A stretch of DNA of 61,441 nt, the filler included, from Dugesia japonica (taxonomy: Eukaryota): assembly GCA_001938525.1 (NCBI GenBank). It is 5 parts of 5 records of this genome, joined end to end, with 100 filler letters (N's around TTAATTAATTAA, not from the genome) between each part and the next. Parts side by side here need not be neighbours in the genome. Positions count along the whole stretch, not along the records: positions 1 to 12,008 come from MQRL01644164.1; 4 more parts are not named here. One strand, 5' to 3'. The stretch's first letter is position 1. Every line of letters starts with the position of its first letter. Made by a program: the position numbers and the translations under genes. The notes below the pieces were generated by a model. That model saw only the letters and a program-made list of their open reading frames with translations, had not been told where the DNA came from and did no database searches. This document shows, piece after piece, positions 1 through 61,441 of this stretch.

Positions 1-99
1 GGTGCACGCCATAAGCCTTTCTATTCGGGTTCACTATTTTCCCTTAACTATCAGTGAAAACTTAAATCCGTGATATTTGAAACATTTATTGCAATACAT

Positions 100-482
100 T
101 TACAATTCATCGAGCACGCTAGGGTCTAACCATTGGTCCGGATTGGTGGTCAAAAAGTTGAACGCTCCGATGTCGTTGTCGTCGTTCCATTGTATCCCAG
201 CTGGGTTACCCATCTGGTGAGATAGGTCGGCGATGTACTGCTTCAAGAACTCTACTTTTCTCAGAGGCAATTTCTTGATTTCTGCTTCCAGGATTTTTGT
301 TTGGAGTGCCAAGTCGTTTTGTTTTCGAACTACCAGATCTAACTTTTTTATGAGTTTGTCTCGCTGGGCAAGATGCCTGAGGAGAACCTGCTTGGTTTTA
401 CGTTTTAAGTGGTGTTCTAGCAATAGATGGCGCATGATACGGTAACATCTACGCAAACTAGTCGGGAACATGATTTGAGGCT
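100..482 (-). CDS. Copy A cassette exon 4 (basic, coiled-coil-like, unknown function)
   Basis: Acceptor tttcttttag|AG CCT CAA ATC ATG; open frame to TAA at 100; AATAAA at 85-90; clearly homologous to 9455-9837 and 56472-56860. Confidence 0.75.
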
Positions 483-603
483 CTAAAAGAAAATTATAGT
501 TAAGTCGGTGGGCAGCAAATTCACAATTCGGAGAAACAACACAAAAGAAAAATTATGTAAATAAATAATTTATTAAAGTCAGTCAACAATGCAACGTGAT
601 AAC

Positions 604-963
604 TCAGGAGCGGTTAGTCTGAATACATTTTTCGATCAAAAGAGGGGTCAAAGGGGTAGCGGCCCTCAGCTTCATTATATTTTTCAATAGTTGGTTCTCA
701 CGCTCCTGGTAAGATTTGATGATTTCAGTAAAAGTTTCGACCTGTAATTTCCAAATCCGCTCTTGGTTCTGGGTAGCGTCGATCTCAGATTTAAAAGACA
801 GACATTTTCTGCTTGTAACGTTTAACCTTAGCTTCCGCTGCCGCAGTCTCCGCTTCCCACCACCTTTTGGCGAGTCGATACAAATCCCACGTGAGTTCTA
901 TGTCCTCAATGGTTTCACGTAGCTTTTTGTTCGGGGCCTGAGACCTATTCAGTGAGGAATGCA
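604..963 (-). pseudogene. Copy A cassette exon 3 (one frameshift)
   Basis: Acceptor tattttag|TG CAT TCC; translates HSSLNRSQAPNKKLRETIEDIELTWDLYRLAK...QTNRS*; AATAAA at 569-574. Confidence 0.8.
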
Positions 964-1299
964 CTAAAATACAAACACAGTAATGTAGGGTAGAATTTTA
1001 GCAGATTTATAATTTACAAATGAGGACAATCTGGTCTACCACATACAAAATAGCAAGGGGTGGAGTTTCTAACTTTNNNNNNNNNNNNNNNNNNNNNNNN
1101 NNNNNNNNNNNNNNNNNNNNNNNNNNATCCCAGGTGATCTCGTTACACTGAGTTACCACTCTTACTAATCCTGAGAACTACCAAACCCACTATTATCATC
1201 AAGATAGCAGAAGTTTATCTTATCGAATGTATAAAGGTATCGTATAAAACAACAATAAAGAAGACACCTATTTATTCATAGTTCAAAAGGAAACATGAG

Positions 1300-1655
1300 T
1301 TATTCGTTTTCATTATTCGTGTCGACACTGGGTGCCGTGTTTTCCGCATCAGTTACCCCAGTAGGCTCCCTAACTCCCCAGAGGAGATTGGATATAAAAG
1401 CCTGCACGGCTGGAGCTGGAGTGGGGCGGAAATCTGATATTGGAAAGCTGTTACAAGGGTTCGGTCAGGGCCCGTCCAGGTTTGGTACCGCTGACGTTCT
1501 CCAAAATCGCTGATACGGGTGACAATAGATTCAATTGGAGGCAAGTTGGACCTGTCGATCAAGATGCCCGCGTTTTAATTGTGGGGGTTGTGATGACGTC
1601 GAAATATTATTCTACGGGTTCGTCGATCGATTACTCGTTCCCAGATGGATTCCAT
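1300..1655 (-). pseudogene. Copy A cassette exon 2 (stop plus frameshift)
   Basis: Acceptor ttcttag|CT ATG; MESIWERVIDRRTRRIIFRRHHNPHN*...ENTAP; AATAAA at 1271-1276. Confidence 0.8.
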
Positions 1656-1791
1656 AGCTAAGAAAAATAGAANAAGTGCTAAAATTCAAATAGAATAATT
1701 TTAAAATGAAAAACAATTTAAATTAACAATTGAGAAACAAAGCAAGCTTTTATACAATTTATTTTATCGTATGGGAATTGACCAGCTAAGG

Positions 1792-1974
1792 TTACTCTTT
1801 ATCTAAATCTACTCCATCGTTCGAAGGGAACATTTCGACTAGACAACAAAGATCTGTCTCATCCGGGTGTTCTATTTTTCCTCGGGTCAATAGATGAGCT
1901 ATTAATTGTTTCGTCCGAATAATTTGCCGTTGCTTTCTAATCCACCGTAGGGTTTGATATAATTCTGCGGGCAT
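1792..1974 (-). CDS. Copy A cassette exon 1
   Basis: Acceptor ttctttag|C ATG; MPAELYQTLRWI...HPDETDLCCLVEMFP...VDLD; AATAAA at 1758-1763. Confidence 0.7.
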   Translation of the reverse strand: MPAELYQTLRWIRKQRQIIRTKQLIAHLLTRGKIEHPDETDLCCLVEMFPSNDGVDLDKE

Positions 1975-3361
1975 GCTAAAGAATGAAGTCATTAATCACC
2001 ACTTTCGACTTATGACTTAGTTCCCTAAAAATGAAAAGTAACCACTGACCCTTAATATGACCATGTGTTGTACGTCATTAAAAGATAATACTTAAGGGAA
2101 TGATATTAGTTTGGATTAGAATGATTTGGGCAAGGAAATGACAGTTTGCCAAACATTATCGACAAACTAACCATAATAAGTAGCACCGCAACAGCGAGCA
2201 ACAGAACCCGAATCATATGGGAGTTAATAATATAACGGAGGAAAAATATTCTCCATGGTGCTCAAAAACTAGAGAATAATAATTCCGACATCAGGAACGG
2301 CACCCAGGCGGTAAATAGTAATCATAATCTTAAACTCTATTCAATTGTAATAAGAGGGAGATGTTACTCTGGTTAAATCACCAATACCAACACTGATGGT
2401 ATAATTATATGATGATTGTCGCAAAATTAGTCCTGCAATAAGGCCATTACTAATAGTAATAAAATGATGATTCTAGTATTAAGAAAATCATGAATTATGA
2501 TAATTATAATAATTATAAAAATCTTTCTTTTTTAAACCTCCGCGCTTCACCGTTGCATGGTGATTTTCTCCCCTTGACAACCAATTAGATCGATCTGCAA
2601 CATGTCGGTGTGTAAAGAATTAATCTCGTGTAGGTGTGCGAGAACGGAGTTGAACAACAACACCCAGCCATCATTATGAGCACACAGTCTAACGGTATGA
2701 CTTTCGGGTTGGTGCACATGCAAAGCCTACTGTCAGTTACAATTTTAGGTGATGATTCACTGTCTTTAAGCAAAAATTATGAAATGCGATAGTTATTTCT
2801 ATTCTGTGACAAAAATTCGTGGCCCTTCCATATCAGTAGAATCCAGCCGATCAGAGTCAGGGATCATCACATTAGTGGATGCTTATCATCAAAATCTGTG
2901 GATTTATTATCATTTCGAAATAACTGAATTAATGTATTATTTTGTTAAATAAATTGTTGGAATTTTATCCTTCTACAATCACAATCTTGGCCAAATAAAA
3001 AAAAANNTTGTTATAAAATGATGCACATAGAAAGGAAAACTAGGATGTATTCGACTTTTGGTTTATATTTTTACAACGCAGGTAAGTATAAATTTGTTCA
3101 GATCTCAATTAACCGGATCTTATGATATTTATTTATTAATATTTTCTTTAATTTAATGACCGTTAAAAGGAATTTACCGTAAAATGTCATTTAAGAGTCT
3201 ACTATCATTCAAAGTCAACAGTAGTCTATTTACTACAGATTAATACGTTTAATTGACTAAATAATGAATTGAAATTTTAATATACATATTTTATTAGAAA
3301 TAAATAACATCAAAAATTTTTTGACCATGCAATTCTTTACATAATAAAATAAATATTTTAC

Positions 3362-3910
3362 TTAATATCAATTGGCGAATTTCTGCAATGGGTTTGATTC
3401 AAGATTAAAGTGTTTCTTTCCGCTTTCGAGTGACGAATTTTCAAATAGATTTGAAGTGAATTCTTTGGATTGATTTCCTTGTACGTTGGAGTGCAAATTT
3501 CTTCGTTCGAAGTCAACTAGTATAATGTTATTCTTTTTCTTGATAATTTTCCGATTTCAAATATGTGGTTTGGAATNNNNNNNNNNNNNNNNNNNNNNNN
3601 NNNNNNNNNNNNNNNNNNNNNNNNNNTGTTATTCTTTTTCTTGATAATTTTCCGATTTCAAATATGTGGTTTGGAATTCACAATTTGTTATCAAATTTTT
3701 ATGTAGTACGTTTTATTGTTTTTTAGTCAGTTGTCTTGCTAAATTCAGGGGTCCTTTTATAGAATTTTCTGCACANCCCAACTTCCTCCAGATTCGTTAG
3801 TTATTTTTAGATCAACATTTTCTGATTTTATTGGTTCCAGTACCAGTTTTCTAAAAATTTTTGGAATTTTGGAGTTGCTATTGGCGTCTATTTTTGGACT
3901 GACACATGAT
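3362..3910 (-). promoter_or_regulatory. Copy A promoter and AUG-free leader exon
   Basis: TATAAAAG at 3754-3761, CTAAAAATAA at 3801-3810, CCAAT and CATGTG upstream; donor TTAA|GTAAAA at 3362/3361. Confidence 0.7.
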
Positions 3911-5306
3911 AATAGTGTCTATGTTTTATTTTTATTTTTAGATTTCTTATTGGTCCGATCTTGAGGACCCTGCAGTGACCCTCTGGAAGGTGGTAAGTGT
4001 TTCTTCTTATTAATCTCAACTGCATCTTGATATTTTCTTTCTGTATTTTCTTACCCCGATTCTTTCTGATTTCCTTGANNNNNNNNNNNNNNNNNNNNNN
4101 NNNNNNNNNNNNNNNNNNNNNNNTTTTTTATTTAAAATTAATTAATATTTTTCTTCTGTTAATTAATTATTTTCATACCGATTTTCTTGGTTTTCATTAT
4201 TATTTAATAATTCTTCTTAATTCCCAATATTGATATATGCTAGTTTTATTTACCTGGTTCTCTGTATTCCTCTTGGATTTTATTTCATTCTATTTTGCTG
4301 TTGATTTCATGCATTGCCTTTTATGTTTCAATATTGATAATGGCCTTGCCGTTCTTTTCCGTTGGTTCGGCTTTTCTGCCTTTTTCCTTTTTAACGGGTG
4401 TTCCACCCCAACAATTTTAAAGATTGACGATTTTTAACCACGTTATTTTTCCTTAGCATTAAATTCTCTATCTAATAGTTACTTTGATGTTTAAATTTGA
4501 TTTAAGTTTTTTATTTTCATTAATANNNNNNNNNNNNNNNNNNNNNNNNNNNNNNNNNNNNNNNNNNNNNNNNNNNNNNNNNNNNNNNNNNNNNNNNNNN
4601 NNNNNNNNNNNNNNNNNNNNNNNNNNNNNNNNNNNNNNNNNNNNNNNNNNNNNNNNNNNNNNNNNNNNNNNNNNNNNNNNNNNNNNNNNNNNNNNNNNNN
4701 NNNNNNTTTCCAATAATTGTTTAGAAATTATTTTAATGAATCAATGCTAAATAAAAATTTTCTATTAAAAATTAAACATTAATTAAAAAATACATACGAA
4801 ATTTAATTTGATTTAAAAATATTTCGTAATTTCATCAATAATTAATAAACATTTTCTATTATAATTTTAATTTAACCATAAAAAATTATAAATTTAATCA
4901 TAAAAATATATAATTGAAATCTAACTTACTTTCAAAACACAATTAAACATTTACTTACAAAAGTATAGTTTTAATCAAATTACACATTTAAATTAATCAA
5001 TTCATCATACTTAATTTATTCAATCAATTATATTAGATATTTTCAATAAATAATTACAAATTTGTTTTCAAAAATTATTAATACTTAATAAAAAATTCCC
5101 ATTTTAAATTAAATTTTAATTAAATTTTTACGATAAAAATAAAACACAAATTAAAATATACATGATCTAATTTAATTTTCAAAATTACAAATAGAAAATA
5201 TAGAACAGGATTTAATTAAATACTAATTAAATAGTAAATTTACCATTAGTGATTAGTAAAGACCTGCAACGTTTAGGAAAAACATTGATAACTAAAAATC
5301 AAAGTA

Positions 5307-5378
5307 AGCAGAGCACTGATAACAGAAATCTACTCGGCAAAGCACTGATAACAGAAATATACTCGGCAGAGCACTAGT
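5307..5378. repeat. ~29-bp tandem repeat, about 2.5 units
   Basis: GCAGAGCACTGATAACAGAAATCTACTCG repeated with few substitutions. Confidence 0.8.
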
Positions 5379-6011
5379 ACACAGAGCTTTGATAACTGAG
5401 GTCAGGTAAAGAGTAAAATTTCATTTAAATTCATCTAAGAAACTAACCAAAATTGACTAACCGAATAAATTATCATATTTTTATGTTCCTCGGGAACTCC
5501 TTAATTAAGTACTTGTTTTTCAATATAACTTTTATCTATAAGATTTGATGGTTTTAGGTTAATTTATTTGCAATCAGTGTAGAATTCTCTATCAAATAGA
5601 CAGGTTTTTAATTAAATTTGAGATACTTTNNNNNTTTTTAATTAATTATTGAGAAATAAAAACATTTAACTTTGTTCAAAGTAATTTGATTTGACAAATT
5701 TCTACCGTGTATATTTTTGATCAGTAAAAAATATTTAATAGTACTTGGATCATTAAATTTGGATGAAAATTATAAAAAATAAATTTTTACTTGTGTCGAT
5801 TAAGCGTAATTCGGATTTTTGACTACGTTTTTACGAATTTTCTTTGTAAAAAATAAGTTTGATGATTTTAGGAGATGTTGTTCGTGATCAGTAAAAAATT
5901 TGGGTAATCAAAAAACCAAAGCTCTAACATCATTCGGAGAACTTCGGCAGAGATTCGAAGCTTGAGCCAAAGACGAACCTGAAATTATAATTAAAACAAA
6001 GACACAATCGT

Positions 6012-6535
6012 CATGTGTCACTCTAAAAATAACAACCAATTACGGCACCAAAACTCGAAGAAAAGTTTAGAGAATTGGCACCGGAACCAAAATCGAAAAG
6101 CCACTCTAAAAATAACTGACAAATCTGAAAGAAGTTGGGGTGTGAAAGAAATCCTATAAAAGAACCCCTGATTTTAGCAAAAAAATATATACAAAACCAA
6201 CTACAAATTTTGCATATTCACATACGAAAAAACTCTGTGAAAACTTATTTGTGGACTTTACAAATCAACGGATTGTCAAGGAAATTAACTGTTACAATAC
6301 TAATATTCGGAAGAAACTTATTAATTGGTTAACGCGCATCAATCGTATCGAAACCTATCTGTGAATTAGAGTAAATTAAATTTCTATTTGCGTTGCGGAT
6401 AATTTTCTTTCTTTTAAGAAAAAGGAAAATAAAGGAATACCTGATCCAGGAATCAAATCCGGAAATTGCCAACTCAATACTAATTATTTACAAAAGAAAA
6501 CCCGTTGCAGAGATCCTTTAGTTTAACAGCACGAA
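6012..6535 (+). promoter_or_regulatory. Copy B promoter and AUG-free leader exon
   Basis: CATGTG 6012, CTAAAAATAA 6023 and 6106, CCAAT 6036, TATAAAAG 6155-6162; no ATG in 6181-6535; donor CGAA|GTAAAA at 6535/6536. Confidence 0.75.
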
Positions 6536-7429
6536 GTAAAATATTATTTTGATTATGTTAAAATGATATTATATGAAAAGTGGAAATATTATTTATTGTA
6601 ATAAATTCATATATGCAAAGAATCTTAGGTTATTAATTTTTCCCCGTAAATATATTAATTACGGTTGATAAGTGATTGACAAAGTTTGAATGAAAAATAA
6701 ATCTTTAAATAAAAATGTTTTAGACCTATTCGTTATTAAATGCAAAAAAAGGAAAAAATGGAAATAATTCCTCATCCCTCATTAAATTGAATAAGTTATT
6801 AACCAATAAAAATAACATAACTAAGCTATACTCTATTTGAATAAAATTACAAATATCAGTGCCTAAAATGAAAGTTGAATCAGTTTATTTTTTGTTGTGC
6901 CAATAAATTTAGGGAACAGCCAGACCAAAATGTTCATCTGCATTGCTATGATTTAAAGAAGGAACAACACTGTAATTACCACCGTTTATTTAGCAAAAAT
7001 AATAACTTACCTCCATTAGTTTAAAACGTAAATAATCCTAGAAATGTCCGTAATGAAAAAATCAATGAATATGCCTAACATTTTTTTGTATCAGCTAAAT
7101 TCAACCGGCAGCGAATTTGATACTCTAACCCAGTGATTAACTATCTAGTTCCGTAAATTTTCCAAAAACACCGAGCTATATCATTTAAATCGCGAGCTGC
7201 AGTTAGCAGGTTGATCTAAATTCATATTATTAGGTGGTGTGTATAGTCGCTGAAAATTAAAAAACATAGCATGGATTTAATGCTTGATGCTCAGTTTGGT
7301 TTCTAGCCAAACACACCTACAACAGGATGATATGCCCACACACCAGCCTAATAAAATTCGTCATAGTATATTCCTAAGCAACACAATGCGCATGAAATCA
7401 AATTACATAAATTCAGAAAGAAATTAATT

Positions 7430-7960
7430 TTTATTATAATTAATATGATTGTTATTTTTATTAATTTTATTACTATCAATACTAAGACTATTAATATTAC
7501 CGATATTATCCTTATGGTTGGGAGTACTAATTTTATGGTTATGGTTGACGAAATTAACAGTATTAATACTACTTTAATTGCCGGTAAACTTAGAATTAAT
7601 TCAACTATTATTTTTACTATCTTTAACAGTACTATCATTAGTATGAACATCGCTCTGATTACTGTTAAAATCATTATCAATATGGTTGTTATGAACATTA
7701 CTATTGGCCATATGGGTAGTTTCATCGTTGAAATTATGATCAGTAATATTATTACCATTATCATTAACATGCTCAAGGTGATGTTTATTCCGGGTAGGAT
7801 CAAAAATACTACGTTTAGCCCTACTATCTTTATGATGAGCGTTATAAATGTTATTAAGATTCTAATATTGACCAATGGGTCTNAATTAAAATTATTCAGT
7901 AAACTAGTATCGTGGTAGTGGAACGAGTCCTCCTATTAATAATAGTCGGCAATAGTAATG
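7430..7960. repeat. Degenerate ATT/AAT-periodic low-complexity block inside the element
   Basis: 3-nt periodicity gives Ile-rich ORFs on both strands; similar blocks at about 2040-2520, 58390-58860 and 60654-60850. Confidence 0.7.
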
Positions 7961-8026
7961 AAATTTTTTTTTGTAGGAGTTTGAACCACGAGTTATGATT
8001 TAACATTTGTTCTCTTTATTTAGTTC

Positions 8027-8221
8027 ATGACACCCGAATTGCGTCGTACTCTCCAATGGATAAAACGACGATGTCAAACTGCTCGATTAAGACAGTTTAT
8101 CGCCCATCTATTAACTAAGCGAAGAATTGAACACCGGGATGAGACAGATCTTTGCTGTTTCGCGGAGATGTTCCCCTCAGTGACTCCAGTAGATTTAGAT
8201 GCGGAGAGTACGCCTTTCTAA
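8027..8221 (+). CDS. Copy B cassette exon 1 (64 aa)
   Basis: Acceptor tatttag|TTC ATG; AATAAA 8260-8265; homologous to 1792-1974 and 60898-61092. Confidence 0.75.
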   Translation: MTPELRRTLQWIKRRCQTARLRQFIAHLLTKRRIEHRDETDLCCFAEMFPSVTPVDLDAESTPF

Positions 8222-8370
8222 GCAGGAGTGTAATCTGCGAATTACTGTTAATTGTCTAAAATAAACTGATGATTTGATTAAATCTATTTGTTGTTTATTT
8301 CTGTTACCTTTAATTAATTTAAAATGAAATTATATATTATAATTTAAACAAAATTTCGGTTATTTATAGA

Positions 8371-8724
8371 ATGGAATCTATATGGGAAATGGTAGTGGAT
8401 AGAAGAACTCGTCGAATAATCTTCCGAGGACATCACAACCCCCACAATCGGGACGCGGGAATTTTGGCCGACAGATCTAATTTGCCTCCTGTAGAGTCCA
8501 TCGTCGAGCCCATAAGAGACTTTGATGAGCGTCAGCGGTACCAAGCCTGGACAGGCCCTCATCGCACCCTTGCGACATCCTTTCATTATCAGCCTTCCAC
8601 TCTAATTCCAGCTCCCGCTGTACAGGCCTTTATCACTAACCTACTCTAGGGAATAAGAGAACCCTCGGGTAGCGAAGACTCGGAAAATACCGCACCCGTG
8701 CCGGATTTACCAACTCCTCCTTAG
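8371..8724 (+). pseudogene. Copy B cassette exon 2 (Arg-rich N-terminus; TGG>TAG at 8647)
   Basis: Acceptor tttatag|A ATG; homology to A and D continues past the internal TAG (GIREPSGSEDSENTAP); AATAAA 8746-8751. Confidence 0.8.
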
Positions 8725-8969
8725 TGATTTATATGTGTGACGTATAATAAAATAATCTGGTTGTCCTGGTCTAAAATATATGTTCGATGTTTTGTATAAT
8801 TCTTAAGAGATTTTTCGTTTGTTTCTCATTTTCAGATTGTTTTCTAGGTTTTCAAGTCGATTTGGGTGATCTAGAACTTGGTAATCAGATTTGTAACTAC
8901 TGTGTCTGTGAAGAAACATAAAGTTATGAGAGCTATTTTCGATAATATGTATATGTTTTTTCTTTCTAG

Positions 8970-9328
8970 TGCATTCCTCGTTCAACCGTCCTTCAGCCCC
9001 TACTAAGAAAATCCGAGATACCAGTGAGGACCTCGAATTCACTTGGAATTTATATCGGTTAGCCAAACGCCGATGGGAAACTGAAGTAGCCGCGGCCAAC
9101 AGTAAGCTCCTACGCTATAAGAAAAAATGCGTCCTCTTTAAAAAAAAAGCAGAAGCCTCCCATTCCCAGGATCGCATTTGGAAAAGACAAGTAGGGTCTT
9201 TCTCGGAGATGATCCGGTCCAGCCATGACCGAGAAAATAAACTGGTTAGCGATATTTTACTTCTCCAGGAGAAAATCCCTCTCGAGCCGTTGATGATAGA
9301 GAGGGGCACTCAGACCCCTCGAAGCTAG
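8970..9328 (+). CDS. Copy B cassette exon 3 (coiled-coil-like, frame intact)
   Basis: Acceptor tttctag|TG CAT TCC; the ORF-track GTG start borrows the G of the AG; AATAAA 9355-9360. Confidence 0.8.
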
Positions 9329-9454
9329 TCATATAGCAATATTGTTTCTTTGTTAATAAACTTATTGTTAAACTTTTGGCTTCCGTTATTGTCTTAATGT
9401 TCTCTTGAGTTTTGTGGTCGAACGCTTGTATATTTAACTTATTTTATTTTTCAG

Positions 9455-9837
9455 TGCCTCACATCCACTTTCCCAATAACCTCCGTAGGTGTCACCGCGT
9501 CATGCACCGCCTGTTGGTTGAACGACACTTAAAACAAAACACCGATAAATCATTGATTAAATACCTGAATCAAAAAGATCGATTAATTAAAAAGTTGGAC
9601 CAAATCGTGAGAAAACAAAATGACCTTGTGGTGCCAATAAAAGCTTTATAAGAAGAAAATAAACTATTGTTACAGCGGAAAATCGATTTCCTCAAGCAGT
9701 ATATATCTGACTTGTCCCGACAGCTAGGAGACACTACCTGGGCCCAATGGGACGATAATGACGATGTCGCTGCTTTTAGTGTCTTGGGAACGGATCCGGC
9801 TCGGTGGTTAGACCCCGGAGCTTTGGATCTAATGTAA
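9455..9837 (+). pseudogene. Copy B cassette exon 4 (internal TAA at 9649)
   Basis: Acceptor tttttcag|TG CCT CAC; homology continues to WLDPGALDLM*; AATAAA 9847-9852. Confidence 0.8.
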
Positions 9838-9909
9838 ATGTAATGAAATAAAAAATGTATAGTCCACGTTGTAGTTCCTCAAATATGTTTGTAATAACAG
9901 GGAAAGTAA

Positions 9910-10082
9910 TGAACCCGAATACAAAGGTTTGTGGGTGCGCACCTCCCATTAAGCAAGGGGTCAACCACCACAAACTGAAAATCTGCCTTGGGGCGGTAGA
10001 TCAAATTCTTAAAAGGGTTCCCCTGAGGGCTGTTTTTCCCTAGCCACCTTTTTCTTCGTTCAATTCAGGTGGGACCCCAACA
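9910..10082 (+). other. Conserved structured terminal block of the element (U5-like)
   Basis: Conserved in B, D, E and partly A; several helices with compensatory changes. Confidence 0.65.
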
Positions 10083-10299
10083 GATGTAAAAAACTCGACA
10101 AAAAATTTTTCAAAAATTTTTGAAATTTCAGATGTTTTCCCGGATTCGCATAAAAATTTGATTTGAAAATTTTAAAAATCTGAAAATTTAAACAAGAATG
10201 ATCTAATTTCACCAATTTACCACAAAAGTTTAAAATAATTTAAAAAACTTGAAAATTTAAACACATTCTACTTTTTCCATGAATTTCCGTAAAAATTCA

Positions 10300-10690
10300 T
10301 CCCAAACTGACCAACCCCGAGGAAATAATTCACCAATAACGACCAAAAATTAGCTAAACTGACCAGTTCCGAGGAAAATTTCAGTCAAATCGCTCAAAAA
10401 TGAACCAAATTAACCATTCTCGAGTTAAATAATTGATCAAACGCACAAAGATTACCTAAAACCGACCAAGTTTGCCCAAATTGTCCACTCACGAGGAAAT
10501 AATTGACCAAATCATCCAAAAGTGAACCAAATTAACCATTCCCGAGGAAATATTCGACTAAATTCCCCTGAACTAACCAAAATTTGACCTTATTCGAACT
10601 CATTGAGGAAACTTTGGACAAAAACCACCTAAAATTACCAATCCCGAGGAAATATTCGGCCAATTTCACCTTAACCAATTAAAACTTGAT
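10300..10690. repeat. Degenerate ~55-bp tandem array (ACCA..CCCGAGGAAA..TTGACCAAA core)
   Basis: CGAGGAAA-like core recurs about 7 times at roughly regular spacing. Confidence 0.7.
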
Positions 10691-11319
10691 TGATTAAAAA
10701 GCCTATAAGATTTTCCCAACTAAATACACAGGAAAAATTAAACGCCAGTTAATCCAATTACGTAAAATTTCACCGATAAAATTAATCTCATGACATAATT
10801 TGTGTGCAAAAAATTTTCCTAACTAAATACACANGGAAACAGTAACACTAAATTAAGTAATATTACCTAATGATACAATTTATGATGTAATTTTTAAATT
10901 CCCAACTATATGCAATAGGATTAAATTTCATTACGTCATGGCGGGGGGGCTTCGCACACATGTGGTGTTAATTCCCATTATCCCTCTACTTGGAGAAAAT
11001 AATTAAAATAATTATGCGCATATTTGTTTGAATATTAAAGCTTTTCAAAGTAAATTTTTTCAATTCTGACAAACATTGTTCCAAATAAATGATTGGTAAT
11101 GAGGATGTTTTTCTGGTTAATAGACAAGAAAGCTATTATTAAACTACTTCATTGTCTTCTAGGTTTGACTCACACAAAAAATAGAATAGCTTATAAAAGA
11201 CTGGATTGATCTCACCTTCAACTAAGCAGTTATATAATGGCGCTATCACATCTGAAAACTGGCAGTTCGTTCACAGAGCCAAATCAAGTAACCTTCCAGT
11301 AGGGAGCAATTATTGAATG

Positions 11320-12008
11320 TCTTTCAGCTGTTTTACGTTTCAAGTGCCTCTCTATTAACAGTCGGCGCATTATTCGGTGGCATCGTCTTAGGCTATTGGG
11401 AAAATTAATATGTGGCACTAAAATAAATAGGACAGTAATGACATTCATATCTTGCTTAGGACATTAAATAAAGGTAAAAGTAAAAAAATAATTGGACGAA
11501 TATAAACACTAAGAAAGTGATTTTATTAAACCGAGTTTTAACAGATTTTATGGACGAGAACTTTGGACACCTTTGTCTACCATAAGCGGTGTCAGTGGCA
11601 TAGTTTTTTTTATTCAGAATGTCGCCCACCAGTTTATTCTTTCGGTCTTGGTAGGACCAGATAAGCTCGGTAAGTGATTCTAATTGGACTTTCCAGACTC
11701 TTTCTTGACGATGCGATGCTTCGGCTTCTGCTTTGAAAGCCAAGCACTTCTTTTTATAGCGCCGAACTTTGGCACCAGCAGATGCAACATCAGCTTCCCA
11801 ACGATGCTTAGCCAATTTATAGAGATCCCAAGTGATTTCGGTTTCATCACTGGAATCTCTCATTTTCTAAGTAGGTGCTACCGCTCGGTTTAATGACGAA
11901 TGCACTGAAATACAGAAAATTAAACCACAGTTAAACAGAAATTAAATGGACACAAAAAATCTCAAGATTTCTATACTGTGATAATACCACGAGGTTTATC
12001 CACTATAT
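11320..12008 (-). mobile_element. Element copy C (fragment: exon 3 and start of exon 4)
   Basis: tttcag|TG CAT TCG at 11904; ttttag|TG CCA CAT at 11417 (PHINFPNSLRRCHRIMRRLLIERHLKRK); AATAAA 11522-11527. Confidence 0.8.
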
Positions 12009-12274
12009 NNNNNNNNNNNNNNNNNNNNNNNNNNNNNNNNNNNNNNNNNNNNTTAATTAATTAANNNNNNNNNNNNNNNNNNNNNNNNNNNNNNNNNNNN
12101 NNNNNNNNTTGCCAACATTTAATCATAGCAAAGTATTATTTTTTACATAAGCATAATAATGACAAAAATACAGAAACATTTCGGTGAATCACTGCACATT
12201 TGAAAAGTGTTTTATAGTAACAATTAGATAAGAAGTATGTTCACACAAGCTCCTCGGATAATAATGAAGATTTG

Positions 12275-13050
12275 TCATTTGAAATCAGCCTTTATGTCAA
12301 CTTTAGGCAGTTCGAGTCTAGATGTTTTACCCAACAGAACCATATCATGTCGAGCTTTATATTCATAGACTTTGGAACTAGATTCTGAAACATCTTTAAC
12401 TGTCATTTTGACAGCTTGTGAACGGCATGGAAATGTTGGTTGAATAAGTTGCTGACATGACATAAAGTTATCATTGGATTCATGTAATAGTAATGGAGAT
12501 GGTGTTACTGGAGAGTTGTTCCAATCAATTATGTTGATGTATGTTTCAGCAGTAAAGTTCAGCTTACTGTTATTCTTGTCAAAAATGCTAATAGCATTTA
12601 GTTGCACTCTCTGTCTTGATGAAATTATAATTTCAAATGTATGCTTAACATATATTGAAATCATTGTTAAACATAGCAGTTATTAACACATTTTCAGGAT
12701 AAGCAAAATAACTGTTACATTGCAGAACTGGAAACATATCTTGATCTTGCTTACTAAGTTGGCACTGTTTCATAAGAAAAAAGAAATTCTTCTCCCAATT
12801 TGACATCCACTGTGACATTTGGTATAAAACCATGTAGGGCCATAGACATTAACTATGAAACTAATTAGTCTCTGCAATGATTTTGATATAACTGCCTTTG
12901 ACATGTACAAACATAATACTCTGTTGGATTTGGTTAGCCATCTGGCATGGTTTAGATAACCTAGTTGGCTACACTGTAGAAATGCCACATACATTGGAGA
13001 GACTGTCCGTCATCTCTGTACATGGGTTCAAGAGCATAATCGGTTTGGTG
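12275..13050 (-). mobile_element. Degenerate DDE transposase, hATm-like
   Basis: Fragments with NHARWLT, NSYFAxPENVL and PCxSQAV motifs, frameshifted. Superfamily assignment is from motif recall. A related non-coding copy lies at about 42466-42990. Confidence 0.6.
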
Positions 13051-13902
13051 GTGGTAGTAATATTGCTTAGCGTAAAAATAAAAATAAAAGTAATTGCAAT
13101 GNGAATGTTGAAATTTCAAATTTTAAAATTTTGTCTAAGCAATTTTAAAATTACTAGGAGAGAGCGTTTTATGATGCGTTAATGATTAGATTTCATAATC
13201 CAAGCATTAATGTACAGGCAGCTCATTCGACTAAGTTAATTAAAATTTTTAAAAAAACTTTTTTGGATATAAAGTAATTTTTCAGTTTTTATTGAAATCT
13301 TGATTTATTTTAAAAANNNNNNNNNNNNNNNNNNNNNNNNNNNNNNNNNNNNNNNNNNNNNNNNNNNNNNNNNNNNNNNNNNNNNNNNNNNNNNNNNNNN
13401 NNNNNNNNNNNNNNNNNNNNNNNNNNNNNNNNNNNNNNNNNNNNNNNNNNNNNNNNNNNNNNNNNNNNNNNNNNNNNNNNNNNNNNNNNNNNNNNNNNNN
13501 NNNNNNNNCTTTGATTTTATAGGTAACAGTAATAAAATATTATAATATAAATTAATTTTATTGAAAAGTCGTTAAAATTTAAAACAAATTAAGAATTTTA
13601 TTTTTAAAAAATTAAGAATTTTAGCCGTCGCATTAATCTTTGTTTGAATAATACATACTGAATAAACTCATTTATTTCAATTTTGTCTGATGTTGACGGT
13701 TAATCCGTCGAAATATATAACAATAAAGTTNNNNNNNNNNNNNNNNNNNNNNNNNNNNNNNNNNNNNNNNNNNNNNNNNNNNNNNNNNNNNNNNNNNNNN
13801 NNNNNNNNNNNNNNNNNNNNNNNNNNNNNNNNNNNNNNNNNNNNNNNNNNNNNNNNNNNNNNNNNNNNNNNNNNNNNNNNNNNNNNNNNNNNNNNNNNNN
13901 NN

Positions 13903-13965
<63 letters not shown>
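13903..13965. repeat. (AAT)n microsatellite
   Basis: About 21 perfect AAT units next to a gap. Confidence 0.95.
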
Positions 13966-13989
13966 TAAAAGTTAATCCTATTTATTCAG

Positions 13990-14114
13990 TTACTGAAAAA
14001 GAACTAAATCGCTTAAAACGAGCCTTTAATCAATTTTCACAAAAAAAACTATTATCTTTCGATAAATTTTGTTCCGAAGTGTTTGGATCATTTTTGCCAA
14101 ATATGGTTAGCAAC
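13990..14114 (+). CDS. USP32: USP32-like deubiquitinase, internal coding exon (N-terminal EF-hand region)
   Basis: ttcag|TT ACT...AAC|gtaagt; (V)TEKELNRLKRAF..FCSEVFG..P resembles human USP32 VTDVELKRLKDAF..FIREVLG..P. Confidence 0.75.
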
Positions 14115-14340
14115 GTAAGTCAATCATTTCTGTGAATTATTAATTCATTTTCAAAAATGAATTTAATGTAAATTAAAAATATTAAAAAATAAATTCAATT
14201 TTTATTTTATTTAATTTTATTTATTTATTTTAAAGTNNNNNNNNNNNNNNNNNNNNNNNNNNNNNNNNNNNNNNNNNNNNNNNNNNNNNNNNNNNNNNNN
14301 NNNNNNNNNNNNNNNNNNNNNNNNNNNNNTACTCTATTAT

Positions 14341-15140
14341 TAGGGTGTCCCATAAGTCTTTTCGTATTTTTATTCAATAAATACATGCTTAATAAAAGAA
14401 GAACAAATAAATATTGTCTCAAAATAAAGACCATTTGAATTAATGGTTTGAATCTATCTATTGTCAAGTTGCTGGATCCCGCAATCATACCAGTCTTTGT
14501 CTTTGGAGCAAAATTTTTGGCACACCTTTTGTACCTCATCCAAATTATTGAAACATCGTCCTTGCAGAAAATGTGCCATAGACTGGAAAGGATGATAGTC
14601 TGATGGTGCGAGATCTTGGTTGTAAGCTGGATGTGGTAAAATTTCAAAGGCATCCACCTCCTTTATTTTTTCCATTGTTTACCTGGCAGTGTGCGGTTTG
14701 GCGTTATCTTGCTGTTGAAGTATTCCATTTCGGTTTACCAATGCTGGATATTTTTGCTTTAATTTTGTGTCCATCCTGTCCAGTTGAGAGCAGTAGAGGA
14801 CTGCGTCAATGGCCACATGGTTTTCAAGAAGTTCGAAGTGGATCACACCTTCGAAATTCCACCAAACGCACAATAATAGTTTTTTAGAGAACCGATCTAT
14901 CTTTGTCACCTGATTTGGCAGTTGTCTGGGGTCAAGCCATTGATTATGTCTATTAGGGTTATCTAAGTAGACCCATCTTTCATCCGAAGTCACAATCCGG
15001 CGTATAAAANNNNNNNNNNNNNNNNNNNNNNNNNNNNNNNNNNNNNNNNNNNNNNNNNNNNNNNNNNNNNNNNNNGTCAATTCGTGTGGAATTTGTCGAC
15101 AGCATCTTTTCACCTTGCCCATTGAACGAAGATGTCTAAA
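14341..15140 (-). mobile_element. Mariner (DD34D) transposase remnant with one TIR
   Basis: IVTSDERW, LCVWW, QDNAKPH and HPAYNQDLAPSDY motifs; TIR-like TTAGGGTGTCCCATAAG near 14341. Confidence 0.9.
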
Positions 15141-16179
15141 ATATTTATTTTGCTTGAACAAGTTATTATTATCGAGAACTAAATCCAATTCGATAAAATT
15201 ATATTATAATAAAAAGTGCTAATTACACACTAATCGCATTAAATATGGGGAATATAAGTGAGAAATATATTATATAATTAACAATGTTCATACGGGTCGC
15301 ATCAATCTCAACATACATAACGGGTCACATCAATAGCAACATACATACGGGTTAAATCAATATTTGTTTATCATAATATATCTTACTCACACAAGTAAAA
15401 TCATTAAAATGTTCTTTTTTATTTGAAATATATTATTAAATTAAATCAGAATCGCCTAACAAATTTAATAACAGTAANNNNNNNNNNNNNNNNNNNNNNN
15501 NNNNNNNNNNNNNNNNNNNNNNNNNNNNNNNNNNNNNNNNNNNNNNNNNNNNNNNNNNNNNNNNNNNNNNNNNNNNNNNNNNNNNNNNNNNCAGCCAAAA
15601 ACTAGAAAAGGTACATTTCCGACATTAGATGCTTTTAGAATTTCACAAGGGTAGTAACACAATAGTTGTTACCAAAAACATTTGCGATGTTTATTCAATT
15701 GCATTAGACGTTTTTTAATGCCAAATGTGGATTTCTAAGTTTAGGTCAGGTAATTTGGATCTTTTCAACTTGTGTTGATCAGGAAGACCAACAACATTAG
15801 ACAGTAACGTGTTAAGGGCTGAAGTGGAAGCAAATTCGTGTTAGGCGATCGAAAAACTGTCAAACACTCCTAACCAAAGCTTGGTCGACCATTCAAGAAC
15901 ATTTGCTGTAGTAGGTGTTTGAGTCCCACATAATCTCTTAAAAGAAAATAAAGGTAACCGTCCACCACATGCAACTATTTGTTTCAATGGTACAATGCAG
16001 AAGCGTTTTTGATCGATTTATCACTAAAGACGAAAAAAGGGATCCTCAATGATAATCAACAATTCGAATGAATCGGCAAAATGTACTGTTAAGCCAGGTT
16101 TACATTCAAAAAAGCGCTTTAGTGTGTTTGGTGGAGTATTTGTGAAATTGTTTTTTTTGAACTTCTGAAACCTGAACAA

Positions 16180-16660
16180 ATTGTGAATAAAAACCTTTAC
16201 TGTAAAAAATCGCGTCGAATAAATCAATTTTTAATTGAAAAGTTTCTGGAGATATTAAACAGAAAAGGTGTTATTCTACAACACTATAATGCAATACTGC
16301 ACTGCGCAAGAGGAACTCTGGAAAAATGAATAAATTAAGGTGGGAGGTACTGCCTCACTCACCATATTCGCCAGACATTGCACCATTGAATTTCCATTTA
16401 TTTTGATTGCTATAACATTTTCTGTGACCAAAAATTTAAAAATCTATATGATATCCAAAATGCCATTTCTAGATATTTTGCTCGAAAGCAATGGATTCTT
16501 ATCGATCCAGCATTGAAAATTTGCAAACTATTTGGCAAAAGGTTGTTGATAACGAGGGTATTACATCATTGATTAAAAATAAAAACTTAAAAATTTTTTT
16601 CTTTTTTCTTTGACTTTAATGTAGAAAAATGACTTTACTCTCCAGCCCTGCCAATATTAG
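16180..16660 (+). mobile_element. Mariner remnant
   Basis: Translates NRKGVILQHYNA..H and HSPYSPDIAP; ends ..YIID*. Confidence 0.75.
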
Positions 16661-17941
16661 TTATTATTAAAAATGTATTTACTGAAATTATCCATTTTTC
16701 GTATTAGAAATCAATTTTCATTTTGTTGGAAAGATAGATTTGTTAAACATCTACGAATATAATATGCGATCTACCAATTAATAAACTAATAGATCAAACT
16801 GTAATTTTTAAAAAAAGAGTTTTTCCTATTTTTTTAAAGTACAATTAATTTTCTTTTGCATCAATAGTTTAAAACTAGATGCTGTAAGTTAAAACAGTAT
16901 TTGATGTTTAAATAAGTGTTCCAAGTTATCATTTTTGTTTTCATTAAAATGATATCTTATGATTTTGATAGAAAATGGTATCATAAAAGTTAAGAGCAGA
17001 TACGGATTAAGGGGGGCAAGCCGCGCAACCTCCGAGGCGCTAAAACCTATTTGTAAAATCAAATAGCTTAAAAATATAGAAGGAAAAGTTTGATTTGGTA
17101 AATATGCCAATTTTTTACCTATTAAATGGTAATATCAAATCACTTAAATTATGGTTGAAATGCTATTAATCCATAAAACATCATATTTTTTCAAGGTTTA
17201 TATTATGATATTATAATATTAATTATATCATTATTACAATATCTTAAATTTAAGAAGTTTTGATGTTTTCGATGGAAATTTACTTAACATGACTATTGAC
17301 CAGGAACACACTACTGAAATTCATATTAATTTTAAAAATGGGAAACGGAGGAGGGTGAGAGGGGGTCCCAAAAGTTGAGTTTGCCTGGAGTGTCTGAAAA
17401 CCTTTGTTTGGCGACGTTTAAGATAGTAAGCAATTAATTAAGTGTATTGGGTAATGTGATTTAAAATTCTTGACTTCCGGACAATACATCATGAATTCAA
17501 ATGGTTTTTTTACACGTTTCTTGAATATTCCACACAGCCTTAGTGATTCATATATTTTTTGTCCGGATTGATTGAGTGTGGGCTTCAATCGATCCTATGA
17601 GTATTTTAGTACTTTATTTCAAGCCCTTAGANAATTTCGTTTCACCATTTTAACAACTATGTTCTCTTTCCGCAATCATTCCACAGTTTATTTGTGACGA
17701 AACTTTCTCAAGTAACTAAGATCTTCGAATTATTATTCTTGGTTAAATTAATACACTTACTCTAACAACCAGAACCATTCGACATCAATAAATTAATTGC
17801 ATTAATACGAAAATATTTGTAATTAATTGACTTATAATAATTATAGTTATAGGTAATATTTTTAATAAAGAAATATTTGAATTTTTTTACAAATCATTTT
17901 TAATTTTATTGAATAGAGTGTGACATTTCAACATTAAATCG

Positions 17942-18100
17942 ATATAGAAACTGTTATTATACAACCGGTTCACTTGAAATAATTTTTGTTGTTTTTTAAA
18001 GTTTATTTTCTTAATAAAAACTTAATTTACTAATAAATGTAAATAAAATTACCCATTATTGAAAACACAATTTACATAGAAATGACGATAATAACTGGTT
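17942..18100. repeat. ~150-bp direct repeat, second copy at about 19950-20095
   Basis: ATAGAAACTGTTATTATACAACCGGTTCACTTG...CATAGAAATGACGATA shared. Confidence 0.85.
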
Positions 18101-18515
18101 ATAAAGTTCTCGAGGGTAAAACTAGGGTATAATGTTTCCGGAGTTAAATATTTTTATGACAGAGTTGAAATATTTATGAAATATTCAACTCCGGAGACAT
18201 TTTGCCTTAGTTTATTACTTATGTATTTCCCCCTGGGTTTTGCACTCGAGGAGCAGAACCAATTACTCAATAGTATCCATATTCATTCTTTTAAAAAATT
18301 TACAATTATTAATGTTACCAGGGATTTCATTAAATTAAACCTTCGATATAAATATTATTTTTCTTTTTACATATTTCTTTTTTAGCTCTTGTTAGTATTT
18401 AGAAGTTTCGACTTTGTCTTCGAAAATTCGAAATAATATCAAGAACTAAAAAAATAAATATAAAAAAGGAAAAACAAAAAAAAGTTTTTAATTTAATGAA
18501 ATCTCTAATAGGATC
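18098..18515. repeat. Two adjacent foldback (MITE-like) inverted repeats
   Basis: CTCGAGGGTAAAAC / GTTTTGCACTCGAG with inner TCCGGAGTT / AACTCCGGA; then GATTTCATTAAATTAAA / TTTAATTTAATGAAATC. Confidence 0.7.
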
Positions 18516-18959
18516 AATGGTTAAGTCCAACTATTCTCGCAATACTTGTAATTGTAAAATTCGAAAAATTGTTATCAGTAAATGAAGCTGTGATTAATTT
18601 ATAATAAAAATATTATACTTAAAAGTTCAATTAAATAATTGTTTTTGTTTTACGAATTGGATTCAAAATTAATTATCTAAATCGTTACAATTATTTTTAA
18701 TATTTCTATTACTTATTTTCATAAGTAGTGTAATATAAATTAATTTTTACTGTCGATTTCATAAATTCTACAATTTACATTTAAATAAAATTATTATTTA
18801 TTTTTTTATATCGTATTTATTACATTTTTTAAATTGACAAACACAAGTAGAACTATTCAACTTTCTAGAGAGAAGACCATAATTATTTGAAATTATTCCT
18901 CCACAATTTTAATGATTCTGAAGTCAGTATTTATTAACATGCAAAATTTAAATTACAAA

Positions 18960-19270
18960 TTTAATTTTTTCTATACACAGCTCACGTTTTCAAACTGATG
19001 ACCATTTCCACCTAGATATTATTGGTAATGGATTTACAAAAATCGAGAATCATTTTGTTAGGTATTTGGACACATTTTTTCTTTCAATGCCACTTGTAAT
19101 TCATCAATGATTTCAGGTTTTTTAGCATAATCTTTATGTTTGATAAATCTACACAAAAAGGGTCTAGTAGTGCGAGGTCTGGTGAACACAAATCCTAGTC
19201 TGTTGGGCAGGCTCTCAATAAGACACGCCCTTATATCACGATAATAATGCAGATGAATTACATCTTATTG
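18960..19270 (-). mobile_element. Tc1/mariner-family C-terminal remnant
   Basis: SPDLALLDP motif followed by KKPEIIDELQ-type tail; heavily decayed. Confidence 0.45.
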
Positions 19271-19397
19271 GAAGTAAAAGTGTTTATGATACGCAGTTTA
19301 GAGACTGTGTGGAATGATTGATTCCATAAGCAAATTAAAATATTAAATGTCAATTAATTCATGTACTGATAAGTATAATCATATTGTCACTATATAT

Positions 19398-19920
19398 CAG
19401 TTTTCCGCAAACTTAAGTTCTTTAATGGCCACACTAAAAATGACAAGCCACAACCGGCCACAACTAATTTAGATTAAAAGAAATTAAAAGGTTATTAGAT
19501 GAATTTTTCAATAATATCATTGCGAGTCAAAATATCTGGAAGGTAATTGAAGGTGCTAATATAGTTAAACAAAATATTTGTTGCGTTTTCAAATTTTTTA
19601 AGTTTAATTTATTGTTTAAAATAAAAGCTTCGATCAAAAAAAAATTTCTTTTGTTTTCTGAGGATGATTATTGTTTATTGTGTTAATATTGTGTTAATAT
19701 ATTTTGAATCATTAAAAATGTCACAATATAATTATCTATAAATACTAATAAATTTCCAAGATAATAAAAATAGAGCGTAAAAGTTACTTACAACTTAGCA
19801 GTAATCGTATGCAGTCTCTATCGGCCTCATACTAGACACGCATAAAGAGTTTTCCACCGGCCACATAAAGCATCATTATCGGTCGCATGTGGCCGTAAAA
19901 CCCTAGTTTGCGGAACACTG
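19398..19920. mobile_element. hAT-type MITE
   Basis: TIRs CAGT(T/G)TTCCGCAAACT; perfect 8-bp TSD CTATATAT at 19390-19397 and 19921-19928. Confidence 0.9.
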
Positions 19921-20664
19921 CTATATATAAGTCACTATATATTATCACTATATAGAAACTGTTATTATACAACCGGTTCACTTGAAATAATTTTTATCGT
20001 ATTTTAAAGTTTATTTTCTTAATAAAAACTTAATTTACTAAGGTAAATAAAATTAGCTGACACAATTTACATAGAAATGACGATAGTAACTGGTGTTATA
20101 ATACACGATGCGGATTTCCACATTCCAATTAAGGGAAATTGTGAAGATCAATTATACCATTTAATTTGAATTTGACCCAAAGTAATTTTTTTTGAAACTG
20201 ACGATATTCTTCACATTTTGTCAAGTAGCACTTACAAAACTTTCACTTTTTATTTCACTTTTTTCTTGAGAACATGTGCATGTTAATAAAAAAACAATAC
20301 ATCGTCAACTCAATACTATTAATTCTTTGAAACTCTAAACACCTGCAATGTTGGTTGACTAGACTGTAGACTCATTCTTAATTGGAAAATTATTTTTTAA
20401 TAATACAATTATAAAAATTCTATTGTAAACATATGTATTCTTATGATCACTGTTTACTCTAATTTTTTCAATGACTGCCGGGAAAAAATCAGTGTGAGCG
20501 GAAACAACGTAATAATAAATTTATTTTTATTTCACTTTCAGTGCTAATGTGCAGATTTCACAGGAACTGTGCTATAGTGTAGGTGCGCAACCTACGGGGA
20601 TCATTGCTTATAAATATTTTTATCATTTTAATTTTCATTTTCTTATCAAGTTTTATTTTTGAAG

Positions 20665-20776
20665 ACTTTGTTCAAGGCTCTCAATACGAATCATAGTCCA
20701 TCTGGTATTACCTTTAAAGAATTAATCATTGGCATTGTTATTCTCACAAAGGGAAGTTTCGACGAAAAATGCAAAT
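20665..20776 (+). CDS. USP32: USP32-like gene, next coding exon
   Basis: ttgaag|ACT...AAA T|gtaag; phase-compatible with 13990-14114; GITFKELIIGIVILTKGSFDEKCK resembles GLHFNNLIVGLVLLTRGKDEEKAK. Confidence 0.75.
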
Positions 20777-22169
20777 GTAAGATTTTTTTATGAAAATGTT
20801 TTTTTTAAATTTTTGGAAATTTCAGAAAAATTTAATTTAAAAAAGTTTTGAATTATTAATTAAATTAATCAAGAGAGAAAAAAAATCCTAACTTTTAAAC
20901 TTTTAAAATCAAATTTATTTGTTTTTTTATAATATTTATTCACTATTTATTGATGTAATTTTAGGAAATTTTAAAGATGTTAAACACTAATTAAATAGGA
21001 AATACTTTATTTATATTTAAATCTTCAAAATTAATTTAATAACTTGTGGCTGGCTTAAATCGATTCTACATTTCTTATGATTTATAAATTTTATTTTCAA
21101 AAGCTAACGTCTAATAATTTCGATAATTCTTAAATCGCTGTCAATCCTATAAACAAATTACGATAGCATTAACCTATCTAACAACCAATTTCTTTGCAAC
21201 GGGTTTTTATCTGTAATTTCGTGCCTTAGAGAGTTGTTTCTTATAATTATATTAAAAATAATTATAATAATTTATTATAAATTATAAAATGAATTCAGTT
21301 CTATAATTTTCTTGAAATTATTTCGAGTTAATTAATTTTACCAATTTATAAAATATTAGGAAAATTTAACTTTCTTATATAACGTTCTTAGATTAATTAT
21401 TATTTTCTTGGTTTTCAAATTAACTCTACTGAATAAACAAAGAAAATAAATATAATTTTATTCTTGCTAGTCAGAAAAATTATCTTTAAATTAAAATATC
21501 ATATTATATAGATAAACCATTTCGATTCAAGTTAATTTAATTATGTTCATTACCAGATTCATATNNNNNNNNNNNNNNNNNNNNNNNNNNNNNNNNNNNN
21601 NNNNNNNNTTAATTAATTAANNNNNNNNNNNNNNNNNNNNNNNNNNNNNNNNNNNNNNNNNNNNCACTAATAGTACTGCATTCATTCTGTACATAGTCAT
21701 TTAATATGCTTAATTTGTCTACATTTTGTCAATTTTCACCAATTTCCCACTATTTACCCTATTTTTAGTGATTATCTATCGTTTACCCATATTTAACAAT
21801 ATTTAGATATATTATTCATCAATTGCGCCTATTTTATCATCTTTGCTACTATTTCCAATTCGGTTCAATCTTTAAAGACTGATATATAGGGATAAAAGGG
21901 GCTATTTAGTGAGTAAGATCTGGTATGGTTTGCTTCTTATTTACGATAATATAATCAATTCAGTATATTTATATTTATAGTTATATAAAAATTTATATAT
22001 TTTTTTGTAAATATATAAATATATAAATATAAAGAACTAAATAACATGATAAATAATAATTAAATACCTCTTATTTTTCAACTGAACAGGATTTGTTTTA
22101 ATCAATTTTTGAGAAGAGGTATTGTTTTATTTTAAAGTGTCCCTCCGTAATTTGTTCAGCTGTAGTGTA

Positions 22170-23595
22170 GATTGACCAATGTAACTGGAGCGATCTAATG
22201 ATACTGACTCTTTATTCATTAAAGCCGCTATCAAGTCCTCATTAATCTTGATAGATTTCCGGAAGCTAGGTTTTGATGCATATGTTACCAACTTCTTACT
22301 TGTAATACATATTCACAAATCTACCATGTTCTTCAATTTCTCAACCAATTTTCCATACAAACTGTTGTTTAAAAATTTGTAATACGCTTTCTCAAGATTG
22401 GTATTACATTTTGCTCTAAATGCAATATTGGTTACAATATAATTTTAAAAGATGCGATCTTGAGTAAATCTTACCGCTTTAAGAACCACATTAACTTCAA
22501 TTTTTAATCTCATGTACATTTGTAGCAGTTTTCAATACAGTGCATAATATTCCTTAATGTAATGAGTCCACATTAATATTTTTACTTTACTACCTGGAAG
22601 GCATTAATGTTTTGCTGCTACTGGTAGATCCTTTATAAAGTCATGGATTTCTGAAGGGATAACTATGTTTACCTCCATAGTGTATCCGAACGATAACGCA
22701 ACCAGATCCATCGTCTTATATTCTTGTAATACTGATTCTAAACTAGTATGTACCCAGTCAAAGTCTCAATATAGTAATTTTTGACAAAGAGCCCACACAT
22801 ATAGATTGTTAATATCTATATATAAAAAATATGTGTTTTCACTAGTAGTGACATGATGTTTGTTGATAAATATCAACTCACTCTTATTTTACCTTAAAAA
22901 ATAGTAAACATGTCGTTGTCCTTCAACAGTTCTACTGATTCCTTTAATAACATCAAAGCTAATGCCCCACTGATACCCAGTAATACAAAAATATTCAATG
23001 GCTCTTATTTGTTGTGTTATAAAGATTTCAATCTAAACTGTTTGAAGAAATTCTCCAATAAATACACATCCAATTTAAAATAAACCAACATATAATCCAA
23101 AAGGTTCTTAAAATCAGATATTCTCATTTCTTTGGTATATTCTCCCTATGTGATCTCATTCCATCTTGGTGGCATTTGTGTTGTTTCAACTTAAGAATGT
23201 AAACTATATGAATAATTGTATAGAAACTTCCCCTTTGACATTGTAATTATTCTATCTTTAAATTTCTATAATGTCAAAGATGTCTCTTTTAAGTACTTTA
23301 CGGCAGAATCTGGTGAGGAGTTTAAAAACTGATATGAATCTATAAACTTAATTACTGGTAATTAAGTCTCATGCACTATTAAGCATAGCAACCTTTCCGT
23401 TGTTGTTGAAATGCAATTCAGGCTCCACTGTGAACATTTATTTAATTCAAATTTCAAAATATGATGAAAATCATACCCTATTAAATTGTGAAATACCACT
23501 GGTAGTTGCATTTTCACACTTCTGCTCCAATTACATATAGAATATGCTGCGCCCAAATACTAATCAGTAAAGTGATTATAATCTCTAACTGGTGC
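22170..23595 (-). pseudogene. Polinton/Maverick protein-primed PolB fragment
   Basis: PVVFHNLIGYDFH (ExoII), YIDINNLY and FLNNSLYGK motifs; many lesions. Confidence 0.85.
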
Positions 23596-23599
23596 AGTC

Positions 23600-25180
23600 A
23601 ATGGCGGATTCAAGGGAACTATGGTTTATCTTGATGACATCCTGATATTTACGAAGAATAAAGATCAACACTATAAAGTCATTAAAAAAGTATTGATGGA
23701 AATAATGAAGGCTGGTTTAATAATTAATCTAAAAAAGGTGTCAGTTTCTTCAAAACAAAATCAAGTTTGTTAGACACATAATTAATCAAGATGGTGTAAA
23801 AACTGATCCGTCTAAAAAAGAAGCAATGAAAACATTTGGAAAACCTAACGGTGTGAAGACGTTACAAAGTTTCTTGGGAATTTGAATTTATTAAAGTACG
23901 TTTATAGAAAACTACATAAGAAAGTCAAAAATATTAGAGCAGTTGTGTAGCGGATCAAGCAACAAGAAATTAGAATAGACGGATAAAATAAACGATAGTT
24001 TTAAGGGTCTAAAGAAATCTCTAATGACTGCACTAATATTGTGTTTTCCGGACATAAACAAAGAATTTATATTAGATACAGATGCTAGCTTTAACACAAT
24101 TGGAGCAGTATTGTCACAAAAAGATAAACAAGTAAGAGAAAGAGTTGTTGCCTATAGATCACACTCAATGACAAGTCATGAAAAAAGATACTGCATTAAA
24201 CTAAAGAAATTATTGGCGGTTTAGAATTTCTCTATGCATTCCAAACATTACTTGTACGGTAGAAGATTTACTCTTAGAACAGATCATAAAGCTCTAGCTT
24301 TCATGATGACTAGAAAGAAACCAATAACGTCACAATTTCAGACATCGATTAATTATCTGAGCAGTTTAGATATGGTTTTAGAATATAGAAAAAGAATTCA
24401 ACATGGTAATGCAGATATGTTATCTAGACCAAGATGTGAAGTATGTATACAAGGTCAAATGTCACATGAAAATGCCAAGAAAGAGAAAATTAAAACGAGA
24501 ATACTAAACATGATTGAAGTTACCAATTTATTTGTAATGATATTCACAGATATATGTTGACCAATGCGTGAAACAAGTGGACGTTAAAAATACATTCTTG
24601 GAATAATCGACCAGTACAGTAAATATCCTTTTTCTATACCATTGTCTAGGCAAGACAAGGAAACAATACGAAAAGCTATTTTTGAAAAGTGGATATTGAG
24701 ATTTGGATGTCCAAGAGAGATAAGATTAGATTGTGGAAAAGCTTTTGAATTCAAAGATAGTTTGCACTGAAATTAGATAATAAACTTTGCTTTTTGATTC
24801 CCTATCATCATAATGCAAACGAACAAATTGAAAGACAGTTCAGGACAATTCAAGATTTAATTAATGCAAAATTTCAGGAAAGAATGATAACAGGTTGAGG
24901 AGATCTTTTTAAGAAAATAGAATTTACAATAAACGCAACAAAACAGAAGTCGACTGAAAAGAGCTCATCTGACATCGTTTTTGGAAAGAGGATTAGCAGA
25001 GAAAAGTGGTAAAAGTCAGACATTTCAGATAGAACTAAGGAAAACATATCAAACCTGATTACTAAAAGAGAATTCAAAGTTACCGATGTTGTTTCCATCA
25101 AGGTAAAAAAAATAAAAATCAAGATAGATTTGAAGGATCTACGTGATTTATAACTATTTTTACCAAGAAAATTGGTGGAT
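23600..25180 (+). mobile_element. Ty3/gypsy pol fragment (RT-RNaseH-integrase)
   Basis: VYLDDI, LDTDAS, TDHKAL, HGNADMLSR, IIDQYSK motifs. Confidence 0.9.
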
Positions 25181-25234
25181 TGCAATCATTACCTAATTTT
25201 TACCTAAACTTTGCATCAAATTGATTTAATGGGG

Positions 25235-25542
25235 AAACTAAAGACAATATAGACGGATCAAAAAAACCCAGCAGGTTTTAAATGCGTAGTAAAATTAATG
25301 AAAGCAGTTCAAAAACAAAAAAAGACTAGTTATCAAGTGAACAGCCTAAACAAGCCAATGTTGAAAAGATTTCCAACAAGAGCATATAAAACATATGATA
25401 TTGATGATTTATGGCAAATGAATATAATGAACATGATTCCATATTCGAAAATTAATAAAGGTTATATTAAAGTATATTTTGACATGTATAGATATTTTAA
25501 TAGATTTGCCAGAGCTGTCCCAGTTAAATTAAAATCCACTAT
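25235..25542 (+). pseudogene. Polinton-type integrase N-terminal fragment
   Basis: KNPAGF, KP..KRFP.R...IDDLWQM...YSKINKGY...ARAVPVK; stops at the AGTAG terminus at 25543. Confidence 0.75.
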
Positions 25543-27129
25543 AGTAGGTAGATAGTAGCGCACTAAGCCACCCCTCCGCTGACAAGATCAAATTGGCTGG
25601 ATATGCTCTAATCTGACTGGTTGAAATTTTCTTTTTAAGGTCAAAGCGGCTCATTATACTCAATTCTGATTGATTGAAATAATTCAAGGTCCGATTGACT
25701 TAGTATACTCAGTTCTAATTGGGAAAATATTTCAAGGTTAAATGAAAGCTGGTCTAAGTCATTTCCATGACAACTATTTGTAGGTGAATGTAAACTTTCA
25801 TTCAAACAGGCTTATTAATTACCCTAACCCTTAATCCTCGTGCCGAATTAATATTATTAATTCCCACGCAGACTTAATATTAATAATCCCCGTGCCGATT
25901 TAATATTAAAATTCGCTGAGCAGACTTAATATTATTTATCCTCGAAAAAGTATTTAATACAGTAATAAAGAACAAATAAATTTAAATTTAAATTAACATT
26001 TATTAAATAACAAACTAAATTAATTAACATAAATTTATTAACATTGTTTTTCATTAGACTCAGGATAGATAGATTAGATAAATTTTCTCTTCAAATTTTT
26101 CTTCTTTCCAGAACAATGTTCACAATAAATATCTTCTTTATGATATTCGTTGAATATGTTTATAACCTTTTTGATACCAACTCCGGTAATATGTTTAATT
26201 TTAAAACCATAACAATTCTGGTGCACAGTATAGTATTTCTTTTCTTAGTTTTGGATAATTAATTTCAAGTAATTCAATGAACAACTCTGAAAAATAATTA
26301 ATAAAATTTAATTTAAATTAAATGAAATCTTTATCAAATATATTGGTTGATTTTTCGAATAGGTCCGTACCTTTATTAATCAGTATTTTTTCTTCTATCA
26401 TTGTTACATCTTCAACTGTCTGTAAATCAACTATCATTTTTACACCATCTAGAATAATTTCTAAGTTATTCATTATTTAAATAATAAATTAATAAAAATA
26501 ACTTACCAATAGCTTCAAAAAATGTTTCCTTCTCCTCTTCTTCATTCAATTCTACAAAATTTTGTTGATTTTAATGAGAATAATTTATATCAATATATTC
26601 AGCCATATCATCTATAACTTTATCTAAATTCATTGTTAATAAAATGAAACATGTTGATTTTGTTTATATTTCCCATTGTTTCAACTTCATTTTCTTTGTT
26701 TAATTTGCATTCTTATTGCGCACCTGCACTACTCATGCTCTTTGTATACTTGCATTTGAGTTTTATTGTCTTTTGTTAACCTGCATTCATGTTGCACAAG
26801 TATGACTCATGTTATTTGTTTTTATTGCATTGGTGTTGTCATTTCTTTGTTTAAAATGTATTCGAGTTGCACAAGTATGACTCATAGTTTTTTCTTGAAT
26901 TGCATCTGTATTGTATTTTCCTTGTTTCAATTTTTTTATTGAACTTACAATTTTGAGCCCTAAATTAGACTGATATACTCTCAATCAATATTGGTGGTCC
27001 TAAAGAGGACCGGTACACGTTTACATATATACAATTCTTCTTTTTCCTTATTATAAAGTTAAATATTATCTAAAATAAAATAATTTTTTACTTTAAGATA
27101 GATTGAAGTGATCTTGATTAAGGAAAAGT

Positions 27130-30050
27130 ATTACAATAAATAATGACCGTATGGTAAGCTTAAATTTTTCTCTGTCCATACTCACTTATCATCCTTATTA
27201 GATCGAGCTACTTTTTTACTTTTGATACTGTAGAGCTGATGATCCTTTGATGTTATTCGAAAATGCTCTACTGAAACCATTCATTATTATTATAACAATC
27301 AAGGTACGACTGATGAGAAATGTTAGTACCTTTTAATGTTATGCCTTTAGCTTTTATTGATTCTTTCTCACTAAGTAGACTATAACACTTCGGTCTCAAA
27401 AATATCCATTCTTGATATTTCTTTCTTTTACTATCATCCTTGAATTTTCCAATTACTGAATTTGTACTATTTCTGTAAAAGGGATGACTTGTGCTGTGAT
27501 TGGATGTCTCCAATAGCTAATCCTTCATCATTAATCCGGTTAGTTTTTCTAAACTTATGTCTACCACTTCTAAGAAAAAACTATCCGTATCGCCGGCTAC
27601 TATATTTATCTTACAATTCTCTTCCTGTCTGTACTTTTCCAATTCAATGTACTGTAATTTGTACATTCTTAACTTACTTAAGTCAAGTACAGTTTGTCTA
27701 ATGTAGCTCGGTCGATCCAAACAAACCATGTCTTTATTCATCAAAACAGCTATAAAATCATCATCAATTTTAGTTGTTTTTTTGAATCGAGCTTTTGATA
27801 TATATTTAATCAATTTATGAGCTGAATTACACAAGCGCAGATTCATTCTCTTCTTTAAGTTCTTAACTGTTTTACCATACAGGCTATTATTTAAAAATTT
27901 ATAACAATTCTTCTCCAAATCTGATTTTACACTCTTAATTTAGTGTTAACATCTATATATCGTTTGAAATTAGATGCCTGACTGAACTTTACTCCTCTAT
28001 ATACCTTTGTTATTTGTACACCCAATTGCAAATAAATTTGGAGTAATCTCCAATGTAAAACATAATTTTCTTTCGGGTAATGAGTCAGCATTAATCTTTT
28101 CACATTACTACCTGGAGCACTTTGATGTTCTGCTGCAAAAGGTAAATCCTTCAGTTTATCCTTGATTTCTGCTGATATAACCATATCTACTTCTAATGTG
28201 TATCCATGGTAACGATTCGAGATCTCCTATTCTACATTCTTCCAATACTGAATGCAATCCAGTATATACCCACTCAAAATCGGCATAGGACAATTTCTGA
28301 CTTAATTTCCGTCTATATGGATTATTAATATATATATATATACAATAAATCTGTGTTTTCATTACTAACAACATGCTGTTTATTTACAAATGTTAGCCCT
28401 CCTCGTATACCCCCTTCAAAAAAAGTATACATAATTATCAGTCAAAAGTTCAATTGGTTCATTTAATGACATCAACGCAGATGCCCGACTCATACCCGCG
28501 ATGCCAAATAATGTTAATGGCACCAAATTATTATGTTAATGTTAACAAAAACACATCTTTTTTCAAAAATACCATCATATAATCCAAAAGATTGTTGCAT
28601 CATGTTATAGTCCACATTTCCACTACTTTTCCAGAACTTGCAAACTGGTTGCATAATTATAAGGAAATTTTCCCATTGACATTGTAATTCTGCTGTCTTT
28701 AAATTCATTTGTTGTCAAAAGTGTCTTTTTTAAGGATTTGACTGCTAAGTCCAATGAAGAGTTTATAAATTATTACGAGTCAATAAATCTGATTGTAATG
28801 AGGCAAAGGAATTTTTGAGATGTTGTTGGTATACAAGATAGGGTTCAATGTGTAAATTTATTTAATTAGTACTTTAATATGTTGTGAAGGTCATATCCTC
28901 TCAAATTATGGAATACTACTGGTAATTGATAATTGATTCTTCTGCTTAAATTGCATTTATTACAGAACGCTCCTATATACTTGCCTGTAAAATGGTAATA
29001 ATTCCAAACTGAATTACTTTAAGCTTTTTACACAAATGACATATTGAACTATTTTTAAATTCCATTTCTTCATCCGAGTTCTTTATAAGTTTCTTTTTTC
29101 TTCTTTAATATAATATGGATATACTATATCATTACCGATTTCCTCCACTGCCATTAGGAATTCATGTACACATTCATTTCCAATAAACTGACTGTATTTC
29201 ACTTCGTTGGTAAAATTATTTACCAACAACAGCCCAGCTGAAACAGGTAAATGTTTCTGGAAATGCTTTTCATCATTTGGTAATACTGATTCAAAATCAG
29301 CATATATAACAAAGGATGGAGTTATAGTTTTGGAGTAATCTTGAAACTCCAGATCCGTTTCTGTTGGCATCCTATATAATGTGGTGCCTGTCTGAACTTT
29401 CTCGCAAATTGGTTCATGAGTCTTATAAACCGTATTAACCTTGAATCCGTTGAAAAAATTTACACACCAGATTGATTGAATTCAAACACCACCCTTTTTA
29501 ATATCTCTGTTCATCAATCTATTCAAATTCATTACGGCAGTGTAATGAAATTTGTTGGCATCTTCCTATAACAATAAATTAATTTTTCTCCATCACATTT
29601 AGACCGATGTATAATGTCTAAATTCTGATGCTTCATGATAACATCATCATTGTCCTCTACTGATTGAGGGTTCCCTGAGAAAACATTAATTGATAATCTC
29701 TGATTTTGCTTTTCAAATTTTGGTATATGAACAATCTTTATTGGCATGTCACCTTCATCAAATACAAGATCGGATATAAAGTCTTTATATTTTGCAGCTG
29801 GATATCTATGAAAATTGGTCCAATCATCTTCAATTAACTGAGATCACATCTTTATTTCTTTATCTGTGATAACATCTTCTTTTCTTTGCTTCGATAGTGG
29901 GCCATCTATCTCTTTATCTAATACCATCCTCAGTAATTGTTTTTTATTTGTTGTAAACTGCTTTAAGTGGTCTGCATGCAACCTATAAAAGTCTAAATAT
30001 TCACCTATTCCTATAGACCTACATGATGGACATATGTAATACTTTTCTTC
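27130..30050 (-). pseudogene. Protein-primed DNA polymerase B
   Basis: YADFES, FHNLRGYD, KFLNNSLYGK, GDTDS, GKFKD, LRPKCY motifs; frameshifted. Confidence 0.92.
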
Positions 30051-30729
30051 ATAAAAAATTGTGAATAGTATCTCTCCATAGTACTATGGCAGTCGCCTTT
30101 ATGAGTCTGATTTGCACAATAATGTTTGTAGAATGTACAACATTCTGGAAAAAATAAGTTGTATTACGTTTATTAAATTATTAAAAGTTCATTTAAAAAT
30201 TAACATAAAATAAATTATAAAATAAAAACTTACTTTTATCATAAATAGGAGCATCAATAACAACCATCAACTGTTGACAATAATTTTACTTTAATAAAAC
30301 TCTTCCTCTTAATACCTCTTCCACCTTGATTTTAATTATTATAAATCTAAAATAAAATTAATAATCATTAAATAATAAAATTAAATTCACATTATCCATC
30401 ATTAAACTTGTTGAATTCATATTTTTATTATCGTTTATATTGTTCATAAACTGAAAGCGTATAATAAATAATAATAAAACTAATGCAAATACTTTACCTT
30501 TTCTTCGCTCAACAATGTTCTCAATATGCTTTTATTATTATTGTTTATAACCTGAAAATTATATATATATATTTATAAATTAAAGAAATATAAAAAATAA
30601 CAAACTTACGTATCAAAATTATCGCTTTAAACAACAGTTTTTTGAAAATTATGAAGAATTTTAAAACGTAACTACTTTTAAAATGTCAAATTAATTTTTC
30701 ATTTGCATTTGTATGCATGTATTTTAATT

Positions 30730-30900
30730 TTTTTATCCCCTTTAAAAGTGTCTATCCCATATTTTCTATCCCGATTGTATGCGTGTATCATATATTTTCT
30801 ATCCCCACCAAACTATTTGTGTGTGTATTAAATTTTTCTATCCAAATTGTATGTGTGTATCATAAATTTTCTATCCCCTTTATAAGTGTGTATCAAAAAA
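30730..30900. repeat. ~35-bp degenerate tandem repeat
   Basis: TTTTCTATCCC...GTGTATCA unit about 5 times. Confidence 0.75.
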
Positions 30901-30926
30901 TTTTAAAATACCACAACGTAGTATAT

Positions 30927-31217
30927 TTAGTTGTGACAAGAAATAATTTTTTGATAGAATAATTTAAAGTACTGCAACGGTTTCAATCTCTTGCTCCAAT
31001 TAGAATCAAATATCTTTATTATTTTCATGTTAATCTTGCAAAATTCTGATTGTGTTAACCCATGTTCTTCATTTGCACCTCTATACCAATATATTTTGTT
31101 AAATTTTGATTTAAATAAATTCGATTTTTGTAACTTGCATACAAATAAGGTTTTACCAATGCCGCTTGGACCCACAACTTGATAAACAGCATCATTTTTC
31201 AACTCCATTTTATGCAT
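30927..31217 (-). pseudogene. Polinton packaging ATPase N-terminus
   Basis: Walker A GPSGIGKT then FNKIYWY; truncated; next to pPolB. Confidence 0.75.
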
Positions 31218-31588
31218 TTATAATTTAATACATTGTTTATAATACAACTGCTCTTTGTTTAAATAAATCCTTTTATTTTTTGAGTAATACGTATGCAATA
31301 CAGTTGCAAATTTAATAAAGAAAGTGCCATACAAACTCAAGGAAAACAACGGAAAATATTCATAAATTTTCTTGGACATATAAATAGATTTAAAATAAAA
31401 ATTTCAAGACACAAAAATAAAAATTTAAACATTTCTTAAAAAAAATTGAAAAAAAAATTTAAAACTAAAAAAAATATTAATAAAAAAAATTTTAAATAAA
31501 TAAAATTTAAAAAAATTTTAAAATAAATAAAAAAATTTGAAAAAAAACAAAATTTGAAAGAAAAGTGAAAAAAAATGAATACATATAT

Positions 31589-31627
31589 AGTAGATAGATA
31601 GTGGCGGACATAGCCACCTTTGTACGA
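31589..31627 (+). mobile_element. Second Polinton-like terminus running into a gap
   Basis: AGTAGATAGATAGTGGCG..AGCCACC matches the 25543 terminus in direct orientation. Confidence 0.65.
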
Positions 31628-31840
31628 NNNNNNNNNNNNNNNNNNNNNNNNNNNNNNNNNNNNNNNNNNNNTTAATTAATTAANNNNNNNNNNNNNNNNN
31701 NNNNNNNNNNNNNNNNNNNNNNNNNNNAAGCTTTTATATTAAATGAATAATATGTAATATTAATTAATATTTCATTAAATTCAAATTTATTATGAATATT
31801 TTGTATTTATTTATTAGTTTGGATTTTTTACTTTTAATAG

Positions 31841-32204
31841 ATTTTGGTAATATTATTTATGCTGCAATGTTTAGTATTACAATCCTATGCTAATTGGTTA
31901 TGAATTAAATGGCCATGTAGCTTTTAATGTAAATGAAATAGAACCAGACGGATTTGTGAAAAATAATGGCGTTTCTTATTTTGAAGGTAATTTAAATACA
32001 TTTAAGGATTGTGTAGAAACGGATAATTATCAAATGAGGTAAAAGATATTTGGATTCACTTATAATAATTTATTCAATTTTAGATCTTTTAATAAACGAG
32101 ACTATGTTGCTAGATAAATGCTATTGCAATAGAAAACACTAAAATATTTTACTTTTATTGTACTGATAATTGTAAAATTAATAAATTTAAAACTCTTGCT
32201 TTAC
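31841..32204 (+). pseudogene. Possible spliced gene remnant, unknown product
   Basis: Exon-like segments bounded by taatag|, |gtaaaa, ttttag| and |gtaaat around a 45-nt intron, but frames are broken. Confidence 0.3.
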
Positions 32205-32559
32205 GTAAATTTGATAATTTAATGAAAGTAATGTTTAACGCCTTTTATTATAATTTATATCAATGATGGGGAACTTTTATTGTATCGCAAAAAAACTTAA
32301 ACAGCACAACCATGAAATAAAACCTAATAATGTTTAAAAAGTGAGAAAGAATTTCATAAAACATTAATATTTTTGATCGGTTAAAACGCTGAGATTGTTT
32401 ATCAGCGAAAATTGCCCCAAAAATTAAAGGAAATAATTTTTGTTACTAATTTTATAATTACAAATTAAAAAACTGAAAAACCTATTAGATATGTAAAACA
32501 TTTTAGATATTTTCCTTAAATTCCCATGAATGTGTTTTCCTACATCCAGATTTATTCAA

Positions 32560-33600
32560 TTCTTTAGGTCCATTTATAAATTAATCACGTTTATAAACGT
32601 TTCATTGAAGCTTTAAATGTGGGATTTACTAGAATATTTACAAGTTGTAAATATAACGCAATATGAGGAGGAATAAAAATGCAGTTTAAATTTTCTGCCT
32701 TTAATTTCGTCTAGCTTCTTTGTGAGCAACAACTGAGTCAACTAGTAACAATCTTTTAGTTATTCTTTTAAATGGCTCTGTAATATTCAGGCATGATTTA
32801 ATTCATGTTTTCATGATAATGTTTCTGATTTGCTTGTAATAATAAATAAATCTTTCTTTATTCCTTTGAGAATAACCATTATTTTACATATTGTAACTGT
32901 TGCAGAAATTTCTACTTTTATTATGACCGGCGCCATGAGCTTCTGTATTCTTTTCCCTTCTAAATGATATTGTATGTATAAGTATCAGATCTATATATAA
33001 TGAAGTTTCATCCGCGTTTTCTATGTCATTTAATAAATGGGATAAGTTTTCAAATTCTTGAATTGTAGTTTTTATTTCATTCAATGGCTGAATGTCTTCT
33101 TGTTATTTTTATGGATGATAAAGCATTTCGTTTCATTAACTTATTTACTCTGTTATTGATTACTTTAAAATCCAATATATTCAAATCATCTGTTGTTTAG
33201 CATATAATTTATTATTATTTTATGTATAAATCTTTCATTATAAACACAATTATACGGCTTATTCTCAAGCTCTGGATAAAAGGTTTTCCTTCCCGATCCA
33301 ACATGCTTTGTTTTATCATTACTAGAAGTTAATAGGATTTTTTCTTCCGATTTTTTCGATTCCCTAAGCATTTTATTTTTAACTTTCAAATCGCGGGATA
33401 TTTGATATATTATTACCTTCTTTTTTAATTGCTTTCAATTTTTCTTTGATTGCATAAGATTTTCTACTCATTAATGGGTTTGAAAAATTATGTCAATTGA
33501 TTATTTTAACGAATACGCAAAAAAGATTTATAATTATTAAATAATAATATCCCAAAAATGAGACCACCCGAAAATAAGACGTATGGAAAAATCTGGTTTT
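32560..33600 (-). mobile_element. pogo/Tigger-like transposase remnant
   Basis: GSGRKTFYPELE (CENP-B HTH linker) and NADET motifs. Confidence 0.75.
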
Positions 33601-34099
33601 TTAAAATATAAATCACCTTTAAATTTTAAAACGATAAATCATGTGATAAACGATAAATCAACTGTAATAAATTGTGACTTAAATTATATATAAAAAAACT
33701 TCACATGTTAATTACTTCACTTTTTTGGAGAAGCGAAGATAGAAAAATAAATTCCTGTTATTAGTGTTTTATTACTTTTTCGATTGTTTTACATTACATA
33801 ATATACATTACATAATTGGGTCTCAGTTATTGAATTTATAGAAAAATAAACCTAGACTGATTTTATAAGAAAACAATACCAACATAAAAATATATAAACT
33901 TAAATTTTAATTTATACATTAGCATTGTAACATTAAAATAAATTAATTATCAACTTCATATTACAGTAAACTCCGTTTAAATGAAAGTTTTTAGAGAAAA
34001 AATACTTACATTATTTGATCCAGTTTTGTGTAATTTGATCCAAACTGAGTTTTATTCGAAAAAGAACCCTTACTAAATAAATACAAGCATGTACTCGAA

Positions 34100-35040
34100 C
34101 TACGGGTTGCAAGTAGCCGGTTCTATTACGAAGGCCAGGATAAGGGCACCGGACCTTATTCTTTGGGGCGTTCTACCAGGTTTATTATGAAAACCCTAAT
34201 CAGATATAAACGAAAGCTTGGTTAACCTAGCTAAAACACCAACATTCAAAAACTTCTTGTATCCATATCGGTTGTAATTTTTTAACAGTGAGAGCTATTC
34301 AAGTATTTGCGTTTACTCTTAGAATAAATTGATCCTGTAAAATACTTTTATATGATCTCCCCAATTATCTTGTATTCCGAAAGCTTTCTTGGCTAATGGA
34401 TTTAATTCAAAGACAAATTCACGAACGGATTCTCCGAAATTATGAGTTATTTTATAAAATTTCGTGCGCATTACACAACTGACATCACCAATTAAAAGTT
34501 TGGCTGCCATTGCATTTTTACAATGAATCCGTGTATTCAATTTTGTGTCTCTATTTAACTGACAATAAGCATCTCGAGCTGCACTTTTCAAATGTAATGG
34601 TAGCCTCAATACCATAATTCGTTCTGATCGTCCATAAGCCTTAGAGTACATGAAATAATCTCTCATAAAATTAATGAAACTGATAGAATCACCTCCATAT
34701 GGTGATACTGGTAGTTTTTGACAATTAGCTACATCATTATTTAGAATATTTTTGGTACTCATATCGATTTTATTTTCTACTTTTACAATTTTATTTCTCA
34801 AGTTATATTGCCGTTTCTCGACAATCTGTTTTTGTTTGCCTTTGAGCACTGAAAAGTTAATAAATTACCACAAATATAAATTATGCCTGCCACTAAGCTA
34901 AAGTAATACCGATGCTTTGCAAATAATATGCAACACAAACCCTCAATTTTTCATAACTAATAGCATATCCAATATACAATATGGCCTTCAAACCATAATA
35001 AAATATTTTTTCGGCTCACTAACAAATGTTGGGGTTTCCG
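34100..35040 (-). mobile_element. Gypsy LTR end, PBS-like sequence and gag remnant
   Basis: Minus strand CCCCAACA (35027), then TAGTGAGCCG (TGGCGAGCC-like), then gag-like ORF (LPLHLKSAAR..Y, GESVREF). Confidence 0.6.
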
Positions 35041-36879
35041 ACTAAAATGTTCGTTTATATAACTGACTCCTTGATTTCGGATGAAGGTCCGAAGTTCATG
35101 TTCTCAATTAAAAACAACGTTTACACATTATCAAGTAATTTAAAATAAATCTTTTTTTACAAAAATTTAAAAATTTTAACCACTGATCAGTGAAAATTAC
35201 TGAAAAAATGATTTTATTTAAAATAAAATGTTTTAAAAGCAAAAGATCAGAATTGCTGTTCTTCTTTTTTTACCATTTTTTCAATATTTCGGCTATGCCT
35301 TCTTCCGTAAATTCTGATTATAAACTTTGAAATAACAATTAAAATTAAATTCATTTGATTAAATTTAATTTCTATTGGATATTATTTATAATTTTGAATT
35401 CATTGAAAATAGCCACGGTTAATTGTTTGCCAAGATTAAAATAAATTTTTTTTTACAAAANTTTAAAAATTTTAACCATTGATCTGTGAAAATAACTGAA
35501 TAAACAGTGACAAGCTAATTGCGCTGACTTTGATTTCTCTGCTAAAAAAGATGCCAGCGATAGTGAGTCCATTGAGGATAATTAAATTCAAAGTGTTCCC
35601 TTTCCTCAGTTGGTTCTTCGCACCATTTCTACTTAGTGTCTATTTTTGTTGTTTTTCTACAGCATTCTTCTAGCCAAACCAAGATCTAAAGTCTTGAGGA
35701 GGATTTTTCGGCTTAAGAGACAGTCTTCGTTTATCTTGGTGCAGTTTGCGTGTTGTTCCCACATTATGCTCAATGTCAATAACGAATTATGCAATAGATA
35801 AGTTTGTAGGTACTAAATTTTATTTTAATTGCTTCATTGCTATTTAATAATTATGTATGTAATCAGAATTTTTTAATAATACTGTATAATATAAATTTCA
35901 AGCATAATGGATTTATTATTTCTTAACTATTAATAATTATAATAAATTTTAACTTTTGCAATGATTTTAGTTTACAACAGTATTATAAAAGCTGTTGTCA
36001 ATGATATTGTAGACATTTATTGTAGACAATTATTGTAGACAAGAATTTAATTTCTGAAATATGGTATTGAAATGAAGATGGTGGTGATATTAATGATGAA
36101 TAAGTCCTGAATCGTAATTTAGTAAACCTAATGCTAGCAGCAAATAAAGATGGGCCTCAGTTCTATTAATTGAATAAATTTTAAATATTTTTCGGAAATT
36201 ATTTTCCTTTTTATTGATTTATTCCTCAAATAATTGTTTTTCTCCAACATATTAATTTATTTCTTGATTATTAACCAAATAATGCTGCTCTTTTTTAATC
36301 ATTCTCTTTTTTCTTGATATTATTGCTGTCTTGCTATTTTACTAAAGAAATGTTTTCTTAATTTTTTTTAATCCAGAGACGTGGCTACTTTCTTCTTCTA
36401 GCTATGTATAGTTTCGTTGACTTTGTTTTGCAATATTCTTTTCCAGTTTCTGTTATAATTAATGATCCTCTACGTTACTATGTTTTTGTTATTAGATAAT
36501 TTCGGATATTGTTTTTATCGAATTATGTTTCTATCTGGTTTTGGGCTTAGATATCTATTTTATAAGATTAGCTCAATCCTTACTGTTTCGTATGCTTCAG
36601 GTATAATTTTTGAATTTTATGATTATAAATCAGACATTCTCTTTAATTGCATTAAATTTATCTTGATCCATCATCAAATAAATTCAGATAACTTTTAATC
36701 AGAATGGTAAGTCATAATTTTTAATTTGAATTATTTTTAGTTACAACATCTTCATTCATTTTCATAATCGAATAATAATAATCAAATACTAAGAATATTT
36801 ATTTAATTAAATATTCGCTTGTTATATTTATTATTTAAACAAATCCTTTTTTAAATTTTCATAATTCTTTCCTTCTTCA

Positions 36880-38640
36880 TAACGTTTTCCATCTCTTTAG
36901 CTACTCTATTCTTCTGGTTTTCAAACCTTTTGGAAATTGATTTTTACTTGATGTGCTTACACAAATCTCACAATCTGGTATGGTCATACACACAGAAAAT
37001 AGTTCTTTTCCTTCTGTACAGTTATGTCCTCACTAATACCAACTCTCCTTGCTTGAAATATCTAAATCCGAATCTCTGTTTTTCAAATTCATCTATTTCT
37101 CTGCTGCTTCATACAAGTTTCGCCTCGTTACATCTGTTCTGACTGTCATATTTTCAGAGATGGTTAATTCTCTGCATGTGAGTTAATCTTTCGACAAAAT
37201 ATGATTTCGAATTGTGAAAACTTTGTCGACTCAATAAATATTGCGTTAACGATGAATTATACTCATAGCAAAAGTGTTTTGTAATCTTTTTCGATGAATT
37301 TTCTTTTCAGTGATATCGTAATTATATCTCACGGTATAAATCATCAGTTCTACAAAGCCATTTCATTGATAGTGTCACAGGGATCAAAACTCCAACTTAA
37401 TTCCGAACTTCTCTAGCTTTTTTTGTCATAAATCAACTCTCAGACGTCTTTCAGTTATGAGTCAGAGTATTACTCGGTTTGCCAAAATTTATATCCATTT
37501 GTTTGAAAATCATTCCAAAAATGGTTTTTTCATCGACTTTCAAAACCTCTGATTAACTGACTAATTTACTAAACCTATCAATAATTACAATCATTCCACA
37601 TCTATTCTGTTCCATATGTACTATATCCACTACAATTAGTTCTAAAATATCTGGCCTCCTTTGTAGATTAAGTCTTTCATCTAATCCTAACCCTTCTTCG
37701 TCTTTGTATAAATATCACATTTATTCAAAACCTTACTGATTGTTTTCACCATTGCTGACCAAAAATAGTTATTCTGTACATATGAAAATATTTTTTTCTT
37801 CATATATAGTACAAATCCTTATGAATTTTTTTCATCATTTCCTCATTTCCAAAACAACTATCAGATTTTTGTTTCACTTTTTCACCACTTATAAATCGTC
37901 GACTATTTTCAGCTCGTGTTTCACTTTGTTTAAATAATTTCCTTAATTGAAACTTTCAGTTTATTTCCCTTCACTTTACAATACTGTCAATCTTCTTCAA
38001 ATAATTCAATCTATGTTTTGAGCCTGTCGACTTAATGCTATGATATTAGTTTCTTGCTGGATTTCACTGATTTATTACATTCTCAATTTCTCCCATTTTA
38101 CATAAACGTGTTTGATGCAACATTGTGGATATCACTTTTAATTCCATCTTGATAATCTACCAGCACTATTATATTTCTCGCTCGAAATAATATTCTTCCA
38201 AGTTTGCCATCCACGTCTTGGATTGTGAGCTAATCGGTTTGTTTGTGTCGTTCAAAAATACCGACCCCTAATGATCCGTCCTCACTAAGAATTTCTTTCT
38301 ATAAATATATTGTTTGAAATGTCGCTCATAGTAGTTTACTGTTAGCAGTTCCTTCCTTATAACACAATATCCTTGCTCATGAGTTCTCAGGTGTCTAGAA
38401 CCATAACCTATAACAACTTCACTCCCCTCCTACCTTTGACTAATAACTACGTTGGCATCTACTAAACTGGCATCTATATCTAGGATGAACATCCGAACCT
38501 TCTCTTGAGACGCTTTGGGGATTATTGGCAAAGCAAATCAGCGATTGCGTGAGTTTGTTAATTTTAGTAATATGTTTTTTGACAATCCGAAGTAGATATG
38601 GTAAACTTATATGAGTTCCTTATATGACCTTAATATCGTT
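36880..38640 (-). mobile_element. Highly degraded Ty3/gypsy pol
   Basis: DIDAS..GYGSRHLRTHEQGYCVIRKELL RNaseH segment and integrase traces. Confidence 0.7.
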
Positions 38641-39249
38641 AATATATAAATTGTAATTTCTGTAATTCCAATATCAACAAAATTTGCATGCAATAAAAAA
38701 AATAAAATTGTTAACAGCTGTGTAGATTATTTTTTAAATAAAGTAACATGAAATCATAAGTAATTTGTACATATTAATAAATAACAATTTTGTACACATT
38801 AATAAATAATGTTTCATAAATCGTCTTTTTACGTAATAATGTTCAAAGGTAAAATGTCCAACTTATCATTAAATATCCGATTAATATTCGATCCATCACT
38901 CACATGATTTGTTTTCGATTGAATTCGTTGGTTGGGAGTTTCTGGTTCTGATTTTTGATTGTTATTTTTGTAAGTTGTGTGCTTATTGTGTAGCGTATGT
39001 AAGTTTGTTGTTTGTGTGCTTGTCGCGTCTGTAAGTTTGATGTTTCCTAAAGCTTCTTTTGGTACACTACCACTGGTGCACAACATATTTCGATTTTTAA
39101 ATTATCGAAACTGCTCTGACACTTTTCTGTTCAAACCAAAGGTTGGTTGCATCCTGAAATGGCTTTGTATAAAGAGGCTGCGATTCTCGCGTACTTCTTA
39201 ATAAAGCGTCTGTAATAATTTGTTAATCTGAGAAACTAACAAAGTTTTG

Positions 39250-39640
39250 ATAAACATTCTGAAACTATGGCTTGTTTTATTTCATAAATCTTAGCTTCAT
39301 TCTTTCTTATACCAGCTGTGCTCACCGTATTTCCTAAAAACACCAATTCTATTTGGTCCATTTTATGCTTTCTGTGTTTATTCTCAAATTTGAGTCCTTA
39401 AATTAAGCATATTATCAGATAAATTTGGCGGTAACATCAAGGGATGCATTTAGTATAACGTAAGTTCATGTTCAGTAAAAGGCTGTTCAGATTAGCAACA
39501 TCAATGTTACGTTTCCAGAAATTGATGCATAACACACTAGAATGTTTGATTTTTAAAGGAATTAGTGTATATTTAGAAGATATTTTTGTGTATGAGATAT
39601 CAATTAAAGATCATAATAATATGTTCGAGAAAGTTTTCCA
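39250..39640. mobile_element. Short gypsy RT fragments on both strands
   Basis: FQKLMHNTL..VYLEDI on plus; LGNTVS..GI on minus. Confidence 0.5.
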
Positions 39641-41450
39641 ATAAAGACCTTAATTAAATCGTCCCTACTTTTAGTTTATATGCCACTTTCTTTGTGCGCT
39701 CAATGTTGAATTTCGACTCCATAAATATACCACCAAATTTCAATATACTTCAACCAAATTTATTCAACTCCAAATTTATGCATCGTGTCAATTTCACATA
39801 TAAATTCTGGGAGAATGTGTTTGACAATGATGACTTGAATTGTCTTAAATTTCATGTTCCAACGCACGTATATTCCTACTGTGTCTAATGGTTTACTCTG
39901 CTATTTGAAAATGTTGAGGAAACAAATTAACATAAAATCATCCAAAACACAAACATATAATACACAGAAATACACTAAAATACATCCATGCAAATAGCAT
40001 ATAAATGATACAATACATACTGAGACACATGCGAATATCATACAACAACAATAAACAGATCAGTCAGATGCCAAACAAGTATTAGAACGGCCAACAAGCC
40101 AGGAACCAAAATTCCAAATCAATTTAATAATCGCCATCGAAAAAGAAACAATTTACTTGATAATTGACTATTTAATTTAATTGATAATTGACTACTTAAA
40201 TTTATTATGTAAATAATTTCTGACAATGACTAATCTAATTATTTTTTTATTCTTAGTGAACATATCCGTAAACGATTTCTTGATATCACCGTTGTGACTC
40301 AATCATATTTGTAATTTTCCACAGAATTTCAGCTTTATCTGACAATAATAAATCCAAAATATACAACAGATTTAATTAATTTAAAACAATACATTCGTCT
40401 ATGTTTTTACTCATTTTAAAGCCTCTGATTCATCCTTATCAGCATACTTCCGAATATTCAAATTTATCATTTTATATGCCTTATTTGGTAGAGCATCCAA
40501 AATTAATTTTCGTTTTTCCTTTCTCATTTCAACATTAATATGTTTTGCAATGTCACTAATTACAACATCTTCATAAATTTTCATAATTGAATAATGATAA
40601 TTAAATACTAAAAATATTTATTTAATTAAATATCCGCTTGCTATACGTATTATTTTAACAAGTCTCTTTAAATTTTTATATCATTGCTAATTAATTTATA
40701 AAATAGCTAAAGCAAAATTTATTGCTAGTTTATCAAAAAAGTGAATAAATTTCAATCTGAGATGATTGATGTACATTAGTGAACATTAAATTATAGGTCT
40801 TCAGTATGAGCCCAAAATACCCAACAGTACTCAAAAATGAAACTGCCGACTCGCATTGAAAGTGTCTGCATTGCGCCATAATATACCCAAAGTTAAACCA
40901 GTATGTGCAAGTACTTCCATGATAGTCAGGTAATAGCAATGCTCAGTCTGTATGATTCATTTAATTTTTAATAAATAATTTATTTACTATATTCACTTTA
41001 ATTGTTACCTTATTTTCAATTTAAATGTCCATGTTGTTGGTATATTCATTTTATGAATGCCAAGGAAATTGTGGTGGATTTTTCTTTAAAAGCAACAAAT
41101 TCTTTTATGCGCTGATTCTTTACTATTTGAAGATAATAATTTTAATATCATGATTTCATTTAAATTAATTACAATACATTTATATTGTAGAAATTGCGAT
41201 TTAAAGCAATTTTATCTTAGAAATTATTCTAAATTTTAAAAATGACTTCTTATACCTTTCATTTCTTGTTAAGTATACAATCAAATTTATATTTAGAATC
41301 TTGACAAAAATGTTGTTCTTATAATGTATCTAAAATCAATTAAATCAAAATCATGAGATTTATAGAATATATTGTAATATAATATTTGTTTTAAATTAAA
41401 ATACAAGTTAAACTCAAATTTTTTGTTTGTATTTTTCATTACTAAGCAGC

Positions 41451-41618
41451 ATGTGTTCTAAAGTTGTATGTTCGACCTGTGGAAAAGTAACGTGGCAAGG
41501 TATTCTTAATTTTTATTAGTTTTTTTCTGAAATTTATTCAGGCTGCGGCAAACATGTCCAAAGTGTAATGAAAGATGTAAAACCAGAAGATCAATGTAAT
41601 TGCCCAAGAAAACATTAA
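41451..41618 (+). CDS. 41-aa Cys/His-rich microprotein (exons 41451-41499, 41542-41618)
   Basis: 42-nt GT-AG intron; spliced product MCSKVVCSTCGKVTWQGCGKHVQSVMKDVKPEDQCNCPRKH*. Confidence 0.85.
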
Positions 41619-43442
41619 TACTAATAGAAATTTCGGATGCATATTTTTTTAAGATTTACATTTTAGTTAGATTATGAAATTTTACTCTGTTCATTAAAAT
41701 TGCATTTTTAATATTTATTTTAACTTGCTAATAAAGTATATTATTTTGCTGGTTTACTTGTTAATGTTCTATTATCAATGATTTGATTTTAAAGAATAAA
41801 AGTAGTTTTATATATATGGAATTGAGTCCCTTATTTTTTTATGATTATTTCATGAATTTACACAAATTTTAAGTTTGCCAATTGAGTAATCCGTGGTTTT
41901 TAGTGTAAAAAAAATTAATTATAACATTTTACAAAGATTACAATAAAACAGTGTTGTTTTAGAGAAGACTTTGATTATATATTTTGCTTTTAATTTTTAC
42001 GATATCTTAGTTTTTCGAATTCATTGGAAGAGCACGTGATTCATTTAGAAAATGTACTAAGTGAAATAAAAACTATAGGTTTGAGAATTAATAGAGAAAT
42101 GTCCGTTCTTGAAAAACTGTTTAATTTCTTGGACATTTTAATATAAATTACCAAAGAAGGAAATTTGAAACATCATTTTCATCGAAGCTTTTAATTTAAT
42201 TAAATTTCAAACACGATTGTTAAGTCATGCAATGATTCTCGTTATAATTGTAAAACGTATAGGGTAAGATTTTATTTACACTGCTGGTACGACCGCAAAA
42301 GTCATTGAGAATTTTGTTTTTTGATAGAAATTACTATAAATAATTTTAAAAAATTAATTAATTGTTTCTACTTCACATAAGATTGTTAATAGTTTTGTCA
42401 ATAAATCCCATACACCAATTGGCTTGTGTTCAAACCTTGTTTATTAATTTAAATGTAATTGGTGCAATGCCCCATATATTGGAGAGACTGCCAGTCTCTC
42501 AAGGGTTCAAGAGCATAATCGTTTTGCTGGTGGTAGTTAAGTTGCTGTGCATAAAAATAAATGTAATGCAAATGCTGAAATTTAAAATTTTGATAGAGTG
42601 CTGTATGAAAGGTTAATGATTAGATTTCATAATCCAAGCATTGATGTACAGACAGCTTCTTCGACTAAATTGATTAAAATTTTTAGATTACCAAAAAATT
42701 TTTCATAGGTTTTTTATTTTATGGCTTTGCAATTTTCAAAATAATTTGTCAGTTTTATTATTTTATAGGTTATTAAAATATTTGAAAAACGTTTTTTTGG
42801 TTTTTTTGATAGGTTTTAAAATTGTATTTTCAAAAAATTTTTATTAGAATATAAAAATTTTAAAACTAAGACTTATGATTATAGCCGTCTTATATTCAGT
42901 ATAATTGCTTGAATCTTTGTTTAAATTATACAGACTGAATAAACTCATTTTTGTTTAATGATGACGGTATATATAACAGTAAAATTTTATTTTTTAAATG
43001 ACGTTATTTATTTTTTATCAATCATTTACCATCGGTTTTTACATATTTATAATTAATTATATTAATAAAAGTTTTTCTAGTGTAATATTATGTTTTTATG
43101 TTACTAAAAACTAAAACAACAATTTTTGATTCTATCTTATGACAATTTTTATTATTATTTCTTTTAAAGCCCGACTTGGAAACTTTGTACCAGGTCTCGT
43201 TTTTGTTTGGGCTGGTCCTATATATATATAAAATTTCCATTATGTCTGTCAGAACTCCTACCTACTAAAGTTGTTAACCGCTTCAACATGCATTATAAAG
43301 ATGCATAACTTTGAAAATCTTAAACGTCTAACAATTCAAGAAAATTTCTGAATTGACGCTGAATTTTTACATTATTTGGAATGTAATACACAATCTGCAA
43401 AACAGTTTTAATAACATCAAATTTGAAATATTTCGCAATTAG

Positions 43443-44130
43443 GTGTTCACGTTGATTTATACAATGAATTGGAATAAACTGCAGAATAATGGCAGACCAA
43501 CTATTGTTTCACCCCAAGCTTCACGAGCTATAAAACGCATTTGCAAAGTCAATCGCTTATTATCTGTTCATTATATCACCCATGCGTACAATACAAAAGC
43601 TGTCCAAAATGTTTCTGTTAGTACTGTTCAGAAAATTCTGAACACGCACGGTTTTCGAAGTTATTCAGCAATTAAGAAGCCATATTTGAAATTGCATCAA
43701 CGTCTCAGAAGACTTTCCTGGGCCATGACTTACAGTAGTTGGGATGCAGATAAATGGGGAGATGTTGTATTCGGCGACGAGTGTATCTTTCAGTCATATT
43801 CGTCATCAAGTAAATTATTGAAGAACCTCAGTGGAAAATTACAATCCTACCTTTATCCAAGCAGTTAAGCGACATGGTCCATACATACATGTCTGGGGTG
43901 GCTTCAACAGTAATGGAGTTGGACTTCTGAAAAGAATCAATGAAAATATGAATGCCGAGAAATATCGAAAAGAGATACTTCATGATATAGACATAGTTGG
44001 TAAATGCTTAGTCTTTCCAAAAGCAGCATTAGTTTTTCAACATGACTTGGCTCCACCACATGAAGCCAAAAGTACCCATGCTTTCCTAAAAAATAAAAAT
44101 ATGGATGTCTTACCCTGCCAGGTAATTCTA
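43443..44130 (+). mobile_element. Tc1-family transposase remnant
   Basis: GRP, KKPYL, VVFGDE, VWG, FQHDLAPPH motifs; frameshifted and 3'-truncated. Confidence 0.9.
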
Positions 44131-44269
44131 CTGACCTTATATATATAAATACCTTAATATGATTAATATATATTTATAATTAATATTGTATATATATTTA
44201 TATATGTTCTTCTATATAACGATAATATACAAACTTAATTGCTGGATTGTGTAATATTAAAATCATTTC

Positions 44270-44740
44270 AAACTCACGCAATTTCTGATTTGCTTTGGCC
44301 ACAATCCCCAAAGCATCTCAACAGATAAATGAAATCAGTGATGATGACTATAATATATTACAGACTATTATTAAGTTACTAAAACCATATGTAGAGGCAA
44401 CAGTAGTTCTATAATCAGAAAAGCGCCTAACACCCTCATGTTTGTGACCTATAATTTATCAACTTATAAACATTACTCACCAAACATATATTGAACCTTC
44501 TTATGATTATTTAGTCAGTGATTTTGCAGTTTCTTTATCACAACATGCTTTTATTGAAAGAGAAATATAGTTCTGTGAAATCTTTGTTATTGAAATGCTA
44601 ATATATTGATTCTCGATATAAAACTCTAAATGTTATTGATACTGATCCTAGGAAAAAAGTGAAAGAAGATATTAAATATGAATTGGGTGAATTGAGGGAA
44701 CTTAGTCAAATTCAGGAAGAAAATGTTAATGATAAATAAA
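44270..44740 (+). mobile_element. hAT/ZBED-like transposase remnant
   Basis: IIKLLKPYVEATV and IDSRYK-like segments. Confidence 0.45.
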
Positions 44741-45462
44741 AGTTATCTTTGTGGCACAACTTTTAAGTCATTATTAGCATTATTGGACTTTTTATAATAA
44801 TATTCAAATATTTGTCAATTTGATTTTATTTTCTACTATTTGACATCAAGATAAATTAATTCCGACAAAAATCTTAAAACTAAACTTTATTCAATCTTTC
44901 AATGAAGCCGTGGATAATTATGATAATAATCTTTTATATGTCATGCTGTATCAAATAAATTTAATTCTTATTTGAGAATTTTGATAAAATAAAAATGTTA
45001 AAGTAATAAATATAATTTAAGTATTTTTAAGTTTAATTTATTATTAAATATGATTGTAAGATAGTTTTTAAAAGTAGATTTAAAATTTTTGTATTTTGAA
45101 ACGGAATTTACTAAAATCAGATTTGTTAAATATTTAAATTGAATCATTAAAATAATTTGTAAAATAAATTTTAAAATTAACCGTTAAAAGCAAACAAATT
45201 TTAAAATTAGTGTTAAAAATTAAATTTTAATTCGCAATGTATAGGGGCGCAAAATGTCCTTGGACTTATTAATTACATATTTAAAGGTGAATAATAACCG
45301 GAAGTAAAATGTAAAATAGCAACAACATAAAAAATGCATAAAATTTTATTTAAGCAAACTCATTTTCATAAATTCTTTCATTTGCTTTGATACAGGCTTG
45401 AAGGCGTCTAGGAAACTGGTCTATCGCGACGCACACTGTTTCCTCGCCAATTTCATTCTACG

Positions 45463-46680
45463 TAGGGCCTGCAATATTACCGTATTTCGGCTTTACCGGG
45501 AAACGGTAAATATTTGAGTAAAAACCGGTTTACTGGTAAATTACCAATAAATCAGATTTTAAATTAATAAAATCATGTATAGCTAATTATTGATCGCAGG
45601 AGTAAACAAATAACAATTTAATAATAAAACCAAAATATTAATACATTAATTCGATAAGGAAAACAAAAATACATCAATTTAATAAAACTAAAAGAAAAAA
45701 CTTTTTTTTAATATGAATAAATTATAATTGTCTTCTTGATGGATATCCTTAAAGTTAAGAGCATTATGTAGAAACTGCATAACATCGGAATAAATCATGC
45801 GACATTCTTGGATTCGTAAAAGTAATTCATATTTTAATTCTTTGGTTAGAGTACTATACTGTGTCAACAATTCATCAAGCATAAATTTTATGGCAATAGC
45901 ATTCAATAAGGTGCAATCAGCTGCACTTTAAATTTCTGCAGCTAATTTTACAGGCAGCAACTTAGATATTACCAAATTAAAAGAATTANNNNNNNNNNNN
46001 NNNNNNNNNNNNNNNNNNNNTAAATCAACAAGTATCTTTCTGGCACGTGATTTTAATTGATAAAATCGTACAAGCATATCTAGTAGCATGAATTTTGCAT
46101 GATATTTTCCTTTCTGAGTATAATATAGTCTCATATAGTCTCATGACTTTAAATTTAAATGTACAAATTATGTAAAATATGGATTTTTAAATAAAATAGA
46201 ATGAATACTTACCACAGTCTAATTAATCAAATTATTATGAAATTCTACATGAAACAATAATTAGAAGAACACCACCACAATATATTTCACCATAAATAAA
46301 TTTTTTTGAATTTTTTTTTTATGATATAGTTATTGTATCGCATGGAAAAATTCCAGCTATACGTTAACAATTTGAATGAGATCAGAGATTACTGAGATTT
46401 TTTATTGTTGTAAATTAAGGAAATTTTTGTTATGTTCATATAAATTAATAACCTTTCCGAATGTAAGCAAACTTAAGTATACTTCTAGTACATGTACATA
46501 AGTAAATGACCAAATATATAATATGCAACAGATTTAACGATTTTGACATTTTTTAATTATCAACAAATTCCAATATCCAAAGTTATTTCATTCAAACATC
46601 TGAAAAGAAATTTACCGGTATTTTCGGTAATACAATTTGCCGGTCAAACCGGTTAATTGTTTACCAGTAATGCAGCCCTA
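45463..46680 (-). mobile_element. Internally deleted hAT element
   Basis: TAGGGCCTGCA / TGCAGCCCTA termini, ACCGGT subterminal repeats, 8-bp TSD ATTCTACG / ATTCCATG, transposase fragments inside. Confidence 0.85.
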
Positions 46681-47078
46681 ATTCCATGCTTTTACCAAAT
46701 CACGTTTTAATGAGTTTACAGAATTATAATTTTTAAAATTTCATTGTAATTTGTAAAATTATTAAATTTCTGATATTCAACAAAATATAATTTTTACTGT
46801 ATTTTTAAATTTTAACTAATTCAAATTTAAAATAAACTGAATGAATGAAATATTTTTCAAAAGGCTGATATATTTTTATTTTTCGTTACAAATATAAATT
46901 TATAAATTCTTCTTGAACAAAACAAATTTATATTCTTAGTTTTGTTTTGTGGATAAATCTTTTATGGAAGCTAGTTGTGAATTCAATTCTTCGACGAGTT
47001 TCCAAATTCATTTAACAATGATTTTATAAATCACGCCAATAAAACCTATTAATGAATAAATATTCATTGCATACTAAA

Positions 47079-50000
47079 AGTTAGATTTTGTAATTCAAAA
47101 GTATAAATTTTCAAAGTTTATTAAAATATAATAAATTAATAATAATTAAACAAATATGTTTAAATATTATATCTAACATTCCTCCTTCTTAATCTTTTTG
47201 AAAATCTGTTTTTTAGCCTCTCGATCCTTCGTGGTTTAGTGATTCCAGAATAATTTAAAAGCACTTTATGTGGGCTTAGAAATTTTAATATTTCATAAGG
47301 ACCTTCATATCTGTATCCATTTTTCTTTAAGTTNNNNNNNNNNNNNNNNNNNNNNNNNNNNNNNNNNNNNNNNNNNNNNNNNNNTACTCTTTTATCTGAA
47401 TCATATTCATTTAATTTCAGTGCCGCATTCTTCAAATTTTTATCAACTAATTATCTAACTTCTCCACTGCTTGTATTATCATTTAGTAATGGTCCATGAA
47501 TCATAATTTTTCTTCCATAAATTATTTNNNNNNNNNNNNNNNNNNNNNNNNNNNNNNNNNNNNNNNNNNNNNNNNNNCATATCTGTATCCATTTTTCTTT
47601 AAGTTGTGAGGTTCTACCTTTACTAGAACTTCTTCCCCTTCAACAAAATTCCTATTTACTCTTTTATCTGAATCATATTCATTTAATTTCAGTGCCGCAT
47701 TCTTCAAATTTTTATCAACTAATTATCTAACTTCTCCACTGCTTGTATTATCATTTAGTAATGGTCCATGAATCATAATTTTTCTTCCATAAATTATTTC
47801 GAACGGTGATACTCAAGTTGCCTTTAGTTGAGTTGCATTAATCGAAAATTGAATTCGAGGTAATAGCTTATTCCAACTAACTTCTTCAAATCCTCTTTTT
47901 ATTGTAGTGACAATCATATCACGTAGAGTCCTGATCGTTCTTTCTGCCAATCCGTTTGATTGGATTCTCTATCCAATTGGTTCTCTATCTGTCAGTATGA
48001 ATTTTGGCTTGCCGAATCTATATATCAAATTCTCTTTTATTGATTCAACTACAGATTTTTCGTCTTGTTTTGCCATGGCTAACAGGCTAACAAGTTTGCT
48101 GTATCGATCTATTATGACTAAAATATACTTCTTCTTTAACTTTGATTCATCAAAATAAGCTATATTAATGACAATTGATTCTAATGCTCCAAATTTGGTT
48201 CGAGGTAATAAAATCTTTTTTGTTTTGACTGTAAATGTTTTCCTTTGATTGCAAATTAAGTATTTTTAACTCATGTTCAATTGTTCTGAATATATCAGGT
48301 CAAAAATAGGTTTTTTAAATATATTCAGTTAATTTTCTCGTTCTCAAGTGACATAATTCTTCATGAATGTAATTTATTAAATCAACCACTGATCTACTTG
48401 CTAAAACAATCCTCTTCGAATTTTTATCAAGAAACAGCAATATATTTTCTTCCATAACGAATNNNNNNNTATCTCTGAAGTATTTACTTTTATTTAAATT
48501 TTTACTAACTTGGAAGTTTTGATCTTTAATATATTCAATTATCTCTTTGATAACTTGATCCTTACTTTGAATTTTTATGATACTTTCTTTACCATAACTT
48601 GAGCTTTCTACAATATGAATTCTTCTAACTCTAGATTTTTCACCTTTTAAATCGTGATGAGTTGTCAAACATTGGGCACATAAACTTTCTCCTATTCTTG
48701 ATAATTCATCAACATTACCATGATCAATGCTTTTACAAAATTGAAGATCAAAATCCAATTCTGCTAGATTTTTAATCCACGTTTAGAACTGTGAACTAAT
48801 TGGTTTACTTGTTTTTTTTCATAAACACTAATGCCTTATGATCAATTCGGGCGATGAACTTGTTTACATAAAGATAATGCTTGAAATGAATCACAAATTG
48901 GTGTAATACCAATAATTCTTTTCTGGTTACACAATAACCTTTCTCATGATCATTTAAATTACGAGATGCATAAGGAATAACAGTTTCCCCACCATCTCTC
49001 GACAATTGACTCAAAACAGCACCAATTACATTGAAACTCGAGTCTATATCTAATATCATTTAACTTTGAGGATTTGAAAATTCCATGATTGGAGAACTAC
49101 ATAGTTTGTATAGGTAGTTTAAAACTGCTGTCACATTCTTCAGTTCACTCTACGACTACTTTTGATCCAGTAATTGCTGCATATAATGAACTAGCATTTG
49201 TTGCGTAATCTTTAATAAATCTTCGTTAGTAATTTGTCAATCCCAAGAAGGTTCGAGTTTGGGTTGCACATTTTGGAATTAAAGCTTCTTTTACTTTATT
49301 AATAATGTCATCATTTGTTTTGACACCTTTAGAATTGATTTTATGACCAAGAAATTTGAGGTTTGATACACTAAATATACAACTTTCAGGATTAATTTTT
49401 AGACCAGATTTTTCAATTAATTTCAACACATTTTGTAAATGTTTATCATGAATTTCTTGTGTTTGACCAAAAATTAAAATGTCATCAAGATAACCGAGCA
49501 CTACAGTAAATAACATCTTGTTGAAAGTTTTATGCATTAATTCTTGAAATTTTGCAGGAGCGGTGCATAATCCGAACGGCATGCGATTAAAACAAAATTG
49601 TCCCATTTTTGTGTTGAAAGCTGTTTTAAATTTTGTTTTCTCAGTTTATTCAATTTGATAATATGCCTGTCCTAGATCAACTGATAAGAAAAACCTAGAG
49701 CCATTTAATGTATCCTATTGGATATTTATAAAACATATTTACATCTGGAAAAAGAAATGAATACTTATCAGTTACCGAATTCAATTTCCTAAAATTAAGG
49801 CACATTTTTAGAGAACCATCTTTTTTTGGAACTATCACTAATGCAGAATTCCATGGACTTTGACAAGGTTTTATAAAATTTGCTGATAATAGATTTTGTA
49901 TTAATTCTTCTAGCTTGCCTTCTAAGGGCATTGGTTGTCTTCTTAAACACCTATTTTTGAAAGGACAGTTTATTCTTTTCTGGTTTGTNTCTCCAGAGCA

Positions 50001-51002
50001 AAAACAAGCATCATGCTNTAGAAATTTTACTCTTGGACGAGCTTTACCATGTCATTTATTATAAATTTTTGTTGCTACATATTTCAGAGAATGTTTTGGA
50101 AATTCTCTTCTTTGTTCTTCATTTATATCTCTTAATTGTTGCATATTATTACCAATCCTTGAACTGTTTGTTGGTTTTCTAGAAATTGTAGAATATTTTG
50201 GAGTATTTTCTTTGTGATGAAAATATTGTCCTCTGTAATCATTTCCAATTTTTTAAAATTTTGGTTCAAAAGCTGATTTCTTAACTGCACTTGCAAAGCT
50301 TTAGTTGGCAACATTTACATTATTTTTCGCTACAAATTTATCAAGGTTTGCAGCCAATTCTGGACATTTGTTGTCATTTAATTCTGGTTAGAGTGAAAAG
50401 GATTCTTTAAGTTTCTCACTTCTTAAACCATTCAAAATAACAACTTTTGATATTTTCTCTGGTGATATTTTATTTTAAAATATATCGTGAATAAGCATTT
50501 TTACTCTTATTTCAAAATTCCGATATTTTTCATCAATTTTGTGTTTAACTGATGATAGATCTATAATTTTGTCAAACAGAGTTTTATCATTTATAAATGC
50601 TGATCGAAACCAACTTTCGCACTTTTCATTTGAATCGAAATCCTCGTTTGGGTTCGTTTCTTGCTACAATTCCTTGGCATCACCTCGTAATAGCACATCA
50701 AATGCAAAAGAAATCCGCATTTGATTAAATGTGGCAAATTCCTTAGTGGTTTGCATCCAATCTTCTGCAGTATCTGAAGAAGCATAAAAAATTTAGGCTT
50801 CGTAATCAGCATTTCTTGCGTAACTTGTGGAAGATTTTTAAAAATGTTTTATAACTCTTCTTTCCTTTGCCTAGTAATGGCACGAACTTCTACATGTTCG
50901 CCAGTTAGATTTTGTAATTTAAAAGTAGACATTTTCAAAGTTTATTAAAATATAATAAATCAATAATATTTAAACAAATATGCTTAAATATTATTTCTAA
51001 CA
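47079..51002 (-). mobile_element. Ty3/gypsy element with 100-bp LTRs
   Basis: LTRs 47079-47178 and 50903-51002; PBS TGGCGAAC; PPT AGAAGGAGGAA; flanks CTAAA / TTAAA; RT (MPFGL, YLDD), RNaseH and integrase fragments. Confidence 0.92.
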
Positions 51003-53578
51003 TTAAATTCGAAGCATAAATACATCAAACTCTTCTTTTGTTTTGCTGAATATATTAAAAATTTTATTTGAGATAATTTCTAATTAATGTTTTAATGCTT
51101 ATTTAATTTGTAATTGTAATTTCGACGGAATAACCATCATCATTAGAAAAGTAAAGATTAATAAAACAAGCTATTTATAAAGTCTAAATTATTAGGTAAT
51201 TTCATTTATGTAACCTCAATAAATAATCAATGAAACAATTTTAGAGCGATGCTGAATCCGTCAACATCACTCTCTCCAAATAATTGTTAAATCCACTGCA
51301 CAGGATTTTAAATTCAGAAAATCTGATTAAATTTATAAAATTTCCTCGATGCTCAACAACAATACTATGCTTTTGTACTCAGGTGCAGAGATGACAAAAA
51401 TCTCTCCAATCTATTTGGCGGTACATCCAATTCATTTAAATGAATAGATCAGATCAGAGTACAAACCTAAAATGGATATAATATATAAATTATTATACAG
51501 TTCTGTAAAAAAAACACTGCAGTTAAGAGCGGTTTTAATTTCTTCGGCACAAATTTTATATTTTCGGCGAAGTATCTTAATCATGTAATTGCATACAGCT
51601 CATCAATATTAAATCCTCTACAAATTCTCTTTACTTCTAGTTCTCCATATCGTATGTCATCAGTTTTATATATTGATTTGATAAAGTGGAAATATCGTTA
51701 AGAAGTTGAACATTTTTTGATTTTGAATCAAAAGAAAGTCTTAATTCCATTCTATGAATCACACTTTCAATAAATTGATTGAGATTAATTGGAATAATTT
51801 TGGTATTGTGCACTAGGAGTATATATACATTCTAAAGCATTAGAAAATTTAGAAGACTGACTATATAACGTATATAGTTTGTCCAGAAAAAATTTAAAAT
51901 GGTTTACATCTTTTATAGTATCGGATACAGATAATTTTAGTCCATGATTTTCGGGATACCAAGTGAAAAGATTTGGTATCTTTGTAGAAGTCGGGCCACT
52001 ATGTCAGAATATTTTTCTACCATTATCCTTGCTCCANNNNNNNNNNNNNNNNNNNNNNNNNNNNNNNNNNNNNNNNNNNNTTAATTAATTAANNNNNNNN
52101 NNNNNNNNNNNNNNNNNNNNNNNNNNNNNNNNNNNNTAAGCAAATCTGCTAAAAATCAATTAAAATGTAGTGAAATAAAGATTGAATATAATCTCATTAA
52201 AAATAAATAGTTAACTAAAAATTATCAATTGATTTTTTTCAAAAAATTCATTGAAAATAACTAAATTTTTATATCAATTTAATTTAAATTATTCATCACT
52301 TATCCAAGAGAGCCTTAATCAGAATAGAGTTGAGAGATGATTTCAATTAAGAAACCTAATATTTTGTTTCCAGTTGTTTAATTTTATAAAATACNNNNNN
52401 NNNNNNNNNNNNNNNNNNNNNNNNNNNNNNNNNNNNNNNNNNNNNNNNNNNNNNNNNNNNNNNNNNNTCATTTGTGAAATTAATAGTTTTTTTTGAAAAT
52501 AAATTATTTGTGGACAGTTTTCCTACCACTCGCTTTGTTGGTTTCTATTTTGTTCGATTGCATCTAATTGACTCTTTGATCAACAACATTTTACTCATTT
52601 TTTAATTGTGCTGTTCCCTTAAAATCTCAAATGTCAATATGCATACTTTTGTACTTCTGTCTATCAACTTGGATTATCATGCTCATGATGCCTTATCGAT
52701 ATGCATTATTTTCAAGGAATAACTGGAGGATTATTATTAGCATACAATTTGGCCTTGTTAGACATAATCGATATAAACTAACACAGAAAAATGCTGAATC
52801 AAAATTAAATAAAATTCGTGAAAGTATTATAATGATTTTATTTATAAATAAGAATGAAATAGATAACTAAGATAAGATTATTTTCACAAAATTTCATTGA
52901 TAATGAAATTGACAAATTTGTTGAATAAAAGTTACAAAGGCCGCGAAAAGATTTTAGGAATAGCATTAAACGCTCTATCTAATTTTATGAAAGATGAAAA
53001 TGGTAATACAATACCACCCTAATAAGTAATAAATGTGGCCTAAAGTTTCTTCACCGCAATTATTAATTCAAAAAATTGATTTTTATGCGCGAAATTTTGT
53101 GACTATTTAAATAACTAATAAGTCGATTTGCTAAAATTGCAATATTACTAAAAGATTTTTATGCTAAAAAATGATTAGTGATATTAAACATCAAACCATA
53201 CTTAGAAATCAAATTTAACGCATCAATAAAAAGGAAAACATAGGAAGGAATAAATGAACTATAGCTACAAAAGCAAATTATAATAATTGTAACAATAATA
53301 TTAAATAAAGAACAATAAATAAAAAGAACCAAAACAGATGAACTGTATGAAAATTATAATATAACATTTAACTTCACTTTAAATTTCTAATATTTATATA
53401 AATTTGAGTAAATTAATCTATTTTTTGAAAAAATATATTAGATATTTTAAAATGTGTTGTTAATTTCTTTTTATTAATTTTTTTTAAAATAGTGTTAATA
53501 ATAATGTAAAAAAATTAATTAAATTTCTTAAATAGATTTGTTTGAATATATAGTTTATTATTAAATCAGCAATTTTAA

Positions 53579-53959
53579 ATGGTAAGTTAATATAAAAATT
53601 GATAGTAATATATTTTTATAAAATGTCTTTATAGGCTGCACATAAATCCTTATTAATTAAGAAGAAATTAGCTAAAAAGCAAGGACAAAATCGTCCAATT
53701 CCACAATGGGTCCGTTTGAAGACTGGAAACACAATCAAGTAAATTTTTCATTGTTTATTAAACCAAATAAGCCGGCAATTGGGGTTTTCTTCAAATTGTG
53801 TGCAATTTTTTGGGATATCAATTGTTTTATTGGGTTTATTTTATATCCTGATGAACTGACAATTCAAATTTAAATATTAATTTTCAAATATTTAATACTT
53901 TTTCATTCAGATATAATTCTAAAAGACGACACTGGAGAAGAACTAAGTTGAAGTTCTAA
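53579..53959 (+). CDS. RPL39: 60S ribosomal protein L39 (exons 53579-53581, 53635-53738, 53911-53959)
   Basis: Spliced product [51 protein letters not shown], 51 aa, canonical GT-AG introns. Confidence 0.97.
53763..53864 (+). ncRNA. Candidate intronic H/ACA snoRNA
   Basis: Hairpin - ATATCA (ANANNA, 53815-53820) - hairpin - ACA (53859-53861) in RPL39 intron 2. Confidence 0.55.
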
Positions 53960-54749
53960 GAAGTTTTCATTTTGAAATATATATTTGGAATATAATCTTT
54001 ACTAATTAATTAGTATTTTTAGTTTTTAAGTTGCATCTTAATTATTTTAACAATCACAAAACATCATCGTCATTAATTAACGTTGACTTGTATATATTGT
54101 TGATTTCATTGGTATAAGATTTGTTTCATAACATATTTTGAAACATAAGTAATCCTTTTTTGGTTATAAATAATAATTTATATTGTAAATTGTATTTTAA
54201 TGGATTTTCAATGCCTGTTATATTCAGTAAACATAGTCGACTTAATTTTATGTATAAAATTAACCATTGAACATTAGAATGAAAAAAAAAACAAATTAAA
54301 ATAGAAAATATTATTCTGTTTGATAGATACATGTATATGGAAATATTTCTTTCCGAATGTAACTGGTCAATGTGACAATTTGTTTTGCAATATTATAGTT
54401 GTATTTTAATATTGCACGAGAAATTTGTCAAACTAATGGAGATTATTCCTTCTATCGTAATAACATCTTTCAGTGGTACCATTTCATTGGCTTTGTTTGA
54501 AGGTTCGACAAAAGAATTCATTAATATTGTTTTGTGAAAGCTTATAATAGTAATAACTACATATTTTAACTGAAACAGAATAAATGCATTATTCAAGCTC
54601 ATGTTGACGACTTAATTATTACTCTGCTACGTTTTATGAAACACTTTTTAAACAACTTTCATCAAATATTAATTTTTTTTGAAGAAAAAGGAAAATATCT
54701 TATATCCATAATCAAATAATTTGAATTATTAAAGTCCAATATTTGTTTA

Positions 54750-55260
54750 CTTACGATCCAACAATTAGTGCAAATGGAAAATTTATTGCAACCATCTATT
54801 TTTTAAAATTAAACAACTGTGCAACTACAGTGTCTGGATTTTCAGTAGATGTGAAACAAACTGGAATTTGGTTTGAAGACGTTTAGCGTAAATATTTGAA
54901 GGACGTAATATTGAAAAGATTTCAAACAAATTTTCTGAAACAACCAACATTAATTATTCTTGATCGTTATCCAGTACATGTAAAAGTAATTAGTGAAATA
55001 TCCGACTCATTTGTGGAAAAATTCAAAATTTTCTTTTAAGCTTATTCTATCAAACATGACTGATGTTTTACAAATAATTNNNNNNNNNNNNNNNNNNNNN
55101 NNNNNNNNNNNNNNATTATTAGCAACGCTTTTCATGACAAATCGTTAAAAACAAAATCGGGAAACCTTAAAATACCAAAATATAATGAAGTGTTCTTCTG
55201 GATCGATAATTTCGTAAACTCAAAATTTGAGTCTGATATTGCCAAATGTTTTCGTGTCTG
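54750..55260 (+). mobile_element. pogo-like DDE remnant
   Basis: TISANGK and LILDRYPVH segments. Confidence 0.55.
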
Positions 55261-56471
55261 TATACCTTTGTGATCCTGCTTTTCTGATCACGTATATATC
55301 ACATGTAAAATGGAAGAATCAATTTGAATATCAAATAAAGGAAAATGAGAATTTTTTCATAAAATAAATATGCTTAGAAAGTGTGCACTGAGAGTGAATC
55401 ATTAATGGAAGGCAATTTACAAGACACTAAAAATCCACCAGAAATATTATAATTGAAAAGCGCATTAACTGAAGAACTCTTAAAAATATTGATGGATGAC
55501 GATGAAAAACAATTATTTTTTGGCTGAATAAATGACTGAGAGCAGTATTGAGTTGTGCTTTTTCAATAATTAAGTTAAAAATTAAGTTAATTTCGACTTA
55601 ATTGTTCTCGATAACAACTTCATGGAAGTGGAACAAGTTTTGTTTGATTCTGGAATTCTCATTAATGTTGGGGTGAAACACTTCAAGTTAGAAGGAAATT
55701 GAAGCCAAGGGCTCAAAATATAAACCAAAACGGGTGGGTGAATCAAAAAAGGAAACCCATTAGGAACAAATAGCGTTAGAAGAAGTAAAATAAAATTTCA
55801 TGGCAATCGAACTAACGATTAACCTATATCACAATAGAAGAAAAATGGGTATAATGATCTTCAATGAGCAAATGCAACCTTCATTGAAACAATAATTAGA
55901 AAAAACTATTAAATAATATTAAATACAAGGAAAAGTAAATTTAAACAAGAAGTAATTAATGAAGAATTATTAATTAAATTTTACCTGAAATTGAAACTAA
56001 ATTAGGCGAAAATCTGTTTTTTGTGGATAACTTCTCTCAGGAAAACCAGAGAGAGTTCGAGTAAGAAAATCTAAAAGGAAAATAATGAGAAGCATTGGAA
56101 TTTCGTAAGAAGAAAATTTTGCCACCATCAGAGAAGCCACCATAAGGGTTGAAAGAATGGGCCAATAACAATACAAGAAATAAAAATAAAACAAAGACCT
56201 GATCATCACATGTCCCTCCAAAGACGCATTATTGTTGGGATCCCACCTGAGTTGAGTGAACAAGATTGTGGCTGGGGAAAAGACAGCCCTCAGGGGAACC
56301 CTTTCAAGAATTTACCCTGACGTCCCTATGTCAGGTTTTCAGCATATGGTTGTTGACCTCTCTCTTAATGGGAGGTGCAAGCCATAAACCTTTCTATTCG
56401 GGTTCATTATTTTCCCTTACCTTATACCAAAACTTAAATCAGGGATACTAGAAACATTTATTGCAACACAT

Positions 56472-56860
56472 TTACAATTCATTTAATACACTAGGGTCCA
56501 ACCACTGGTCTGGGTCGGTGGCCAGAAAATTGAATGTCGCGATGTCATCGTCATCGCTCCATTGAATCTCAGTTGAGTTACCCATCTGGCTGAATAAGTC
56601 GGCGATGTACTGCTTTAAGAAGTCTATTTTCCTTAGCAGTAGTTGCCTAGTTTCTACTTCTAGGGCTTTTGTTTGNACGGCCAAGTCGTTTTGTTTTCGG
56701 ACTATCAGATCCAGCTTTTTTAAGAGCTTGTCCCACTGGGTAAGATGCCTAAGAAGAGCCTGGTCTGTTTTGCGTTTCAACTGGTAAAACTTGTAAAAAG
56801 AACTTGTAAAAATTTCAAGGTGGCATCTTTTCAAGCTAGTTGGGAACACGATTCGAGGCA
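56472..56860 (-). CDS. Copy D cassette exon 4
   Basis: ttttag|TG CCT CGA; open frame; AATAAA 56457-56462. Confidence 0.75.
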
Positions 56861-56984
56861 CTAAAAGAAAATCATAATCAAGTAGTGAACACCAAATTTA
56901 TAATTCGGAGAAAATAAGTAACAGGAAAACTTTATGCAAGTGAATCATTTATTAAAAACAAAAGAAATAATGCAATATCATAGT

Positions 56985-57428
56985 TTAGGAGCGGTTCGTC
57001 TGAGTGCCTTTAACGATTAGGAGTGGAACTAATGGGGTAGCGGCCCTCAGTTTCAAAATATTTTCCATTAGCTGGTTCTCACGCTCTTCATATGATTTGA
57101 TAATTTCGGTAAACGTTTCGACCTGTAGTTTCCATACTCGCTCTTGACTCCGAGTGGTTTCAGNNNNNNNNNNNNNNNNNNNNNNNNNNNNNNNNNNNNN
57201 NNNNNNNNNNNNNTTTCCATACTCGCTCTTGACTCCGAGTGGTTTCAGCCTCGGATTTAAAAGAAAAGCATTAACGCTTATAACGTTTAACTTTAGCTTC
57301 TGCTGCTGCAGTTTCTGCTTCCCACCGCCTTTTAGAGAGTCGGTACAGATCCCATGTGAGTTCTATGCCCTCACTGGTTTCGCGTAACTTTTTATTAGGG
57401 GCCTGGGATCTACTCAATGATGAGTGCA
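56985..57428 (-). CDS. Copy D cassette exon 3 (interrupted by assembly gap)
   Basis: tttcag|TG CAC TCA; ends QTNRS*; AATAAA 56948-56953. Confidence 0.75.
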
Positions 57429-57716
57429 CTGAAATACAAACATAGTAAAGGTTGGTATACTCTTACCAGATTTTTAATTTAAAGGAAACACTAGGTAGCC
57501 TGGTCTACCATGGCTAAAATGAACAGTGAGTGGTGTAGGTATTATTAACTCGGTTTAACAACATTACCTTGAGGTATTATTATTTCACTTTTTAATGTAG
57601 TCTATAAAGTCCGATAACATTTTGTTATTATAGCCGAAATTTATTTGACTCGACATAAAGACAAAAATTAACAACAAGTAAAACGCTTATTTATTCATAT
57701 CAGAAGACCAAAAAGA

Positions 57717-58073
57717 TTAATGAGGATCAACATTATCGTCAATGTTAGGGGCGGTATTTTCGACATCAGTTACTCCGTTCGGTTCTNTGACCCCCCAGAG
57801 AAGATTCGAGATAAAAGCCTGCACGGCGGGAGCAGGAGTTGGAGCGGAAGGCTGATACTGGAAAGATGTTGCGAGAGTGCGATTGGGGCCTGTCCAGTTT
57901 TGATATTGTTGTCGTTCCCCAAAATCTCTTATACGAGATACTATAGATTCTATCGGAGGCAGATTGGACCTGTCAGTTAAGTCCCCTGCGTCACGGTTGT
58001 GGGGATTGTGGTGCCTTCGAAAAATTATGCGGCGGCTTCGTCGGTCTATGACCCTTTCCTACATGGCTTCCAT
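57717..58073 (-). pseudogene. Copy D cassette exon 2 (TGG>TAG at codon 5)
   Basis: ttcttag|AA ATG GAA; otherwise full-length frame; AATAAA 57690-57695. Confidence 0.8.
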
Positions 58074-59630
58074 TTCTAAGAATAACAAAAGAAAATAATT
58101 ATTAAACTCATATAACACAGCATCAAGATATAATAAATAATTTATTTAAATAGTCGATACACAACAAGAGAATTTCNNNNNNNNNNNNNNNNNNNNNNNN
58201 NNNNNNNNNNNNNNNNNNNNNNNNNNNNNNNNNNNNNNNNNNNNNNNNNNNNNNNNNNNNNNNNNNNNNNNNNNNNNNNNNNNNNNNNNNNNNNNNNNNN
58301 NNNNNNNNNNNNNNNNNNNNNNNNNNNNNNNNNNNNNNNNNNNNNNNNNNNNNNNNNNNNNNNNNNNNNNNNNNNCATAGCTACAAGGTGAGATTATTAA
58401 TCGCAATGTTTAATTCAGGACGTGGTTTCCAAACATAAAAAGTTATTCCTGACTGCCAATATCAACATGAGGTTTGGAACCCAGCATAAGGGATAATTAA
58501 GTGGCTATTATCAATGGAGATCATAATAACCTAATTGAACAATAATAATAGTATTAAATCACATAGCGCTATGATAATTAAACGACCGCAAAATTAGTTT
58601 AATATTACTAATAAAATGGTTTCTATACATACGTGAAAAGCTAGTGATAACAATAACCATCCTAATCTCGAACATTAATCCCTGGAATAATATTGGGTAT
58701 AGGGTTACTATCCCTGATCATCTAAGGGGTATAGTGATTCGTTATAGATGAAGTGTCAAGATTTCACTAGACTGATTTGCGCTACTAGCGTTGCTAGCAG
58801 TAGTAATAATAGACACTCCCGAGATTACTATTGCTAATAAAAGGAAAAATTATCGCAATTAAATTTTTAAAAAAATCTTGTTATTTTTGATCTTTTAAAT
58901 TTACAGGTGTTATCATCGCCTAGTGACCGTTTCCTTAGTAAATGGGTCATTATTACTTTCGGCGAGTTTGTGTGTATANATACCACGTCGCTGTAGGTGT
59001 GTAAGAGGATTAAAATTACACCCAAATATCAAATGGATAATATGATCGTCTCACGGACTCTACACACAATCTCATGACGCAACTAATCAGGCCAATTCTG
59101 CGATTATTTCTAATTCAACCGATATTCTATCGATGAGAAAATAATGTTTTTATTTCTGTCCCAACAATGAATTTGGAGAAATATNNNNNNNNNNNNNNNN
59201 NNNNNNNNNNNNNNNNNNNNNNNNNNNNNNNNAGATTCTTAAACCCAACCGAAGTAACACTTTTTTTTATAAATAAATGGTTAAACCAGGATTTCTTTCT
59301 TTCTCATAAAAAAATAAACTGTTCATTTTTCTAGTTGATACTATTATATAATTGTGGTTTTACGACTTAGCTTGATTATATTTTACACGATGTTTTATTT
59401 ATTTTAACGAGCAATGGGACGGAGCATGACTTCATTCTTTTCGTTTTAGGTAATTTACTAGTTATTGGGTCTAAAAATTTTTTTTATAATAAAAATTAGC
59501 ATTCAAATAACCTAACAGTTCCATATAAGATATTATGTGATAAAACCACAAGTAAAAAATTTTAATACCCATATATTTATTAAGGTACTCATATTTAAAC
59601 ATTTTTTTTTCAAACAAAATAAAACTTTAC

Positions 59631-60175
59631 TTTTTTGAGAATAAATTTAGGAATTTCTGCAACAGGTCAAATGGTATTGCCAATATTAACTGTAGTATTT
59701 CTTCGAATAAGGGCTCTCTCCTGTGGCTATTTTGCTAGGCTGAATGATACTTTTGTGGCGATTTTCTTTTGTCCTTGAAACAATATTAATCAATACCAAC
59801 TAAATTGTAAATTGTTTTTTAAGGTACTTCGGTGAGAATAAATGTTTCTTGTCGAATTNATGAAAGTTCCGTTAATTAGCGACTAAAATTATTTCTTTTG
59901 TAGTTGTAGCTGATAAAATTATTCCTGTTGAAGCTGATAAAAATATTTTTTCGTTATAGTTGAGGAAAATATTTTGTTAAGTTTTTGTGCGTTTTTGTTG
60001 CTAAAACAGGGGTCCTTTTATAGAATTCCTGAGACACCCCGACTTGTTTGGCATTAGCCAGTTATTTTTAATTTAAAATGACACGTTTTCATTGGCGTTG
60101 ATGCCACTTTTCTGGAATTTTGCAGACTTTTCTGCGATTCCGTTGGTGGTTATTTTTGGATAATCAGGTGAGCTT
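59631..60175 (-). promoter_or_regulatory. Copy D promoter and AUG-free leader exon
   Basis: TATAAAAG 60015-60022, TTAAAAATAA 60062-60071, CACCTG upstream; donor AAAA|GTAAAG at 59631/59630. Confidence 0.7.
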
Positions 60176-60897
60176 TTGTTCTTTGTTTTATGTTTATTTT
60201 CCAGGTTCTCATTGGTTTAATCTTCCAATCCTTGTGACGGTCCTCTTGATGGTCGCAACGTTTTCGGACTAAGAAATTTCGTTGCCCGATATCAATCCCG
60301 ATTCAAATTTTTTATCTACGAGTCCTGGTGACTTTCTGAAGTCAAGTTATTCGAAGAAAACAGATTTGGGTTTCATTTTCATTTATTTTTCTCGCTTAAT
60401 TAATTGATATTTTCTTATAATTAAATATTTTATTGGGTATTTTCTTTTCTTTTTTATATAATAAATTTTAATTTCTTCTAATTGATTAAAGTGGATGGAT
60501 GCTGATTTTGGTTGAACAGCTTTACTTTATTCATTCCTTAATGGGTTTCCGACCCCATTCTATTTATCTTCTTATTTCAACCATTTTTTGTGTATTTTCC
60601 ATTTGTAACGATGATAATTTGCCTTCTTTTTAGTGGTGTGTTTCATCCCAACATTATTATTAATGTTAAGATGATACTATTATCATTAGGATTATTATCA
60701 TTAAGGGTAATATGATTAGGAGTTTTCATTATGATTATTATTGAATATTACTATAAATCCCTTAATATTATTATCGCTCTCGTTGGGATTATCACATACA
60801 TTATTATCCTGGGGGTTAGGAGTCATTATTGCAGGCCATTTTCATTGCAATAGATGTTTTCTAGATAGTTAAATAAAATTAAATATGTTTAAGGTAG

Positions 60898-61092
60898 GTT
60901 CTGGCCGACATATTGGTAAGAACGCTACAGATAATTCAACAGGAGCGTGAAGAATCTCGTAAGCGTCAATTGATTGGTTACTTTATAGCCCCGAACCTCA
61001 TTATGTATCCAGACGAAACCGATCTTCGATGTTTCGCTGAACTCTTTCCCTTGGCAAAAGGTGTGCGAGTGGACCTGGATGCTGAAAATTGA
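60898..61092 (+). pseudogene. Divergent copy F, cassette exon 1 homologue
   Basis: LVRTLQIIQQERE..RKRQLIGYF...YPDETDLRCFAELFP...VDLDAEN*; preceded by the periodic block; not in the ORF track. Confidence 0.8.
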
Positions 61093-61225
61093 TATAAATG
61101 TGAATACTAACACCTGCTACGTTTCAATGTATTCTCTTTGTGCTATCACTGAAATCTTGTTTTAATTACACTGCATTATTAATTTTGTTCAGCATACTCG
61201 ATTATGTTTTAATAATTCATATAAT

Positions 61226-61441
61226 TGTTGGGGTTCCACCTGAGTTGGAAAATGTTGTGACTGGGGAAAAAACAGTCCTCAGGGGAACCCTTTCAAGAAT
61301 TTGAACCCTACCGTCCCTATGGTAGGTTTTCAGTTTATTGCGGTTGACCTTACTCTTGATGGAAGGTGCCCACCAATAAACCTTTTGTTCGGGTTCTATA
61401 TTTTCCCAATAATATTTAAACTATTTTTATTAATTAACGTT
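61226..61441 (-). mobile_element. Element copy E, 3' terminus
   Basis: TGTTGGGGTTCCACCTGAG...CAGGGGAACCCTTTCAAGAA matches the ends of D and B. Confidence 0.85.

What the first reader, a model, noticed from the sequence alone, without database searches (positions are those of the whole stretch)
5950..10082. Giant LTR-like element with a one-promoter, four-alternative-terminal-exon gene cassette
Seen: diverged copies A, B, D (plus fragments C, F) share the order TATA promoter, leader, donor, then four short ORFs of about 60-130 aa. Each ORF is directly preceded by a pyrimidine tract plus AG and followed within about 45 nt by AATAAA. Spacers are barely alignable while the ORFs stay conserved with many synonymous changes (e.g. 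RRTRR coded CGA CGA ACC CGT AGA in A and AGA AGA ACT CGT CGA in B). Each ORF ends in its own stop, so these are not exons of one protein. Inference: a common leader is spliced to one of four terminal exons, each separately polyadenylated. This resembles the adenovirus major late unit or complex-retrovirus accessory gene expression, but packed inside a repeat unit. I recognise none of the four proteins.
Basis: partly seen in the sequence, partly recalled or inferred. Interest (0 to 1): 0.95.

Follow-up and report, generated by a model that had tools for sequence, protein, structure and literature searches.

The report
One leader, four alternative last exons
A 4-kb unit, present three times in this window, appears to make four unrelated small proteins from one promoter by splicing one non-coding leader to any of four last exons, but no RNA data were available to confirm this.

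Summary
Three diverged copies lie in alternating orientation: A on the minus strand (4-3962), B on the plus strand (5958-9938), D on the minus strand (11310-12008, cut by the edge).

They share this order:
- a TATA promoter block, 81% identical and the best-kept part;
- a leader of about 350 nt without a single ATG;
- a conserved donor;
- four short reading frames.

Similarity between copies begins at the AG before each frame. All ten acceptors have pyrimidine tracts and AG-free zones. Each frame has its own stop, followed by AATAAA at matching places in the copies. dN/dS is about 0.1-0.2 in the named frame only.

New point: ORF1 and ORF2 carry their own ATG. The ORF3 and ORF4 exons start with TG, one base into a codon, and the leader ends in A. 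Splicing would therefore assemble their start codon.

The expression model is supported in silico. "LTR-like" is not: there are no flanking direct repeats and no transposon or viral domains.

The logic has cellular precedents in C. elegans unc-60 and the unc-17/cha-1 locus. All four proteins are orphans in every search. Every copy carries at least one break. A trans-spliced operon remains the main rival.

The parts
5958..6100 (+). Copy B: upstream conserved block
   Evidence: 68% identical to A 3820-3962. It contains an internal repeat of the motif CACTCTAAAAATAAC about 85 nt apart.
6101..6185 (+). Copy B: core promoter block with the TATA box CTATAAAAG at 6154-6162
   Evidence: 81% identical to copy A, the best-conserved stretch of the whole unit.
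6186..6535 (+). Copy B: non-coding leader exon. The start is inferred as about 25-30 nt after the TATA box. The last base, 6535, is an A.
   Evidence: No ATG from the TATA box to the donor, where 5.9 are expected (shuffle P 0.0024). The body is only 42% identical to A, while the last 65 nt around the donor are 66% identical.
6536..8023 (+). Copy B: intron from the leader donor (GTAAAATATT) to the first acceptor. It contains a decayed (ATT)n tract at about 7440-7880.
   Evidence: The donor motif is conserved in A. The interior does not align with A. The tract shows 3-base periodicity.
8024..8265 (+). Copy B, cassette 1: acceptor AG at 8022-8023, ORF1 at 8027-8221 (64 aa, intact), AATAAA at 8260-8265
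   Evidence: (dN/dS 0.19). The AATAAA sits in the same aligned column in A.
8370..8751 (+). Copy B, cassette 2: acceptor AG at 8368-8369, ORF2 at 8371-8649 (92 aa, intact), AATAAA at 8746-8751
   Evidence: (79% amino-acid identity to A, dN/dS 0.11).
8970..9360 (+). Copy B, cassette 3: acceptor AG at 8968-8969. The exon starts with TG one base into a codon. ORF3 runs to the stop at 9326-9328 (119 codons counting the split ATG, intact). AATAAA at 9355-9360.
   Evidence: The stop is in the same aligned column in A, B and D, as three different stop codons.
9455..9852 (+). Copy B, cassette 4: acceptor AG at 9453-9454. The exon starts with TG one base into a codon. ORF4 runs to the stop at 9835-9837 (127 codons counting the split ATG, broken by one in-frame stop). 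AATAAA at 9847-9852.
9899..9934 (+). Copy B: conserved 36-nt block downstream of the last poly(A) signal
   Evidence: 86% complementary to A 9-44. It occurs only at these two places in the window. Copy A ends at the piece's edge here, so the true 3' limit of the unit is unknown.
3677..3962 (-). Copy A: upstream block and core promoter, with the TATA box at 3754-3762
3362..3730 (-). Copy A: leader exon. It holds a 50-N assembly gap, and its last base, 3362, is an A.
   Evidence: No ATG where 4.2 are expected (P 0.009). The donor AA|GTAAAATATT is conserved.
1758..1975 (-). Copy A, cassette 1: ORF1 from the ATG at 1974 to the stop at 1792 (intact), AATAAA at 1758-1763
1271..1657 (-). Copy A, cassette 2: ORF2 from the ATG at 1655, broken by 1 in-frame stop and 1 frameshift. 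AATAAA at 1271-1276.
569..963 (-). Copy A, cassette 3: ORF3, whose exon starts with TG, broken by 1 frameshift. Stop at 604-606, AATAAA at 569-574.
85..482 (-). Copy A, cassette 4: ORF4. The frame is open to the stop at 100-102, but the two bases after the acceptor are AG instead of TG. An in-frame ATG lies at 471. AATAAA at 85-90.
11548..11904 (-). Copy D, cassette 3: ORF3, whose exon starts with TG, broken by 1 in-frame stop and 1 frameshift. AATAAA at 11522-11527, just beyond.
11329..11417 (-). Copy D, cassette 4: the first 29 or so codons of ORF4 (exon starts with TG). Similarity then ends, so the copy is truncated at its 3' end.

Best explanation
This is an RNA polymerase II transcription unit of about 4 kb, repeated at least three times here in alternating orientation.

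Proposed layout and working:
- A TATA promoter drives a leader exon of about 350 nt that contains no ATG.
- The leader's single donor is joined to one of four downstream acceptors.
- Each acceptor opens a single-exon cassette made of a short reading frame, a stop, AATAAA and a GT-rich downstream stretch. The acceptor and poly(A) site used together decide which of four unrelated small proteins (64, 92, 119 and 127 codons) is made.
- ORF1 and ORF2 start at an ATG 1-3 nt inside their exon.
- ORF3 and ORF4 have no ATG. Their exons begin with TG one base into a codon, and the leader ends in A, so the start codon exists only after splicing.

The proteins are basic and predicted helical, with no signal peptide or membrane segment. 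They are probably intracellular partners that are made together. That last point is inference only.

Shown by sequence comparison: the coding frames and purifying selection, the exon edges, the conserved stops and poly(A) signals, the ATG-free leader, and the A|TG geometry.

Inferred: that the leader really is spliced in cis to all four acceptors, where transcription starts, and what the proteins do.

The three copies look like an old, locally duplicated family. Each carries one to three breaks. Some of these could be sequencing errors, given the poor state of the assembly.
For: - Three copies with the same order of parts.
- Coding frames under purifying selection only in the named frame: dN/dS 0.1-0.2, against about 1 or more in shifted frames.
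- Identity steps up at each AG.
- 10 of 10 acceptors have a pyrimidine tract, an AG-free zone of at least 21 nt and a branch-point-like motif.
- The spacing from AG to ATG differs between A and B for ORF1 and ORF2, so no reading frame crosses those acceptors.
- The ORF3 stop is in the same column in three copies, as TAG, TGA and TAA.
- AATAAA sits at matching places after every stop in A and B.
- The core promoter is the best-conserved block, at 81%.
- The leader is free of ATG in both copies (P 0.0024 and 0.009).
- 5 of 6 ORF3/ORF4 acceptors read AG|TGC, with the frame one base into a codon. Selection acts on the codons directly after the acceptor. The leader ends in A in both copies.
- The gaps between a poly(A) signal and the next acceptor are 93-217 nt. 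That is too short to hold a promoter, a first exon and an intron.
- No conserved extra exon lies in the long intron.
- Precedent for this logic: unc-60 and unc-17/cha-1 (PMC3875643).
Against: - There is no transcript evidence of any kind. The source organism is unknown and no eukaryotic genome or RNA data set could be searched.
- Three poly(A) sites, and seven more AATAAA in the long intron, would have to be passed over to reach the last cassette.
- The contexts of the split ATGs are not strong Kozak contexts.
- In copy A the TG after the ORF4 acceptor is not kept.
- Every copy has at least one broken frame, so these particular copies may not all be expressed or functional.
- The gaps of about 95-105 nt between a poly(A) signal and the next acceptor fit a trans-spliced operon equally well.
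- Only two copies show the leader, and only three copies exist in all, so the statistics rest on few independent observations.
Confidence: 0.6

Rival explanations
1. It is a trans-spliced operon. One long precursor RNA is cut at each poly(A) site. ORF2, ORF3 and ORF4 each receive a short spliced leader from a separate SL RNA, as in nematodes, flatworms and tunicates. The cis leader serves ORF1 only.
For: - Each downstream frame is preceded by a strong acceptor with no nearby donor.
- The distance from AATAAA to the next acceptor is 103, 217 and 93 nt. Operon-like spacing of about 100 nt is established knowledge for C. elegans.
- The start codon lies at or within 3 nt of the acceptor.
- Spliced leaders can donate a start codon, as the flatworm SL that ends in AUG does (PMC9851317).
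Against: - ORF3 and ORF4 need exactly one base, an A, from the upstream exon. An SL ending in AUG would put them in the wrong frame, which runs into stops.
- Every SL I can recall ends in G (memory only, not checked).
- The cis leader supplies the required A in both copies and is ATG-free over its whole length. That fits a leader used for translation of all the cassettes.
- No SL RNA or other Rfam family was found in the window.
- unc-60 shows the same spacing of about 90 nt although it is cis-spliced.
Confidence: 0.2
2. It is an ordinary gene of five exons encoding one protein. The four frames would be coding exons whose frames happen to run on to a stop inside the following intron.
For: Conservation starts at acceptor-like AGs. 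In AT-rich introns a stop soon after a donor is expected.
Against: - The AG-to-ATG spacing differs between A and B for ORF1 (3 against 1 nt) and ORF2 (1 against 2 nt), so no frame is kept across those acceptors.
- No GT in a matching phase is shared by the copies at the ends of ORF1 or ORF2 (reading).
- The ORF3 and ORF4 stops are conserved in position and are followed by conserved AATAAA.
Confidence: 0.03
3. It is a mobile or virus-derived element, as the reader's 'LTR-like' suggests. The repeat unit would be a selfish element, and the four proteins would serve its spread.
For: - It is multi-copy.
- The copies diverged under purifying selection yet each carries breaks, the pattern seen in families of mobile elements.
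- The proteins are orphans.
- Its layout is compact and virus-like.
Against: - No terminal direct or inverted repeats.
- No reverse transcriptase, integrase, transposase, Rep or capsid signal in Pfam or PHROGs.
- No relatives in 2.9 million viral contigs.
- The three copies sit side by side in alternating orientation, which fits local inverted duplication.
- The 3' limit cannot be seen because copy A runs off the piece.
Confidence: 0.12
4. They are four separate small genes, each with its own promoter in the spacer in front of it.
For: The spacers are AT-rich and would contain TATA-like strings by chance.
Against: - Each frame starts directly at a conserved acceptor, so each needs an upstream donor.
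- The gaps of 93-217 nt cannot hold a promoter, an exon, a donor and an intron, and they are not conserved (0.37-0.51 identity).
- ORF3 and ORF4 lack an ATG.
Confidence: 0.05

Closest known systems
C. elegans unc-60 (ADF/cofilin) locus
   Same: - A common first exon is joined either to a proximal or to a distal set of exons, each set with its own poly(A) site.
[quoted passage not shown]
- The proximal poly(A) site lies about 90 nt before the distal acceptor (PMC3875643). Here the gaps are 93-217 nt, and the first exon supplies only one base of the start codon for ORF3 and ORF4.
   Different: - unc-60 has two alternatives, each of four exons, and the two proteins are paralogues (38% identical).
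- Here there are four single-exon alternatives with no detectable similarity to each other.
- Two of them carry their own ATG.
- The whole unit is multi-copy.
- There is no sequence similarity to ADF/cofilin.
Cholinergic gene locus (unc-17/VAChT and cha-1/ChAT)
   Same: Two unrelated proteins are made from one promoter through a shared 5' untranslated exon. [quoted passage not shown]
   Different: That locus makes two large proteins of known function and is single-copy and conserved across animals. Here there are four tiny orphan proteins in a repeated unit.
Adenovirus major late transcription unit
   Same: The logic alone: one promoter, a non-coding leader spliced to alternative acceptors, and several poly(A) sites along one precursor RNA (established knowledge, not tested here).
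   Different: - The viral leader is tripartite. Here a single leader exon is predicted.
- No protein here matches any viral family or viral contig.
- The unit is 4 kb, each mRNA class would carry one frame, and there are no viral hallmark genes.
Nematode-type SL2 trans-spliced operon
   Same: A string of cistrons, each with an acceptor about 100 nt after the previous poly(A) signal.
   Different: A conserved cis leader and donor are present. ORF3 and ORF4 need an A from the upstream exon. No SL is known for this source. See the rival explanations.

Membership tests
LTR retrotransposon / solo LTR | Two long direct terminal repeats flanking the element | tested here: not met
   No direct repeat longer than 71 nt in the window. 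The large similarities are all between inverted copies of the whole unit.
LTR retrotransposon / solo LTR | gag/pol domains (protease, reverse transcriptase, RNase H, integrase) | tested here: not met
   Pfam finds nothing above threshold in the four frames or in the other long frames of the window.
Complex-retrovirus accessory-gene expression | All spliced mRNAs share one 3' end in the 3' LTR | tested here: not met
   Each frame has its own conserved stop and AATAAA.
Adenovirus major late unit (as a relative) | Homology of the encoded proteins to adenoviral late proteins | tested here: not met
   No Pfam, PDB-sequence, PHROGs or viral-contig match.
unc-60 / cholinergic-locus type of alternative processing (a way of working, not a homology family) | One promoter and one shared first exon that is non-coding or holds only the start codon | tested here: met
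   Conserved TATA block, ATG-free leader and conserved donor. The leader ends in A and ORF3/ORF4 exons start with TG. This is sequence evidence only.
unc-60 / cholinergic-locus type of alternative processing (a way of working, not a homology family) | Alternative downstream exon sets, each ending in its own poly(A) site | tested here: met
   Four acceptor-frame-stop-AATAAA cassettes conserved in the copies.
unc-60 / cholinergic-locus type of alternative processing (a way of working, not a homology family) | Transcripts that join the shared exon to each alternative | not testable with these tools
   No RNA data and no eukaryotic genome collection were available.
SL trans-spliced operon | Downstream cistrons with an acceptor about 100 nt after the previous poly(A) signal | tested here: inconclusive
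   The gaps are 103, 217 and 93 nt. The spacing fits, but it fits unc-60-type cis processing too.
SL trans-spliced operon | A spliced leader RNA whose addition leaves each cistron translatable | tested here: inconclusive
   ORF3 and ORF4 need an upstream exon ending in A. No SL RNA family was found in the window, and the organism's SL, if it has one, is unknown.
Single multi-exon protein-coding gene | One reading frame kept across every exon junction in all copies | tested here: not met
   The AG-to-ATG spacing differs between copies for ORF1 and ORF2. The stops of ORF3 and ORF4 are conserved in position.

The most novel reading that the evidence does not exclude
The unit is a so far undescribed selfish or virus-derived element. 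It would carry no recognisable replication or integration gene, and it would express four orphan proteins through a miniature 'major-late-like' programme in which two start codons are written by splicing.
Probability: 0.12. Interest if true: 0.85.

Novelty: new variant of a known kind. Interest (0 to 1): 0.6.

Why it matters
If transcripts confirm it, this would be an unusually clear case of several things:
- One eukaryotic promoter serving four unrelated proteins through a choice among terminal exons. The known cellular cases, unc-60 and the cholinergic locus, have two.
- Start codons that exist only in correctly spliced mRNA.
- Four protein families with no relatives among billions of predicted proteins, yet kept under purifying selection.

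It also bears on gene annotation. Standard gene finders expect one protein per locus and an ATG in the genome, so they would miss ORF3 and ORF4 altogether. That may be why nothing similar is on record.

Tried and rejected
Homology searches, all blank:
- Word-indexed protein search with ORF1, ORF2 and ORF3.
- Exhaustive phmmer of the copy-A ORF4 against 1.84 billion representative proteins, with 0 hits.
- Pfam, PHROGs and PDB sequences.
- Two metagenome scans with alignments of ORF2 and ORF3.
- Three viral-contig scans.
- Exact-product look-ups.
- Full-text search for four peptide words.

Structure: AlphaFold2 gave pLDDT 46 for ORF2 and 60 for ORF1. That is too low for a fold search to mean anything, so none was run.

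Other tests:
- The four frames show no similarity to each other.
- No further fragments of the unit lie elsewhere in the piece.
- No Rfam family and no tRNA were found.
- The GC-richer tail at 9895-10090 has no unusual fold (z = 0.22).
- Reading the frames on the opposite strand was rejected: tblastx scores are lower and there is no third-position bias.
- An ORF1-to-ORF3 or ORF1-to-ORF4 fusion through a donor near the end of ORF1 works in phase in copy B but not in copy A. It is left as unsupported.

- I also recalled from memory the 3' ends of several published spliced leaders.

The contig does not look human, and no outside sequence was fetched: every search of the collections came back empty.

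Full report
LAYOUT OF THE WINDOW

The piece (1-12008) is AT-rich. GC is 25-42%, falling to 8% around a sized gap. It is a rough assembly, with single Ns, runs of 45-181 N, and a 51-nt exact duplicate on both sides of one 50-N gap.

Self-comparison shows three diverged copies of one unit:
- A lies on the minus strand at 4-3962.
- B lies on the plus strand at 5958-9938. This is the finding.
- D lies on the minus strand at 11310-12008 and is cut by the piece's edge.

A and B are head-to-head across about 1.9 kb of very AT-rich, internally repetitive DNA. B and D are tail-to-tail across about 1.4 kb that holds a degenerate array of 51-nt repeats. DNA identity between copies is 59-70%.

THE FOUR FRAMES ARE REAL CODING SEQUENCES

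tblastx scores are highest on the B plus strand, in four blocks. Mismatches concentrate at third codon positions in the named frame. NG86 gives pN 0.12-0.35 against pS 0.61-1.0, so dN/dS is about 0.1-0.2 where dS is not saturated. The two shifted frames give ratios of about 1 or more.

THE FRAMES ARE SEPARATE TERMINAL EXONS, NOT EXONS OF ONE PROTEIN

- Identity between copies jumps at the AG before each frame, from 0.35-0.51 in the 40 nt before to 0.60-0.75 after.
- All ten visible acceptors have a pyrimidine tract (0.55-0.80 against a background of 0.49), an AG-free zone of at least 21 nt, and a TTAAC/TTAAT/TTACT-like motif at branch-point distance.
- For ORF1 and ORF2 the ATG lies 1-3 nt after the AG, and that spacing differs between A and B. 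No frame is therefore kept across the acceptor, and the ATG is the start.
- The ORF3 stop falls in the same aligned column in A, B and D, as three different stop codons. The ORF4 stop and the AATAAA 10 nt after it are also aligned in A and B.
- Sense-strand AATAAA follows the stops at +39, +97, +27 and +10 nt in B, and at matching distances in A.
- AATAAA is frequent here, with 15 on the sense strand of B. The argument therefore rests on conserved position inside otherwise unalignable spacers, not on presence alone.
- GT-rich stretches follow each signal (reading).
- The gaps from a signal to the next acceptor are 103, 217 and 93 nt. That is too short for a promoter plus a first exon plus an intron.

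PROMOTER AND LEADER

- The best-conserved stretch of the whole unit is an 85-nt block with the TATA box CTATAAAAG (81% identity).
- The next 350 nt or so are poorly conserved (42%).
- Conservation rises again at the end of the leader, around the donor AA|GTAAAATATT (B 6535|6536, A 3362|3361).
- From the TATA box to the donor there is no ATG in either copy, where 5.9 and 4.2 are expected (shuffle P 0.0024 and 0.009). This is what one expects of a 5' untranslated exon that must hand scanning ribosomes to the first ATG after the junction.

A NEW POINT: START CODONS WRITTEN BY SPLICING

- ORF3 and ORF4 have no conserved ATG.
- Five of their six acceptors are followed by TGC.
- The selected frame begins one base before that TG.
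- Purifying selection acts on the codons directly after the acceptor.
- The upstream exon must therefore supply one base. Only an A gives a start codon.
- The leader ends in A in both copies where it can be seen.
- Joining 6535 to 8970 or to 9455 would therefore write ATG across the junction.
- No conserved extra exon that could supply an ATG is present in the 1.4-1.5 kb intron.

STATE OF THE COPIES (counts only)

| Copy | ORF1 | ORF2 | ORF3 | ORF4 |
|---|---|---|---|---|
| A | intact | 1 stop and 1 frameshift | 1 frameshift | open, but without the TG after the acceptor |
| B | intact | intact | intact | 1 stop |
| D | outside the piece | outside the piece | 1 stop and 1 frameshift | truncated at the 3' end |

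Selection shaped most of the divergence and the assembly is rough. The breaks may therefore be recent decay, or in part sequencing errors.

WHAT THE PROTEINS ARE

Unknown. Every search came back empty. That includes an exhaustive phmmer of ORF4 against 1.84 billion representative proteins.

The four frames are not paralogues of each other. They are small and mostly basic, with pI 8.4-10.1 in B, and have no hydrophobic N-terminus. ORF1 is predicted as one long and one short helix at low confidence (pLDDT 60), and ORF2 at pLDDT 46. No fold search was justified.

MECHANISM PROPOSED

One TATA promoter drives an ATG-free leader. The leader's donor is joined to one of four acceptors, and cleavage at that cassette's poly(A) site completes the mRNA.

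Use of a distal cassette requires that the proximal acceptors and poly(A) sites be skipped. This is what happens in C. elegans unc-60. There the common exon holds only the initiation codon, and the proximal poly(A) site lies about 90 nt before the distal acceptor. The unc-17/cha-1 locus likewise shares a 5' untranslated exon (PMC3875643).

Confidence is about 0.6, because no RNA evidence could be consulted.

RIVALS

- Trans-spliced operon (0.2). It fits the spacing and the acceptors but needs a spliced leader ending in A. A flatworm-type leader ending in AUG (PMC9851317) would give the wrong frame.
- Mobile or virus-derived element (0.12). It is not excluded, but there are no terminal repeats and no hallmark domains, no relatives in viral contigs, and the copies sit side by side.
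- Four genes with their own promoters (0.05) and one multi-exon gene (0.03). The sequence contradicts both.

VERDICT

The "giant LTR-like element" label and the retrovirus analogy are not supported. The logic is a new variant of a known kind of locus rather than something without precedent.

SLIPS

Noticed in passing
window 7440-7880: A stretch of about 440 nt inside the long intron of copy B is open in reading frames on both strands (157 and 175 aa in the ORF list). It is a decayed trinucleotide repeat: on the plus strand A is 71% at position 1 and T is 56-57% at positions 2 and 3, i.e. (ATT)n, or (AAT)n = poly-Asn on the minus strand. The open frames are a by-product of composition.
   Followed up: yes
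window 10300-10700: A degenerate array of units about 51 nt long (5 or more copies, 63-83% identical, core CCCGAGGAAATA) lies in the spacer between the tails of copies B and D. Tandem Repeats Finder did not report it.
   Followed up: partly
window 3526-3677: An exact 51-nt duplicate lies on both sides of a 50-N gap (3526-3576 = 3627-3677). It is most likely an unmerged overlap, i.e. an assembly artefact, and it sits inside the leader of copy A.
   Followed up: no
window 3990-5930: The spacer between the heads of A and B is extremely AT-rich (GC down to 8% around a 181-N gap). It is made of mutually similar direct and inverted blocks of about 100-350 nt, plus a 29-nt tandem repeat at 5308-5375. 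Part of it (5047-5228) resembles 10087-10273 beyond the tail of B at 62%.
   Followed up: partly
window 6018-6033 and 6103-6118: The motif CACTCTAAAAATAAC occurs twice, about 85 nt apart, upstream of the TATA box of copy B, and again in copy A. It is a possible repeated regulatory site.
   Followed up: no
window 8650-8706 and 1323-1378: DNA similarity between A and B continues for about 55 nt beyond the ORF2 stop of B. The ancestral ORF2 may therefore have been somewhat longer at its C-terminus.
   Followed up: partly
window 9899-9934 and 9-44: A 36-nt block about 50 nt after the last poly(A) signal is 86% conserved between B and A and occurs nowhere else in the window. Its role is unknown: it could be a downstream poly(A) element or the end of the unit. 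Copy A then runs off the piece.
   Followed up: partly

Follow-up and report, generated by a model that had tools for sequence, protein, structure and literature searches.

An ATG-free leader predicted to splice to four acceptors and to complete two start codons in a Dugesia japonica repeat with TG...CA ends

Introduction

How can a gene be translated when its start codon is not complete in the DNA? The question is raised by a repeat in the Dugesia japonica genome in which two reading frames, ORF3 and ORF4, open behind an acceptor-like AG with TG instead of ATG, while a leader far upstream ends in A. The original prediction was that this A and the TG are joined by splicing into an in-frame AUG. 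Such a splice-made start codon is known from Drosophila gypsy, where the env start is described as built, in the form AT/G, from a non-coding 5' exon and an acceptor (PMC2585583; bioRxiv 2023.08.03.551782; PMC12992720; slashes mark splice junctions). What is new here is that one leader would feed several separately ended genes.

The window, i.e. the whole stretch of DNA analyzed (61,441 nucleotides from assembly GCA_001938525.1), consists of joined pieces with linkers (a 12-base stop cassette between two runs of 44 N) at 12009, 21565, 31628 and 52037. It is AT-rich (29% G+C) and crowded with decayed transposons, among them three regions of gypsy pol, pieces resembling polB, and transposases of the mariner and Tc1 types. 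On balance we favor a reading of the repeat as a TG...CA unit, likely a gypsy-type solo LTR, with an ATG-free leader for which we predict splicing to any of four acceptors, two starts being completed in this way.

Results

The repeat family and its ends

Self-comparison of the window gave a single repeat family with copies X, Y and Z, a partial copy W and fragments V and Z' (X, Y, Z and W are copies B, A, D and C of the original prediction). Copies Y, X and W are located on one piece and V, Z and Z' on another. Copy X (5950-10082, plus strand) ends in CCCAACA, and copy Y (4413 to 1, minus strand) starts with TGTTGGG at 4413 and runs off the window. Only copy Z (60653-56233, minus strand; 4,421 bp) has both ends. 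Copy W (11904-11240, minus strand) has exons 3 and 4 only and adjoins a contig linker. V is a 5' part starting with TGTTGGG (55666 to 56232, plus strand), the piece beyond Z (60654-61225, plus strand) is of the same family as V, and Z' is a 3' end that runs off the window (61226 to 61441, minus strand). All copies are broken, with one or two stops or frameshifts each. Between 20 and 78 distinct contigs of sequencing run X1 matched single ORF positions, which shows that the family has many variants.

TGTTGGG was found at three starts and CCCAACA at three ends, giving a 9-bp terminal inverted repeat (TIR); these TG...CA ends are of the integrase type. Copy Z is flanked by a 4-bp match (chance 0.008 for random 4-mers), but its flanks are AT-rich and belong to a deleted relative in which Z sits, so the match could be due to chance. 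Within the repeat a TATA box and AATAAA are conserved as predicted promoter and poly(A) signal. The best-conserved non-coding part is the last 185 nt (in X the terminal block 9899 to 10082, plus strand, with predicted stem-loops and ending in CCCAACA), for which a fold of five helices was predicted. Changes on both sides were seen in 7 of its 38 pairs, a number reached in 0 of 500 shuffles, as calculated from three sequences that also gave the structure; this is modest evidence for a fold as expected for an R/U5-like RNA. A resemblance of the TATA block to the terminal block did not reach significance (profile E 3.6), and Rfam gave no match. Judged by these sequence features, we find it somewhat more probable than the opposite that the unit is a solo LTR of giant size, belonging to a gypsy-type retrotransposon and carrying an accessory-gene cassette.

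The same splicing could also take place in an element that is complete but non-autonomous, has 9-bp inverted ends and is mobilized by a borrowed Ginger-like or gypsy integrase-type transposase, or in a small DNA virus of which a segment has been integrated. Ginger2 would agree equally with TG...CA ends and a 4-bp flank match (PMC2836005), introns are kept more easily by a DNA element, and no PBS, polypurine tract or gag-pol was found beside the six ends seen, although PBS and polypurine tract are missing from solo LTRs too. As described in PMC2836005, Ginger1 and Ginger2 have TGT ends, a 4-bp target duplication, introns, TIRs of 40-270 bp and an integrase-like transposase. The element resembles them in its TGT ends and predicted introns but differs in its 9-bp TIR and in having no enzyme, as Pfam scans of its ORFs found neither a transposase nor a viral hallmark. 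Moreover, an RNA stage would be in keeping with the covarying sense-strand stems of the 3' terminal block. We regard such a non-LTR element as rather unlikely and retain the solo LTR as the preferred reading. The gypsy element at 47079-51004 was considered as a gag-pol partner and discarded, as it has its own LTRs of ~100 bp. Scans of viral and metagenome loci found no locus of the element outside the genome; a 19-aa match (L001) was discarded as chance.

The leader and its predicted donor

X, Y and Z share a conserved block, the putative promoter, in which the TATA box of copy X lies (6155 to 6161, plus strand), and transcription would start ~25 nt behind it. The leader that would follow (6181 to 6535, plus strand) ends at the predicted splice donor AA/GTAAAA (6534 to 6541, plus strand; GT at 6536), which lies at 3361 in Y and at 59630 in Z. 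The original prediction described this region as free of ATG in X, Y and Z, with frequent ATGs right after the donor, and both observations were confirmed. The three leaders (355, 374 and 364 nt in X, Y and Z) hold no ATG, against a total of 12.5 expected from a first-order Markov model, subject to the ambiguity of an ATN at 59859 in Z and of a 50-N gap at 3577-3626 in Y; the gap is flanked by an exact 51-nt duplication and is probably an assembly overlap. ATG was the most depleted of all 64 trinucleotides. The proposed comparison with shuffled sequence likewise bore out the depletion in all three leaders, as dinucleotide shuffles gave probabilities for zero ATG of 0.0006 (X), 0.0004 (Y) and 0.04 (Z). 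Across the window, 32 of 10,314 slices of 380 nt were free of ATG. By contrast, the 400 nt past the donor contain 10, 7 and 9 ATGs (X, Y, Z), the first at a distance of 19, 19 and 28 nt, and in X and Y the donor GT is the last GT ahead of the first downstream ATG.

The leader end AA/GTAAA and the motif CC.RTTGCAGA.AT that precedes it (6501 to 6514 in X, plus strand; 21-26 nt before the donor) were part of the same prediction, and both align in 3/3 leaders. The motif may serve as an enhancer or as an extra acceptor. The rest of the leaders aligns poorly, and since the alignments of X, Y and Z are only 2-5 SD over shuffles, the three ATG-free leaders come close to independent cases.

The donor itself is weak, having A at both -1 and +5 in place of G. 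Scored with a rough matrix, it falls outside the 14 best GT sites in each copy; the sites that outscore it, present in each copy, are not common to the copies. The predicted spliced AUG would have C (X), T (Y) or A (Z) at -3, i.e. a purine in one of three and a poor context in the other two.

Predicted exons, acceptors and poly(A) signals

Downstream of the leader the element contains at least four orphan ORFs, each of which opens at a pyrimidine tract followed by AG and has an AATAAA behind it. In X, exon 1b (8024 to 8265, plus strand) has an acceptor, its own ATG at 8027, a 64-aa ORF and AATAAA at 8260, and exon 2 (8370 to 8751, plus strand) has an acceptor, its own ATG at 8371, an ORF of ~117 codons with a stop at 8647-8649 and AATAAA at 8746. 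Thus ORF1b and ORF2 carry an ATG 1-3 nt inside the acceptor. Exon 3 (8970 to 9360, plus strand) starts ag/TG, with a 119-codon ORF and AATAAA at 9355, and so does exon 4 (9455 to 9852, plus strand), with an ORF of ~127 codons, a stop at 9649-9651 and AATAAA at 9847. The corresponding exons are at 1975, 1657, 963 and 482 in Y and at 58380, 58075, 57428 and 56860 in Z. The two upstream exons and the TG...CA ends were absent from the original prediction. In front of exon 1b, X has an Ile-rich hydrophobic stretch (7348 to 7932) that is open on both strands; protein alignment between copies, tried on either strand, failed, and the stretch may be a fifth, fast-evolving gene.

The exon starts were found as originally described: ag/TGCAY opens exon 3 in 4/4 copies and ag/TGCC opens exon 4 in three of four, the exception Y having ag/AG with an in-frame ATG at codon 5. 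Together this gives ag/TG in 7 of 8 cases, to be compared with 34 of the 334 acceptor-like sites across the window, a count that includes the element's own sites. An AATAAA follows within 45 nt of the stop at all 11 ORF ends (background 13% per 45 nt) and at two of three further ends. However, the hexamer alone is not diagnostic, as the X intron has seven of them ahead of exon 1b.

Coding constraint and start codons

The four ORFs have been shaped by purifying selection at the protein level. Pairwise dN/dS could be computed for 6 of 15 comparisons and was 0.06-0.25, with 0.25 for ORF1b; in the other nine synonymous sites were saturated with pN of 0.13-0.31. This marks the copies as distant subfamilies that were under selection before they decayed. 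Identity by codon position in codons 2-13 was 0.72/0.83/0.35 for exon 3 and 0.78/0.76/0.39 for exon 4, and this coding periodicity begins at the first codon past the acceptor, whereas identity 21-60 nt upstream was 0.36 (exon 3) and 0.31 (exon 4). An in-frame stop is present 12-24 codons upstream of exons 3 and 4 in 8/8 cases, and an ATG between that stop and the ORF was found only for W exon 4 (in frame, 10 codons upstream). The first downstream in-frame ATG of ORF3 is at codon 81 in X and codon 99 in Z, and codon 17 of ORF4 is Met in three of four copies. With stops this close upstream and the next ATG of ORF3 this far downstream, the conserved N-termini need a start from outside the exon.

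The junction codon has retained the G of TG in 8/8 cases, at a third-position identity of only 0.35-0.39 in the codons behind. Under such saturation Leu or Val would be expected to drift, and the conserved G fits Met. The best reading of the sequence is that A/TG is the start codon of ORF3 and ORF4, and we consider a model in which splicing makes this AUG probable. The claim that the leader's last A and the TG form an in-frame AUG has thus gained from the constraint that begins at the acceptor, the upstream stops and the conserved G; on the other side are the donor, which lacks both -1G and +5G, the poor -3 context in two of three copies, the missing TG of Y exon 4, the upstream ATG of W exon 4, the Met codon 17 of ORF4, and the RNA reads, where no splice joint in the element was among the joints listed.

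Of 24 runs, 4 were mapped to positions 1-12000 at 80% likeness, two of them raw RNA runs. Depth in these two was near zero on most of the element (0-1.4x on most bins); the joints listed are in a flanking 51-bp repeat. With leaders this divergent, reads from active relatives are not mappable at 80% likeness. Run X10 was left out as RNA evidence since its profile follows the DNA-like run X1.

Alternatively, exons 3 and 4 could be internal or last exons that continue, in phase 1, a coding exon further upstream (ORF1b, ORF2, the hydrophobic stretch or gag); TG would then close a codon for Leu, Val or Met, and splicing would make no start. The weak leader donor, the better GT sites in each copy and the lack of a joint among those listed are in line with this. 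Yet no well-scoring donor common to X, Y and Z was found inside the upstream ORFs, where the GT columns that the copies share have scores of -7 to +2 (ORF2 and ORF3) with the same rough matrix; ORF1b and ORF2 are moreover closed by their own stop and AATAAA, and the drift expected of Leu or Val is not seen, which together make an upstream coding exon improbable. Very improbable is a two-part leader, with TTGCAG as acceptor of a 21-26-nt mini-exon that carries the final A, or a set of short transcripts, one per ORF, starting at GUG or a downstream AUG: the YAG within the conserved motif, the branch-point-like sequence ahead of it in Z and the genomic junction codon GTG (7/8) are compatible with these, but the motif lacks the T-rich tract found at 14 other acceptors, no donor common to the copies was found further upstream in the leader, ATG is missing from the entire leader and not just its end, and a mini-exon would give A/TG all the same.

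In the splice model, a single transcript would start at the TATA promoter, one acceptor would be chosen together with the poly(A) site behind it, and each mRNA would yield one protein from the first AUG met by the scanning ribosome. For ORF1b and ORF2 that AUG would be supplied by the exon, 1-3 nt behind the acceptor, and for ORF3 and ORF4 the acceptor would lie inside the start codon, with the last A of the leader as its first base. The original prediction concluded that these proteins can be made from spliced mRNA only. This holds, but the split codon adds little to it, as in X 57 ATGs before exon 3 and 63 before exon 4 would already block translation from unspliced RNA, and with 39-63 ATGs between the donor and the exons ORF1b and ORF2 depend equally on splicing despite their own ATG. 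The split codon probably arose by drift of the acceptor and would now bind ORF3 and ORF4 to the leader donor; what it may add is this dependence on a donor ending in A, and a block to reinitiation on ORF3 and ORF4 from read-through RNAs.

The encoded proteins

Pfam scans of the element's ORFs gave no family at threshold. For ORF3 and ORF4 no homologue of similar length was found among 5.8 billion proteins, and ESM Atlas matches were weak. An ORF2 profile run against 1.84 billion representatives had four matches, three of which were rejected as repeat proteins. The only credible one is a distant homologue (P0001; 94 aa, E 8e-9, 41% identity) that comes from a 512-bp ENA contig and aligns from the same Met. 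ORF2 had no match among PDB sequences and phage records, and its structure model reached a pLDDT of 46.

ORF3 is modeled as a single 84-residue helix (pLDDT 83) with a tail of low pLDDT. The tail ends in RGTQT or KGTQT, X and Z having TQT where Y has IQT and W has VQS, and is close to an optimal LC8 site, yet many TQT peptides do not bind, as noted in PMC6607443; we suggest it as a possible dynein-light-chain (LC8) site. ORF4 is, like ORF3, a helical protein of ~120 aa, but profile comparison found the two unrelated (probability 0.5%), so the two A/TG starts are not explained by simple exon duplication. All in all, the products are likely accessory proteins.

Discussion

The closest precedent for the start codons proposed here is env of Drosophila gypsy, from the springer subclade of insect endogenous retroviruses, which likewise has a splice-made start codon (PMC2585583, PMC12992720). 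As described there, env is one gene downstream of pol joined as AT/G, whereas the element would have two ORFs joined as A/TG and two with an intact ATG. It also differs in having no env similarity and in carrying its cassette inside the TG...CA unit; neither ORF3 nor ORF4 is the Env-F protein downstream of pol by which an errantivirus env is recognized.

With the giant-LTR Ty3/gypsy elements the unit would share, by description, a kilobase-long LTR and accessory ORFs whose function is unknown: PMC6431247 reports Ogre LTRs of 1.9-6.5 kb and the planarian Burro, >30 kb with accessory ORFs. In the account given there the extra ORFs of Ogre and Burro are internal and a spliced multi-gene cassette inside the LTR is not mentioned; the portions of PMC11410931 and PMC13309565 that deal with Burro do not give its LTR structure. 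For the MDG1 group, PMC11952523 describes two small accessory ORFs near the 5' end, sORF1 and sORF2, that are separated by an alternative poly(A) site. These are presented as unspliced and outside the LTR, while the element has an acceptor before each ORF. The literature searched contained no LTR cassette of this sort; it may already be annotated in Repbase or in the papers that first described Burro and Woot.

In the adenovirus major late unit, one AUG-free leader is spliced to many separately polyadenylated ORFs, and complex retroviruses can encode protein inside the LTR, as in sag of MMTV. The likeness to these is an analogy of gene expression only and implies no homology. By this analogy we tentatively propose, as a possibility that falls short of an even chance, that the LTR of an invertebrate retrotransposon was turned into a self-contained, adenovirus-late-like unit, in which one AUG-free leader serves four or five acceptors that coincide with start codons or lie within them, each gene has its poly(A) site and the orphan accessory proteins are under strong selection.

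Two of these genes lack an ATG at the DNA level, which hides such a class of genes from ORF callers and repeat annotators. If the proposal is true, a working multi-gene cassette would be spread by every solo LTR, with the unspliced RNA reserved for packaging, and four orphan protein families would be added, one with a possible dynein-light-chain site. Should no gag-pol partner exist, the element would be a new kind of enzyme-free mobile element. If the reading as an LTR is true, gene regulation in the style of complex retroviruses would extend to an invertebrate retrotransposon.

Retroelements, nested copies and assembly features in the window

A decayed yet complete gypsy element, with RT, RNase H and integrase present, lies at 47079-51004 on the minus strand, flanked by LTRs of ~100 bp that are 93% alike, and related pol pieces were found at 23582-24557 (plus strand) and at about 36900-39300 (minus strand). 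Two polB-like fragments (22169-23591 and 27271-30083), a related pair 66% alike, are presumably Maverick-type. A further repeat, unlike the 4.4-kb element, shares its 10 terminal bases and ends at 35027; 160 nt beyond this end is a gag-like ORF (34864-34322, minus strand) with a PNMA match at E 0.07. When the DNA upstream of the 35027 end was compared with the 4.4-kb element no match was found.

Copies of the 4.4-kb family are nested within one another at 55666-61441, where copy V is internally deleted and lies in the opposite orientation to copies Z and Z', which are in or beside it. In copy X, and in no other copy, 7348-7932 can be read on both strands without meeting a stop, giving Ile-rich frames 183-194 codons long. 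The degenerate tandem repeat at 10300-10740 (unit 51-52 bp) is very abundant in the DNA-like sequencing run, and reads of the RNA runs map to it from both strands. Exact duplications flank several N gaps (3526-3677, 57129-57248), which are likely to be assembly overlaps, and the artificial contig linkers (12009, 21565, 31628, 52037) carry stops in all six frames.

The 3' end of the element

By eye, the conserved terminal block (9955-10050) looks similar to the promoter block with the TATA box (6095-6185), a likeness that would imply another promoter close to the 3' end; it was not significant, and this candidate was rejected. The top-scoring donor-like site common to three copies, CAG|GTGGRA (10066-10074, 56246 and the end of Z'), is located within the terminal stem, 13 nt inside the element's end. 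This donor-like site could splice to sequence downstream of the element.

Follow-up and report, generated by a model that had tools for sequence, protein, structure and literature searches.

A covarying sense-strand RNA structure closing a 4.4-kb repeat, probably a solo LTR, in Dugesia japonica

A 61,441-nucleotide stretch of Dugesia japonica DNA (NCBI GenBank assembly GCA_001938525.1; the whole stretch is referred to here as the window) carries six copies or pieces of one repeated element, designated A–F, and the right end of this element can be drawn as the same set of helices in copies B, D and E. Are these helices those of an RNA that selection has maintained, what kind of element do they belong to, and what would such an RNA do for it? 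An initial annotation had described the interval 9910–10082 of copy B as a covarying RNA structure with a possible pseudoknot. The conserved block actually begins at 9900; it is described below together with its host element and the readings of its function.

Helices 1, 2 and 3, and the CCTGAG-type helix that encloses helix 3, are all present in copies B, D and E as the initial annotation had listed them (Table 1). Helix 1 stands as listed and is extended by a 9-bp lower stem that had been missed; the enclosing helix likewise continues into an overlooked 7-bp terminal stem, and the two together make a 13-bp terminal helix that stops 5 nt short of the element's right end. Contigs vary freely in the linker that joins helix 3 to the closing strand, as expected of an unpaired stretch. 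Other unpaired stretches of the block, 10003–10014 in copy B for instance, are invariant.

Table 1. Positions in the window of the element copies, the structured block and its helices, and the signals and reading frames of the element
Feature	Position	Strand	Remarks
Copy A	1–4413	−	Block truncated (positions 1–43) by window edge; left end at 4413
Copy B	5903–10082	+	First ~370 nt unrecognisable
Copy D	56233–60653	−	Both ends, 4421 bp; 9-bp terminal inverted repeat; ATAA on both flanks
TATA-like motif	6155–6162	+	Kept in B, D and A; ~630 nt from left end in D
LTR ORF1 (copy B)	8027–8221	+	64 aa; AATAAA at 8260
LTR ORF2 (copy B)	8371–8649	+	Shorter in B than in D; AATAAA at 8746
LTR ORF3 exon (copy B)	8970–9328	+	After acceptor-like AG; AATAAA at 9355
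LTR ORF4 exon (copy B)	9455–9837	+	After acceptor-like AG; stop-interrupted in B
Last AATAAA (copy B)	9847–9852	+	Followed by GT-rich stretch; 47 nt upstream of block
Structured block, copy B	9900–10082	+	Predicted U5 RNA domain
Structured block, copy D	56233–56416	−	Full relative
Structured block, copy E	61226–61407	−	Full relative
Purine 7-mer at 5' end of block	9900–9906	+	Predicted long-range pseudoknot with helix-3 loop 10034–10040; 6 of 7 pairs invariant, 1 one-sided
Invariant 6-mer	9911–9916	+	Complementary to 10015–10020; alternative partner of 5' strand of terminal stem; invariant, so no covariation
Helix 1 (copy B)	9926–9976	+	9-bp lower and 5-bp upper stem; 3 two-sided and 2 one-sided changes, 1 broken cell
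Helix 1 upper stem (copy B)	9941–9945/9957–9961	+	
Helix 2 (copy B)	9982–10000	+	6 bp, 9982–9987/9995–10000; G-rich loop 9988–9994; 3 of 6 pairs two-sided
3' domain (copy B)	10015–10077	+	13-bp terminal plus enclosing helix, helix 3, variable linker
Terminal stem (copy B)	10015–10021/10071–10077	+	7 bp; continues enclosing helix (RNAalifold)
Enclosing helix (copy B)	10022–10027/10064–10069	+	
Helix 3 (copy B)	10028–10032/10041–10045	+	Within 3' domain
Variable linker (copy B)	10046–10063	+	Helix 3 to closing strand; letters vary among contigs
Right end of copy B	10074–10082	+	Short inverted repeat, final CA; fits SIR pattern in the available text of PMC3601003

Covariation was tested on the three full copies (B, D and E) with a 38-pair nested structure derived from these same sequences. 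Over 38 pairs in three copies, 113 of the 114 cells are paired, with seven pairs changing on both sides and six on one side. None of 500 shuffles matched the paired share, the two-sided count or the covariation score, 32 of 500 matched the count of further pair types, and sliding the partners by 1–3 columns lowered the pairing to 28–52%. A second null, 1000 column shuffles that preserved gap pattern and conservation class, gave consensus energies of −23.7 ± 3.8 kcal/mol against the −54.2 kcal/mol of the real alignment, which none of the 1000 equalled. The conservation index was 0.55 in these shuffles and 1.00 in the alignment; the one-sided pair count, taken alone, was ordinary (384 of 1000). 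In a stricter null the invariant stem cores were held fixed and only the 21 variable paired columns were re-dealt (six settings, 20,000 runs). The re-dealt columns had on average 7–13 broken cells as against the one observed, reached seven two-sided pairs in at most 2 of 20,000 runs, and came down to one broken cell or fewer in at most 6 of 20,000.

The strand, too, is indicated by the alignment. The variable pairs with wobble comprise seven G·U and no A·C on the sense strand (p = 0.008), bearing out the earlier remark that G–U pairs favour this strand, and the covariation term is −4.09 for the sense strand versus −0.10 for the antisense strand. Folded as single sequences, B and D are ordinary (z of 0.02 and −0.64) and E is unusual (−2.53). 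The helices are real, with three kinds of null beaten among three full copies, and the evidence supports a conserved sense-strand RNA structure 3' of the last poly(A) signal.

For tertiary contacts, all stems of at least 5 bp that the three copies can each form were enumerated, 31 in number. The pseudoknot of the initial annotation, in which the helix-2 loop pairs with 10017–10021, can form in all three copies but without two-sided change, four of its five pairs being invariant and one changing on one side. As a duplex it is worth −3.7 to −4.2 kcal/mol versus −8.2 to −11.3 kcal/mol for the terminal stem, and since both use the same bases, the two are mutually exclusive; we regard this pseudoknot as weakly supported. 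A better candidate is the predicted 7-bp pairing of 9900–9906 with the helix-3 loop, which reaches −7.2 kcal/mol in all three copies and joins two strands that are unpaired in, and thus compatible with, the core fold, although B, D and E display no two-sided covariation in it. It would leave 1–2 loop bases to bridge the new helix, as is usual in pseudoknot geometry.

The 5' strand of the terminal stem, 10015–10021, has three conserved, mutually exclusive partners, of which the 9911–9916 segment pairs with 10015–10020 at probabilities of 0.07, 0.38 and 0.00 in B, D and E, respectively. These partners may constitute a switch, or may be a mere by-product of short G-rich and C-rich runs. A dimerisation signal of the palindromic kissing-loop type is not supported: no loop is self-complementary in all three copies, and the self-duplex energy of the three loops lies between −2.3 and none and is not conserved, while pairing between different loops would still be allowed.

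Given the terminal position of the block, the ends and signals of its host element bear directly on its identity. TG...CA ends with a short inverted repeat are found on both sides of copy D (9 bp), with which the left ends of A and F and the right ends of B and E agree, and D carries a matching base variant in both of its terminal repeats. The ATAA on the two flanks of D forms a 4-bp flanking repeat, seen in this one copy and expected by chance at a rate of ~1–1.5%. A promoter-like TATA, AATAAA and a GT-rich stretch follow in LTR order as motifs, and in B, D and A a distance of 40–47 nt separates the last AATAAA from the start of the block, so that its placement 3' of this signal (9847 in copy B), as first described, is correct. 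The SIR end pattern, AATAAA, GT-rich stretch and TATA are features of animal Metaviridae LTRs in the available text of PMC3601003, and the repeat shares all of them; it differs in its 4.4-kb length, its four protein-coding ORFs, each with its own AATAAA, and the 180-nt covarying domain in its presumed U5. From these sequence features, the 4.4-kb repeat is likely a solo LTR of a Ty3/gypsy-type retrotransposon, in which the block, placed after the final poly(A) signal and running to the right end, would be U5 by position.

No primer site, polypurine tract, gag or paired LTR adjoins any copy end within the window, neither primer site nor gag follows any of the three right ends, and the loose contig ends listed include no gag-pol, primer site or polypurine tract. 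Such absence is expected for solo LTRs, yet it leaves the LTR reading unproven, and the free-standing state of every copy in the window, where no internal region was found, together with the paired base variant of D, would also suit a non-autonomous DNA element or a small integrated virus, with the block as a 3'-terminal RNA or ssDNA replication signal. We judge this very unlikely: at just 9 bp the terminal repeat matches the SIR pattern of LTRs, the element's frames among the 80 scanned gave no Pfam match to a transposase or replicase, and the G·U bias points to RNA.

Several features of the copies can be recorded here. Between 55666 and 61441 the insertions are nested: F (+ strand, left end at 55666) is interrupted first by D and then by E, and where it picks up again at 60654 the sequence corresponds to a much more internal part of the other copies, so that F has either a deletion or a different layout. 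The TATA motif is flanked by a G run and a C run (6137–6168 in B, 60009–60040 in D), and no convincing covarying fold was found in the TATA region. A low-complexity region (7367–7918 in B, 58500–58900 in D, 60654–60900 in F) has open frames on both strands, the sense frame rich in Ile/Thr/Asn and that of the other strand in Asn/His/Asp, without Pfam matches. Directly after the right flank of B, an array of degenerate ~51-bp repeats occupies 10300–10700.

The four ORFs inside the LTR-like repeat span 8027–9852 in B, 56457–58146 in D and 85–1977 in A. The start codons of ORF1 and ORF2 lie just past an AG, and the ORF3 and ORF4 exons both open with TG in the same phase, suggesting a shared upstream exon. 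Each ORF has an AATAAA behind it, at corresponding positions in B, D and A; it is the matching position and not the presence of the motif that counts, as AATAAA is common (15 in B). In 21 pairwise comparisons of the four ORFs (two of them repeated), synonymous sites were saturated in 14 and dN/dS was 0.06–0.21 in the other seven, where dS was 0.9–2.9. By these substitution patterns, the four ORFs are under purifying selection, and the saturation of synonymous sites implies that the copies are old, separate lineages. The ORFs have no Pfam family above cut-off, no match in three word-indexed searches and no usable Atlas lead. A profile search with them returned four rows, of which only P0001, an unnamed distant homologue of ORF2 with 39% identity, is credible; ORF2 had no locus among viral contigs.

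Against this background of old divergence, the block stands out in its conservation. Identity between B and D is 81% over the last 190 nt, which hold the block, versus 39–69% in the other 22 bins. In run X1, contig depth summed at 80% likeness, which is not a copy number, was 13,670–291,465 on the four block bins versus 18–5,226 on the other 26, the highest non-block value (5,226) falling on the bin with the TATA motif; the block is therefore the part most shared among copies. The data show that strong selection maintains a sense-strand RNA fold in the segment that leads from the last poly(A) signal to the right end.

Transcripts were sparse. Three RNA runs yielded 24, 163 and 47 reads. All match only in part, none at 99% likeness; over the block they reach a depth of up to 12, in both mate orientations, and none falls on ORF2–4 of copy D. 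At 61302, 65 reads of run X15 and 12 of run X18 diverge from the reference, implying transcription from other copies whose helix-2 region differs. No RNA start, end or splice joint is listed in the three runs, and the run search listed no RNA run on record that contains the sequence. These reads fit low, passive transcription of scattered copies and are uninformative on function.

Could the block belong to a known RNA family? The Rfam search (Rfam 15) that had been proposed at the outset gave no relevant match: nothing in the window reached a gathering score, and E-value searches with the three copies gave 10 weak rows, all far below gathering score and none common to the copies, with no retroviral family among them. 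A covariance model built from the three copies recovered only B, D, E and the truncated A in the window, and, with filters off over 12000–56100, its best of 49 rows had an E-value of 0.55. Two DNA patterns found no locus in viral contigs, and the metagenome loci L001 and L002 are one and the same bacterial-looking chance match. A suspected likeness of 10003–10021 to a group I intron junction found no backing in Rfam and was abandoned. The block lies outside every Rfam family and works like a retroelement leader or U5 signal.

The compact fold, the possible pseudoknot and invariant unpaired stretches such as 10003–10014 would also be in keeping with a self-cleaving or capping ribozyme. This we hold to be extremely improbable, since no Rfam ribozyme was matched, no hammerhead core precedes helix 2 (the sole CUGANGA match, in copy E, lies in the 3' domain), a comparison by eye with the HDV topology fails, and cleavage at the block would cut the genomic RNA.

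The initial annotation had offered two functions, a packaging or dimerisation signal and an IRES for a downstream gag. As an IRES or other translation element, the block would deliver ribosomes to gag past a leader of ~3.5–3.7 kb with four ORFs, through which scanning is implausible if the genomic RNA starts at the conserved TATA (~nt 630). The size, multi-domain fold and conserved G-rich loop are IRES-like, and this loop may resemble HCV IIId. Some errantiviruses are said to carry IRESs in the available text of PMC3383448. No Rfam IRES family was matched by any of the three copies at E-values up to 5, however, and the ATG content of the block is not kept (1, 3 and 0 in the three copies). A primer site would also intervene between the block and the start of gag, whereas a type 6 IRES lies immediately before the first codon (PMC13273307), and the acceptor-like sites in the element mean that splicing could also deliver gag. 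The fold stops at the element's end and no ORF follows in the window, so that no pseudoknot precedes a first codon as it would in a type 4 or type 6 IRES. With neither gag nor primer site after the three right ends, an IRES for a downstream gag is possible but rather unlikely.

Of the two functions first offered, the packaging-type role is the best reading, and dimerisation of the palindromic kissing-loop type is unsupported, given the missing self-complementary loop. We propose, at about an even level of confidence, that the block is a signal that selects full-length RNA for packaging and sets up tRNA-primed reverse transcription, in a host that is likely a solo LTR of a Ty3/gypsy-type element; this function is inferred from position and precedent. 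The position after the last AATAAA supports the earlier suggestion that the block would occur only in read-through RNA. Short accessory mRNAs, terminated at the poly(A) signals of the LTR, would lack the block, and only RNA reading through into the internal region would carry it, directly before the primer-binding site; a place after the poly(A) signals and before the primer site would suit a signal that tells genomic RNA from the short products and controls the start of the minus strand. The compact domain, which the predicted 7-bp pairing between 9900–9906 and the helix-3 loop would close, would be the target to which Gag binds. Reverse transcriptase would meet the terminal stem as its first obstacle, and the opening of this stem would free 10015–10021 for alternative partners. 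Covariation, strand bias, conservation of the block, contig depth, the LTR-like ends, the compatible 7-bp pairing and the Ty1 precedent speak for this reading. Speaking against it are the missing primer site, polypurine tract, gag and paired LTRs, the tertiary pairings without two-sided change, the flanking repeat seen in one copy, the location of the Ty1 packaging region in gag together with the unaffected packaging of Ty1 pseudoknot point mutants, and RNA reads that are few and in both orientations.

The same position invites a second reading, in which the block acts in RNA processing or export by silencing the poly(A) site that precedes it in the 5' LTR, or by licensing nuclear export of unspliced RNA. 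Retroviral poly(A) hairpins and export elements act on poly(A) suppression and nuclear export, the genomic RNA must here get past as many as four signals with its introns retained, and the block starts shortly past the last AATAAA. We nonetheless consider it decidedly unlikely, as the conserved helices begin only past the AATAAA and the GT-rich stretch, and the structure would also stand in the 3' LTR, where cleavage is required. An elaboration of the packaging and priming proposal combines it with internal initiation, as a two-state U5 RNA switch in a four-gene, alternatively polyadenylated LTR: a pseudoknotted state would recruit ribosomes internally for gag, a terminal-stem state would serve packaging and priming, and 10015–10021 would swap among its three conserved partners. 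This elaboration we think unlikely.

Structured leaders are well mapped for retroviruses and Ty1, and both offer precedents. In HIV-1 and RSV, stems lie just upstream of the primer site, and a G-rich or C-rich strand has several alternative partners; the block is similar in having stems just upstream of a presumed primer site and one strand with several alternative partners, and dissimilar in its lack of a self-complementary dimerisation loop and of any Rfam retroviral match. In Ty1 of Saccharomyces, nt 1–7 pair with 264–270 next to the primer site, and compensatory mutants restore retrotransposition (PMC3592414, available portion). According to the available text of PMC3592414 and PMC8396678, this 5' pseudoknot affects reverse transcription; it is a preferred Gag site, yet point mutations in it left packaging unaffected, and the packaging region lies in gag (PMC8396678). 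The block resembles the Ty1 pseudoknot as an LTR-retrotransposon RNA structure next to a primer site, here a presumed one, with a 7-bp stem between a purine-rich 5' strand and a downstream pyrimidine-rich strand and with a proposed part in Gag binding and reverse transcription. The likeness is one of description and not of sequence: Ty1 is copia-type and its pseudoknot runs from R to gag (nt 1–325) around the primer site, whereas here the whole domain lies inside the LTR.

The best lead for the identity of the element, by analogy, is the planarian Burro/GYPSM1 group. Burro LTRs are ~5 kb long. As described in the available portions of PMC6431247 and PMC11410931, these are giant gypsy-like elements that carry accessory ORFs and number thousands of copies in a genome of >70% A+T; the total length exceeds 30 kb, of which up to 25 kb is internal and encodes a single Gag-Env-Pol polyprotein, leaving LTRs of several kb. 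Accessory ORFs and a >70% A+T setting are shared by the present element, the window being AT-rich (70.7% A+T), eukaryote-like and populated by gaps and many transposon remains. LTR-borne genes and an LTR RNA structure set it apart from Burro/GYPSM1 as far as the available text of these two sources goes, the comparison being by description only. One of the three BURRO1 oligonucleotides in the available supplement of PMC8532177 was searched and had no match in the window, which decides nothing. In the literature searched, neither such a domain in the LTR of a giant animal gypsy-type element nor a four-gene LTR is described; the Burro LTR may be treated in the original Burro paper or in the supplements of PMC6431247, which lay outside the search.

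The block is small, strongly constrained and directly open to probing and reporters, and, being conserved far above the rest of the LTR, it could serve as a marker linking diverged families of the element. An LTR with four selected orphan ORFs, each with a poly(A) signal, is unusual and poses the question of how full-length RNA is made, chosen and translated.

The remainder of the window holds other transposon-like sequence, interrupted by 100-base spacers with a six-frame stop insert at 12009–12108, 21565–21664, 31628–31727 and 52037–52136, across which the sequence is not contiguous. A separate, decayed Ty3/gypsy element lies at 47079–51003 (− strand), with LTRs of ~100 bp that are 93% alike, a primer-site-like start with TGG, reverse transcriptase, RNase H, integrase and a purine tract; its pol (47972–49645) belongs with these short LTRs and is unrelated to the 4.4-kb element. 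At 35027–35046 (− strand), an end resembling the right end of the element is followed by a gag-like ORF at 34322–34864 (weak PNMA match, E 0.065); the motif at 35027 is not a copy of the block, and no structured block stands before it. Two decayed stretches on the − strand, 22169–23591 and 27520–30083, are 66% alike, have a weak DNA polymerase B match (E 0.008) and are presumably Polinton-like, and remains of Tc1/mariner transposases (PF01359, PF01498) occur at 14682–15203 and 43443–43865.
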